From Obrimoposthia wandeli (lineage: Eukaryota): a stretch of DNA of 64,000 nucleotides. Each line of letters begins with the position of its first letter. Position 1 is the first letter of the stretch. The notes under the pieces are model-generated. The model searched no databases. It was not told where the DNA came from and saw nothing but the letters and a program-made list of their open reading frames with translations. This document shows positions 1 through 64,000 of the stretch, piece by piece. The position numbers and the translations under genes were made by a program. The DNA is taken from assembly GCA_977020255.1 (NCBI GenBank), contig CDROCS010000088.1:124001-188000 (forward strand). The letters run 5' to 3'.

Positions 1-608
1 AATATTATCGATTGGGACGTCTTAAAAACATTATGCTCATAAAATTTCAAAAATGTCTTTTGAGAAGTCATAGACAATCACAATCGATCACAATCACAAA
101 TTAAACTTTTGATTAGAATTATTATTAATAGTAAATTATTTCACAACCGTTTGTCTGCATTCATAGTATAATAACTTTGTTAGATTAGGAAAATTGAAAA
201 AATATAAATAAATTATTTATTTATTTATAGTGGAACCTTAAAAACACAAGGCTAAATTAGAATTAAATAAAAAATATATTGGAGAAAATGTTTTAGGTAT
301 ATATTATTGAGTAAATTGAGACCTTGAAGAGGTTGTAATAAATATGTATAAAAGGCATGAACAATGTCAAAATGGGCCGTGGAATAAACTCAAAATGCTA
401 AGTAATCAATCAAAGTACATTCTCGAAAACAAACCCTATAAATAGAAAATTTCGATATTGATATATTCGCTAGATTTCGACGCGAATATAGACATCAACT
501 AGTCATATCCAGCCTGCTGTTTCGCAATAGCCAAAACATACCATCCTCGCACAACACTAAGTAAGCAATATAAAAGTATTGAACCGTTATAATAGTTAGC
601 AGAAAAAC

Positions 609-647
609 ACAGAACAAAGAAACAGAACAAAGAAACAGAACAAAGAA
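609..647. repeat. 13-bp tandem repeat x3 (acagaacaaagaa)
   Basis: Three exact adjacent copies seen directly. Confidence 0.9.
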
Positions 648-949
648 AACAAGATAAATAATCTACCGGAGAATAAGCTAAAGTAATCTACTAGAGAACA
701 AGTTAATATAATCTACGAGAAAACAAGAATTTAATCACACTAATTAGTTGAATTGGTGAGAAAGGTTATGAATTGTCATAAACTGATATTTGAAATGTAA
801 ATGTTTCGAATTTGTAGAAATTGAGTATGTAGTAATAAATGGATATTGTGTAGTTAATGTTGTTAAACTACGACATTGTAAGAGTGTTAAACTACGATAT
901 AGTAGACGAATTCCGAGTAAGTAAGGGACATTGACATAACAGCGAATCC

Positions 950-1506
950 AACTCTTTTAAGTGTCACCTTACCGCGTGAAGTTTCAATATGAAGAGTAGT
1001 TTCAATACTTGTGTTGTTAGAATAAAAACATTCCAAAATAACCCTACAGGTTTCGATTTTGATAACACCCACTCTTGCATAGCCTTCAGACCTACTAACT
1101 TATAGGTCAGCCTAGAACTAACCACGTAACGGTAACTCTTTTAAGTGTCACCTTACCGCGTGAAGTTTCAATATTAAGAGTAGTTTCAATACTTGTGTTG
1201 TTAGAATAAAAACATTCCAAAATAACCCTACAGGTTTCGATTTTGATAACACCCACTCTTGCATAGCCTTCAGACCTACTAACTTATAGGTCAGCCTAGA
1301 ACTAACCACGTAACGGTAACTCTTTTAAGTGTCACCTTACCGCGTGAAGTTTCAATATGAAGAGTAGTTTCAATATTTGTGTTGTTAGAATAAAAACATT
1401 CCAAAATAACCCTACAGGTTTCGATTTTGATAACACCCACTCTTGCATAGCCTTCAGACCTACTAACTTATAGGTCAGCCTAGAACTAACCACGTAACGG
1501 TAACTC
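950..1506. repeat. 184-bp tandem repeat x3, near-identical
   Basis: Units start at 950, 1134 and 1318 (aactcttttaagtgtcacc...accacgtaacggt), with a partial fourth at 1502. Confidence 0.95.
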
Positions 1507-1769
1507 AGACACTGATACATTCAGATGGTCATCATTAGCGTCGCCTGGTTTCGGCTTCGTTAGCTTATTTAGCTTACAAAAGAAATAGAAAATCTTCAGA
1601 TAGTGAGACTAAACTTTAACGAATTAAGAATAGGTAGACCACGTACATATGTAAGCCCTATCGCTACAGAACTCACGTTGAGAGCCTCCATACGAGGATC
1701 TAGTTTGATAGAAACTTCAACAACTCTTCCAATTGGCTTTCAAAAATATTCAAATTCAAATTAAGTTTT

Positions 1770-2458
1770 CTTATATTTAAAATTTTAAACGAATTAAATT
1801 CAAGAACATGCTATTTTTCTTTAAGATTAAAATATACCATACATCATTATGATATTTCATGTACCTTTGATAGAACAGTATACTGTACTTATCTAAAATA
1901 CGTGATATTAGTAAATTAAAATATCGTTTTTTATTTGTTCATTGTTTTAACGTTTACAAAATCAATTAAACGATGGATGACTTTTTATGATTTTAATAAG
2001 GGCAACTATTGGTTATTTTCATAGATACAGAAGTTTATTGCATATATATTTTTACGAAACATTAACAAAAATATTGCAAGACATCTACAATTTTGAATAA
2101 AAATAAATCGTTTCATAAATGGTAACTATCAAGAAAAGACAAAAACCCTCATATATACATTTAGATTTTCATAGTTCGAAATTTAAAAAAATAAAAACTT
2201 AGAAAATACATTAATAATTAAAAATATATAAATAATGATTATAATCTCAAAATTGTATTGCTTGATATTCACGATTTCATTAGCTATTAGCATGAGTAAT
2301 TTTACGGAACATCAGTTAATTTAGATCCACTTTCAAAGAATGCATTGAAATGTACAAATCTGTAATATTATTTTAATAATTTGTAAATGAAATTCTCGTA
2401 TTTCAATCTGTTTTTGCATTCAAATTTGAAGTTACAATTACTTTTCAATCCACTTTTA
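1770..2458. repeat. Left non-coding arm of a long inverted repeat (partner about 7965-8680)
   Basis: For example 1801-1930 and 2240-2455 are diverged reverse complements of 8510-8640 and 7965-8190. Confidence 0.85.
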
Positions 2459-3299
2459 GTGAAGTAGGGAATGTGGCACTTCAGGCACAAAAATGCTAGT
2501 ACCCGCCTTCGTCCGGGGGTATCAGAATTTTGAGCATAACTTCATCACTGGTTAGCACAACAACCGTATACACATTACGTAATTATTAGTTTCCATAGTA
2601 ACTGAATATATGTATTACACCACTACTGGTTTCCATAACAACCACTTGTGCATATTACATCTTCACTTGTAGAATTGATGATAGCTTCGTGTATTGCATC
2701 ATCGCGTATCACCATGTCAACCGCGAGTGTATTTCGTCATAAGCAGTTGCCATGGTCGGCATACGTCAAGGTTACCTAATTTTGGAAGTTGTTTTAATAT
2801 TTAGAATATGCATAAAATGTAAAATTCAAAAATTCAATATTTTTAAAATATTTAGAAATAATTAAGTTTTTTACATTTTAGATTCAATACTTAATTTGCA
2901 AATTTAGTTTACAATCTTTATGTAAGAATTTCGAATTTTTGTTTACATTTACAATTTTAATGTAAGAATTAATACTTTATTTTAGTTTACATTTACAATT
3001 TTAATACTTAATTTTTAGTTTATATTTAAGTGCCTAATTTCAAATTTAGTCTATTAATTATCAACTTGATTATGTTTTTATTCAATTTTTAAACAGTTAG
3101 GAATACTAATAAGAATAATTAAAATATATTAAACTTTAAATTATAATTAACATCACTATTTATTATAAACTATAAATTTAAAAGAACATAGTAATTAATG
3201 CAATTTTACACAGTTGCAAATAAGAATAAAATCAAGATATTATTTAATGTCAAAATATATTACTTACAATCACAAAGGAGACTATGAAAAGAAAAGTAC

Positions 3300-5420
3300 A
3301 AAAAAATAAAGCAATTTCGTCCGGGTATTTAAAGTGATCGAACGCAACTGATCTATTCATTTCAACCCACTTACGCTTATCATCAGCACTACTCCGTGCA
3401 ATTTTACTCAAATGGATTGTAAAAAGCTTATGATTTATTGAGCTTATGGGGTTTTGTTGTAATCGCTCGCTTATCCCAGTATGTTAGTTTGTTGGAGACT
3501 AATACAATTCGCTCTCATCTCTGGTTATCCTTCTGTAGTCTCTAAGTTATATGACTTGGAGTGTAGTTAAACAACCCCGTGCTCTCATCTTGAAATTTAC
3601 CTATCACTGTATTGCGTGTCGTATAAAGCGGATGATTTTCTAAAAATTTCTAGGTATCTAACAGCCCACCAGCAATCATAGCAGGTAACAATGATTCTTG
3701 AACATTTACATTATTACATTCCAAGAAAAAACTATCAGATTCATCCACTATAATTCTAATATCGCAGTTAAATTACACTCGATATTTCTCATACTGCATA
3801 TATTGCAACTCATAAATACTTAAATAACTAAAATCTAAAACTGCCTGACATATGTAACTAGGACGATCCAAATCGATATTTTCCTTATTTAGTAGAACTG
3901 CTATAAGGTATGTATTGATTTCGATTGTCCTACAAAAGTGAGCTTTACTACAATAGGTAACAAGCTTTTGTTAAGTATTACAAATCCAAAGGTTAATTGT
4001 TTTCATTAGATTCTCAATGAGTTTTCCAAATAAAGAATTTACTCTCAAAGAATCTGTGTAATAATTTAGAAAACACATTAGTTTGTTTAAACTGTACTGC
4101 TCTACATACAAAATCTACTTAAGCACCAAGTCTAGCACCAAATGCAAACCAGGTATGTAGAAGAAATTGAGTGGATCCAGTCCGTTGTCTGCGATGGTCT
4201 TGGTTCAGAATGCTGTAAAAACGTCAGCAAGCTAGTAGACGTCCATCTTCATATAGTCCCAGAGCAATGAGCAGTCGCTCTGAGTCCACACCTTCTTTGC
4301 CATATTGTACTCGGTCGGCTTGATCTACTATTTACATTTTGGTGGCGAACTCATAAAAGCGCAGATGGCAGTCTCTGACACAGCCATATTGTAGGATCAA
4401 ATTGTGAAAAATAACAGGAAAGGATCGGTTCAGTCTCCTTGATAAGTTGCATTTTAAATGTGCTGTTCCGAGCTACTCGCCCGTCATGTGATCGTGGTCT
4501 TGAACTTTTTATGTTACCCTCTTACGTATCTAACATATTGTTGCAACATTGAAACTCGATACCTGTATCAATGTAATTTGGTGCATCACCTCGATTGCAT
4601 GATTTTTATACCATGGGAGAACAACGTGTTTCGCCAAATCCTCCAGGTTTCGTAAAAAGGAATTAACACAAGATTCTTCGGTGAAAACCGAGTAATCGTG
4701 TGTGTATCCTTTCGTGCCTGCAACGAGAGAAATGACCACACCGGTCGCGATTGGGAGCTGAATCTGTTGGTGAATCCCATGTGGCGGCATCACAGCCTCA
4801 AAGTCCACGTAAACAGTAAAAGGAGAAATGGTCTCGGAAAAGTCTGAAAACTCAATTTGCTTATCTGTAGACATTTAATAAACTTATGGCACCAAGTACA
4901 GTGAATGTAATTGGATACAACTTAATTTATATAATTCAGAAACCTACTGAGCTTAGGAATGGCCACATAATGAAAATTGTCATCAATTTTTAAAAGAAAT
5001 AGGTTGATCGGTATAGCGTTTGGGTTTGTGGTCCTATAAATAACATTCACATAGGGGATTTTTGAAAAATCTATATATCTGTTTACACCTTCACGATCAT
5101 ATTGAAAGTAAAGACGTTGATTGAGATAGAAGAGTTCTTTCTCTCAAAATGCGGTATATTACATAGATGTATCGACATTTCATCTTCCGCACAAGCTAAT
5201 TCACTCAATATGCCATCATATTGATTAACCCGCTGAGGAATAATGCAAAATACTTCGCGAAAAAGTACAGCTAATATGCTGTATAGAAAGCAAAAGTTAT
5301 TAGCGTTCTGCACATTTATTACACAATGCGAGAGTGCTAACAATGGTGGAATAGGAATGTTACAACGAACGAAACCTCCAGGAACCTACTAAATTTGCAA
5401 TTATTCTCACACTGCTAGTA
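3300..5420 (-). pseudogene. Degenerate Polinton/Maverick-type protein-primed DNA polymerase B (near full length)
   Basis: Minus-strand motifs in order: VINVQNANNFCFLYSILA...FERKNSSISINVF; PFTVYVDFE (exonuclease); DHDHMTG..GTAH.KCN (endonuclease VII-like); LADVF; NSLFGK; RPSYICQAVLD; C-terminal SSADDKRKWVEMNRSVAFDH. Many stops, frameshifts and an internal deletion near 4398. Confidence 0.85.
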
Positions 5421-5829
5421 ATTCTTGATGTTTAATTAAATCAACTCCTGCTTCTAGAACATCTTAATCGAAGGGGAGTCCTTTATTTGAAAATTGTCAG
5501 GCACGTGTATCAGCTTCGTTCATCAATTCGACACGCACTCCGAATTGCACCTTACAAGTAATAAACTTTCTAATAAAACCCCGTTATTGGATGAAAATAA
5601 TATCTGAAACCACTAAATCAGGCATATTATCATTAGAAACTTGTAATGATTATGTTTCCATACTGTTTTGTTATCCCACCCTACACCTAACGCGATCAAC
5701 TCGAGAAAGTTTTTCGCAGTAGAGCTATCTGAAGTGAGCAAAACACTTTGCTCGCGGGTAGATGCTGGTAATGGTGCAATAGTGGGATCATATTAACATA
5801 TTCAGTAGAAGCTGAGATAGGACTGGAAC

Positions 5830-6760
5830 TTTTTTTGTTTATACTGTTCTGGGGGTCTAACCCTGAGCGTATTTTAGCATCTAATATTAATTTTTAGCAT
5901 TATTTTTTGGTTTATACTTTATTAGGTTCTGTTCCTTTATTTATTTTGTATTATGATGTTTTTTTCTGTTTTTTTTATAGAAGATCTTTTTTTTCATACC
6001 AACACTCTGTTAAAATTTTCTTGGTAATAGGTTTTCATTTATTTCAGCGTTCTACACAGTGGCATTTTTTTGGGGTATTGGCTTTTTTAATTAAGTTACC
6101 GGTTTTTGGTTTTCACCTGTGGTTACCAAAGGCTCATGTTGAAGCTCCTGTATTTGGTTCTATGATTTTAGCAAGTATACTTTTAAAGTTAGGTGTTTTT
6201 GATCTTATTCGTTTTTCTCAATTTTTTTTAGTTTTAGATATTTAGGTGGAAATATTCTAGTTCAAAAATTTTTTTTTACTTGGTGTTGTACTTAATTTGG
6301 TTTGTAGTCGCCAATATGATTTAAAGTCTTTTGTTGCTTATTCTTCAGTAGTACATATGGGTCTTATTTCTATTTTTTATTTGATTTGGTGGTTACTTGT
6401 CTCTTTTTGGTTCATGTTTAATTAATTTTTCTCATGCTTTTTGTTTTTTTTCTTTATTCTTAGGTGTTAAATGTTTTAATGAAATTTCAGGAACTCGTAA
6501 TATTTGATTAAACCGTGGGTTTTATTGGGTTATACCTTTATTGTTTTTTTTTGGTTTTTGCTTGTGTTGGTAATTGTTCAGCTCCTATTAGGTTGAATCT
6601 TATTTCTGAAATTCTTTGATGGGGATTTCTGTAAATAATATTCCATTTTCTTGAGTTTTTTTGTATTGTTTGGTTTCTTTTGGAAAGAAGGTTTAAAAAT
6701 CTAAAATTTGAGTTAGTAGCTTAGGTATTTATTATTTTAGTTTAAAATTATTGCTCCATT
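5830..6760 (+). pseudogene. nad4: NUMT: degraded mitochondrial NADH dehydrogenase subunit 4 fragment
   Basis: ND4 motifs [46 protein letters not shown] and QYDLKSFVAYSSVVHMG. Extreme T-rich strand bias, stops and frameshifts, embedded among nuclear repeats. Confidence 0.9.
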
Positions 6761-6944
6761 CTGTTGTTTTGTTGTATTTTTCCTTCAGTCATTGAGCTTG
6801 AGCTTACTGGAATATCCGTTGGATTATCAATTGGAATATGTATAATATCTCATTACTTGTGCTTTTACTGTTGAACACAAATAGATTTTATTAATAGAAG
6901 TTTATTTCCAACTACAAATATCCATCCAGTAATACTTGTGTCAA

Positions 6945-7870
6945 TCATTTCCAAGACCATTTCTCCTTTTACTGTTTACGTGGACTTTGAGGCTGTGCTA
7001 CCGCCACATGAGATTCACCAACAGATTCAGCTCCCAATCGCGGCTGGTGTGATCATTTCTCTCGTTGCAGGCACGAAAGGATACACACACGATTACTCGG
7101 TTTTCACCGAAGAATCTTGTGTTAATTCCTTTTTACGAAACCTGGAGGATTTGGCGAAACACGTTGTTCTCCCAAGGTATAAAAATCATGCAATCGAGAT
7201 GATGCACCAAATTACATTGATACAGGTATCGAGTTTCAATGTTGCAACAATATGTTAGATACGTAAGAGGGTAACATAAAAAGTTCAAGACCACGATCAC
7301 ATGACAGGCGAGTAGCTCGGAACAGCACATTTAAAATGCAACTTATCAAGGAGACTGAACCGATCTTTTCCTGTTATTTTTCACAATTTGATGGAACACG
7401 ATATGCACTACACTTAAGCATGCGCTGAGTCAATTTTCGCACTGGAGTATCTCTTTCATTTCTCAATCGACAGAGAAATTTCTAGCTATGCTCATGCATA
7501 TTGAAGGAGTTTGTATTTGGTTTATCGACTCTTTACAGTTTTTGAACAGCGGAATCAAGAAACTAGTCAAGAATCTGGGTGTCACTCTTCTGACACATTC
7601 CGTCTTTCCACAACATCTGGTAAGCAACAATGGCATCTGTTCCTACGATATGGCTGTCAGAGACTGCTATCCGCGCTATTACGAGTTCGCCACCAAAGTT
7701 GAAATGGAAGACCAAGTTGACCGAGTACGAGATGGAAAAGAAGGTGTGGACTCAGAGCGACTGCTCATGGATGAACGTCTACCAGCTTGCTGACGTTTTT
7801 ACAGCATACTGAACCAAGGCCATTGCAGACAACGGACTGGAGCCACTGAATTTCTTCTCCATACCTGGTT
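6945..7870 (+). pseudogene. Second Polinton-type pPolB fragment, inverted relative to the 3300-5420 copy
   Basis: PFTVYVDFEAV, DHDHMTG..GTAHLKCNL..FPVIFHNL, WFIDSLQFLNSGIKKLVKNL and LADVF. Reverse complement of about 4147-4840 plus about 250 bp (7393-7640) absent from the left copy. Confidence 0.85.
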
Positions 7871-7964
7871 TTTTTTTTTTATATATTTCACTAAGTAAAT
7901 TTAATAACTTTTAGTAATGTATTTATAAGTAAATTTTCGTTAATTAATTTTTGTAAAGGTTTTA

Positions 7965-8680
7965 TGCTAAAGTGGAGTGAAAAGTAATTGTAACTTAAAA
8001 TTTGACTACATAAAAAAACAAATTAAAATAAGAGAATTTCATTTAGGAATTATTAATATAATATTACAGAATTGTACATTTGAATAAACTCTTTGAAAGT
8101 TGATCAAAATTAACTGATGTTCCGTAAAATTTCTCATGCTAATAGCTAATGAAATCGTGAATATCAAGTAATACAATTTTGAGATTATAATCCTTATTTG
8201 TATATTTTTAATTATTTAAATTGTATTGTATAAGTTTTTATTTTTTCAAAATTTCAAACTATGAAAATATAAATGTATATGAGGTTTTTTGTCTTTTCTT
8301 GATAGTTACCATATATGAAACGATTTCTTTTTTATTCAAAATTGTAGATGTTCTGCAATTTATTTGTTACTGTTTCGTAAAAATATGTACGTAATAAAGT
8401 TCTGTATCTATGAAAATAACCAATGGTTGCCCTAATTAAAATCAAAAAAAGTCATCCATTGTTTAATTGATTTTGTAAATATTTAAATGTACAAATAATA
8501 AAATATGGCAAAACGATATTTTAATTAACTGATATCACGTATTTTAGATAAGTACCATAAACTGTTCTATCAAAAGTACATGAAATATCATAAATTATGT
8601 ATGGTATATTTTATTCGATAAGAAAATTAGCATGTTCTTTGTATTTAATTCCTTCAAAATATATATTTTAAATATAAGGA
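7965..8680. repeat. Right non-coding arm of the long inverted repeat (partner about 1770-2458)
   Basis: Diverged reverse complement of 1770-2458. Confidence 0.85.
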
Positions 8681-9204
8681 TATACCAGCATTTTTGTGCC
8701 AGAAGAACCTCACTCCTGACTCCATAACCATGGTATCTAATAAATTTTAATCTTAGTAGTTAGATAGATAAATGCTTTTTTATTTTTACATAAATCTGCA
8801 GTTTCATAAGTTCATCGTCTGAAATTGCAGATAAAATACATTATCTTTCGTACATGAGTAAAATATTGAAACTTACCAGTGAAACCGGAAGGAAAGTTCG
8901 ATTACAGAACTCGCATGGAGACAGCAGAGTTAAATCTGGCGCTGCATAACAAAATATATTTTCACATTAACTTAATAATGGGATATAGATATTTTAATAT
9001 ATACAAATGTCGGTTAAAAATAAAAAACTAATATCTATATGAAATAAAAGTCATCAACATAACTTCGAAATTTATATTTAGTTATAGTACTTTTAATAAA
9101 AGTACACATTTGTACTAATATTTTAGTAAGTGTTTCGTAGGCACTTTAATATTAAAGCAATGATAGACTAGTAATATAATATGCCATCTTTTCCAGACGG
9201 GATT

Positions 9205-9674
9205 CAGCCGGGATTCAACAAAAACAATATTTCACTGAGTAATAATCTTCCGACGAAAGTGAAATTTGGCAAGCACGTTGTGATCGATGTCTGGCCACCA
9301 TTTTCAAAGTTTCGTTCACAAATATTAAAAACTTCCGGAAATATTCTCTCGCAAAACCGGTTTGACCAGCATTTATACATATCTGCAACTAAATATCAAA
9401 ATTTCGATTTGCGGCTCCGCAACCACCGAATACAAACTACTGAAATTTGGCAAGAAAGTTGTGATTGATGTCTGGCCACCATTTCCAAAGTTTTGGAAAT
9501 ATATAAATGCTGATCTAACCGGCTTTGCGGGAAAATATCTCCGGAAGTTTATAATATTTGTGGACGAAACTTTGGAAATAATGGCCCGACATCGATCACA
9601 GCTCGCTTGCCAAATTTCAGTTCCATCGAAAGTTTATTACTCAGTGGAATATTGTTTTTGTTGAATCCCGGCTG
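9205..9674. mobile_element. MITE with long (about 75 bp) terminal inverted repeats
   Basis: cagccgggattcaacaaaaacaatat... at 9205 and its reverse complement ending at 9674. Internal subrepeats gaaatttggcaag...gatgtctggccaccattt. CAG...CTG ends suggest Tc1/mariner type, but the TA TSD is not intact. Confidence 0.8.
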
Positions 9675-11149
9675 TTAAATATGACGTAATATAATTAACT
9701 TCTAGCGCTTTTTTTCAATTATAGTCACTATAACATGGTAAAATAAAAAATAAATAAGGATTATTTTAGAAATAATTTAAATAATTACAAAGCGTTTTAA
9801 TAAATTGTATACAATCTATATATAAACTGTTTAAATACTACAATAATAACCAGGTCCATCAAATCCTGCTAATTGACTTTCATTCTCATAGTAATTTTGA
9901 CTGGAAGCCGAGTGGTCATAAAAATTATCATTGGTTTGACTAACACAACGAAGCCCATCTAGATCCATGTTCCATCAAAGCGAATATATAAAATCGTATT
10001 ATGAATTATGTATTATTGATTCAATTAAACAAGACTATTTTATCAATAATTTTATTTTTTGACATATTTGTTAATTTATTTAATCTTATTTTTTATAATG
10101 TTAATTTTTTAAATTTTACCGATTTGTAGAACATTAGCTAAAAATGAAATGTTAATTAGTATCATATTATATTATAGTAGGTTATACTGATTTATAACAA
10201 TACTGAACAATAAAATAAAATAATTCTTTCATAGCACTTATTTTAATGATTCGGATTTGAGAGTTTTCTATCCAAAATCTGGAGCAGATCACATTAATAA
10301 ATGTTTTAGAATAATTTATTACTAAATATTATATCTTATCCGTGCGTAGGAACGATTTTTCTTTAGAGTGCTTTAAAAAATTTAAAACACGAGAAAACAT
10401 TATTATTATAAAGTTTATGCATAATCATATATCAAAGAAATAATTTATTGCATAGATATATTAGTTATTAAAACTATTGTCTCATAATTGAAAATACCTG
10501 AGAAATATCTAATTTTCTATGAGATTATGATGACTTTCAACGATTAAAAAACTAAAATGATTTTTTAAGAAAATATTTTTATTTAATTACATTTTTTCTG
10601 TAATCACATTTCATGATTAATGTTTTCTATTATTTATTTAATAAAGGAAAAAATGATATTTCATATTTTACGACATTAAACTATCAATTACTTTTTATGT
10701 AATGGAATATTACAATAATAATTTACAACATATTAAACTAAATATATGCAAAAATATTATGTTTACAAGTAATTTTTTGAATGTCTAGTAAACAAAATTA
10801 AATAACTCAAAAGAACTTTTATTATTTGAAATAATAAACTTAATAGTAACTTCAGTTTGAAATTTATATTATAGCAGCTACTGGGGTACAGCTACTAACT
10901 TTATAATTAAAATATTTTTTTTATAGTTTAAAGATAAAATCACTTGATAAAAAACCATAATAATCAGGTAAAGAAAAGTTGTTTAACATATCAGATGAAT
11001 ATTCATATTATATTAATAATTAATATTTTGTGAGGAATATTATTATCCTCCTTAACGTCATCAGTTACACTTTCAGTCATACTCTCTAACTTTGTTCATT
11101 TACATATACATTCGATATTACAAACTTTTTTAAAACTTACTCCAGTTAT

Positions 11150-11400
11150 CACTTTGCATCATTTTCAACCATAAGCACTAACTCATTTATTTACATTGTG
11201 CTATACATTTACATTCAATCATACCTTTCTAATGACTTACTTGTCTATATTTTTACTTACATTTAGTATTATTTTCATTCATACCATCAAACATAGTTTT
11301 GTTTCCATTAATCTCGCTGTGACTTAGTTGTTATAACTTTTAACATAACTCAGTATCACTGCTTCTTACAGTTGCTTACTGCAAAATGTAAAATCAATGT
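11150..11400. repeat. Diverged direct repeat, copy 1 (copy 2 about 13000-13260)
   Basis: actttgcatcatttt...catacctttctaatgacttacttgtcta...acagttgcttact is shared with 13000-13260. Confidence 0.7.
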
Positions 11401-11619
11401 TTTATTTTTATCGTTACAATAACAGACTCGAGTAATTTTTGTGAAAGTCACGTTAGACAGCTATGTACTAAACGGGACATTCGTTGAAAACGTCAGAGGT
11501 CTGACTTTGTTTACCCCCATAGGATTGTTGGGAAATTAATTAAAATAAATAATTAATTTTTAAGTCAATTTAAATTGACATTTAATATTTATCAAAAATG
11601 CCAACAATTTGGAAGGTTT

Positions 11620-12190
11620 TCAAGTTCAGCCTCCGACGGGGTGGTCCCGTTTCGCCTTGCCAGGCTCATCAGGAAGGCGGCTAGTTTATTGATAAAGATA
11701 AGAAAGTGGTTTTTACCACCAAAGTTTTCAGCCCAGTTCTCTCTCCCTGCCAACTGCTTCTCGCTACTACTCTCCTAATCTCCAGTCAGCAACATAGGCA
11801 ACGGCACTGACCGACTACCGATTTCGGCCACACTACAGTGAAATCATTGTCGTCGTCCAGCTAGTACGGCGAGGTTTCATCCTCTCCTGCCTCTCCATGT
11901 GGCGATTGCGGAAAGCAGAATAACAACCAGCTACCCGATGTCGGCCTGTTCAAGCAGTCCTAGATAAAGAGATTCCCCATCATCCTCGCTCCTCTTTCCA
12001 TCATCCTGCCTTGACGTTGCAGCTTTGTTAGAGTTGCAGATTGGGGTGACAATTTTTTCCCCTCTGCCATCACTGATATTCCGGCAGCTGCACTGGACTG
12101 CTACATTTCTCCCTCTCTCACTTCACCGCTGCCAACGAATCCCAAATTTTCGGAACAGTTCTCGCATCCCATTCATGCAATGCAATATCG
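11620..12190 (-). mobile_element. Possible RTE/L2-like non-LTR retrotransposon endonuclease remnant
   Basis: Local GC-rich island. Minus-strand fragments EWDARTV, DGRGE, RQDDGKRRG and LVVKTTF loosely match the APE endonuclease motif order. Heavily degraded. Confidence 0.35.
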
Positions 12191-12411
12191 CCTCTGTGTG
12201 TGACTATCTTTCTCGTGCAAACTTGTGTTTGTGTGTGCAGTTTTCCCCTATCCTACTGCACATTTACATATTGATTTTTAGTCAATATCTTTTCCATTAA
12301 ATAACTGCAGTGTTTGCCGTTTACACTGACACAAAAAATTCATCTGGAAAAATTATTAATATTTATTTAGAAACAAAAAATTAACAACAATTTCCAGTTA
12401 AAAATATTGAA

Positions 12412-12675
12412 ATCAAATTTTATCGAAAAATCAGAAGTTGCAAATTGAGTTATTATCCAAATTGAGTTACTGTCCCAGTTAAATTATTGTCCAAATTGGG
12501 ATCAAATTTTATCGAAAATCAGAAGTTGCAAATTGAGTTATTATCCAAATTGAGTTACTGTCCCAGTTAAATTATTGTCCAAATTGGGATCAAATTTTAT
12601 CGAAAATCAGAAGTTGCAAATTGAGTTATTATCCAAATTGAGTTACTGTCCCAGTTGAATTATTGTCCAAATTGA
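12412..12675. repeat. 88-89 bp tandem repeat x3
   Basis: Units at 12412, 12501 and 12589 (atcaaattttatcgaaaatcagaagttgc...ccaaattggg). Confidence 0.9.
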
Positions 12676-13654
12676 TTTATCGCCACAGACGGGATCAAAT
12701 TGTGGTTTACTGCCCATTCGGAGATTTCATAAATACATCTCTATTGGAATCGAATTTTGTGCTTTCCCCTATATTGTATCAACATAACACTTGTATTAAT
12801 TCATACAATCGATAATTTATTTTTTGTGTTCTTACAAGACATTTTAATTATTTTAGAAAGTCGAATAATAAATAGAAATACTAAGTTGATAATCGAATAT
12901 GTACATAATTTGATTTATTTACATATAAAAAAATATAATTAAAGATTTGGTATTCTAATTTATAAACAATACTTTCAGTAACTTTAAATAACAGTCTTGC
13001 TATAACTTAGCATCATTTTAAACTATATTCTCTAATTAATTTATTTACATTATGATTTACATTCATTCGTACCTTTCTAACGACTTACTTGTCTACAGTT
13101 TTACTTACACTAAGTATTATTTTATTACTTCCATCAACTTACAGTTGCTTACTGTTAACCTTGTTGTAACTTTGTCGTTCTAAGTCTTAATATAATTTAG
13201 TATTACTGCTTCTTCCAGTCAATCTCACAGTTGCTTACTTGTTATTAATATAACTATCACTTAATATAACTTTTATTCATACGAAAACTATATTTTAATT
13301 TACTTATAGTCTAAATTACACTTTAATTCAATCATAGTCTCGACACTCTTATTTTCAATTACTTACACTGTCACTCATTCACAGTTTTACATTCACTTGC
13401 TGAAACTCTTACTCGTATTTGTATTCCCTTGCATGCATACTTGTATTCATTTACATTCAATCTAACTCTCATTTATTCAAACTATAACTCAAATTCATTG
13501 ATATTTTTACTAATATTCATTCATGTACTTGAATACATTTGTTTTTGCATTCGTATTCATTCATAATTGTATTCGTATTCTTTCTTACTTGTACTTGTAA
13601 CTGCATTCATTGTTAATTGTAATTGCCTTTATTTACATTTACATTTTATTAATT

Positions 13655-13994
13655 CTGGGGTGCGCAACAAGCGGCCTTCGGGCCACATGCGGCCCTCTAT
13701 GCAAGTTAGTGCGGCCCTCGCTAACAAAATTTATTTTTTACCTTCCGCAGGATTTGAATCTGTTTCGCCACAGTAAGGTAAATTTTACAGTTTTAAACTC
13801 TAAATTCCAAGTGTGTCATTAAAACGATTTGCCAAGATTTATTCCATAGGTTAAATAAATGTTTTTCTGAATGCAAATATATTGTAACATTTTTGAATTT
13901 ATTATGCATATGAATTCTAGATTTTCAGTGTGGCCCACTTAATATCTGAAGTGATGTTATATGGCCCGCCGACTAAAAATGTTGCACGCCCCTG
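13655..13994. mobile_element. Non-autonomous hAT (Charlie-like) MITE
   Basis: TIRs ctggggtgcgcaaca / tgttgcacgcccctg, subterminal cggccttcgggccacatgcggccc, and an 8-bp TSD tattaatt / cattaatt (7 of 8). Confidence 0.85.
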
Positions 13995-15762
13995 CATTAA
14001 TTCATAAAATTAGTATTAATTCATAATCGAATATGTACATAATTTGATTTATTTACATATAAAATAATATAATTAAAGATTTTATATTCGAATTTATTGA
14101 CGAAACTTTCAGTAGCTTTGAATAACATGTGTTTCCAAATGAATTTTCAATATTCGATACAAATTTAAAAAATTTAAAATATTTTTTCATGTCTTAAAGA
14201 TATTTTCGAATATTTATGGTGTAAATCGAATAATGTTAATACTCAAATTATATAAATAAACATTTCTTTAACCAAGTTCTTTAAAATAAAGAATTCAAAT
14301 TTATCAGTTTAAAAAAAAATTCAATTAAGGAATGTTATTAAATGAGATAAGGAATTTTTAATTATTTATGTGTGTGTGAATTGATCCTTATTACATGTGA
14401 AAATTATATGTGAGAGAAAACACACACATGAAAATTTACATATTAATTAATATAATATAAACATATTATTAATGTTATTCATTGGTTGCTAGTATTAATT
14501 TGAAAATTACAAATTAATAATAGCAAATGTTTTATCTTTATTTATATATATAAATTACAATCATAAAATAATGTAATTTTAAAATTAATAAATGTTTAAG
14601 ATATTTAACTTAGAGTTATAATAATAAATATGTTTGTATATACATTTTTTAAATACATCAAAAGTAACAATATAAAATAAGCCGGAATTTAAAAATATGT
14701 TAGAATTGATAATTTTACAGACTTTTGTAAAAATTTAAGTTATTAAAATCTAAAGAGAGGGAGTGTTTAAAGCATAAATTGTAACAACAACAACAAAAGT
14801 ACAAGTGAGTTAATATCTTGTATTTTTCTATAATTTTTTTTAAACATTTGTATTTTAGTAGTTATTAGTTGAACTTGAAGTATTATTTTTTAAATAAATT
14901 ATTTATTTTTAAAAATCATCAAATAGTACTTGTAAATTTGTTTATTTTAATAAATTAGTTATAATTAATATGAATTGCTTTGCGTTTGAAACTATTTTTG
15001 TCATTGTTTTAATACATTAATTGTAAACAATATAAAAACGCGCAATTTTTAAATTTTAATCGAATAAAATTGTATTTCTTTTCTAAAGTTACAGTCAGAT
15101 TATAGAATAATGATATTAGGCTGTCGGACATACATCAATGGATTTTATGAATAACTTGTGGTAAAATGAATATTTATCAAATTATTAATTATTTCTTTTA
15201 TTTTATAATTAACAATATGTTTAAAATAAAATTTGTGTAATTAAATCAAAGAAACGATGAAAAATTTGGCACAAATTTAAATTTAAAAATATTTGTATTT
15301 TAGAAAATTTCAAGTATTTTTATTTTTCACTAGGACCCCTTAAAGTATGCATGACATATAATTTAAGTTATTTAAAGAAATTTTACCATAATTCTTTAGA
15401 TGCATAAGCCTGAGGAAAACTTTGATCTAAATTTTCACATAGAATAGTGTGTGTGTTGTTACGTAATACATTCCTTAACTGATAAGAGTGAACTTTCACA
15501 TAGAATAATTGATTGATAGATGTTTTTGGTACTTTAATATTTTATTTTAAAATTTGTTAAATTAAAATTTGTTTAAATTTAATAATATCTAACAACTTAA
15601 ATTGGCGCAAATTTAAATTTAAAATATTATTTTGAAAAAAACAAAATACAAGTATTTTTATTTTTTCCACCAGGAAATCTTAATTTTATTAAACAAAATT
15701 GGTTAATTACATTAATAAAAGAGATAAAAATTTTAGTAAATTTAAATATTTATGAAAATAAC

Positions 15763-15802
<40 letters not shown>
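15763..15802. repeat. (AAT)n microsatellite
   Basis: About 13 uninterrupted AAT units. Confidence 0.95.
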
Positions 15803-15804
<2 letters not shown>

Positions 15805-17100
15805 GTTAGTAAAGTAATTTGAGTTTATTAACATTTTCCTTAATATTTATTTTAAATAAAATTACTTTAATATTTTATTTTAAAAAACCCTTTAAATTAA
15901 AATTAGTTACAATAGAAACCATAAAAAATTTGGCACAAATTTAAATTTAAAAATATATTATTTTTTAAAATACAAGGAATTTTATTTTTCACCAGTACCT
16001 CTTAAAGTATGCATGACCTTAAGGGTATCTTTGAACTCAATTTTCATAGGCAAATACAACCATGTAATAAAATTATCATGTTTGTTCCAAATCTGACCCT
16101 TAACTTGTGGAGGACCATAAAATTTTTACATGATTAAACTCGTAGTATGTTGAAAAATACAACCATGTACTTGAAACTATGAAATTCACCCAAAAAATTT
16201 AATCCTTCATCTATGGACAACAATACCTTTATGAATGAATTCGCCTTCTAAAGATGATTCCAACTATGTACTAAAACATTGATATTTTAAACTTGATTTT
16301 GTCTTTAGCCCGACCCCTTCATTTATGGTCGACCTCAACCCTTTAGATGTATTGGTCAACTATAGACGGTCACGACCATACCTTCAAACCTTCATAACCT
16401 TTCTGAGCCAGACCCTTATGGTGTGGCAAGACACCCCTATGGTGAGGCAAAATATAACCTTATGGTGTGACATCCCTATGGTGTGACACCCTTATGATGT
16501 GACACTCTTTAACATGGTGTACGCACACAAGGGGAGACCCCCCAGTGGTCTAGACTCCATCAAAGTACCTACTGACTTGTTATTTTATTAATAAAGTAAT
16601 TTTTCAAATGACTTCATATTTGTAATATTTGAAGCCTAATAATAACACTAAATCAATGCTCTCAAAATACCCAGAAAGTATTACGGATGTCTCAATGTCT
16701 TTTCGATCATAGTTTTCAGCTTACTGGTTCAATGTTGTATCCCAATTATATCAGTTATGTAATAATTATTCAATCGAAATACTAAATATTTTTTTAGGAT
16801 TTTATTGTATTTTAATTATTTAGAGGGATGTCTTATGTTTTTTCTCATTTGAATATATTTAAATGCATTTTAAAATACTAGAAATTTTGATAAAACAAAT
16901 TATATTTTCTTTCCTATGGAAAGAAAACATATGCAACTGGTATTTTATAATTTTATTCTTTAGACTGTTAAAATTATCATTGGAATAATTCGTATCAAAA
17001 CATTCCAAAATATTAGTTAATAAATATTTCTCTTTGATTGGTTTTGACGCTCGAAAGATTTTCTTCTAATTTCCAAAGTATATTCTATGGAATCTGAAAA

Positions 17101-17352
17101 TGTCGATAACATATTAAATATTTCGATAATACATTATTTGATTAAACCGTTAGTAAATAATGTTTGTGATTATATTTTAAAATTATAGATTGAGGACTTA
17201 ATGATAATATAATTCAAGTGTAGGTTGATTGTTTGATATATAATACATAATTATAGAACCAGAGAAATGATTTGTTAAAATTTTATCATATATGTTAGAA
17301 AAACCCGAATGTGCAGTATGTTTAATTGTAAAAGTACTATTACGTCAGAACA
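17101..17352 (-). mobile_element. Putative 3' LTR of the Bel/Pao element
   Basis: On the minus strand it begins TGTTCTGA right after a purine tract. The ...TATCGACA end at 17101 is tentative. Confidence 0.5.
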
Positions 17353-17365
17353 CACCCCTCTCCTT
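17353..17365 (-). other. Polypurine tract of the Bel/Pao element
   Basis: Minus strand AAGGAGAGGGGTG immediately before TGTT and after the last pol-like codons. Confidence 0.6.
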
Positions 17366-17399
17366 GACCAAATCCGATCTCCTGGTTTGTCAACCCTAC

Positions 17400-20190
17400 A
17401 AAGGATGACCTAATAACTGCCGTTTTAAACCTTTGCCAGAAGCAGCGTCTGATCTTCTCTTATTAATGCACATCTTGCGTCTTCTAATTCCTCTATCGAT
17501 AATTTTTCCAACTGTCTTTCTAATTTTGGAACTCGACAGTTTTTTACGAATATATTTTTCCAAGTTCGTACTCTAATCAGTCTTCTCCAATCTGAAAAGG
17601 TGTCTGTACTGAATGCGTCTGTTTGTCTCACATAGGTTCTATCTTTCGTGGTTTTGTTAAAAAAACAAGGCACCTTCTTTCGTTCAGTTTTTGATTCTTT
17701 CGTATTTATTTTTTTATTTCTCCTGCTTTAAAAATTCTGGTCCTTCCCACCACATTCTCGACTTTACCAATTCTTCTACATTTATTCCTCGGGATAGTAA
17801 ATCCACTGAATTTTCTTTGGTAGGAACATACTGCCATTAATTGTTTGTCTATGAATATTGGATACTCTATTTGCTACAAATGTTTTATCCAGCTCAACGT
17901 GGTCATGATATCACTTCAGAATGTTATTTGTTTCATTTCAATTTTTAACGCTTCCGCCACTTTTCTTCCCATGGTTAATCCTACACAAGCTGCTATTAAC
18001 TCCAACCTTGATAGACATATTGTAGATATGGGGACTACCTTTGCTTTCGCTATTACTAATGTATTGCGCACTTCCTCTCTCCGTTCACAAGCATAAATTA
18101 CTGCTCCATAAGCTTTTATTGAAGCATCTACAAAATGTGGTAATCTGTCACTGATTTCTCAAATATTTTTAAACATCGATTCATTCGTATTCTGTCTAAG
18201 TATAAACAATCGTCGCTCCATTTGTTTATGGTAGTTGTTGATTTTTCATCCAATTCATCGTCTCAATCTGCTGCACTTAACCATATATCTTGCATAATCA
18301 TCTTTTCCTTTATAGTAAATGCACTCACCATTCCTATTGGGTCATATAATCGTTCTATGAGACTGAGAAATGTGATATTAAATTTTAAAAAATTCCTCAT
18401 GCATCTCATTTCACTCCTAATGTCTTCGTTGTTACTTCATCTTCTTCTTCTATCTTCCATTCGGTAGCTCGCTCATCTTCAGGTACAGTCTTCATCAATT
18501 CTTCGCTATTGGTTAACCACTTTCGTGTTTTCATTCCTGCTGCAGCCCACACTTCTTTTAACTCATACTTCAATTTTAAACCTTGTTCGAGTGTGGTGAC
18601 CGAATCAATACTACCATCCATATAGGTAGAATATAATATTGTTTCAACAGCTCTCGGGTACTTCTCTTGGTAGCTTCTAGCATTCTCTTGTGTGATCAAC
18701 TGTGCCAGAAAAGAGATGTATTTAAACCAAATACCAATCGGTTGAACTCTAGTTGCCGCACCTTACCATCTATCCACCATAAAAATCTAAGATACGGTTG
18801 ATCTTCTTTTGCAACCTGTTTCTGTAGGTACATATCCTGAATGTCGCATGTCAATGCTACTGGGTGCCGTCGGAATCTTGCTATATTGTTATCAAGTCAC
18901 CCTGGAGTTTTGGACTACATTCTAAAGCATCATTCAAACTCATTCCGTACACTTTTACTGCTGCGTCAAATACAATTCTCACTTTTGAGGTAATTTTATC
19001 ATTATGTACCATTGGGAAGTGCGGTAACAACCACTTTGTTTCCACTTCATTCTTTTCTTCTACTACTCTAATATACCCCTTCTGTAAGTGGCCTTTTATT
19101 ACTCGGGTATATGCTTCTTCTAGCTGATTATCCCGTTTAAAACGTTGTGTCAAATTATCCAATATTATTTTCGCCATTTCCTGACTCTTCTGTAATTTAT
19201 CTTTTTCTATCTTCCAAGGTAATTTTACCCGATACATCTCGCCATCGTACCTCATATTTTCTTTTGTCATCTGTAATAATTTATTGTCTTCAGTAGATAT
19301 CTTGGTTTTCTCCAGTTCTTCCTCTACCTTCCAAAAACGTTGAAGTGTCTGATCTAGTTGCTCATTACCTTTAAAATACGTCCTTATGAAATTAACCTGC
19401 TGCCGCTGGTCTACATCAACCTTCCTTACACATGTCCACCCGAGTGGAGTTAATCGTGCCACTGGCTCTCCCTCTCGCCCAGCAATCTCTCTCAATACCC
19501 GATGTGTCCACATACAATCGGCTCCTATAAGTACGTTCACCTTCCGCATTCTTCTATCTTTCTGAGGAAATTTTATCTTCCTGAGATGTGTCCCCTTTTG
19601 TACCTCATCTACCCACTCATAAACTTTCAAGTCACCGGTCAAGTTATTTACTGTGAGTGCATCTAGTTGCATTCTCTCCAAACTATCTACCCCTTTCACT
19701 GTTAATGTCACCGAGGTGGTGGCTATTTCGTGTACTCTACCTCCGATAACACTGACTGGTACTGTCTGTCTTGTACCTTCTGCCTTCAATGCCTTCGCCA
19801 CCCAACTGTTGACGTAGCTGGTGGTGATACCATCATCTAATAGCGCATTTACCTGCACTGTTCTTTCCCCATTTCTGAGGACGACTGGCGCGATCCTCAA
19901 TGTAATTACTTTGCTCTTTCCACCTAACTTAATGTGGTTTGTGAATTTCACCGGTGACATTGTGCTCCTCTTCCATTCCCGATGCACCAATAAGTGGTGC
20001 TTTGTTGGATATCCAGCCACATTACAGAACTTCCTTAACTTGCATTCATTTGCCTGATAGCCTTCATTGAGACAATTAAAACAGAGCACATTCTTTCTTA
20101 CGAACTCCCACATCTCGTCCAAATGCAAGCTCTTGAACTTCTCACATTGACTCAAATAATGATTTTCTCCGCATTTTCGCAACTCTTCTT
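17400..20190 (-). mobile_element. pol: Degenerate Bel/Pao retrotransposon: gag zinc knuckles, protease, RT, RNase H; integrase deleted
   Basis: CGENHYLSQC...LCFNCLNEGY..C...HHLLVH; ALLDDG; LPHFPMV...KVRIVFDAA...SLNDAL; RFRRHPVALTCDIQDMYLQ; TYMDG; YDPIG; FVDASIKAYGAV...SRLELIAA; FSDWRRLIRV...LSIEELEDA. It then jumps to FWQRF and the PPT with no DDE core. Confidence 0.92.
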
Positions 20191-20629
20191 CCACGTTGTT
20201 CGCTGATCTTGGTGTCAATGTGAATTCTATAATCACTTTCTTAGTCGTAAACACATTGGAGTTTTGATGCAGTTCTGCAACTAATGTATTTCCATCGAAG
20301 TATGACACTCTATGACACTCTAAGTTCGCACAGAAATTCGTTTGTTAGTGCATCTTTCACAATGACTTCTTTCGCCACATCTGTTGGGTGTTTTCTTTCG
20401 AAAACGACTATGATCTCTTCGTCTTCTTCTAATATGTCTTGTGGTGCGATGTGTCGGATTACTTCTTTTTCATCTTGGTGCTTCATTCTGAGCATACCAA
20501 TTCTCACTGGATCTTTCCAACATTGTTGACAATATACAAGATTCCTTCTTTTATCGAGTATTTTTTCGTCATTTCATCGTTTAGATCTCCTTTCAATAAC
20601 ATTTCTTTGATTAGACTCAGTTCTTCATC

Positions 20630-21335
20630 TTATTTCTGTTCCTTGATGATCTCTTTGTCTATTTTACCCGTCTTCAGCAAAATCGTTAGTAGATTTGCTT
20701 CTCCTTTTTGGTCGTTGACTTCATCTTGACCTTCTTCTGGAATTATGTTTCCTTTCTCGTCTACATTTATCAATCTCGACAAACAATCTGCATTGCCATT
20801 CGACTTTCCGGTTCTATAACGGATTTCTAGATCAAATTCGGCTAATTTCAGAAACCATCTGTTTAATCTACTCATCTCGACTCTATGTTTATACAAGAAC
20901 TGTAGTGGTTTGTGATCTGTATACAGGAATACTTTTTGTCTTAGCAAGTAGTGTCTGTACTGTCTACATGAATATACTATGGCTAGACATTCCTTTTCAA
21001 TAACAAAGTATCCTCTTTCAGCTCTGTTTAACCCTCTACTCGCATACGCGATGACGTGTTCTCTTCCTTCTTCATCATCTTGTCCCAATACTGATCCTAC
21101 AGCATAGTTACTTGCATCTGTCATTAGTATGAATTGTCGGTTTATATCTGGAAACGCTAATATTGGTGCTTTTATCAGTCTTTCCTTTAAATGCTCGAAC
21201 GCTTGTTGTGCTTCTTTTCCCCATATGAACTTCTCATTTTTCCTCGTCAACTTTCTCAATGGTGTTGCTATATCTAAAAAATGTTCAACAAATCGTCTAT
21301 AATAGTTTGCAAGACCTAAAAAACTCTGTATTTCC
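20630..21335 (-). pseudogene. pol: Gypsy RT connection and RNase H
   Basis: IQSFLGLANYYRRFV, LIKAPILAFPD, LMTDASNYAVGSVLGQ, VIAYASRGL, EKECLAIV, YTDHKPL, RWFLKLAEFDLEIRYRTGKSNGNADCLSR. A small deletion or frameshift near 21340 separates it from the RT ORF. Confidence 0.95.
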
Positions 21336-22050
21336 TTAATGTGCTTTTACTTTCTCGATCTTTGCTGGATCAGGTCGGATGCCTTCTTTCGATACTATAT
21401 GTCCTAAAAATGTTACTCGCTCTTTAGCCCATTCGCATTTTGTAGGTTTAACTTTTAATTTAGGGTTTTCCAGTCTTTTAAATACAACTTCAAGATTTTT
21501 TAAATGTTCTTCGAACGTTTTAGAAAATATTATTATGTCATCGATATAAACCGTCGTGTTTGCACATGATGCGAGTACAAACTTCATGCAACGCTGAAAT
21601 GTTGCTGGCGCTCCTGTCAGTCCGAATCGCATTTTTTCGCATTCGTATAGTCCATCTCCGCAGGAAAAGGCTGTTTTGTGTTTATCCTCTTCCTCTATCT
21701 CGATTTGCCAGTATCCACTCTGCAAATCTAATGTTGTAAAATAATCTGAATTACCCAATTTATCGAGCATCTCTTCGATTCTAGGTAATGGATACACATC
21801 TTTTCTTGTGATCTTGTTCAGTTCTCTGAAATCTATACAGAATCTCATTTTCCCATCCTTCTTTTTTACCAACACCACAGGTGCTGAGAATGGCGAAAAA
21901 CTCGGTCTAATTACTCCTGTTTTAGACATATCTTCGATCTGACTTTTTACTTCATCTTGTAACTGTAATGGTACTCGATATGGTCTTCTTCTGACTACTT
22001 TGTCTTCTGTCAGTGGTATTGTATGTTTTATGACAGGTGTTTCTCCTATG
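21336..22050 (-). pseudogene. pol: Gypsy reverse transcriptase core
   Basis: VIRPSFSPFSAPVVLVKKKDGKMRFCIDFRELN, YPLPRIEEML, LDLQSGYWQI, FGLTGAPATFQR, VYIDDIII, FLGHIVS. Confidence 0.97.
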
Positions 22051-22509
22051 TCATATGGATTTTTTGCAATTACTTTTGGAAATTTATGTATTAGATCAAG
22101 TAATTGTTTCTTTTCTCTAGTTGTCAGTCTTTCTGATTGGATTACTATTTCTTCGTAATCATTCGTATCTTTATCGAGTTTCATAGCACACACAGTGGGA
22201 TTCTCCATCTGTGCTATCTTTCCCAACCTCATTCCTCTGTATAACAGGATGTCATTGTTGGTTGTATTCATCAGTCTAACTGGTATTTTGTGGTTTTCAA
22301 TCAGACATACTGTACTCACAATTGGTAATTCATATTTATTTATGAAATCCCGTGATTGTTCGAACACAACTGGTCCTTTATCTTCTGATAATGTGTGACC
22401 TTGAATTAGAAATTGTGATCTTTTACCGATTTTTATAGGATTTTCAATAATTACATCAATTTGGTTTATTTGTCTGTTTGATGTACTATCTTTCAATCTT
22501 GGATCTTGT

Positions 22510-22820
22510 AAATCAATACTTATCCCTTTGAGTTGTGATAGTACATCCATTCCTAAATTTGTAGGTTCAGGACATTCTTTCATGATTCTAACTGATATAG
22601 TGATCGTATTACGTCCAATTATAAATGTACATGTTAATATTCCTGTCACTTTTACATGGTCTCCATTAACCGATACCAAGAATTCATCTGGTTCTGCCAT
22701 TGTTTGTTTCGTTTCCTCTATCAAACAATCTTCACTTACTATCGAAACTACAGTACCTGTATCAATTAAGGCTTTTACTCTTAAATTATTTACTCTAATG
22801 ATAGCTGCTGGTCGCTGTGT
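22510..22820 (-). pseudogene. Aspartic protease 2 (canonical pre-RT position)
   Basis: VKALIDTGTVVSIV...LGMDVL retropepsin motifs. Confidence 0.9.
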
Positions 22821-22899
22821 TCCATTTATATTTCCCATATGGTATATCGTATTTATCGAATTATTACATTTTGTCGGTCCATTGTTTGGATAGTGAAAT

Positions 22900-23045
22900 C
22901 TAATATTTCTCACTTGTCGATCTATTATCTTTCTACAAATTGGACATGTTACCTTTCCCTTCGCACATCTCTGGCATGTTCTCACATGTCCACATGGTAA
23001 AAAGGCAACTTCTACTTTGTTGACCATACAAACTGCGCATTCCGG
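22900..23045 (-). pseudogene. IAP-type C3HC4 RING finger
   Basis: Hand translation CAVCMVNKVEVAFLPCGHVRTCQRCAKGKVTCPICRKII. The F.PCGH..TC..CA....CP.CR pattern is typical of IAP RINGs. Confidence 0.9.
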
Positions 23046-23109
23046 ATCTTCTAGTATGCATTCTAGTTCATTTATGTACTTTTTCTATTTTGTTTCAATT
23101 GTACTGTCA

Positions 23110-23500
23110 TCTTTATCTCGTAGTAAATCGAAAATTGATCCGTATCCATTTCATGTAGTTTATATTTTTAATTCCACCAAATCTCTGATTCTTTCTACTT
23201 CTTTTGGATATAGTCTTCTCACGAATGACACTACCGGTGTGTCTTGTTGAGCCAAAATCTCTTTCTGTGTGATTTGGTATTCGACTATACATTCAGTTTT
23301 CTGTTCTTTTTGCTTTATTTTGTTTTTAAAAATACAAAACTAGCAAAATTCATGATGCAAAGTTTTCTTAGGTAACTCAAGAGTATATCTGTCGATAATT
23401 CGTTCTTTTTTACACTTGTGGCATTTAATTACGTCTTTACCATCCTTTTTTTATAGCAAAAAGTCCCTTTTTTGCTAATTTTTTAAGTCTTGGATATTCG
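23110..23500 (-). pseudogene. Degenerate second BIR repeat plus IAP-like UBA segment
   Basis: Hand translation across a frameshift and stops: LAKKGLFAIKK/DGKDVIKCHKC...TLHHEFC*FC (BIR-like), then PVVSFVRRLYPKEVERIRDLVELKI...GYGSIFDLLRD, which resembles the XIAP/cIAP UBA region. Confidence 0.55.
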
Positions 23501-23689
23501 AAAGTTACTTCTCAATATTGTTCGTCACATTCGTTTACTTCTCGCATTACTTCGAATATGTCTTCAATTCGACTATTTGTTATCACCCTGCCTATTATTT
23601 GAGCTTTTTCTCCTTCTGGAATCTCATCACTGTTGTCGAAGTCGGGTGCTTTCCCAGTTTGAATTTCTGGTTCATTTGCAGTTCTCAAT

Positions 23690-23900
23690 TTCAGGAGGAA
23701 TGGACATGTTGGTGTTTCTCTTTTATGACGTTTCATTGGGTTATCATTGTTTATCCAATTTCTAAACTTTACTCTACAATATACGCATCGTACTACTTTC
23801 TCAGAACCAGAATCTTTTGTCGTGTCTCCGTTTAACATTTGTAAACCCGTTCTCGCCATTTTGCGTGACATTTCTTTTGAATAGTACGGTTCTAGTGACC
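23690..23900 (-). pseudogene. BIR (baculovirus IAP repeat) domain
   Basis: MARTGLQ...VVRCVYCRVKFRNWINNDNPMKRHKRETPTCPF has the C-x2-C...W...D.P...H...C zinc-binding pattern. Confidence 0.88.
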
Positions 23901-24149
23901 TTCGTCTATTTCTCTCGATTCTAAAAGGATCTGTTTCTGATATACTCTTATATGTTATTTTCCTCCTCCCCATGGCTTGTGGTCCGTTGTCTACTCCTTT
24001 GTAGTGAAGTATCAACTTTACTAACACTTCCTGTTTCCTGTTACGGTACGGATTTCCCATGCGGAACCTAGTGTATTTTTCCTTTTCAACTGTAGGTCCT
24101 CTCAACATCTTTATCTCTCTCACTGAACTGTTGTTATTTAAACTCTTGT

Positions 24150-24470
24150 TGTTTGGTAATATTATTATTCCTTCAAACATTCGTATTACGTCCATCCCAA
24201 TCATGACTGGACTACCACAATCTGTGAATATTCTAGCATTTAACTGCAATGCTCTTCCATCGATAGTTAACTTACATTTCAGTGTTCCTTCTGATACTAC
24301 ATCTGTACCATTTATATTAACAAATGTTTGTTTTCTAGGACATACTTCTCCTAATTCTTTTGATGACAAGATTTCTTTACTCAGTACTGATACTGCAGAT
24401 CCAGTATCAACTTCGGCAAGATATTCTCTTCCGTTCAGTGTTACTGCTACTTGTGGTGGAGCATTCGGAT
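24150..24470 (-). pseudogene. Aspartic protease 1 (extra protease, in frame after the env TM)
   Basis: VTLNGREYLAEVDTGSAVSVL...VMIGMDVI retropepsin motifs within ORF 23512-25869. Confidence 0.9.
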
Positions 24471-24819
24471 TCTCATTGAATATCCTAGACTTCAGAATTC
24501 TTCTGGAATTATCTTTTTTGTCTCTTTCCTCTGCTTGTGGAATCTCACTGTAGTTCACTCTAGGCCATCTTATCATTAAAATGCCTCCCTTGAACTTTTT
24601 CTTCTCTTCCTTTAGTTCCTTCATTGGATATAGGTTTAGCGCCACTTCTTCCTTGTCTGGTAACGGAATCTTTGGTTTTCCTGTATTTGGTATCTTCGCA
24701 TATTCTCTTGGACTATCGTTATCATCGTCGTTGTCGTCTCGGTAGGTTCTTGGTTCTCGTATCATGGTTCTCGTTTGATGTTGCTCCTTCTTGAGGGCTC
24801 GCAACTCGTTCTCATGATG

Positions 24820-26623
24820 ATGGTGCATTAGATATTTCGCTAAAAATGGGAAACATCCAATTATAAGCTGCCAGGTGATTCCGGTTATCCTGTATAAACT
24901 ATACGTAGATAACACCTGGGCTATAATTACCTGCACAAATTTAATTATAACATAAATACCTATGATACCTGAAAATAATTGTCCTAAAACAAGGAATTTC
25001 CCCCACATCTTTCTAAGGGTCTGATGTGCTGCTTCCTTGAAATGACTTGGCGACAATAACATATCAAAATTCGCATATCTAGCTCCTGGCGGTAATGCAC
25101 GATGTACCATCTCCGTAAGTACTCTGGCCCTTCTTACTGGAAACATTATTTCGTTCCAGACCGCTTTTAAGTCTTTCTCATTGTACAAACCTGCATTTTC
25201 CATATTCTTTACAGCTTCGAATTTCATTTTTCCTTTAAGAGTCGTCATTTTTATCATCGTTGTAGTTGTTGTTTGCTTCCGGTCAGGTCGAGTTATCCAT
25301 AGATTATTCGTCATCTGATATTCAGGTGCCATTATATTAGAGCAGCTGATTTCTTTAGTTGGAGTGTCTTTTGGAAGTATCATTCTCGTGATTGGTTCAA
25401 CAAAAAGCGCTTTTAAATTATACGTTACTGCCAATTCACTCGTACATCGGTCTGTTTTTCTCAACTGTACTTCTACTTTTTTACACTTGTAAGTATACAG
25501 CACCTCTCCCATGGTTTTAGCAAATACTCCTTCATCTAAGGGTATTAATGGTGCTACCATGTCTGGATTCGTAATAGCTAATGCTAACTTTGTTCTTACG
25601 ATCTCTTTGTTTAACTGGCAATCTTTCTCAATCATCATCCGATATAACTGTTCCATTTGCATCAATCCTTTATGATAATAAAAATCAATTTTATTATTAA
25701 AATACGTGTGTAGCTGCATATCTCTAGGTTTTAACTTGGTTCCTGCCAATGCTATTGATTCTCCTGACAAAACTATTCCCGGATAGTTTGTAGTACTAAC
25801 AGTCATTCCGCATCGCGCTTTATTTCTCTTTTTAATAAATATCAATCCTTCTTCTGTTGATGTTGCCATTAACAGTGTAGGTGTCGGCGTCGTAGGAATT
25901 GGTCCTGTTGTGTTATGAAATCATTCTCCACCTTTATTATACAGGAACCCTTTTATTTTATTAAATTTAATCTCTTTCAAAAATACTAAAGAGCATTGTT
26001 TTGGATCGGCGTGATGTATGGCAAGATGTATCTGTCAATCTACATTCCGGATACTTCATCATTCGTTTTGTATTTTTATCAAAATGGGCGGTCCATGTTT
26101 TTAATTCGATCTGGTAAGTTACGTCCATTACCAACTCTGTTACTTTAGTACCACGCATGTTTTTTGTTCCTCCGTCACAAGATCCATCAGCCCATCGTCG
26201 TCCTACTCTCGTGACTGTTTCGTATCGTCTCACCCCAATTTTTACATCAGGTTTGTAATTCTTATCTATTTCTATTTTTCCTGTTCGAAATACGTCTTTG
26301 CAATCTCTCGGAAAGACCTTGTGTGGTTTGTACGGTGTGGTAGTTGTGATTTCCGACATAAAACTTCTATGACCACAGTAAAATTCGTGATAACTTGAAT
26401 GAACTGAACATTCCTTCACTTGTACCTGTATTTTATCAACATCCTGATACACAAAATAGTTTTCAACACCTTTAATTTCTAATTTTGAGGGTTGTGATTC
26501 TGGACAGTCTTCGCTGTCAAGCAGTGAATACTTTTGTCCCATCTGTGTTACACTACAGTCGTATGCTACTAACGCTGATGCCTGTTGCATTCCCATAAAC
26601 ATCACTAACATCATCATCATCAT
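24820..26623 (-). pseudogene. env: env-like chuvirus (Jingchuvirales)-type class III fusion glycoprotein with signal peptide and C-terminal TM
   Basis: MMMMMLVMFMGMQQASA signal peptide, then LVAYDC...YSLL...C...C.V..YCG..S...C...TG...GSCDGG. After a frameshift (about 26010) and a stop (about 25920): CG...YFNNKIDF...QMEQLY...KDCQL...LALAITNPD...GVFAKTMGEVLYTYKCKKVEV.LR.TDRC.SEL.V...FVEPITR...C, then hydrophobic WGKFLVLGQLFSGIIGIYVII. The cysteine and motif order matches chuvirus G and retroelement gB-like envs as I know them. Confidence 0.85.
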
Positions 26624-27750
26624 CGTTGTGGACCTATTTGGTTGATTGATCTTTCTTTCGGACGGTATTGTTTATTTTCTCTTTGACGATTCTCATGACA
26701 TTGTTCATCATCGTCTTCATTCATTTCCACAATGGTTTTAGCGTGGTCACTTAATTTTGCCCAGCCTCCGTTTTCGTCAATTCGTCGCTGCAATACGTTC
26801 TCGATCAGATACATCGCTTCATTTATTCCTTGTTTGACTTCGTGAAGTTTACTCGTTCTTTCCGTCAATTGGAAACATAGATTTTTATTTGTAGTCTGGT
26901 TTCCACATAATCTCGCTAAAACTTCGCCATCGTAAAATCTATCTATTGATACATGGTATCCTTGATTCGCAGTCATTCTCTTCACTGCAGACATTTGTGC
27001 TCTAACTGCTCTAGTCAAATTGTCTGTTATATCGGTTGTTTCATATTTGTACATTTTGAACAACTTCGGCTTTACTTGTCTGAGAATTCCCGTAAGTATA
27101 TCTTTACTACTTGGAGCTTCCGAATTCATATCACCCCTGATATCTTCATTTCGCTCTGCACTATACTGCTCTAATGACGCTGCTAACTGCCCAATGCTTT
27201 GATGTCTCTCCTCATCAGTTTGAGGTGCAGTTAGAACATTTTGTAATAAACTTCCGTTCTTTCTAGATCTTCCAGGTCCTCTTCGAAAATACTGATACTC
27301 AGTTTGATTCTCACCTAGATCATACGGTTTATCATTATACCGTACCTCTTGACTTGGTACTGCTACATGACCAATCTCCTCGTTTTGTCGCATCGTCTGC
27401 TCTGCTTGTCTATCTCTGTATGCGGCATGCCAAATTGGTGAATCTAAATCTACAATCTCGAAGATTTCGTCTTTTCCAACTAGTTCGGTTACGTTTTCGT
27501 TTTGTCTTACTTGGTTAGCTATATCCGTGACTTCATTTTGTCCGGTTTGAATTATCTCTTGCTCTAATGGTACTTCAACTACCAGATTCGTCAATTCATT
27601 TTTTGGTTCCACGTCCTGTAGTTCAGCTACGTTTGGTTCAGGTGTGGACGTCTTGTTTCAAGCTTCAGCTACATCATTATTTCCGCTTTCGCTTGAACTG
27701 TCTAAACTTTCTATAGGCGTTGTTATCATATCTAACGCAAATTCAATATC
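26620..27750 (-). pseudogene. Unassigned polyprotein segment between the Ub-like domain and env
   Basis: 330-aa ORF plus upstream in-register codons. Acidic N-terminal part and helical C-terminal part. No motif recognised. Confidence 0.6.
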
Positions 27751-27786
27751 TCGGTCAATCCTTCATTATCTACTAACTCCTGACGT

Positions 27787-28017
27787 CCTACAGTGATGAC
27801 ATCAATCTTTTCCTCTAATTCGTTTCCTATCGGATATCCGCACTTGACTGGCACATCTTCATCATCTAGTGATCTTCCTTTATAATGGAACAACATATTC
27901 ATTCCATCTATTTCAAGTTTCTCGGTCAACGTTTTTCGAATAGTTTTCATTGTTTGGTATACGTTGAGTTTTTCATGCATAATCTGTCCGGAAATTAATC
28001 GAAGTGAAATTTTCATC
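27787..28017 (-). pseudogene. SUMO/ubiquitin-like domain in the polyprotein
   Basis: MKISLRLISGQIMHEKLNVYQTMKTIRKTLTEKLEIDGMNMLFHYKGRSLDDEDVP...IDVITVG aligns by eye with ubiquitin and SUMO (F.Y.G..L.D.D.P......IDV). No C-terminal GG. Confidence 0.7.
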
Positions 28018-28363
28018 ATTCCTTTTTGATTTGATCTCTGTACGTAACGACCATATCCTTTCAATAATCCTCGTGATACGTCTTTGTAAATCAAGTTATC
28101 ATGACTATGTTTGACCAATTCTGCTCGCACTTCTTCCAATCTGTACACTTTAATTGTTTGTAGTTTGGCCAAAACTTCTGGAGCTTCACTCGCTTCGTTT
28201 AGCGGTTGATTCAACGTCTTTTTAGCTTCACTAATTATCTTTTTCACATTTTCCAGACTCTTAGCATTTCTTGCTGCTTCTATGTGATCAGTCATAGGTT
28301 GTGCGTTACACGTTTTCTCAATTGGTGTCTCATGCGCTTCTAGTATTCGGTTCATTAAATCAT

Positions 28364-30515
28364 TCATCTCTTCTCTCGAGTGTAGATTTTTTCTTTCGAC
28401 AACGTAGATGAATTCGCCATCTTTGTATGCGGTGAATCTTTAATTATTCCCAACATTCGTTCAAATTTACTATCACTATCTTCAAAATCTATTTCGCGTC
28501 GAAGTTCGGTCTCGCGATTCCTATCGCTGTCATCATTTACGTAACTAATATTTATTTTCGGTTTCGGCGAACTCTCACGACTATTTGTCTTGTCAACATT
28601 ATTATTATTATATCTACCGGAATTATTATATCTCTCAGCTCCTTGCTGTCCTACGTAATTATTGTATCTCTCAGCTCCTTGCTGTCTGTCTGCATAATTA
28701 TTATATCTGCATGGTGACTGTTGTCTATCCGTATATTGATTATTCGGTCTCCATTGCGGCGGAGTATACCCACCACCTCTATTCCATGGCGGGAGTGAAT
28801 TATATCCTCTATAATTATTTCCAAAATTATTATTTCCGAAATTATTATTTCCAAATCTGTTAGTTCCGAATTCTTTACTTCTCGTACAATCTCTCGAGTA
28901 GTGACCCATTTGTTTACACGTATAACACATTATTCTCCCTCGAATATCTATCTTATTTTGTTCATCTTCGAACTGGACTCGACAACTATTCTGTCTATTG
29001 TCATAGCGTCCTCTAAAATCCTTCGGAAATTCGATTCAAAACTGCTTTCTCGATTATTGAATCTTCCGTCACTACTTCCTGCATTATTTCCAAATCGAGA
29101 GTCATTTCGCTCTCCTCTGTTTGCGTTATAATTCCTATCGTCTCCTTTCCATGGTTGGCGATTTCCTGAATTATCTCTACTAAATCTATTTCTGGAATAA
29201 TCTCTATTTCGGTTCCACGAATCATTACTACTTCTACCTCTTGAATCGTTTCGATTCCTGTTCCAAGGCTCGCTATTATTTCTACCCCTCGAATCATCTC
29301 TATTTCTACTTCCGAAATTATCTCTATTTCCGTTACTGGATTCATCTCCTTTTTCAAACTTATTTTGTCCATAATTTCGATTCTGAAAATTACTCGGTTC
29401 TGTCTTATTCACAAATACCTTTGTCTTATCGTCATCACCTGCGATCATTGCGTAAATTGCCAATGCTGCGTTATTTTTTATATTTTTCTCAATTTCTCTC
29501 GCTTTTCGCACGGCGTTATCAAAATCATTTGTATCCGATACTGCCAATAACACTTTAATATCTTTTTTCAGTCCTCCTCTGAATATATCTAACAAGACTT
29601 CTGCCATTTCATTTTGGTTCCGTTCATCTTTCGATGTTTGTGCTTCTGGAGCTACAGGTTCACCTTCCAAATTTCTCACTATTCTTCTTGGGTGCGCTCG
29701 TGCGGCCAAGGTTCTCAAAACATACGCGTATTCATTCACGCTTTCGTCATGTTTCTGTTTCCGTTCTCTCATGATTCCTTATTCACTTTTGCTAAGTCTC
29801 CCAATACCAATTTTCCAATAAAAGCACTTTCCAACGTTTCCCAATTTAAACGTTCTGCTTATGTCAAATGTTTATACACTTCAAGTGCTAATCCGGTCAA
29901 ATGTGCCTGTACACGGACACATTTTTCTCTATCGTTCCATCCTTGAACATCTGCGCAACTCGAATATTCTGCGAGGAAGTCACAAATACTTTCCTCGTCT
30001 CCTTTAAACTTTGTAATCTGCAATGATCCCGAAAAGCTGGGTCTCAATGTCGCATTCAAGGCTTGTGCCAACTGTTCTGCATTCATTCCTCCTACATTAT
30101 TTCCTGGGTTATTACCTGCTTGAGCCATATTTTCAGCTATATTCTCAGCTATTTCTTCAATATTATCCAATTGAACTTCCTCAACCGCTACTGGATTGGC
30201 AATTTCAATTTCTTTTGGGTTTTGAACTTCAATAATTTCAATTTCTTCTTGGTTTATTTCACCAAACAATTCAGTCAGATCAAAACTGTCGGTTGAAACT
30301 GCTGATTGATTAACGTCTCTTTCTGATACGTTTTCTTCGGTTCTAGCTTCTTCTATTACTTTTTTATCTATTTGAGAAACCTGTTCAATTCGGCTAAAAT
30401 TATTATTATTTATCTCTTCCTGTGGAATCTGACTTTGTCTTCTAGTATTAAACGCGGGTCCCTTTTTATTATTCGTTGTTTTATCAATTATGTATTTGTT
30501 GACGATATCAATTTA
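28364..30515 (-). pseudogene. gag: Gypsy Gag: capsid domain, low-complexity regions, CCHC zinc knuckle
   Basis: KFKGDEESICDFLAEY...WNDREKC...LTGLALEVY; ERKQKHDESVNEYAYVLRTLA; DIFRGGL...FDNAVRKAREIE; CYTCKQMGHYSRDC at about 28886-28927. Frame is open from about 30515 but no ATG seen. Several stops and frameshifts. Confidence 0.9.
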
Positions 30516-30617
30516 CTTATTACTTTTATTTTATTTTATAATTCTTATTTTACGATTTCTTATATCAATTTATTTAATTCGAGGACTTTGTCACTCGACT
30601 TAACTTATTCAATTAAA

Positions 30618-30855
30618 TTACTTCGAGGAACAAATCTACTCGATTCACAATTTTATCCAAATTACTTAATTCGAGGAACAAATCTACTCGATTTTACAAA
30701 CTTTATCAAATTACTTAATTCGAGGAACAAATCTACTCGATTCTCAAACTTTATCAATTACTTAATTCGAGGAACAAATCTAATCGATTCTCAAACTTTA
30801 TCAAATTACTTAATTCGAGGAACAAATCTACTCGATTCTCAAACTTATTCAATTC
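30618..30855. repeat. About 47-49 bp tandem repeat x5 in the 5' leader
   Basis: ttacttaattcgaggaacaaatctactcgattctcaaactttatcaa repeated with small indels between PBS and gag. Confidence 0.92.
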
Positions 30856-30947
30856 TCTTATCTCAATTTGCTGATATCTTTTTCTTCTGTAACTTATTCT
30901 CAATTTGCTTTCTTATTCTTCGTGAAGTCGCTGTGTCCGATGAGCTA

Positions 30948-30965
30948 TCCTCACTCGGGGCACCA
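30948..30965 (-). promoter_or_regulatory. Primer binding site, elongator tRNA-Met
   Basis: Minus strand TGGTGCCCCGAGTGAGGA is complementary to the 3' end of metazoan elongator tRNA-Met (...UCCUCACNCGGGGCACCA, from memory). It lies 8 nt after the LTR ...CCCCAACA end. Confidence 0.85.
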
Positions 30966-31563
30966 ATTTGATATGTTGGGGTTTCTACATGAAACTGTTT
31001 TTCTATATAGATCCTCTGAATGGAGGGCCCCAACGTGAGTTCTATAGAAGCAGGACTTGTAGATGTTTGTGGCCTACTTAATGTTATGCTTGCCTGTCTC
31101 AATTCTTATCTGAAGGTTTGTTGTTTCTTAATTTGAAGGGTCTATAACAACGCTTTCTAGTTGTAGGAAATCGTTTATTACTATGCACACTAAATTAACA
31201 CGTCTAAGTACGTTCTAAAAATTACAATACAATTTCTAAGACTTCCGTAAGTCTCTACACAAGTGAGGATGATCCACGTATCGATTTTACTTTTAGGGTT
31301 GGTTGGTCGCTAGAGTCTTTACTCTAAAGGTGGCAACGTTAAAGTGATAGGTTTTCGGAGAGCTATTTACTCTAAAATAGGGATTGAGTTTCGTAGAACT
31401 GTTGCTCTAAAATAATGAACTGAATTTAGAGAGCTTATTCTCTAAAAGGGGGATGGAGTTTAGTAGAGCTGTTGCTCTAAAAATATAGGCAAATATGGGT
31501 TAAGTTGAGCGAGCTGTTGCTCAAAATATGGATTGAATTTATTCACTCAAAAACTTTTGTCAC

Positions 31564-31795
31564 AATTCAATTCAATTTTATAAGTTTAATCGATTCAAAA
31601 CTTTACGTGTTTATCAGGTCGATTTACTTTCTAATTCAAAATTCAAAACTTCAATACTTTTGTTAAAATTCAATTAAATTTTATAAGTTTAATCAATTCA
31701 AAGCTTTACGTGTTTATCAGGTCGATTTACTTTCTAATTCAAAATTCAAAACTTCAATACTTTTGTTAAGATTCAATTCAATTTTATAAGTTTAA
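31564..31795. repeat. 103-bp tandem repeat x2.2 within the LTR
   Basis: Units at 31564 and 31667, partial at 31770. Confidence 0.9.
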
Positions 31796-31919
31796 GTTGT
31801 CAATTTTTTATTGACTCTCACCGTTCTCTGAGATTTTAGGGATGTCCTCTCGTCGGTAGTGATCCTCCGTGGTTTCTTCGCGCGGTATCCTTAGTCCACG
31901 ATCAATTCCTTTAGACAGC

Positions 31920-32118
31920 CTCTGGTTCCGTTTTGGTTGCGGTTAGTTTTCTGGCGAATTGAACTATTAAAATTGCTCTTGAATACAATTTCTCACCTCT
32001 CTTCTCGGTCGGCGAGTTTCTTCCTGAATTCGCTCTGGCTCTGTTTTAGTTGTGGTTAGTTTTCTGGCGAATTGAACTATTAAAATTGCTCTTAAATACA
32101 ATTTCTCACCTCTCCTCT
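31920..32118. repeat. 113-bp tandem duplication within the LTR
   Basis: ggttagttttctggcgaattgaactattaaaattgctctt...caatttctcacctctc at 31941 and 32054. Confidence 0.88.
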
Positions 32119-33353
32119 TTCCAGGACACTAATGGGATTTTGTTGACTCTGTCTGTTGACTTTGAGCGTCTGCTAACGGACTGTCTCCTAAAATGTAAAT
32201 GATTGCACTTAAAATTAAGTGCTCTTACTTAATGGCGGGATTCCGGCTGTCGTGTTTTCAGTGCTTCTCTGGAGATAGACCTGCTTACTGGCGTCGCTAA
32301 TGGATTTTCTTCTTCTTTCTTGTCTTTTTCTGATTAATTGGTATTCTCTTCTTCCTAATTGTCTCTTGCTGGCCTTATCAATATCGAATTTTCTTGGCTA
32401 AATTCTTTTTTCGGATACCTCTTTTTGGGGCCCTTTACTTTAATTTTAACCTCTATATATATCGCACACTAAACATGACCTTTCAAGGTCCTAATATTTT
32501 TCTACAAAAACTATATTTAATTTCAATTTTAATTTATATTTAAAATTAATTTAGTCTATATTTAACCTTGCTTCAAGGATTTTTATTTTAGTATAAAATC
32601 AATTAATTATTCAAAATTATTCAAAACCTAATCCTAACACAATCATTTAAAGTATCTGATACAATTTCTAACCAATTTCCCGCCAAAATCTATTTTATTT
32701 CTAATTTAGTATGTAAGTTTAATATCATGGGTCAATGAGACAAATATCCATCACCAAACCAAAGTTATGGAACATATGTAGGTTGGTAGAAAGTCTCCAT
32801 ATTTGAACACTCGATTAAATGTGAAAATATTAATAGGCATTTTACTATTGATGAGTTCAGGGCCATTCATAAAATTGTCAGAACTATTTTGAAAGAACAG
32901 TGTGTGAGGCTTTGAGTATAAAAGAAAACAGTCCTTCATTAAACATAAAAAGGATTGCTTAAAATTGCTAGAAATATTTTAGCAGGATGCATATTTTTTG
33001 GATGTTGCGCAATGCCACCGCCAGAATATTTAATGACATATTTTCCTTTTACACCAATGCTGATGAAATACTCGAGAAATACTCAATATAAAGAGTGAAT
33101 CTATTTATTTATAGGTTTGAATTAAAATAAACAAATCCTTAACTTGTTAACTTGATTATTTCATTTGAAAAATGTTTTGTGAAGTTTCAATATTAGCGTC
33201 ATAGAAACGTTGTTCGTTGTTGTGCCTGTCGCAAAGAGAGAAGCTGTAGTTGTATGAGCTGGATCTAGACCAATCCGAAGCCGGGAGAATATCATTGGCG
33301 GTTCAAGAGAGCAGAAGAAGAGCGGGTCGGGTGGGTAGCAGATCAGACCTGCC

Positions 33354-33611
33354 ATGTTCAGCTCCCCGCTCATCAACATTAACGGGTTGACCCAACATCG
33401 CTCCTCAGTTTCAAGCATCTTCACAGCGCCCGACAAAGAGGACTACGACGGTGCAGACATCCCACTCATCGACATGGACGGCCAGTCACACATGCTTATC
33501 CCGACGTCGCAGAAGCAGAACTTGCAAATGGAGACAGCAGTTGCGGAGGAACTGAGTCTGATTCCCCCGGTTACCCCAGATGGATCGCAGCAGCACGACA
33601 CCAACCGCAAG
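33354..33611 (+). CDS. Putative first coding exon of the LGIC-like host gene
   Basis: GC-rich island with gccATG, an 86-codon open frame and a phase-0 donor AAG|GTGAGC that is compatible with the phase-0 exon at 48099. The link between the two exons is inferred. Confidence 0.6.
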
Positions 33612-35449
33612 GTGAGCCGCCTTCTGATCACCACCTTTTTGACTGCACTTTCTTTTTCCGGTGATATATCCGTAGTTTTTGTGTTTTCCTCCAAAGTATT
33701 AAGAGTGAAAACATATATGAGAAGATTGTATAGTGACTTTTATAAAATTCTATATTTCTTTTTGGTTTACATCTATATAAAAATCCTTTACATTGAAAAT
33801 GGAATACCGTTTAAATAGCTCACTTCAAATTTGAGTTTTAAAAATATACAGTATTTATTTTATTTATAGAAAAATAATAAAATTTGTAAGTGACTGATAA
33901 AATGCTCCACTTCAATAACACAGTGTAACATGTCCCTTTAATGAAAATAAGATTTAGGGATAGTTAAGCATCTTGATTATGTCCAAAATAATTTTAATTG
34001 TGATTTGGTGTATAGAAATGGACATTTTGTTCTCGAGTTAGTTACTATTTGCTTTTTAGTGCACACCTGTATAATTCGTCATCTTCAGGTTGTTAAATCG
34101 TTATTTTGAGTATAGAAAGTGACCGCGTGGAAATGGAATTGTTATGCTATTTTGTTCAAGACATAGATAAAAGTTTAAATTTGTATGCAGTGTAATTATT
34201 TGTATCATTCAAATTTGAAGAAAGTTAAAGTTAGCACCTCATATATCAGAGAAAAAGTGTGATTTTTTGTGCACTTGCAATATGAATGTTAAAGATATCT
34301 ACAAAGCTTTTTGTTATAAGTTTGGCATAAAAATGAAGTTGTGTAAAAAGCAATTTTTGTGTGTTAGATGATAAAAAATAAATGCTGAAAAAATGATCAG
34401 GAAACCGGAAAAATAGCTGAGCCAAAAAATTCCAAAAAGCCAAAATATATTGTAACATTTTTCTAATAAATGGAATCAAAGTAATATTCCAAACCAATTT
34501 TTATTTTATTTTTTATTATTTAAAAAATAAAAATTCAAAGAAAGATATGTAGTTTTTGATTGATAGATTATTTAGTGAATTATGAATATTATTCATAACC
34601 TGATATTGCCAAACAACTGTTCAATCTTCATTCAAATAAGTATTGAAGGATATAATATTTTGATCCGAGTATTTCAAAAAGATAACTATTCCTTTACTTG
34701 ATAATTTATTATTATGATCATATAGGTTGAAAACACATTCACCACAACATCAGGATACCCAAACAACTCGCCTCAAATCAATCTCTTAACATCGTCCTGC
34801 TTCTGCCGACTTAAAACTAATTAATTAAATCTTCTACATATAGATCTTACTTCAAAGTTATCAAACATAAGTTTCAATTTTCCCAGACTATCTCTTTACC
34901 TTGACTTCTTTACTATTGTAAACTTTACACAACAAAATAATGTTACTCTGTTTAGCTATATCTCGAGAATTTGTGGATAAATTATTTTTAAAAAAAAGTA
35001 TATGATATAAAATTTGATTTATAGTTAAAATATTTTAATGTTACAGTTAAATTAAATAAAAAAATGGTTTTACAATTAATTTCAGACACACTTATCATAA
35101 TTTAAATATACAACATTAAAATAACTGAAACTTCTTTTTTTCGACTTAAAAGAAACCTTAATTTTATAAATACCAGGTAAATGTTACACGCGAGTATACG
35201 GTTTACTGGATTTTGTTGTTGTGATTCTTAAACGATTTCCCCGCAATGTAACAGTTATTAATGGGTTCTTTTACCGTGTGCAAAATATTCCAAAATGCAG
35301 TTAGGGTTTAAAATAACATCGTGTGAGGTGTACTCATTTTTATAATCGAGGGTTACTAATTATCGATCAAATGAAACTGAGTAATTGTTACATAATTTCG
35401 AGTATGGTTTACGGGTGTTAAATTTCAAAGTGCAACTTCATTGTCTGCT

Positions 35450-35790
35450 TGACAAGAAATAAGTTTAAAAATTGCGAAAAACCTCGTAGCCTGAAAGAGT
35501 AATTTATTGGAGCAGCATCTCGCTAATAAAATCTGGACGTTGATGAAATGTATGAAAAATATCAACAGAATTATTGTTACTCTAATGTCAAAGTTGCTCA
35601 TTGGGAAATAAGTCTATTGATATTTTAAAAAATAAGTTAAAGAAAAAAGAAAAACTAGAACTTTGTAAAAATGCAATAAGAATTGTATCTATATTTGGAA
35701 GTAGCTCTCGATGTGAGCAGTTATTTTCTTTGAAGAAAAATCTAAAATCGGAAAACCGAACAAGATCAACCAGATCTATATAGAAGCGGG
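35450..35790 (+). mobile_element. hAT transposase C-terminal (dimerization domain) remnant
   Basis: IVSIFGSSSRCEQLFSLKKNLKSENRTR matches FGSTY.CEQ.FS.M...KS..RSR. Confidence 0.75.
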
Positions 35791-38599
35791 GCAATAAAAC
35801 TGATGAAATTTGTCACATAACGTATTTTTCTTTACTGAATACAGTGCATGTGGGTAATTAGGTCAAAGAAAGGAATTTTTAAATTATTTACTTTTCTTAA
35901 TACACTCTTGGTTTATTATCTATTATTTATAATGCATTCAAAATGAGATTATAATTACACATTGACACGTCATAATGTGAGATGATAACAAAATTTTATA
36001 TTCTCTACTAAACAGGACAAGTTACTCAAGACATTAATGGGTGATAAAACGTTCATAATAAATTAAAAAACAGTATTAATACTCATTTAACATTAAACAT
36101 TCACTATAATAGGCTGAATATCAGCTTGTGGACAGCTCAGATCATGGCTCCACTGACCAAACATAGCACAGTCCTCTGTCGGTGGATCAAAATGTTCTTC
36201 CCCACAGAGTCACACTTTTTAACTTTAAACGTGACACATAGACTGCGGAAATGGCAATAATTTAAATTACACTTAATAAACATTCATAAAGCCAATACGT
36301 TTTTGAATAATGGCATGGGCATAATTACTCAGCTCCTCAATATTTTTTTATATTTAGTTTTCGTTGTATTTTTAAAAGTTTTAAAGTTTAAAAAAGTTTA
36401 TATGATAAAAACATGTTAAAGGAGGAAGAAAGACACAATCTTCTTGAATGAATTGCAGATACCAATTTAAATCGAGAAAGACACAAAGGGAAGAGGATGA
36501 TGATGTTTAATTAGTTTGAAGTTCTCTTCTACAGCTAAAAACTGGGAAAGACAATAGAAATAGATGGGGTAGATACACTTAAATACATTAGTTGTTCATG
36601 GAAGAAGATGTTTAATATTTTACAATCCAAAACCATTCTAGTAAATCTGGATTTTGAAAAGTAAATAGGAGAAATATAGTAGAAAGAATGTCGAATGATC
36701 TTTTGAAAAAAATTCACGAGAAAGAATGACTGCTTCGAATAATATATAAATTTTGACAATGAAGAGAATTTAACAAAGATATTTAAGATGCGACGAGTTT
36801 ATTCAACCAATACAAGACTAAAAGAGTGAAGATTAGAATGATGAGGCTTTCCCCGGTGACCAGTTACAAAAATTAACTTTATAGTGAAGTTGTCAAATCA
36901 TTTAAAATCTACGACAAGTACTACGCAGATATACGAGTTAATATTGTTAGTAGTGGCAAAGGTACCCTTGGTATCCCATAAGAGATCAATTTCAATGAAG
37001 CAGTTAACCATTTAATGTTTTTACGTATTTAATTATATACAATACACATTTATTGATTTTTTTACTGTGTATTGCATACTTATTTTAATGAGTACTAAAT
37101 GACTGTGTTTTTAGAAGTACGTATTATACATGTCGTACTGTATTGAAATTCAAAGAAAATACAATTTTCAAGAAACTACAACAATTAACTGAAAAATCTA
37201 TTGTTTTCTCAACATCACTAAAGTTTCAATATCTCATTATATCTAAAATTAATTTTGTTTAATTGTAAAAGATATTCAAGTAAAACTTTTGGTATACTTT
37301 AAATTAATTGCAAAGTTTACATTACAATTAATGATTTTTTTTGTTGATATTGCTGACATTATAATTAAGGTAGAAATAAACAAAACGAAACATTGAATGG
37401 ATTGTTTACCTGTGTTTGTAGTACACCGAGTGCTCTTTAATGATTACACATTTTCAATGTAATTTAATAATAAATAAATCTTAAGCTTATATCTCAGCAT
37501 ACCAAGTGTATGAATCAAACTGGACACGACTGCATGTTAAAATAATCAATTTTAAATAAAAGTAAATATTTATAACATATCATATTTTTCATTCAAAACT
37601 GCTAAAAACCTGTAAAGGTCAAATAAAGTTTTATAAAGATTTCTTAAATAATCAAAAATTTTCCACCTCTCTGAACAATCTTGTATATAATTTATATAAT
37701 TAACTTATTTAAAATATAATTTTGTCTAAAAATAAATCAGAGATCAAAGCATAATAATTATAAAATAATTCGAAAGTGAAATTTAATTAAACATACGACA
37801 TTTTAAATATCCACATTAAGTTTCTTTTTTATGAAAAAGTTTATATTTTGAACTAAACCTGTTATATTTTTAATGGATTTATAAAATAATAATAATAGCC
37901 TTGCCAATAGATCAATATATCTAATTCACGTTTAATAATTTATTATGTCAAGCATATTTCTATAATTCATGCCATTCACGTTCGTCTAAGTTTAAAGTTT
38001 ACTAAGCCAACATGGTCAAAAGTATGGTCAAAAGTACCAACCTTATAGAAAAGAATATTTTATTTTGTCAAATAAAAATATCTTAAAATATAAATTTAAA
38101 ATTGGAATCCTGGTTTAATACCGAGTATGACCACCATTACGCTATATATCTCTACAACATGTTGCCCTAGGGAATACAATCAGGCCCATGAATCTCGACA
38201 AGAGAAAACTTTAGACCCTTAAAGGTATTTTACAAATCGACTTAAATCATGTTTTACCATTAGTAAACCCAGTAGTAGAAAAATGAAAAATAACCGATTT
38301 GTCAAGGTGCATATAAATTAAATAAATTGTTATCAGGTATGTAATCAGAAACCAGAAATATCCTACTTGCAATAATTTGTTTATGAATTCGATTTAAACC
38401 TCATACAAATTGTGTTGTGGAATCTAACTCTTGAATTATGTCTACGAAATAAAACATAATTTTTCCTAATGAATTTAGTCATTTAAATTACTATTTTAAA
38501 AAGAAATATTTTGGAAAATAGTTTTCTCTAATTTTTTACACCTCTCCCGTTTTACTTTCCCTGATCTGACCTCAATGTAATTATGTAAGGGAATTGTTG

Positions 38600-38990
38600 A
38601 ACTGATTTATCTTTCAATTTGTGGCGTTCTATTTATGTTTAATTGGAAACAACCCGGGAAATCAACCCGATAATTGCAACCAAGACACGCAGATGACACT
38701 GAAAGCTTTTTGGACAATTCTACATTTGTGCGGTCTTGCTTTGCCTTGTTCAATTGTTAGGCAATTTCGTATACCTGTTGTCAGAACAACTTGTTTCATT
38801 ATGTCAGCCACATTTATATCTGCCATTTAACATTCCCTCGACCATGATGGCCGATTTTTATTATTCAATCCATATTCCACCACAAATCATTACGCTCTCG
38901 CCGTAGTAATATTCTTTTTGATACACTCATGCAGGAATCGTTCTGTTTCCAAAGATCATATTCTCACCCTCTCCTCGTTAAAGTGAAAGT
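38600..38990 (-). mobile_element. Tc1-like transposase remnant
   Basis: Minus-strand fragments YGESVMICGGI, VEGMLNG..Y, EQGKARPH and *FPGLFPIKH match G.SVMVWGGI / QDNARPH / SPDLNPIEH. Confidence 0.65.
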
Positions 38991-40269
38991 AAACCCTTAA
39001 TTAGTCAGTCAAAATAAATTATTACAAAACTGTATTGGATACAAGTAAATGTTGTTTACAACGGTACACATACCGTTGTCTATGTAATGGACCCAATCGA
39101 AACCTTGTAACTGTTCGACGACTATTATGTCCAGCTTCGTGATATCATCTATAAGCAGTTCGTAACGAATAAGAATGTAATCCGATGTTGTAAATAAAAT
39201 TCCTGAACTGATTCCTTTCTCTAGGTGTTTTATTATTTTATTTTGTGAAGTCATGCTTTTAGGTATATACACTTCTCAGAAATTGTTTAGTTTTGTTTTA
39301 ATTTTTTTAAAGGTTTTTGAGGCCAGACGTGGTGCTGGTACGAAAATGAAATTGTCTATGAATCGAATTTTGCATGCGTATAAGGATTTCCAGTTTATTG
39401 AGTAACTTTAATATGTTTTTATAAGTAACTCACACAATACTGAATTGAGTTTATATTCCCTTTCTTTCCGATGAAACTTTGAAATATTTTATGAGTTTTT
39501 GTTATGAAAGTTGTATGATATTTGTTTATGCTATTTTGGTGTCAAATGAGTGAGAAAATTGATGAATTTTTGATAAGCATTCAGCATTGTAAACAATTTA
39601 CTAAAAATTTTATGAAACTGCACTACAATTCTCTATATATTCATAGTGGGAGAATAATATAAAAATCGATATCACTCTCCAATGAATTTGCGTTGCCAAG
39701 GGACATTCCCCACACTCCCCCATAGACACTCTACATCTGGCAATTTGTTATTGATCCCCCTCCTAGCTCACAATAGGTCGCAGCTATTTCAATGGGATGA
39801 TTTCACAATAGATCAATAAATTACCAAAGGCACCAATATATCAAAATACAATCTATGGCGCAGAATTATTGATCACCATCCCAGCAAATCCCCCTTCACG
39901 GTCATTTCAATGGGATGATTTCACTATAGATCAATAAATAACTAAGGGCACCATTATATCTACATACCATTTACAGTGCACCTGATGACCACTTTCTCAG
40001 AAAACACTTTAGAACACGTATACATAATTAATGCAAACAAATTTAACCATTAAAGATAATATACATAAACAGGAAGTCGAAAAAATGGCTTTAAACGGTG
40101 TTAAAGTATTTCAAAATAAACAAACAGTCGATTTTAGTGGACTATTTCATGAATACAGGTGATGGATAATTAGTCTCGAGATTCAATAGGAATAAAAAAA
40201 TATAACAACCACTTTTATATCGATAATAATATTGTTTTCAATTTAGTCCCATTTCTCAAAAACCTTATT

Positions 40270-40700
40270 TTCCAGCGTTCGAACAACATTTCGAAAGGTC
40301 TTTTGAAGAATTCTTCCGTCTTTTAAAGACGTTCCTCTTGTTTTTAGACGTTCTTAGAATGTTTATTGTGTTTTCATATCGCTATGAATTGGTACATTAT
40401 CACGCAAAAAAGCAAAGATTGGCCTCTTGGTGTTCGACGATGAGGTCTTGTTACTGTTTTTATTACTTCTTTCTAATCCCAGAAGATCGTAAACATGATT
40501 TTATTTCTCTATGGTTCAAAACAAAGCCCACTTGGTGAAGTTTCAACCATAAATACGCGTTGTAAATACTCATGCTTGGCATGGGAAATAAATAGACACA
40601 AGGATGCTACCCCAAGCTTTTCCAACAAATGAATGTTAGCTCAGCTGACCAGTAAAAATCGTTCTTACGCACATTTCGAAGGCAAAAATCTACTACAAAG
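40270..40700 (-). mobile_element. Possible piggyBac-like transposase C-terminal remnant
   Basis: HP..YLF...SIYNAYLW...HREI loosely matches KW..P.F...D.S..NA.LL...FRREI. Weak. Confidence 0.35.
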
Positions 40701-40934
40701 TTTTCTAATTCTTAACTGATTCAGTATATCGTCATTGTTGGATTTAAACCTTAAACTATACAAATATTTTTGTTTGTGATTTATATTTGATTACATTTAT
40801 AATTTTATACATTTTTCAATACTTTTAGAATAATAATTTAAATGGGCTTTTATTTAAATACGCTTTGTAAAAATATTTCATCATAAATTTTATCGAAACA
40901 AAACATTTCACCCACAATTTTACATATTTGAAAT

Positions 40935-42259
40935 TGCCTCGACATCGATGATATTGTTAAGATTAAGAAAGTGAAAAATAAATTAAATAATGATAATTAT
41001 ATACTAAAATTCTAACCTTAAAATCAAATGTCGAAATAAAAATTATATATCTAAAAAATTAGAAATTGTTAAAATTAGGGAATAAAAATGAAATATTTTA
41101 GGAACTTGGAGAGGTCTTGTGGATAGTGCAAGTATTTAGGGGAATAATTTTGATTAACTAGTACCAGAAAAAGATAATATCAAAATTTTGAAGAAATAAA
41201 TTAATAACGAGTGAAAAAACAACAGCAGCTATTACTCAGTGAAAATTTCAGACGCAGAATTAATCGACGCGTGAGAAACTCCAGTCGTCGACACTTAGAG
41301 TAACAGAGGTAAGTGCACTTGCTAAGTGATTTGTAAATCTAATTTTCATTCGCAGAAGAGAGAAGTAAGAAGCCGGAAATTTTGATTTAAAACGAAGCAG
41401 CCACTTAAGAGGCAGAAATTAATACACATACGGATTTGCTCAGAGAGTTGAAATAAAGAGAAGTAAGATTAAAAGTGAGAGGCAGAATTAATCGGATTCC
41501 AAACAGAATGAATTGAATAAACAGAAAAACTCGAGACAGATCGGATCGGATCTCATCGGAATAGGACGGAACGGATCAATCGGATTTTCGTGAGAAGTAA
41601 ATTATCTTAAATTGTGAAGTGAATTATCTTAAATTGTGAAGTGAATTATCTTAATTTGTGAAGTGAATTATCTTAAATTGTTATATTGAAGTTTATCAAG
41701 TTATATTGCAATTGGATTTATCTTAATCATTGTATTGATGTTTAAATTCCATAAAGTTTATTTAAGATAAATTTGAATTATATTAGTGAATACTAGTAAA
41801 CCGGAGATCGAACCACATAATCTTTAAGTTACTAGGAAGATTGTTGAAGCGTAAACTAGTAGAGGGTCATATCTTTGTTACGGTGTGTTTGAAATAATTG
41901 TTGTTAGATAAGCTACGTGTCAAATTGTTAAAACCTTTTTAGTTGTGTAATAATAAGTTCTTTTCTACAGTTAACTAGATTAATTTCAGGCACCCACATA
42001 TAGCTGTAGAGCACTATCAACCACGTTACACATCACACTACATTAGTGGGAACCACACCAGTTATTTTTGTGAACACAACTCTTTACACACCTCACAACA
42101 AAATAGTAAATAAAACCTTCAGATTTGAGACTAAGTTAAGTAAGACAAATCCAAAATAGACCACGTCCATCTGTAACCCCTCTTACTACAGAACTCACGT
42201 TGGGAGCCTCCATACGAGGATCTATCTGAATCAAAGCATTTCAAATAGAAACCCCAACA
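40935..42259 (+). mobile_element. Probable solo LTR related to the Gypsy LTR
   Basis: 41090-41145 is homologous to the LTR U3 motif and TATA region. 42110-42259 is homologous to U5 and ends accccaaca. No PBS follows and no clear TSD. Confidence 0.7.
41594..41681. repeat. 22-bp tandem repeat x4
   Basis: gaagtgaattatcttaaattgt units. Confidence 0.92.
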
Positions 42260-43284
42260 ATATTTTGTATGTTTTACTTGCAAACTTTTAAACCCTATGT
42301 CAGTTTTGTTTTGTGTTATTATTTTTCTTTTTAAATGATTTTCGTTTAAATATATATTTCATTTTCACTCCTCTTTTCCCCTTCTCGACCCATAGCTTCG
42401 TTACCTTACACTTCTTGTGTTTCTAATTTTTATTTAAAAATAGTTACCGCATCACACTTCTTGTTTCAACTATGTTTTTAAAAAAATGGAAAATTTCGAG
42501 TAGTTTTTCGGTTAAAAATTATTTTTTCTTAAATTTCATTCAATAACCTACAATGGAGAATTAATTTAAAGACTTCAACAATACAATCAATGTGTAATTT
42601 TTGAAAATTTTTTAAATAAAGTGAATTTAAATTAAAAATTCGACTTTCGTGATTTCAAAAAAAAATTATGTATTAAAATAAACTCAAATGAAAATCCATT
42701 TAGATAAACTACTATGATTTATGAAAATCATTCCCCATATATCCACGACTGCTTCTAAACAGCTTTTTAAAATTAATTTAAATAAATTTTTATCTGGTTA
42801 TTATGTAAAATATCCGATATTGAATAAGAAAAAAAATCCAACATGAAATTACTATAATCATCTATAATAAATGTTACATGAATCAAGCGCGTTCAGAAAT
42901 TCAAATAAACAAAGAGACTTGCTATGGTGTTTTCAATTGAGTGTGCCTATTGTATGTAAAATCGAATCAAATTAAGCAAAATTATGAAATATTCAATCAA
43001 ATTCAGACAGTAGTACTCATTCTTGATTGTGCATATTCTACAAGCTCCACTGCCAGATGACAGACAGCTTCAGGTGATATCATACAGGAAACGTGTGTTA
43101 TTGATTGTAAGAGGTAGTTAGCAGTTGGCCTAAGTTGGTTTCTCAATACGATGGTGCAGTGTATGATTCTTTGCTTCCTCAATTCAAACGTTGAGGACCA
43201 AATCTGCTACTCATGGCGTCTAGTCTGGCGGGAGCACTCGCTTGTTCGTAGTGTCCCCTTGGCTACGCCCTTGACATGGAAATA

Positions 43285-43966
43285 CCGTATTTACCCACAA
43301 ATTAGACGTCACCCGCATGGTACGCACACCGTATTAAAGAATAATTTGTTACACACAGATAAGTTTTAATACATTTTCAAACAAAACATGTCATTGTGAA
43401 CAACAGTAAGATTAATTTAAAAAAAACATAGAAAATTAATGATCCATACAAGTTGTACCAAGGTATCTTGGCACGTTTGTGACTTCTCTGAGGTAAAGTA
43501 TTTGATTTGATCAATTTCACTCCTTGTGTCTTCCATTTTACAAACATACCCAACTTCGTATTCTTCATCTGAATCCTCTCCATCATCATCATATGTGTCA
43601 TCTTCATTGGAATCATATCCAGTTGAGCGGTATCCTTGCCAATATTCACGAAATAGTTTATCGTACTCAGAACCGTACTTTGTATTTGATATATAACACG
43701 TTTTGAAAGCCTTTTTGAAGGACGGTACACATGTCCAGATTTGAACGGAAGGTTGAGATGACGTAGATGTATAGACTTTGACAGATGTGCATTTGTGAGC
43801 GAGTGTGAATAATGAGGATTTCCTCATGCTTAAGTTAAACTTAACATATTGCGTATTCAGCAAGATATATTCTTTAAATATATTTATGAAATATCCGCAT
43901 AAAGTAAGCACTCGGAATTTGAATTTAAAAAATCGCTGTTTCAATCTCATCTGTGGGTAAATACGG
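43285..43966 (-). mobile_element. Internally deleted pogo/Tc2-like DNA transposon
   Basis: Perfect 15-bp TIRs CCGTATTTACCCACA / TGTGGGTAAATACGG with TA on both sides. The minus ORF keeps the pogo C-terminal motif KAFKTCYISNTKYGSEYD and an acidic tail. Confidence 0.88.
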
Positions 43967-44103
43967 TATGCATTTTAATTACCCATTAATTAATGCATTA
44001 TAAATTAGTCAATTAGATCAATAGTTATTGTTTAACAAAATGTTTAGTTTTTGAATTTGGATTTCATTTTTACCGCTTTAAATTTACCTTAAATTTTGGT
44101 TAG

Positions 44104-44190
44104 CTTATGGATGTATATATATATCTTATGGTTGTATATATATATCTTATGGTTGTATATATATATCTTATGGTTGTATATATATATCTT
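44104..44190. repeat. 21-bp minisatellite x4 (cttatggttgtatatatatat)
   Basis: Seen directly. Confidence 0.92.
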
Positions 44191-44929
44191 AAAGGAAAAA
44201 AGAGTTATATTTTAGGCATCATGGAATCGAAATTATAATTAACCCAGCTTTTGGAAGCTGGAAACTAAATATTAAAAATAGTAAAGAGTTAATAATATTG
44301 TTAATAATAAATGGAAATTAAATGGGTTTGATTCAACAAAAATATTTTTAATTAACAAATACATGAAAGGAAAATCGGAGAGTCGATTTGGAATAGATTG
44401 TGCACAATATCGTTGGAAATAAACATTGAAGACGGAAAGGAGCAGTTGGATTTATTTGAAATCTTTGAGAACTGTAATTAGCTAACTAATTGATTGACAA
44501 AAGTCACTTACATCAAACAGCTCACGATTCAAGTGACAATATAGATTAAGAACAGTGAACAATTGACTGAAGGAGTAAATAGAGTTGAGTATGTATACTG
44601 ATATATATCTAAGGTGTTACAACAGGGAATACTGAATAATTTATTTATGACGATTTTATAATCCAAATTTTATGTTATTTACATGACAAAAAAGAACAAT
44701 CTAACATCAAGTTTGAAATTGATAAAAGTTACCCCCCATAATTCACTACATGATTTGATATGACCCCACAGATAATAGCCAAACTGACGGTATTTCACGC
44801 GCTGGGGTATTTGAGGATTGTTGTGTCCCAATATTACCGGAGGAATATCGTTATCGTCGCTTGGCTCCGGTTTTTCGATATTCAACCAATCTAGGTTTTT
44901 TACCAGACTTTCTACAAAATAAAATCTAA

Positions 44930-45159
44930 ACTACTCTAGATCACACTACATTAGTTTTAGGGCACTCCCAGTTATATTGTACACAACTCTTTACACACCA
45001 CACCAACAACAAAACATAGAAAGAAAACCTTCAGATTGAGACTCGAATTAAGTAAGATAAGAATAGGTAGGCCACAAACATCTGTAAGCCCTATCGCTAC
45101 AGAACTCATGTTGGGGCCTCCAAACGAGGATCTAAGATATTCAATTAGAAACCCCAACA
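44930..45159 (+). mobile_element. 3' part of another related LTR copy (5' limit unresolved)
   Basis: tcacactacattagt...cacaactctttacacacc...aaaccttcagattgagact...ctacagaactcatgttggggcctccaaacgaggatct...tagaaaccccaaca matches 42030-42259. Confidence 0.8.
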
Positions 45160-45171
45160 ATTTTAACAAAC

Positions 45172-45730
45172 CAAGAAGATACCGTTTATTTCATTCACTA
45201 CTATATACTTGATGCCATAGTTATAAAAAAATAATAACCTAAATAGAAATGTTAATTAATAACTGTCAATGTAACAAAATGGGATATCGGATTCCTTTAT
45301 TTGATTATAAATTTATTTTCAACTAATTTGTTAACTTGTAAGTAAGTGTTTCATTTATAAAATAATTTGATTATTAGAGCTAAATAAATCATTTGAATTA
45401 TACAAATTATATTATTTTTAAAAGTTTTTTTCATTTTTATGTTAATATACTCAAGTAATGCGGTTTGTTTCAATGTAGTAGACAGATGCACCTAATCCTG
45501 TCAAATACTATTGCAATTTATAATTAAGTTTATTACTGTAGACTGCAGTTCAATATTTTGTGAACAAACACAGCATCGAACTGGTATTGTAGCGACAAAC
45601 AAAGAAGATGCCGTTTATTTCATTCACTACTATATACTTTATGCCATAGTTATAAAAATATTAATAACCTGAATAGATATGCTAATAGTTAACTGTCAAT
45701 AAAAAAATTGATATCGGATTCCCTTATTTA
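45172..45730. repeat. About 130-bp direct repeat, two copies (about 45172-45302 and 45601-45730)
   Basis: aagaagatRccgtttatttcattcactactatatactt...gatatcggattcc occurs twice. Confidence 0.85.
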
Positions 45731-46339
45731 ATTCCTTTTCATTTACTTTTAAGTCATTTGTGAACAAACACACAGTTTCAACAATTTTAATTCCAAAACA
45801 ACCCTGAAAAGTCGATAAATATCAATGATTCAAATGTATCAGGGAACAGACAATTCGTTGGTAACATAGTAAAGAAAGCTCTCACTCTCATTTCCTCTCT
45901 AATTATCATTGTTATTCCGCCCGGGGTGTGAGTACTCGGGGAACTGTTTATAAATGGTTGTTTTGATTCGTGTATGTTATTTTGCAGCAAACTGGAAATC
46001 TTGTCAAATTCTTGTTTACTATTCGTTATTCCAGGTTTGTAGTTTGAAGTTATTAGAAGGAATTATATATATTTTTATTTGTAGAAAAATTATAATAATA
46101 AAAAAACGAAAAATTGCAATTTTATTTGTTAAGTCCAAAATATTTATTTACATAAAATCTGCGTTATTCATATGCATGTTTCTTTTATCCACTGCAAGGT
46201 TATACTGATATTTATCTAACATATCATCTTTTAATACTTTAGTCACTCAATATATTTTGTTTCTGTTTCTTGGTTCTTTTTTTGTGGACGCCATGTTAAG
46301 TCTAAAATATTTATTTACAAAAGTCCACATTCTTTGCTG

Positions 46340-46660
46340 TGCATCTGCTATTATCCACAATCCCACCAACAGAGGACCTAGCATAAGTCTGGTTTTGGCC
46401 ATTCAAAAGACAGGCGCTGTTCATTTTAAGATTGTAAAGGGCTCCTTCAATTTAGAAAAATGCAAGCCTCATTTGAAGTACTATTTGATTCATAGCACTG
46501 CTTCAATCCACAGGGGCATAATTATTCAAAATGAAAACAAGAAGATCGTTAATCTATCTCCGTAATCTAATTTAATCTAGCCCCTTCCTCAATCAAACAG
46601 AATCAGTTTTTGCGAAGCTGAAATCTCACACAAGAAGGCAGACGAATAGTTCTGAACTGC
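46340..46660 (+). mobile_element. IS630/Tc1/mariner-type DDE transposase remnant
   Basis: RGPSISLVLAI..GAVHFKIVKGSFNLEK...IIIQNE, then PFLNQTESVFAKLK (SPFLNPIE..F.K.K-like). Confidence 0.7.
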
Positions 46661-47249
46661 ACGAGACAACATCAGGAAGAATATAAGCGATGCAGACAGT
46701 TATACATGAAGAAATAGGAAAAGAAGAGTATGCCAACCTCAAGAATCATTAAAAGCATAATAAAGATTTTTTTAAGACGCCTACATAAAGAAAATATTTT
46801 AGGAGATCAATGTGTTTTTTATAATAAAATAATAAAAATCTTACTTTTTATTTTAATTCCGTAGTCATATTAGTTTTAAAAGCCCCTTCGCAAAATATTC
46901 ATCTTTTTGTTTCATAACATGCTCATAAAGATCACAATTAATCACCAACAAAAACAACGATTTACAATTTACAATATACACAATAGTACAAATACAAATG
47001 TATCACAGTTCACCTGACACACATCATTGTTGAGATAAGTCAGGTGTATGTATGCTGTAGTGAAATGTAGATAAATGCGTAAAACACGGAAGACTAATCT
47101 TTGTATTGAGGTATATTTATATTCATTTAGCAATACTCTTATTTCTTTTTCCATAAGATAAGATAAAGGCGAAAATAAAATTAAAAAATATTGAAGTAAT
47201 GGCAAATAGTTTCTGTTGGTGTGAGAATATGCCACTACGCGTCCAGGAG

Positions 47250-47650
47250 TGCAGATTTAATGGTCAGTCATCAAACGATTAGTAGAGCCATGATTTTGAT
47301 TCGTTTTTTCTAAATCTAATTACAGAGCAAGTCTGACAGCAATTTGGCCAAATGGAAGAAGTAAACAAGTTGTCCTTAACATCAATGTAAATAGTACAGT
47401 ATGAAGAATTACTTAAAGAAGCTTTGTTATCAACATTTGCCAAGCAAATTGGAGGACCGTCGGAGAAAAAAGTCCATTCAGGACAGAAAATACTAATTAC
47501 TTTACAGCCAGTGCAGGATTAATAATTACGGTGCGGTCAAGAGATCGTTTATCGATTTTGATCCACTAACAGTTGGCTACCGAGGTCCAGAATTGGGATG
47601 GACAAGCTCGGGGTTTCACATAAAATTTGGAAGTGCTTAAGCTAATTTGA
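47250..47650 (+). mobile_element. Possible Tc1-like transposase remnant
   Basis: Degenerate motifs resembling QDN..H.A and WP..SPDLNPIE..W. Confidence 0.4.
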
Positions 47651-48098
47651 CAGAAGTTTTAAAAACATTTGATGTCCATAGAAGATTTATTGCTGATGGG
47701 AAAAGTAACGAAACGAGGCAACGTCAAACCGATTAGCAGTGGCATCCAGTTCCCGGAAGAAAAAACGTATTTAACCGCTATACGTTTTAGACAACAGTCG
47801 AAGGCCGATTCAATTTAATTTTATCCAAATATTATACTAAAAAGAAACACACACTTTTGGGGATAATCGTACGGCAGTACGATTTACATTTTCTTCGGGA
47901 GATAATAAAATTGTAAGCTTATTTTTAATTACGTTTTTCCTTAATCAGTGTGTTAGTATAAAAATTATGCTATGCCAAATGACTGATCAAAACTGTTTGT
48001 TTGTATTCAATATAAATTTGTAAAATGAGCGTGTTGACTCGACATGATTCTTATATGTATCTTGTCTGTTTTTCACCCCCATCAACGGTACCGTGCAG

Positions 48099-48230
48099 AG
48101 GCAAGTCTACGTGTGCGTGGTCTTTTTGAAGATTGGCGAGATCGACACCATCAAAGAGCAATTCGCAGCCGACATCCTCATAAAGTCGAAATGGCGTGAG
48201 CCCAGTCTCGACTATCAACATGGCCGTGTG
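48099..48230 (+). CDS. Coding exon of a Cys-loop ligand-gated ion channel-like gene (start of the ligand-binding domain)
   Basis: Pyrimidine tract and CAG acceptor, 44 codons RQVYVCVVFLKIGEIDTIKEQFAADILIKSKWREPSLDYQHGRV, GTGAGA donor. V.V...I.EID...F.AD......W.EP.L matches the Neur_chan_LBD N-terminal motif. GC-rich codons. Confidence 0.85.
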
Positions 48231-48299
48231 GTGAGACTCTTCATTGATAACTAGCTGGTTTGTATGAAAAACAAATCCCACAAAATGTGTCGAGATACA

Positions 48300-49500
48300 A
48301 AAATACGAGTTGCATTTTTAAATCCCGGGTTAAAATAAGATACACTGGTAACCTGATTATTTTTGTACACCAGTTTTTGAATGTTTTAGTATACATTTGG
48401 TTTTCTAGAAAGAAATCCATAACATTCTAATTTTTTGTGTGTAATTTATAAAACATTAAAATACATTGTAAAAAATAGTCAACCATTTCGAAACCTTCGA
48501 AATTCAAAATTCAAAACTTTTTATAATTGTTCTCTATTACTATGAATTCATAAACACATTTTTAAAAAAACTCAAAAAATTTGGCAAACTTTATGAATTA
48601 TGGGGTGTGCAGACTTTTCGGACTTTTTTTTTTTTATTCTAATTTTAATATTTATAAGATATTTTGTGTCAATTAAGTTTAGTTGAATATGGTGTTCGTT
48701 CTAGTAGGTTTTTTTGGTCAATTTATAAGATATTTTGTGTCAATTAAGTTTAGTTGAATATGGTGTTCGTTCTAGTAGGTTTTTTTGGTCAATTTATAAG
48801 ATTTTAATTTTATATAATTTAGTTCGTTATTTTTGGGTTTGTTTTAATGAACCAATCTATATGTTTTTTTTTATCAATTTATGAAGTTGTTTGAGTCAAT
48901 ATTATTATAAAATAATTTTAAAAGAGTAAATTTATAAGAAACAGTTTGTTTTTTTAAAAAGAAAGTTGAGTCAATTTAGAGGGGAAAAAAGATTTGAATC
49001 ATTGGATTACGTCATCGCATGTGAACCATTTTCATCCGAAAGGCCCATGTTTTGCGTAATTAGGTCGATGAACATACCGCAGTATGTAATTCTGTACACC
49101 AGGACTAACAGTGACTTCTTATGGCTGATCTGTAGATTACATGTTTCTAAAGAAAATCTAATCCCACGTTGGTGCTTTTGGGTTATAAATGATTAAGATG
49201 TCATCTAGGTGGATATGAATCAGCGGAATGTCCCATTTTTTTAAAATCTTTCTTTTTTATAAAAATGTCAAAAAATAATATTTTAGAACACCATCTTTGA
49301 CTAAACTTAATTGACACAAAATATCTTTTAAATCTTAAAATTAGAATATAAAAATTCTTTAAATTTCGAAAAGTCCTACTTTAAAAAAAGGCCAGTCTGA
49401 AACATTTTAGTCTGAAACGTACACCGTAAAAATGACACAAGTTTTAAAAATGCAATGCATTCGTTATCTATTTAATAAATCCTGGACCAAATAAGTATCT
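48300..49500. mobile_element. Foldback/MITE-like element with diverged long inverted repeats and a 71-bp internal tandem duplication
   Basis: About 48600-48700 is the reverse complement of about 49285-49430. Tandem units start at 48651 and 48722. Confidence 0.6.
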
Positions 49501-50129
49501 TTTTAATGTTTTGCCTTTATGTAGTGTAATATAAATTTCAATAAACTTGTTGTGAAATTTTCATTTTTTTTTCCAATGCCAGTTTTACTTTTACCATTTA
49601 TACCATGCAATTCTTACCTGTGCTATTATTACTTAAATTCGAACGTGACTATACTTAAATTTTAGTGATAATGTTTCTACTAATAATGATATACTTTCTC
49701 TTTGATAAATTTCCGCTGTTTTTAAATTATTTTATTTCAAATTCCAAACTCTTGAAATTTGCTAGAAGCTTCGCTGATGTACGATTTTTGCTCATTCAAT
49801 AGTTGAGTTTGCAATAATATTCGAGTGCATGTTGTATCATTTGATGGTTACCAAATTTTTGACTTATGTTTACTTGACAATTTGGTAGAAATGTTACAAA
49901 GTATTTTATTTTAACCATACGGCAATGTTATTATTTTTTCAATCCAAAGTTTTAACTAAATTGTAACAGCTTGAACTTTCCTTTCGAATGCAGGTGTAAC
50001 CCGATGTTGGGTTTATCTCTATCCTGTGCAGTTTCCCTTGATATTATCGTAAGGCCTTTTATTTACTACCAAAGCGGTTAACAGTTCAAATTAGTCACTC
50101 CTTTAAATTCCCATCAATGTCCAAATTGA

Positions 50130-50500
50130 ACAGTTTCGTAATATTTATGCATTGGTTGAGGCTTCGCATCAGCCAGCCAGTCAATTCGCCTCAAGATAAT
50201 ACAGCCTTATTCGGGCCACATCGAAGGTTAGATTCTGTTTACTTTGGGAAAAAAACTTCAGCTGCACCGCTGACACAATTCCCAGCTGGAAATCTGGCCT
50301 GTTTATTCTGCCTCTGCCAATGTTTAGTTGCTCCAAAACACCAACACATCAATTCCCTCTTTCGGATGTGGTGTCATTTTCAGACATTCCCATGGGCTCA
50401 TAACCCATATCTCTCTGACCGTCCACCATTATCAAGACAAGGGAAAATCATCAAATTTACTATCTGAGTTACGTGGCTCTGCCAAGGCCCATCAATGACC
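50130..50500 (-). mobile_element. Possible hAT transposase C-terminal remnant
   Basis: IDVLVFW...LAEA...SSWELCQRCS...VNRI*PSM.PE resembles D.L.FW...LA..A...SSA.SER.FS...R..L.PE. Confidence 0.45.
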
Positions 50501-53500
50501 GAGTTTATTCAGGCTTATGACGCATTCAAAATCTACAAAACCGAATATTAGGTTCATTTTAGCAATATTTATCAGTCAATATTGAACAAAATAAAACCAT
50601 CACCACCATCAACACGCATTACATCAACAACCACTGGATTTGGTAACTTCATTTGACACAATACACCATACAACATAAGAAATGACACCTATAAATGTTT
50701 CAAATTCGACTTTTTCACATGTTTTGTAATGCAGGGTGTCAATATTTGAATTGTTATTTTATTGACTGTTTCTGAATTATTTTTTGGCCTTTCGATGTAT
50801 TTACGCTGATTACAAAACTGAACATTTTTATTTCAGGTGTCAGATAGTTTTTCCCTTTCAATTTTTGAGCAGTTTTATCAAACCTTCCCAGACACGATAT
50901 TGTACTTCTTTCAATGTTTCCTTAAAGTCTTCACTCTTCATGATGTTTTACTTCACTCAACAAAAGAATGCCTAGGAAATTAATCTGCAGAAGCAGTAAA
51001 ATAAGTTTTGGTTAATGAACTAGCTATAGATCTTACAAGTTTTCTTGTCAGGATTTCGATTAATGCTAGCTGGCCATTGAACTTCATTGGCTTAATTGAG
51101 TCATAGGATTCTTTTACCTCTCTAGAATAAGCTACTGAAATAGCAGGAAATGTGTTATCTTTATGTATGGTACACTAACTTAATACTGAATAAATTGTCA
51201 TCAATATTTTGCACCAGACTTTATTCCTAATTTCGTACGTAAACCTCAAATTTCACAGCAATTTACAATTTTGTGGCTTTGATCATGCCTGAAATATTCG
51301 ACATATTCATTGTTCATCGTCTGTAGCACCAAACTTATTAGATTGATGTTGGTTAATTTTTCCCATTTTTTCTCTCAGCATTTTTTCATTTATTTTCTGA
51401 TTTATCTTTGAAATTATCGTCATAATCAAAAATATCCCAACGGAAAGTAATGGTACGAACAGGAAATGTGTCTTCTTTTTCATACGGCTGTGGTCTGATT
51501 GCCGGCATTAAATTAGGATGCTCTATATGCTTTGCTGTATTCTTGTCGTCGTCTTAGTAGCTTACGCTTGGCTGTAGGAGTACTAAACGGTACTTTTTTA
51601 AAGTTTACCTGCTGTCCACATGGATAATCTGGATGAGTATTTATTTACATACGATAAGAGGAGCAAATGATTTATTTTGAACTCTTAATTTATCACTTTT
51701 ATAACATTGTTCTTAAAATTTAACTTGTCTCCTTTCTCCATAGTTTTATGACATTAAGAAACTAAAAGTGATATTTCGTTTGTCTATTAAAACTTTATAA
51801 ATTTTCCCGAAAATTACTATGTCGATGTTAAATACCCTGTTTATCTGCGTATGAACCTTCCTTCTGAAATGGTCATTTTTAGATGTAAAAATTGAAGGGT
51901 CCAAAAATCTAATTTTTATAGGTAGTTTATATAAATTAGTCATTATCGTAGAAATGATCGGCCCATTCCAGTTGCTCTTTGGACAGACTTTTATTGCAAT
52001 GTCAGTGAACTGCAGCTTTGTGTGATTACTGCGTTGACTGAAAATGGACTTCTTCATTCATCGATCGACTGTCGTGTCGTCAATTATGTAATATTACATT
52101 GACATCAAATTTTCATATTGATCGAGCCAAATATAAGAATAAGGAAAAAAGAGTTAGAAAACTAAAATCGGAACAAATTATCAAGCAATTATTTACAAAA
52201 AACGTCATAAAAAGTTATCAATTGATCTACAAACCGGTTGATTGTTTGAAAATATTAATTAATTTTATGTACAATTCTTTAAAAAGTTAAAACTATAAAA
52301 TAATGCAAAGCTTAATATTTCTTTATACCATCTTTGATTGAAAGTTCTTCAAATTCAGTATTAGAAATATTTTTAAAAAAATTATGTTTGTTAATTCAAA
52401 CGTTAATTAATTAAACCTCATAGATGAATTTATATACAATAAAAACTTCGTACATTAATGAACCAAAATTCATTTTAAAGCTTAAATTAAAACCAATTGA
52501 ATTAGGAAACTCTTATGAAAATATGTTCATAAGTACATAAGACATTTCAATACTACCAGGCACATACACTCACCAATGGGTATCCAGTAGAACCAAAATG
52601 GTAAATTAATGCTAATAACGAAATCTGTGTTCTTCACATAGGATTCCTCGCATATTTAATGCCTTAATTTTGAGACATAAAGTTTTAAAAAGTCCCTACG
52701 TTTCGACGGGCAGTTGACTCTTGTGGAATATTAAGGCAATGGTATAGCATAAAGGTATATCTTGATATTTATTATCATCATCATCAGTTTTAGATAATAT
52801 TTGATCATTTTGCGGACTTTCATAATTGTTGGCACCCTAGTTCTGTTTCATTCTATTTTATGGCAATTCAATTAAATTAACTGTCACTTAAAATTATTGG
52901 AATAGATCTTTTGGTAAAGTAACATTATTTGAAGTGGTAAAGTGTAAAAAGGAAATTTAAATTGTTTCGTAGTGTTACTATTTTGCTACATGAAATTTTA
53001 TTAATTTATCGATATGTTGAAAATCCTCGATTTTTGAAAACGGATGAAAATCTTCTGATCAACTTCTTCTTGATTGTCTATTTATCAAGGTCAACGCAGA
53101 AATTATACAAACTGAAAATGATCAGCTAAAATGCAAGTGCAATTTCATATACACACACAAAAGCTACTTCAACATGATCAGATACATCGCAGCACTAGCT
53201 GTATCTCTCTCTCTTCCACACTTCTTTGGGCGTGGGCATTGTCTCCTTGACGACTGTTTTCTCTACACACGTTCCCAAGGGCAATAAACATAACTATACG
53301 AATGCGTATGCAGGGGTGACGAGTTTGGAACAATGTACAGTGTAAATTTGTAAACAAATTGCAAAGGGGGTTGCTTTATCACCGACGTTCTTCGTCAGCA
53401 TCAGGAGAAATTGTTGATTTAACATCGGATAAAATATAACTATTTATCAAAGTGTTTATGCTTCACTGACAATTCTATGAATTATCAAACGTGGATACGT

Positions 53501-55149
53501 TGAAGTTTCTTCCTTATAATGAGAATGACTGTTGAATTGCTGCGAACCAGGCATTTTTTATATTTAACACTTTACATAAACACTTTATGAACTGGAGGGC
53601 GCATATAATTTAACATAGAGGCAATAACTTTTATTTCAAATTTCTAAATCGATTAAATTATAAAATTTAAACTTTTTCCATATCAATACATTCAATACTT
53701 TTCATCTCCATAACTTTAAAATACCCAAGGTCATTTAATCTTTTTAAACAACACCTTTAAGACAATCACTAATTATATATATATTAAATAATAAGAGTCG
53801 ATCCTAAACACACACATACTCATTTTGGCCACACCGATTTATCTTACAAGAAACGTTAGTGAAGTTGTAAATCACAGATTTTTATAATATTTTAAATTTT
53901 ACTTTTTTAGCATTTAACAACTTTGTTGGAACAATTTGTTTTCCACTTATTTATTATTAAAAATATATTTATATACTTATTTCAAAGTTTGTATAAGTTT
54001 GTTTAGCCTGATTTTTTTAAATTTGAGGCTCCAACACAGATTCATACAGTTTATCAGGGTACATCTTCATTTTCAAATTGTTTTTTGATCTATATTTAAG
54101 TGTAATTTTAATGTAAAGTAGTAGAACATTATAATGGTAATAAATTCGATATTAATAATTTATGCTGAAAATAAATAACACATTAAATTTATTATTTGAT
54201 ACACACTTATTGCCTCGAAACTCTGTGATATACACTCCTAAACTGAGACTATATGACTTCTGATTTTTTCTTTCAAAACATGCAACTAGTTTTTCAATAG
54301 TTTAAATGTGAAATATGAAAATATTGACGTATAATCGAATTTCCTTTTGATGTTAATATTGATATTTTGTTAAATTAAAATTTTTCATTACTATTCATTA
54401 TATAATAAGTATTTCTTGATAATTGTTACATTGAAAATTGTTTAATTTTAAAATTGTTTTTAAATGAATAAATACGTAGCATATTATCAATTTTGATGTA
54501 TAAATTTAATATTAACTTTATATATGTATATTAAAATATTTTTGGGAAGCTATTATTTTACTATTGTTCCTCATCATTATTTTTTGAGAAAATTTTGCTT
54601 ATATAAAGAAGTTTTGTGCTCTCCACTGCGATTACTTTCCTTGTTAGTCATACAAGCAGATAATCACAAATATGCATTAATCAAATGAAAATATAGCATT
54701 GATTGAACTGTGTACTCCACACCCGTTGCACATAAAAGAAATGCACACATAAACACCCATACGTTGTGTCATTGCAAAATTATTTTCAATTCAAGGATCA
54801 GTGAAATTCTCCCAAAAGTTAAAAAAATATATTTCAAAAAATATTTATACACGAAAAATTTATTACAATTGTTGCTATTGATTCGTTAGTAATTCGCCTG
54901 GGATATTGGATTCCAATGACCAGAGTACTCCACGAATTTGAGTAGATTGTGTGATTGGACCATTTTTCCTATCAGACCAAGTTCCCAAAAACACTTACTT
55001 AGCCATGTTACAAGACTATCTCACGTGGGGATAAAAATATTATTCAGTTTACCTAATGGGCTTATATAGACAAATAATGTCAAAATAAAGATAATCTAAC
55101 TAGACTGTAAAATACCTCAAAACCAAATACAAAAGGAAAACATTATTAA

Positions 55150-55720
55150 AGGACATTTGGCGGTCTCAAACAATTAATAAATCTGATAAAGGAAATGTAT
55201 TAATTGTATTATTGTTCATTAAGTCAATAAACAGGAAAACGGGGTCATTGTGAAAAGACAAGTTTCACAACCAGTAAAAGTCGAACTACTTTTAGATAGC
55301 TTTTTAATGAAATTAAAGATAAACAAATGAATTTCTGAGAGGAAACATTTTCGATAAGTTTCATATGAAAAGAACTCAGTCAACAAAATAGATGTATTAC
55401 CAATTTATTAATGATTGATGCAATATCAGGTGCTAAGACGCTTAGAATAAACAAATTCAATAACTAATGGCATTTATTTCAGCCCCCATGTTTGTCTCGA
55501 TTTTTAAAATCAATTTAGAAGAAACTTTGGTATATTATAATGATGTATTTCCAAAAATTTATAAAATATATGACGATGACCTTTGTTATATTTTCAAATA
55601 AGACAAATAATCCGTCATTTTTAGATTTTTTAAAAAATAAAGGAAAATTTACATATATAATCGGGCATGAAAAATAACTCACTGTCACTTTTAGATAAAT
55701 TGATCAAAATAATAAGAAGA
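55150..55720 (+). mobile_element. Penelope-like retroelement RT remnant
   Basis: KSDKGNVLIV, PKIYKIYDDDL (RYVDD-like) and NNSLSFLD fragments in the expected order. Confidence 0.65.
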
Positions 55721-58700
55721 AAAATGGGAAAGCGATTTTTTTCTTAAGAAAATTGATACATGACTATTCTCCACAATATTTAGCTATTGTGAAACTAAAT
55801 ACAAAAAATAAAAAAACAGTACAATTAGTTCATATACAGTGGGGTTTAGTGATGGTTCTAGACCCTAATGGTTATATTTACATTTATATGATTCATATAT
55901 ATATAATTTTGCTACTTAAATTTTATTTCTAGGATTATTTATATAAATTTCATAAAATGAGACATTAACCAATTTAATTATATAATCGTTATAAAACATT
56001 ATCATGCTTCCGTAGAATTTAAAAAGAAAGTAAAATGTCCAAACAATTTATTTCGCAAAAAATTCATTCAAAATAAAACTGGTTCTGAGTTTATTATTTG
56101 GACATTCGGTAATCTAAGGATATTTTCTTGAATCATTACGAAGATATACAAATATGAGTTCAACTTTATCTACAGTGGAAATCAAATATTCCATCTCTCC
56201 TTCCAATGGTGTCACTTCAGTTAAGCTATCTTCATCCTTAAGGTCACATATCATTCTCTTTGCATTTGTTTAAAATGTACCATATCAAATATTGCATTTA
56301 TTAGATCAACTTCAGATACGTCTTGGTTTATTTGATTTTCGTTATTGCTATTCAATTGTTCATTGTCATTTTTGTCGATTCAATTACCAAATTAATCTTG
56401 TTTTTTATGTTTAGAATAAAATTCATTGCTTTGTTTTTTCTTATGCAGTTAATTCCTGACTTTCAAAAAACTCTGGATTATTCAATACAATGTCTGCACC
56501 AGTTTCGAACATACTTGATCATTTAAACGTTCTGTTTAATCGCCTCACATATTCCGACAATGTATGCGATATTCATCACTTTTCAAAAATAATTTCATTT
56601 TTTTGTATTTGTTTTACCTGTACACAATTTGATTGGTTACTGGCATTTTCATTTCAAAATATTTTTCTAGGAACATCAAACATTTGCTTCTCAGAAAGAG
56701 TGGCAAACAATGAGTAAGGTTGGAATTTTAAATTTCACCCTTCTGCAAGAATTTACATATTTTTTCAAAAAAATTTATGCTATCTGCCATAATTAGAAAA
56801 ATCATTCGAATCATAAAAATCATTTTCAAAACAGTTCAATGTCAAATCCTAACCTGTAATTTCTTATTCAAATGTACAAATTGTCATAAATGATATTGGA
56901 AGCAACGAAAAACGCATCGGACCAAAAAATGTTTCCAAAGTAAAAATAGATTTGGATTGGGAACGAAATTTGACACACATGATTATTGGAATATTTGGAA
57001 TTTTTTTTAAAGCGACAGAGAACTGAATTTAAAATGGATCTAAAAATAGAATAAAACAACGTCATTTTGTCAATCTTACTTTATGCTCGGTGGAAATTTT
57101 TCACAAAAAATCCGAGATCCTGACGTCCTTGATCTATTTTTTTTATTTCGAAAATATTAATTTTTTTGACGGAACAAAATTTGTAGGCTGGGGGGGCTCG
57201 AAAGTAGGCAAAAATGTTGTTTCTCGGCTTTTTGCGTTAAAATACATAAAGTTTTAAACAAATATATTTGAACTTAATGGGAAAGGTCAAAATATGGTAA
57301 AACTTTATTCGAATAAAATAAATATTCGCTTATTTCTTCGAGTTATTCGGTCAAAAATTTTTTTTTTTTTTAAAAAAAAACATTTTCCTTGTTTTCAGTT
57401 TGAACCAAAAGTATGGGAAAATTTTCATTTGGCCATTCATCATGATTTAGTAGACTCGACAAAAATATTTCACACATCTAAGTTTTTATAAATATAGTTT
57501 TTTTCTTTGCGTGTGAAAATTTTCTCCAATCTAATTTTCATTCACACCACTCAAATCACGGGACGTTTCTCTTTCATTTTGCAAATCAATTCAATTTTAA
57601 GTTTCCATGGAAACTCTACCTCTGTCATTTTAATAACAATAATAGCCTGATACGAAATTTTATCAAAAATTCTAATAATTTCCTTGATCAAATTCCTGGC
57701 TGGAGACATGATATGTAGTCTTTATATTTGTTGTGTGAAGCTTAACTGTTGTGAAAATAATGAGTTGAGGCTGAATTATTCATCGAAACAACTTATGTCG
57801 TCATACGAAACCAGATGGAATTCCAGGTGTAAGGAAGCACCAACAAATCGCAGCTGGAAGGTTAAGAAGTTAGATAATGAAAGTTGAGGGGAAGGGATAT
57901 TCGACTAACGGAAACTCATTCCAAATGAGAGGCTGAAACTTCGTTCTGACTGTTGGTAACCAGAACGTCATTGCCCCACACTAAGCGCTTGATGCATGCC
58001 ATAAATAATTTCAGAAAAACCTATATTTGTTTGTACCTGCCACTGGCGTTTCAGTCATTTGCCTATAGATGGTCATCGTTCTAACCATGTTCCTCAAGAT
58101 AAGATAAGATAAGAAAAATGAAGATCATAGTGGAGCTTTTATCAACCAGGGTGATGAACAAACATTTGTTACGCCGATTCATTTCAATTAACTGATTTAA
58201 TCATTTAAATTTTACAACATATTTTAAAAATAAAACTTCTTACACATTTATGTTACTTTTAGTGGTGTGGAGGGTTTTTATAAAACAGATCTAATAACAT
58301 AAAATAACATTATCGTCAACGTTTTCTCATCTACTTATGAAACAAGCATTTTATTTTAATAAAATACATATTTTCCCATGACCCCAATAGATATAGATAT
58401 ATAACCAGTTCAAAATTGGCGAATAAATACCTTTTGGAAAAATAATTTTCCTTCCATTTTATTTAAAAGAATATTATTTAACTTGTTGCACCTTGTCATT
58501 GTTAAATTGGGCATCTCCTTTTCGAAATAATGGGTGTTTCTTGACAGTTGCAGCTTGCTTATATGATCATGGCGGTACATGTATCTGCTTGAACTGCATC
58601 TCCGATACCATAATCAAAATATTTTATTAGGTTTTTTATAATTGTCAATAGTCAGATTTTTATTATTCATTCGATGAATCCCAAAAAACCATATTCGACT

Positions 58701-61700
58701 AAAGAAGGTCGTTTGGTTATGAATGAAGACCGATCAGACCTCTTTCTGTCTATTTGTTTCTAGGAAAAGACAGCAGAGCAAGCGAGCAAATGAGCTAATG
58801 GAAATAGAAGATAGACGGAGGCTGGACAATCGTAGATGGAGACTCCCGATTATGCAGAACCGGGGATTGTGGGACGTCTATAGAGACATAATGAAATAGA
58901 GCACAGATAATATTAAGACAGGGAAATAAAGCATGGGAGCCAGAACAATCTGTCGAATATCTGATGGCTTCTCAAGATGAATTCCAGCCAAATTAGGCAG
59001 CTGGTTATCAAAGGTTGGACTAACTACTATCCAATGAACGCTCTCAGATATAAGCTGTAAATTATTGCCTTTAAACCACGGGTTAAACCTAATTTGTACT
59101 TACTGTAAGGTGTTTTTAAATTCAGGTACGATTTTGTAAAACATATATTGGTTGATTGTAATTTAAGTATACTTTAAAATCATGTTTTCTTCATTAACAT
59201 ACAACTTCTATTGGTTAGAAATGTCTCTTTAACGTTATCAATAACAAAAATGACAACAATTGAATAAATTTCAATCATAAGTGGTAAAAAATAACATTTA
59301 AATATATTTTTAGATTTTTTCAGATTCTCAATTGAAATCACCTTTTAAAAACTTCGTCTCAAAGGGAATATTAATAGAATTAAATTAAAAGTTTGAAACT
59401 ATCGAGTTTTATTGCTTTTCAATGGGTGACTTTATCAAAATAAGTTTTATAAAAAATCTCACTCTTAATTTGTTTTAAAGTTAGCTTATTCAGATTTAAC
59501 AACCTGACATTAAATCACAGTATACAAACAAAATTAAAAAATGCCAGTAGGTGGATATGTTCAGTCTAATCCACCCCCCCCCGAGGGGGTACCACTGTCC
59601 TTTAAAACTGAAATATTTTTCAATTGATCAATTGATCAATATCAATATTAATATCAATATTAGTTGTTGTTAAAATGTCAATAAAATATGTATTTTCCAT
59701 TTTGATATTTTCACAAGATTCATAATTCGTATCATATTACATGGTTTTCCTTTTGAAATTGTTTCCTGATAAAAAAAAATCTTACATATCTCAGAAGAAG
59801 ATCCATTCTAAAATAAGGTAACTGATTAAAAATATTGTTTATAAACAATAATATAAGATACAAATATTATGAAATAAAAATAAATAAAACTGATTACAAT
59901 TTATTATATGCAAAATGAAAGAAACATGGCAAAAGAAAAAAAAAGTTCCAATTTCATCTTTCTTGTAACCATAAAGTCAAATTGTTACAGTACATGGGTT
60001 TTTTTTGGGAAACGCATCAACATATATTTTTCTTCCATATTCATCTAAAAATGCTGTATCAGCTCCGCGAATATAAAATGCGTTCTATTGAATGTAAAAC
60101 GTGAAACTGTTTTTCAAGTTTCTGTTTAATTTAGTCACTTCTGACTAAAAGATTCTCAATATTTGCAAAAATTTTATTTGTCATTGGCACCTTAACTATA
60201 ACGTATTTGTTATTTAGGTGATAAGCACCGTTTTCCCTACGTTTTTTAGTGGGGCTTTATTAATAAATTGGCCTTGTCTCTTTCTATCTACCATTGCCGA
60301 CAAACATCCACCTAATTTAATATGAATACAACTATTTGTTGAAGTTGGTGCTACAGAAGTTATTAAAACAATTTATGTGTATATCCGTAGTCTTTTCCTT
60401 AGTTTTTGACTAAGTTCGGATGCATGTATATAATTTTATATAAAATATTTTATTCAAAAAATCGTAGTATTTTGATAAGATTTGTTGACCTTGTGTACTT
60501 GAGAATAGAGATTTTGCGAGGAAAAAAGTAGCATTTTTCAGTTTATCTGAATATAAATATTTACACAGAAATATTTTTGCGCTGCAAGGGCGCCGAAAGG
60601 GTGCGAATATTTTTGAGACCCTGTATCTATATTGTATATTTAAATAATTCAGAAAGTCATATATAGTGATTTAGTGCAGTGGTATGGTTGGCACACGTGT
60701 GGACAAATTGAAGAATTTCAGAAGCTAAATGGTAAGCCAAGAATCGTAGGGACCTGCAAGAAATTGCTCTTTATGGAATACAAGTATCCTATGCGCTTAA
60801 TCTTCGAATTTCAGTTCGCCACCTTGACCAGTGTATCATCCACCGCCAGTAAACTACACTTGAAATATATATATCAGGACATGTATTTATATTTATATAT
60901 TTATTCAGATAGTTATACAGCCACATGCACGAAACTTCACTCCATACATATTCGTGACATTTCACTCTACACATATGTACGGTTTTAAATGACAGTGGTA
61001 ATCCCCTGAGGAGAGGTGGGATTAGACCGGACAAATCCACCTACTAAGCATTGTCTACTAATTTTGTTTTTTCTCATATGGATAGTATCAATGCTTATAT
61101 AAAATTTCCATAGATTCTCTCTGAAATTTTCACTAGGGAAACTTGGATATATATATTCAAATTAGTTAGAATTCAAAAGGATTCAAACTGTCTTTACAAA
61201 CACTTTACAACGTTGGATATAATAATTCTAAAAAATATGATCTTCATTATATCAGAAATATTATTATCATTTAGTCTTGACGTTTTATTGAACAAATATG
61301 GGAAATTTTGTTAAACCATATAGAATAAGTTACAGTTCACTAATGTAACATCTCGGATTCTGTTGAAGATCTGAATATAGTTGAAGACATTTGGAATATA
61401 TATATGCTGCTGTCTGTTACATTCCTCGATTTCGTAGAAATGTTGATTTTATCTAAAAATAAATTCGGAAATAAATTATTTAATAAACAAAATAAAGGGA
61501 AAATGTTTAAATTATATGACTCAAATTTATCTCGTTTATGTACAGTTTTGCAAATAAATTGACAAAAAAGTGAATTATCTTTTTAAATATATAACCTAAA
61601 TTGAGTTTTTTGTTTTTATTTTATTTTCTATAAAGTTGTAAAGTAATATTATAAATTATTATTTGAGAAGGTTTATTCAACAATTTTAATCTGATATTTA

Positions 61701-63374
61701 TTAAAAATTCCAATGAACATTTGTAATAGCAGTTTTTTAGCTTTTCAAAGTGAATTAAAATTGTATATACCAACTATAAAATATTGTATTTCAAAAAGCT
61801 GCGTTTGAATTTTTTATCCCTATATATCCGGTAGTATGGATCTTATTTATGAAAGTTTCATTACAGACAATAACTCTCGATTCGCATATGCTTATATAAT
61901 ATTAACACACAAACATGGTATTAATAAAATCAACAATAACAGATAAATACATATGTATTTGAAGTAATACAACTATTCAAAATTATTGACAAATTTGGTG
62001 AGGTTAGGTTGTGTATAAACAACTAACTTTTCATTTCACTAATTATTTTTGATTACAATGTTGACAAATATAAAAATTCGAGAGGAATCCCTTCATCATT
62101 ATTCAATGATACAAAATAAAACATGATGGAGCTTGAAACCAATATAGAAAATTGCAGAAGGATTTATTATGTTATAAGCTATTAATACATATTGATGTTT
62201 TCGATCTTTTCTTATTTTGATTTACTATAATGTCTAAACAAAATCATTATGAAAACTTAGATGGATATGGTGGTCCGGTAATGTAGGGCAGCATAAATGT
62301 GATAACAGGTCTCTGAAGACTTAATTAGGACATATATAGATTTAAGTAGGTTGAAATTAATTCTTTCTATAATAAAATATATTGGAATTAATTATTTGAA
62401 GAAATGGATTGAAATTAATTGTTTAATCATTAGATTGGAATTTAAGAGTTACATTGGAACTTATTGTATATGTTTAATGCATTAATTGTTGGAATTAAAT
62501 TGGAAATTTTGAATTAGTTTTAATGAAATAATTGAATTTGTTTTAATGAATTGAAGTTGCATTAATTAAATGAATTACTTTGGAATAAAATATTTGTTAA
62601 CTTGAAAAAGTAGATTCATGTATTGACTTGATTTTGAATTACAATCGAATTAATATGTTGATTTAATAAATTGAATTTCGAGTAATTGAATAAAAATGGT
62701 TTATAATTGAAATCAATGGAATTCGTTTTAAAGAAATGAAATGATGGGTATTCAAATCTGACTTGAGAAAGTATTTGAAATCGTGCGAAAATGCCTCAAA
62801 GGGCAAATTGACAAAATGTTCAAAAATCAGTGAGACTAAAAATAGCAATCAATGAGAGCCAGCAATAAAATGAAGATTCATTGGCACGGATGCACAACAT
62901 CGGGGAACAGTTCTTTTTTGTGTCGCGGTGCTGCATAGTTATCACTTTATACTACTCATATATATGGGCTTAGTGCATAATTAACGATTTCTTCTCCAAT
63001 CCCTCTCCCATATTTCAAATTTATCGGTGTGTTTCCTTATTTTTTCAAAATAATAAAACACGTGTGTCTTTCGAGCCACCTCGACTTCTGAGGCTGTTTA
63101 AGCGACTCTCAGGACGATTTTGAGATATTTCAGGTAGATTTTACGCATGTATATAGGGCCAAGGGAAATTTACAGGCAAAAGCTGGAATTTCGAGGCATT
63201 TTAAGGGATTTTAGGGCTATTTTAGTCATTTTAGACCAAAAATAACGTGTGTCTTTCGGGCCACCTCGATTACTAAGCCTTTTTAATACTCAAAATATTA
63301 CTCGAATAATTTACTTTTCTGAAGTGTTCGAAAGGTTTCTATATAGAGTTTCATTCTGTCTTTCTGGAAATAAT

Positions 63375-63665
63375 AATTTCAAATCCCAATTGTTAGCCAA
63401 TTCCAGTCATTAGTTAGGCCAAGTTTAATTTTGATGGAATAAATTCATAATTTTCAACAGATTTTCGATAAATCAATATAATTTTGAATTTATAATAAGG
63501 GTAAAATGTTTGATTAAAAATTAAATTTAAATAATGATTTATTGATTTCTAAATATAGTTTCTCTCTGTCTATCCAGAAATATCAATTTCAAAACTCAAC
63601 GTTCAGCGGTTTCCAGTCATTAGTTATGCCAGGTTTAATTTTGATGGAATAAATTCATAATTTTC
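63375..63665. repeat. About 80-bp direct repeat, two copies about 210 bp apart
   Basis: ttccagtcattagtta.gcca.gtttaattttgatggaataaattcataattttca occurs twice. Confidence 0.85.
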
Positions 63666-63819
63666 ATGTTATTTTCTATAAAATAATTTCTAAAGTCTTT
63701 AAAATTTATGTTTTAAAATACATTTTGAAATTTATTTAAGAAAATAAATAATATTTTATAGAAAAACAAGTTTAAATAAAATAAACACAATTCATTTAAC
63801 AATATATTTCTTAAATCAA

Positions 63820-64000
63820 ACAATTTCTACAATATCCGGATAGAGATAGTGTCCATACGCAACTGATCAGTTTTTTTCCACCCATTTACGTTTATTGTCA
63901 GAACTACTTAAGGCAATTTTAGTCATCTTTACTGTATACAATTGATGATTAAATGAGCTTATGGGGCTCTGCTACACACGCTCACTTACTCCGCTTTCGT
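63820..64000 (-). pseudogene. C-terminus of a third Polinton-type pPolB copy (continues beyond the window)
   Basis: Minus strand SSDNKRKWVEKN*SVAYG, homologous in DNA to 3335-3470. Confidence 0.7.

Follow-up and report, generated by a model that had tools for sequence, protein, structure and literature searches.

By the textbook account, retroviruses and LTR retrotransposons carry a single protease gene, and the assembly of Gag-Pol sets the time at which it is activated (PMC8794111). The closest described systems to the element reported here are Burro/GYPSM1, planarian giant gypsy-like LTR retrotransposons with in-frame env, BIR, BCL2-like and ubiquitin-like cargo; the text of PMC6431247 names a single PR. 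A further group comprises the GAG-ENV-POL errantiviruses with gB-type env from Nematoda, Bryozoa and Platyhelminthes. The main text of the report on these (PMC13524379) has one mention of protease and none of apoptosis or BIR, and offers no analysis of multiple proteases or of cargo. Our literature searches, which did not reach Burro's primary description or figure, found no multi-protease layout in print. The element type and its BIR cargo are already published; new are a clade-wide multiplication of selected retropepsins around a swappable cargo site, and a Maverick-type IAP at that site.

The window, which is the whole stretch of 64,000 nucleotides analysed, carries a decayed LTR retroelement on its minus strand (~32640 to 20210). 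The family it belongs to is a Burro-like Gypsy element of ~22 kb, present in high copy number and with the order gag-env-PR1-IAP-PR2-RT-INT. In the window copy, the parts follow each other as LTR, PBS-like site, gag, ubiquitin-like, BCL2-like, env, PR1, BIR1, second BIR-like, UBA-like, RING, PR2, conserved spacer domain, RT and RNase H:

30974..32640, minus strand: 5′ LTR, approximate and diverged; matches both termini of two other copies
30949..30965, minus strand: PBS-like site, starting TGG just inside the LTR end CA; read from the sequence
28367..30512, minus strand: gag in pieces, with one CCHC knuckle (Pfam zf-CCHC, E 1.7e-6)
27735..28100, minus strand: weak ubiquitin/SUMO-like domain (another copy matches Pfam ubiquitin at E 0.045, and the corresponding stretch of relative P0036 does so at E 4.4e-5)
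26700..27290, minus strand: weak BCL2-like domain (BLASTP E 2.8e-5 to a region of P0030 with Pfam Bcl-2 E 0.0015)
24800..26671, minus strand: env, chuvirus/gB-type fusion glycoprotein (PF24664, E 5.5e-72 and 2.6e-24), broken near 26000 and 25923
24613..24633, minus strand: late-domain-like word YPx(n)L, within the cytoplasmic tail of env
24154..24465, minus strand: PR1, retropepsin behind the env tail (Pfam, PR2 alignment, copy survey, AF2, Foldseek)
24103..24117, minus strand: candidate cut word EIK/ML between PR1 and IAP, predicted from a word scan; kept in 39/40 and 18/20 copies
23695..23877, minus strand: BIR1 (PF00653, E 6.3e-11)
23110..23500, minus strand: second BIR-like domain followed by the UBA-like region, disrupted in the window copy (CxxC..H..C spacing in other copies; weak cIAP1 UBA match)
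22896..23048, minus strand: IAP-type RING with tail (zf-C3HC4_3, E 1.3e-11; cIAP1 6hpr, E 7e-12)
22842..22859, minus strand: candidate cut word SIN/TI between RING and PR2, predicted from a word scan
22509..22817, minus strand: PR2, retropepsin in front of RT (Pfam, trees, copy survey)
22200..22470, minus strand: conserved domain that follows PR2 and precedes RT, called dUTPase-like solely from its position (a label taken from PMC6431247); pN/pS 0.05
20834..21869, minus strand: RT and RNase H, with a frameshift near 21340 (RVT_1, E 3.5e-37; RT_RNaseH, E 1.1e-36)
20210..20630, minus strand: remnants around the integrase, whose core is deleted (~20510)

Owing to stops at about 25923, 23514, 23342, 23162, 23153, 23087 and 20632, and frameshifts near 26650, 26000, 23450-23490 and 21340, PR1 and PR2 lie in different frames in the window copy. 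Env has a signal-like N-terminus and a single strong transmembrane (TM) segment by hydropathy (~24966-24910). A Pfam scan gives no direct match for the BCL2-like region of the window, and a Bcl-2 search of the genome for the element's BCL2-like domain returned host-like exons instead.

The likeness to Burro/GYPSM1, as far as the text of its description goes, covers one giant ORF; gag, possibly the ubiquitin/SUMO-like and BCL2-like domains, and a mononegavirus-like env in frame between gag and pol; then BIR, PR, RT, RH and INT, with high copy number and decaying copies. The ubiquitin/SUMO-like and BCL2-like domains before env are a Burro/GYPSM1 trait for which the element yields weak matches only. 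Burro/GYPSM1 exceeds 30 kb, whereas our element measures about 22 kb between LTR ends. The ankyrin and MATH cargo of Burro/GYPSM1 had no Pfam match in five frames of element copies. Because it is shorter and lacks ankyrin or MATH matches, we call the element Burro-like and not one of Burro-1 to -4. Set against the Burro/GYPSM1 text, the element differs in having a full BIR-BIR-like-UBA-like-RING IAP between two proteases, and two DSPc domains after the integrase. With the errantiviruses, in the portion of PMC13524379 consulted, it shares a Ty3/gypsy pol, LTRs, a PBS and many copies; we found the PR-RT-RH-INT order, a PF24664 env between zf-CCHC and the proteases, LTRs, a PBS-like site and multiple copies. 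The env of Smed_errantivirus_1, taken from that paper's supplement, looks alike to the element env by eye.

The first-pass annotation had placed two DTG proteases around an IAP cassette, and both motif sets lie where it put them: EVDTGS (24414-24397) and IGMDV (24201-24187) in PR1, and LIDTG (at 22769) and LGMDV (22556-22542) in PR2, all on the minus strand. Both match retropepsin Pfam families, PR1 with Asp_protease_2 (E 2.6e-5, over the cut-off) and PR2 with gag-asp_proteas (E 2.5e-4) and RVP (E 6.6e-4). Their similarity, also proposed there, is borne out by an ungapped alignment with 30/104 identical residues (29%, E 2e-15). Each has a D-T/S-G triad and a G-x-D motif before the C-terminal helix, with D, G and D invariant in our alignments. 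The AF2 model of PR1 shows a retropepsin fold (mean pLDDT 74), and its best Foldseek matches are the Ddi1 RVP and the EIAV, FIV, XMRV and HIV proteases (prob 1.00). Both are predicted proteases of the retroviral fold, PR1 by its modelled structure and PR2 by Pfam. PR1 starts about 130 residues past the end of the env hydrophobic region, and PR2 about 27 past the RING tail. The IAP cassette between them can be refined to BIR, second BIR-like, UBA-like and RING domains.

Copies elsewhere in this genome preserve the arrangement. The whole cassette is spanned by 37/41 DNA matches, window included, at 90-100% identity; all 150 PR1 matches scored (of 19,828 candidates) are at least 94% identical; and PR1 follows env in 30/30 env-seeded loci. 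Two copies of about 21.8 and 22.2 kb are enclosed by paired LTRs that are 93-96% identical. In natural copies, env, PR1, IAP, PR2, RT, RNase H, integrase and two DSPc phosphatase domains form one open frame. Open frames around env reach 5301 codons, and frames from gag to PR2 and from the BCL2-like domain to INT were also found. A copy survey covered 40 env-seeded copies, which are the best env scorers and therefore favour long frames. Four of the top 30 env matches were left out of it: three that had already been sampled, and copy L119, where a deletion begins at PR1 and takes out the IAP, PR2 and the start of RT. A single open frame from TM to RT is present in 6/40 env-seeded and 0/19 DNA-seeded copies, and the RING runs on into PR2 in one frame in 32/40. 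PR1 is present with DTG in 40/40 env-seeded copies and in 18/20 of the others; the PR2 DTG is kept in 37/37 covered env-seeded copies and 18/20 of the others. The IAP occurs without PR1 in 0/40.

Selection was assessed as pN/pS over 60 copies, counting alleles present in three or more. Shared-allele values were 0.07 [0.01-0.16] for PR1, 0.12 [0.02-0.36] for PR2 and 0.02 for RT, while private changes in the same 60 copies gave 0.5-1.0. PR1 and PR2 were under purifying selection while the element family spread. The concern that PR1 might be missing or inactive in better-preserved copies is thereby answered in the negative, PR1 being an in-frame part of the element whose DTG is kept in every env-seeded copy. 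Within the cassette, the values were 0.09 for BIR2, 0.07 for the UBA-like region and 0.14 for the RING; BIR1 reached 0.44 and the linker before it 0.55. BIR1 with its flanking linkers is the fastest-changing block of the region, which may reflect relaxed or diversifying selection, or block exchange, and hints at conflict with a host death pathway. The same block (window 23600-24100) is a divergence island, with 81-86% DNA identity between subfamilies; by domain, identity is 81% for BIR1 and 94-97% for PR1, BIR2, the UBA-like region, PR2 and RT. The two DSPc domains after the integrase, in the same frame in other copies (L129:3329-10000, L133), are absent from the window copy.

Relatives were sought with env residues only, admitting proteins of 1833-5833 aa, a search that favours cargo-rich elements; it returned eight, and a protease search added P0003 and, via its cluster, P0028. 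All ten have two to four retropepsins after env (two or three in 8/8 of the env-found), and a BIR or RING had no Pfam match in any of the ten. Their first-to-second protease segment spans 59-385 aa and holds spacers, C2H2 fingers, ankyrin repeats or unknown segments; in five, the spacer between proteases is 59-124 aa. Four (P0001, P0031, P0034, P0035) have a third protease after the integrase. In P0001 this is followed by a further TM-bearing domain. The first protease of P0036 reads DTA, not DTG. Two to five retropepsins in tandem also occur in proteins that have no env (P0002, P0016, P0008). Since IAP-free relatives carry two or more proteases, the second protease is not tied to the IAP.

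The same genome holds a sister gag-env-PR-RT family (L190-L197) with one protease in 8/8 loci and with neither PR1 nor IAP. It pairs with the window element's family in the env tree (89/93); the RT tree brings out no sister of the window element's family. This simpler, multi-copy family has three CCHC knuckles and serves as a natural control. Its single protease means that a second one is not essential for an env-anchored Pol, and the earlier proposal that PR1 is what frees Pol from env is to that extent not supported. A search for further env families gave only the window element's family among 30 loci examined, and two homologue searches and a metagenome scan found no match for the PR1-BIR region.

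The protease tree groups PR2 with pre-RT proteases (83/82). PR1 falls outside the relatives' accessory protease clade in three free trees (90/86, 98/99, 97/99), the first leaving it unplaced and the third, with other outgroups, putting it weakly among pre-RT proteases. AU tests do not reject PR1 and PR2 as sisters (p-AU 0.31 and 0.28), and a tree joining PR1 to the accessory clade stands 1.08 log units above the free tree (p-AU 0.53). Because they rest on 116 columns and PR1 has a long branch, these trees do not place PR1; co-entry of the IAP with a protease duplication, as the first-pass annotation had suggested, is therefore neither proved nor excluded. Profile scores of PR1 are 58 bits to pre-RT and to post-env profiles alike, although leave-one-out controls separate cleanly. 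PR1 is without the C-terminal word common to the relatives' extra proteases, so the protease-flanked slot of the window element may have arisen separately from that of its relatives. A GIL motif found before accessory proteases lies 30 residues further upstream in the window family, a weak match given no weight here. PR1 may also have been captured in frame, long ago, from a different Gypsy lineage.

Two analyses of PR1 were set aside. One tree tied it to unrelated proteases (97/87), but a search with PR1 itself had supplied the outgroups, and the grouping was lost with others; the profile score against the same outgroups was discarded as biased. We also dropped the notion of PR1 as an independent duplication, since the AU tests reject neither PR1 with PR2 nor PR1 with the accessory clade. 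Separately, bacterial-looking retropepsin-like ORFs (L145-L149, L253-L262), possibly from contaminant stretches in the assembly, are presumably of the membrane-linked aspartyl protease type.

The element IAP combines a BIR with CCHC zinc ligands and an IAP-type RING. IAP RINGs generally need a free C-terminus. In the element, the RING lies inside a polyprotein and its C-terminus would be free only after a predicted cut; alignment to the cIAP1 6hpr terminus sets the canonical RING end at the F of RNIRF. Most of the genome's best BIR matches are free ORFs that belong to two repeat families. These free IAP ORFs adjoin A32-type ATPase, rve integrase, DJR capsid and pPolB genes, a set that we take to denote Maverick/Polinton elements. 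They are colinear with the element IAP from BIR to RING, at 35% identity overall and up to 58% in the RING, and have the tail RVRN(I/V)(R/K)FH in common with it. They differ in being free-standing ORFs whose stop lies five residues beyond the canonical RING end, and the ORFs listed beside them include no retropepsin, whereas the element IAP is flanked by two. On sequence grounds, the element IAP was likely taken from a Maverick/Polinton-type free gene and fused in frame into the slot, the direction from free gene to element being drawn from the stop codon that closes the Maverick RING; the searches recovered no host RING-IAP to compare. The link suggests that a retroelement and a DNA element sharing one genome have passed genes between them. 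The DUSPs of the element and of Mavericks are only 30% identical, which gives no hint of a special link. Maverick/Polinton-type elements that occur in high copy number and carry a free IAP gene include L240:4377-7122, L242-L243 and L246-L247; one type has a DSPc gene beside the IAP, and in some elements the IAP-DSPc block is inverted and repeated about 10 kb apart.

Candidate cut words were compared with Ty1, whose sites have Val/Ile at P2 and P2′ and hydrophilic P1 and P1′ (PMC6952103, in the part consulted). SIN/TI (slashes mark cuts) resembles the Ty1 site VPTIN/NVHTS given there and occupies the position of TIY/TI before the sister family's single protease. Matches to the Ty1-like word, a post hoc and loose pattern, occur just after PR1, just before PR2, before RT and after the integrase; they total 10 against 4.6 in shuffles, and 4/10 fall inside the RING, PR2, dUTPase-like core or INT. 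A looser hydrophobic-x-small-hydrophobic word lies just upstream of 16/28 clade proteases (5.9 expected) and also at several domain borders. No cut word was found within the 26-residue window before the PR1 triad. The RING had been thought to need release at its C-terminus by a cut near F/HY/P: cleavage would indeed be needed if the RING works like a canonical IAP, and a cut after the F is possible, but the best Ty1-like, retrotransposon-like word lies elsewhere, 15 residues further on.

We favour a reading in which PR1 and PR2 form the ends of a cargo slot, each cutting at its inner flank and together freeing cargo and Pol from the env anchor; we judge the considerations for and against it to be about evenly balanced. 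The reading is advanced because both triads are kept, purifying selection acted on both, the parts share one frame, the same layout surrounds other cargo and the IAP has Maverick homologues. Env would be threaded into the ER through an internal signal and a single TM; by hydropathy it has one strong TM here, and a second, weaker segment passes the threshold in 2/9 sequences. The tail-PR1-IAP-PR2-RT-INT chain would stay cytosolic and membrane-anchored, and would probably be cut from Gag by signal peptidase, so that protease activation could not rely on Gag-Pol packing alone. With one protease held by clustered env tails and another by RT, processing could remain efficient as cargo lengthens the chain. 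The predicted cuts are EIK/ML after PR1 and SIN/TI before PR2; the freed IAP would extend about 15 residues past the canonical RING end, with possible further trimming at F/H or Y/P. Against the cargo slot, the predicted IAP tail is 10 residues longer than in Maverick IAPs, the sister family manages an env-anchored Pol with one protease in all eight loci, one relative's first protease reads DTA, and PR1 is without the accessory C-terminal word. Such a slot would give giant elements a mechanism to gain and swap host-control cargo, and two to four selected retropepsins in one membrane-anchored chain pose the problem of what sets the timing of processing where env separates Gag from Pol.

Several other readings were weighed against the cargo slot. 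One capture event, for example by two template switches in reverse transcription, could have brought the IAP together with a duplicated protease, a cut at F/H or Y/P freeing the RING tail and PR1 releasing the IAP and Pol. The sister family, partner in the env tree, is missing both PR1 and the IAP, no copy among the 40 has an IAP without PR1, PR1 and PR2 are not rejected as sisters by the AU tests, and the free trees keep PR1 outside the accessory clade; moreover, F is the canonical RING end, and Y-P is kept in 37/38 and 20/20 copies where Maverick IAPs have S-I or G-I. However, the ten IAP-free relatives with two or more proteases (8/8 of the env-found) make an IAP-linked event unnecessary, the closest IAPs found are free genes in Mavericks, the tree with PR1 in the accessory clade scores above the free tree, conservation of the entire RING tail renders that of Y-P unspecific, and free Maverick-type IAPs tolerate five extra residues. 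We consider such joint entry unlikely. That PR1 is a dead passenger, or a fragment of some other element nested here, had its one support in the tree with unrelated proteases; as this grouping vanished with outgroups not fished by PR1, as no Pfam-detectable gag or RT remnants lie beside PR1, and as PR1 is in frame, present in 40/40 copies and under purifying selection, we find it scarcely credible. A specialised PR1, remaining at or close to the env tail to trim it or else cleaving host proteins, with routine processing left to PR2, would fit the grouping of PR2 with pre-RT proteases and its retention of the sister family's upstream word, the long PR1 branch and lack of such a word in the scanned upstream window, a constraint on PR1 today at least equal to that on PR2, and the other host-directed cargo of the element. 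Release of PR1 is nevertheless possible through a looser word, GIL/MI, about 45 residues before it, and we hold such specialisation to be highly unlikely.

Alternatively, the PR1 and PR2 of a single chain might join in a tethered heterodimer, with the cargo looped out between them, allowing processing straight after translation, without particle assembly, and early anti-death release. Modelled together in ESMFold2, PR1 and PR2 score 0.73 (runs 0.73, 0.73 and 0.70) against 0.00 for the best of 3 controls; the runs share at least 84% of contacts with partner pLDDT of at least 70, and the DTG triads meet as a composite active site. The mark was reached by 51/78 solved and 2/108 mismatched pairs (39/65 and 2/126 in eukaryotes). 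Spacers of 59-124 aa in five relatives would permit pairing in cis. Engineered tethered HIV-1 protease dimers exist (PDB 1hvc and others), likewise two retropepsin domains in one chain; these have identical subunits and a short artificial linker, whereas PR1 and PR2 are natural, 29% identical and about 450 residues apart, with cis pairing proposed. In HIV-1, stronger dimerization leads to premature processing, and early activation cuts particle yield (PMC8794111, in the part consulted), which would be costly for an element that must package Pol. Because retropepsin dimers have been solved many times and close cousins pass, the model indicates compatibility only; its score may show likeness alone, and it cannot tell which member of the protease family binds. 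Relatives with three or four proteases also misfit a simple pair, and we regard the tethered pair as quite unlikely for this element. Its clade-wide form, in which two different retropepsins pair in one chain and loop out swappable cargo (IAP, ankyrins, zinc fingers) for release at the membrane without particle assembly, would make of the slot a self-excising delivery cassette for host-control proteins, partly stocked from Mavericks; we think this doubtful.

YPx(n)L words resemble ALIX-binding late domains. The strict form is present in 6/12 env tails against 1.05 expected, and the Y-P pair in most. At its 3′ end, the window element abuts a Bel/Pao-like piece, with a DUF1758 match in the ORF at 18881-20344; this gag-PR-RT fragment (window 17900-20200) has its own protease-like motif and adjoins the truncated element. 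Farther along the window, positions 1775-8666 hold long nested inverted repeats with arms of up to 452 nt (97%), foldback or DNA-transposon-like in character.

Follow-up and report, generated by a model that had tools for sequence, protein, structure and literature searches.

Does the retroelement that crosses this locus carry a nearly complete IAP gene as selected cargo, and if so, what might the product do and where did the gene come from? We analyzed a window of 64,000 nt from Obrimoposthia wandeli (contig CDROCS010000088.1), in which a first-pass annotation had proposed an IAP cassette of BIR, degenerate BIR, UBA-like segment, and RING inside a retroelement polyprotein. Between 22600 and 24800, the minus-strand reading frames encode a BIR and a RING, between which lie a Cys/His cluster, split near 23450, and then a helical segment. 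Pfam matches on the window ORFs follow the order zf-CCHC, Monjiviricetes fusion glycoprotein, aspartic protease, BIR, RING, aspartic protease, reverse transcriptase (RT), and RNase H (RH). The IAP module occupies 22896-24012 on the minus strand, slightly beyond the range first annotated, with BIR1 starting at ~23925 and its lead-in at ~24012. The features of the window copy are, in the direction of the polyprotein:

30970..32640, minus strand: diverged 5′ LTR remnant, outer edge approximate (~73-90% to other copies)
30949..30965, minus strand: motif resembling a primer-binding site, immediately internal to the 5′ LTR (found again at the LTR edge of 6/6 copies)
28883..30512, minus strand: gag region in several frames, ending in one CCHC zinc knuckle (PF00098 E 1.7e-6; ORFs)
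27785..28016, minus strand: candidate ubiquitin/SUMO-like domain, a lead with approximate bounds (Atlas feature score 0.81-0.85 in another copy)
24727..26671, minus strand: env, split in two and lying between gag and pol; a fusion glycoprotein of Monjiviricetes type (PF24664 E 5.5e-72, 2.6e-24)
24181..24450, minus strand: aspartic protease 1 (PR1), between env and the IAP module (PF13650/PF13975)
23926..24012, minus strand: lead-in upstream of BIR1, common to Maverick IAPs and unplaced relatives (alignments)
23692..23925, minus strand: BIR1, Cx2Cx16Hx6C (Pfam PF00653 E 6.3e-11)
23331..23526, minus strand: BIR2, Cx2Cx18Hx3C, broken in this copy (ligands, fold)
23109..23291, minus strand: three-helix segment assigned as IAP-type UBA (custom profile and structure match; stops at 23160-23162 and 23151-23153)
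22896..23039, minus strand: IAP-type RING and tail, preceded by a stop at 23085-23087 (Pfam PF13920, zf-C3HC4_3, E 1.3e-11)
22524..22817, minus strand: aspartic protease 2 (PR2), directly after the RING (PF13975/PF00077 near the cut-off; E 1.5e-7 in another copy)
21393..21869, minus strand: reverse transcriptase (PF00078 E 3.5e-37)
20834..21223, minus strand: RNase H (PF17917 E 1.1e-36)
20209..20518, minus strand: last piece of the element, after an integrase-removing deletion (BLASTN vs ten 20-kb copies)

The element and its IAP module

The element that carries the module is a ~23-kb Burro-type Gypsy, present in thousands of copies and encoding a single polyprotein of ~5,500 aa (~5,480 codons). 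A 15-mer from BIR2 occurs exactly 5,932 times across the 1.35-Gb genome, against no occurrence of its reversed control. In Gypsy copies the order gag-env-PR1-BIR1-BIR2-UBA-RING-PR2-RT-RH-IN-phosphatase lies in one frame. One natural copy has an unbroken frame of 3,809 aa across the IAP module, and open frames of 4,985 and 5,487 aa were found elsewhere. The window copy is ~88-92% identical by BLASTN to ten 20-kb copies. LTR pairs spanning ~23 kb were found in five of six copies cut at 40 kb, the best being 99.85% identical over 2,048 nt; judged by these pairs, the family transposed recently. Full-length copies have the LTRs, primer site, gag, and PR-RT-RH-IN order of Ty3/Gypsy elements and, as in the published description of Burro, an env in frame between gag and pol within one ~5,000-aa ORF that includes a BIR. 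Domains, one-frame ORF, and LTRs agree with the env-bearing, BIR-containing Burro-type element to which the first-pass annotation had pointed, and this element type suggests a planarian host.

As described in PMC6431247, the planarian giants Burro1/GYPSM1 and Burro-2 to -4 likewise have a ~5,000-aa ORF, an env between gag and pol, a BIR, and thousands of copies. Section 7 of that source calls the in-frame env of Burro a first for Gypsy elements, and the BIR is cited there to 2007 (Jurka) and 2018 (Grohme). A ubiquitin-like domain is reported for Burro in the same account; in the present Gypsy it is a candidate lead, and the segment in the window gave no Pfam match. Unlike Burro, which exceeds 30 kb in that published description, this Gypsy is ~23 kb with ~2-kb LTRs and one zinc knuckle. 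It also differs in giving no MATH, ankyrin, or BCL2-like Pfam match; BCL2-like and dUTPase-like domains were without a Pfam match in the window ORFs and in full-length copies. Neither the IAP-flanking proteases nor a phosphatase after integrase is mentioned in the Burro section of PMC6431247. BURRO1 transcripts rise upon SMEDWI-2 loss, according to the relevant passage of PMC8532177. A sequencing-run search here returned four matching runs from one study, with no RNA run among the matches listed.

Further parts of the polyprotein lie downstream of the module. A ~210-aa segment between PR2 and RT is conserved (w 0.03). Full-length copies encode, 3′ of integrase and in the same frame, a dual-specificity phosphatase (Pfam DSPc, 134-140 bits in two stretches; region L034:3215-9313 (+), L032:4657-7506 (+)) that is missing from the window copy, as well as ~1,000 more residues with several hydrophobic segments. 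In five of six copies (G000 C11, C13, C14, C31, and C63), an open frame of 229-234 aa lies ~0.1-0.2 kb past the long ORF; it may simply reflect a gene on the other strand.

The clear BIR of the first-pass annotation held up in the Pfam search (E 6.3e-11), and its predicted model matches BIR chains with Z 8.4-10.8. The four zinc ligands of BIR1 are nearly invariant across copies, and its best single-BIR match in the PDB is DIAP1 BIR1. In a BIR tree, BIR1 groups weakly with middle-type BIRs (SH-aLRT 82), and BIR2 was not placeable, with a branch of 3.68; the row labelled P0028_B2 in that tree is actually the first BIR of P0028.

The BIR2 pieces of the window had no Pfam match, and natural in-frame copies (P0001-P0003) gave a Pfam BIR match under the cut-off (15.1 bits, E 0.035). 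The four zinc ligands of Cx2Cx18Hx3C are invariant in 7/7 aligned relatives of 26-96% identity. A predicted model of BIR2-UBA has a pLDDT of ~90 over BIR2, and its top 13 rows are BIR-containing chains (Z 5.9-7.1); no viral structure matched the model at E≤0.001. We read BIR2 as remodelled and not dead, with the zinc site and the predicted BIR fold both kept. A second BIR had been annotated correctly as to presence and order; "degenerate" describes it poorly, as the domain is diverged yet conserved (invariant ligands, w 0.18).

The proposed XIAP/cIAP-like UBA draws its support from a custom profile. Pfam gave no UBA match up to E 10 in natural in-frame copies, whereas the profile matched 18/145 cellular IAP-like proteins upstream of the RING (iE<0.01) and 0/145 reversed controls. 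The match is to the XIAP-type UBA of molluscs and other animals, and alignment of the segment to the UBA of cIAP1 scored poorly (3.2 bits). The XIAP UBA structure 2KNA was the top non-BIR row for the segment (Z 4.9, one model) and matched the BIR2-UBA model with Z 5.1 and rmsd 2.2 over 54 residues; because a designed helical repeat scores as high (5.3), the fold match alone is weak. The Met-Gly-aromatic loop of most cellular UBA matches is replaced in the Gypsy UBA. The RING proved to be IAP-type, as annotated (zf-C3HC4_3 E 1.3e-11), with the RINGs of cIAP1/2 and XIAP closest in the PDB; its predicted model has a pLDDT <50. All four parts stand on the minus strand in the native order BIR-BIR-UBA-RING that had been claimed, and the stretch between BIR1 and RING does give a BIR (under the Pfam cut-off) and a UBA (by the custom profile), whose absence would have counted against that claim. 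This order, with a RING nearest to cIAP/XIAP in the PDB, is that of cellular XIAP/cIAP/DIAP-type and baculovirus IAPs. Unlike the cellular proteins, the Gypsy IAP is embedded in a polyprotein, has a Cx2Cx18Hx3C BIR2 and an altered UBA loop, and falls in a clade apart from 34 cellular IAPs.

Maverick relatives and the origin of the IAP gene

A genome search with a cellular IAP led to a different multicopy locus, Maverick/Polinton family A, an element of 14.5 kb with terminal inverted repeats (TIRs), pPolB (E 6e-22), an A32 ATPase, and an integrase. Its IAP is an intact 299-aa BIR-UBA-RING ORF that has lost BIR2. Maverick family B, which came from a second search, is 16.7 kb, with TIRs in 3/4 stretches, pPolB by Pfam, and ATPase and integrase by likeness to family A. 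The family B IAP, an intact 333-aa ORF, has a shortened BIR2 of the same Cx2Cx18Hx3C spacing and aligns end to end with the Gypsy module (33% over 300 aa). For the double jelly-roll capsid, Capsid_N matched family A under the cut-off (E 0.001), and Pfam gave no capsid match in family B. As natural stand-alone versions, the intact 299- and 333-aa IAPs make the biochemistry testable without the polyprotein.

Next to the IAP of family B (L299:1287-2081 (+), L257:2277-2717 (+)) lie two further ORFs, of which one resembles a phosphatase (DSPc E 7e-11) and the other a TATA-binding protein (TBP E 5e-12). The family B and Gypsy phosphatases align at 31-32% over 132 aa, a lead toward a possible shared origin.

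When 1.84 billion representatives were searched in full with HMMER, five relatives proved collinear, at 30-34% (P0006, P0007, P0011, P0028, and P0058). Among proteins of near or greater length, word-index searching with P0001 found no relatives, and viral contigs and JGI metagenomes held no loci that would give the unplaced relatives a genomic setting. A protein search with the Maverick IAP gave seven matches. Inspection of five showed them to be ordinary IAP or RING proteins, and the four that were compared with the UBA profile did not match it and were excluded from the tree.

In a tree of 219 columns, the Gypsy IAP, the Maverick IAPs, and three unplaced proteins form one group with 100/100 support against 34 cellular IAPs; domains were cut with profiles built from the Gypsy family, and the tree has two long branches. 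The cellular set comprises those of 145 matches with a UBA score, with no known planarian host IAP among them, and P0011 and P0058 were omitted for missing domains. The Mavericks group together (99/99); the branching order within the odd clade is not supported, Gypsy and Maverick forming a fork in which neither is nested in the other. A mixture-model tree, run in quick mode, gave the odd clade an SH-aLRT of 100. Over the UBA+RING columns, one Gypsy protein is at 41-45% to the Maverick IAPs and at most 32% to cellular ones. Over the BIR1 columns, the same protein is at 28-32% to the Maverick IAPs versus 30% to the best cellular BIR, no closer. The trees show a Gypsy family and two Maverick families of one genome sharing, by sequence, one IAP clade. 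Adintoviruses/Mavericks are reported in PMC8502044 to carry IAP homologues as accessory genes, with no retroelement link drawn in the portion consulted, unlike the clade described here, which two Maverick families share with one Gypsy family.

The first-pass annotation had supposed that a host IAP mRNA was captured almost whole. A host donor is unproven, and the closest placed relatives are stand-alone Maverick genes. The IAP gene may have moved between mobile elements, and the clade common to Gypsy and Maverick IAPs leaves the host-capture story open. The gene would then have been handed around the mobile elements of this lineage, in either direction. Dugesia genomes are reported, in the source as excerpted, to be rich in Gypsy and Maverick elements.

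We give even odds to a double capture, in which the Gypsy and the Mavericks each independently acquired the same divergent planarian host IAP gene, the capture supposed in the first-pass annotation then occurring twice. The Gypsy and Maverick IAPs are separate branches of the fork, and 0/200 bootstrap trees from the UBA+RING columns united them in one group. Some of the five stand-alone relatives may be host genes, the cellular tree set includes no known planarian gene, and the Gypsy version has the fuller BIR2; each of these points is in keeping with two captures. Against them, each of the three versions whose genomic setting is known lacks introns and is mobile. The hunt for a host gene met element copies alone among the 88/20,173, 150/8,848, and 150/13,484 candidates scored, a weak argument as element copies swamped these searches. 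In a 312-species survey (PMC13159474), RING-bearing IAPs are near-absent in the flatworms sampled, which also speaks against a host donor; the word "planarian" occurs 0 times in its main text.

A wider reading, which we offer tentatively and lean against, joins movement between elements to function: a mobile-element IAP lineage, and no captured host gene, would have passed between Mavericks and the retroelement, and its thousands of copies, released by the second protease and with a fast-changing BIR1 in conflict with host targets, would be the main anti-caspase E3 of the animal. That reading presumes flatworms in which host-encoded RING-type IAPs may be missing. That two Maverick families carry IAPs of this unusual clade makes the origin testable and raises the question of gene flow between DNA virus-like elements and retroelements. 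Where the study species also has Maverick copies, RNAi experiments on the published Burro1 IAP (B-IAP) may have to take these into account.

Release and function

Two aspartic proteases flank the IAP in one Gypsy polyprotein, and the catalytic Asp is kept in 94/94 copies for PR1 and 89/93 for PR2. A position between two conserved proteases suggests that the module is cut free as an E3-type IAP. We favor, at roughly three chances in four, the reading that the window holds a decayed Burro-type Gypsy whose selected BIR-BIR-UBA-RING module is probably released by proteolysis; the resulting free ubiquitin ligase would prevent the death of cells that express the element. Because all share one frame, the IAP would be produced one-to-one with Gag, Env, and Pol, and the flanking proteases would release an IAP of about 420 aa. 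The RING is internal to the Gypsy polyprotein and terminal only if cut out; in the Maverick versions it is terminal. IAP RINGs act as dimers via a free C-terminus. Release would be required because these dimers need that free end and because the Maverick IAPs are separate proteins that stop a few residues past the RING tail.

At the position preceding the zinc His, the Gypsy family has Arg and 109/122 last BIRs of cellular IAPs have Glu; three residues past this His, the family has Asp/Glu and 105/122 cellular last BIRs have Trp. We take these flanking positions to be the peptide-binding groove of type II BIRs. With both Gypsy BIRs lacking the Glu before and the Trp after the zinc His, classical peptide-groove binding by them appears doubtful. 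For the same reason, the released IAP would act mainly by ubiquitination, chiefly of caspases or death-signalling proteins, and BIR1 would serve as a changing target-binding surface. K, R, L, and V are named in PMC13159474 as interfering residues, in a passage that does not give positions.

Lee et al. (Dev Cell 2026, doi 10.1016/j.devcel.2026.03.001, as cited in PMC13465017) report that Burro1 B-IAP shields stem cells against caspase-mediated death. Like it, the present module is a BIR and RING cargo of a planarian Gypsy; unlike B-IAP as cited there, where BIR and RING alone are named, it has a second BIR and a UBA, both selected. The annotation had called the cargo anti-apoptotic or immune-modulating, and the first of these fits the Burro1 account in PMC13465017. 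An IAP with a function in planarian Burro1 is thus already published, on this second-hand account, and the finding is less new than it was first rated. What the sequences here appear to add is the four-domain anatomy, the two flanking proteases, a fast BIR1, and a clade shared with Maverick genes. No paper listed in the literature search concerned an IAP link between Gypsy and Maverick elements, or a phosphatase in a Gypsy; either might be in Lee 2026 or its supplements. As published, the Burro IAP is a transposon gene that helps regeneration, and it is presented as acquired cargo.

The module might instead serve the element cycle or damp innate signalling (as an E3 in particle assembly, polyprotein turnover, or an NF-kB-type pathway) and not mainly block caspases. 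We judge this unlikely, given the reported protection from caspase-mediated death by the Burro1 module (PMC13465017, as excerpted), the weak grouping of BIR1 with middle-type BIRs (SH-aLRT 82), and DIAP1 BIR1 as its best single-BIR PDB match. It gains some credit from a BIR1 without the Glu/Trp pair of peptide-binding BIRs, from a BIR2 that is heavily remodelled and missing in Maverick family A, and from the phosphatase and candidate ubiquitin-like domain in the same polyprotein.

Selection across copies and decay of the window copy

The selection sample comprised 98/100 aligned copies, L013 and L017 being set aside as probable same-contig duplicates. Of the 98, a likeness search supplied 28, and the remaining 70 were taken by position from pattern lists. 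Among variants present in at least five copies, BIR2-RING has 22 nonsynonymous and 47 synonymous (w 0.12), versus 243 and 64 among private variants (w 0.95; Fisher p 1e-13). By region, w of shared variants is 0.18 in BIR2, where the exact anchors that picked 70/98 copies reduce the number of variants, and 0.11 in the UBA and 0.09 in the RING, both unaffected by the anchors; PR1, PR2, and RT have 0.09, 0.10, and 0.02. Shared variants in BIR1 number 39 nonsynonymous and 21 synonymous (w 0.44), a departure from the BIR2-RING counts (p 2e-4), with close synonymous rates in the two. The 70-copy subset has the same pattern (BIR2-RING w 0.10, BIR1 0.54). Several BIR1 sites have three to five states and change charge, with the zinc ligands fixed. 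The dN/dS comparison contradicts the neutral evolution across copies that the first-pass annotation had named as one refutation of its claim: the counts show the signature of purifying selection on BIR2, UBA, and RING and on both proteases. BIR1 appears to be under relaxed or diversifying selection, with w below 1. A fast BIR1 beside a fixed BIR2-UBA-RING points to the place where a host target might bind.

That the module is a neutral passenger, kept merely as an open spacer in the polyprotein, is very improbable. Shared and private variants do not differ significantly in BIR1 and the lead-in (p 0.38 and 0.73), and the ubiquitin-binding loop of the UBA is altered, as a passenger would allow. 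The UBA and RING are nevertheless constrained like the proteases, the four BIR1 zinc ligands are nearly invariant, and those of BIR2 are invariant in relatives at about 30% identity; the shared-variant counts largely refute the idea, as far as sequence variation can.

An open frame with all 16 zinc ligands is found in 19 of the 70 pattern-list copies, and misassembled base runs may account for many of the breaks. The window copy has five stops between 23514 and 23085, those in BIR2 being at 23512-23514 and 23340-23342, and cannot itself make the IAP module. Genome-wide, 2,819/3,957 anchored copies are in frame at the BIR2 break site and 143 share the length class of the window copy. The other 995 belong to other length classes and, among the first 100 listed, are mostly at least one base shorter in base runs, so some breaks may be assembly errors. 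The break near 23450 is decay of the window copy (or a homopolymer assembly error) and not a trait of the family. A programmed frameshift in BIR2, setting the ratio of upstream to downstream products, was suggested by an out-of-frame length common to 25/30 best DNA matches, window included, and is rejected by the genome-wide anchored counts (2,819 in frame, 143 in the window's class), that top-30 list having scored 40/4,467 candidates with a bias toward query-like copies.

The window copy also lacks the integrase, found in other copies, and the 3′ LTR. Its integrase deletion measures ~1.2 kb against 9/10 copies and 0.8 kb against one, and Gypsy similarity stops at 20209. A decayed, probably BEL/Pao-like pol region with a weak DUF1758 match (~17400-20200, minus strand) starts where this similarity stops.

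Repeats of several kinds occur elsewhere in the window. A 48-nt tandem array in the 5′ untranslated region (30549-30926) varies in length among copies, and the LTR remnant has tandem units of 35, 103, and 113 nt (31370-32118). An LTR-end-like piece of 60-77 nt, recurring three more times in the window, lies at 1604-1680, 31020-31087, 42126-42213, and 45037-45118, which suggests old solo LTRs or related elements. Nested long inverted repeats at 1775-8724, with arms of up to 452 nt at 97%, probably represent a ~7-kb DNA transposon or foldback element.
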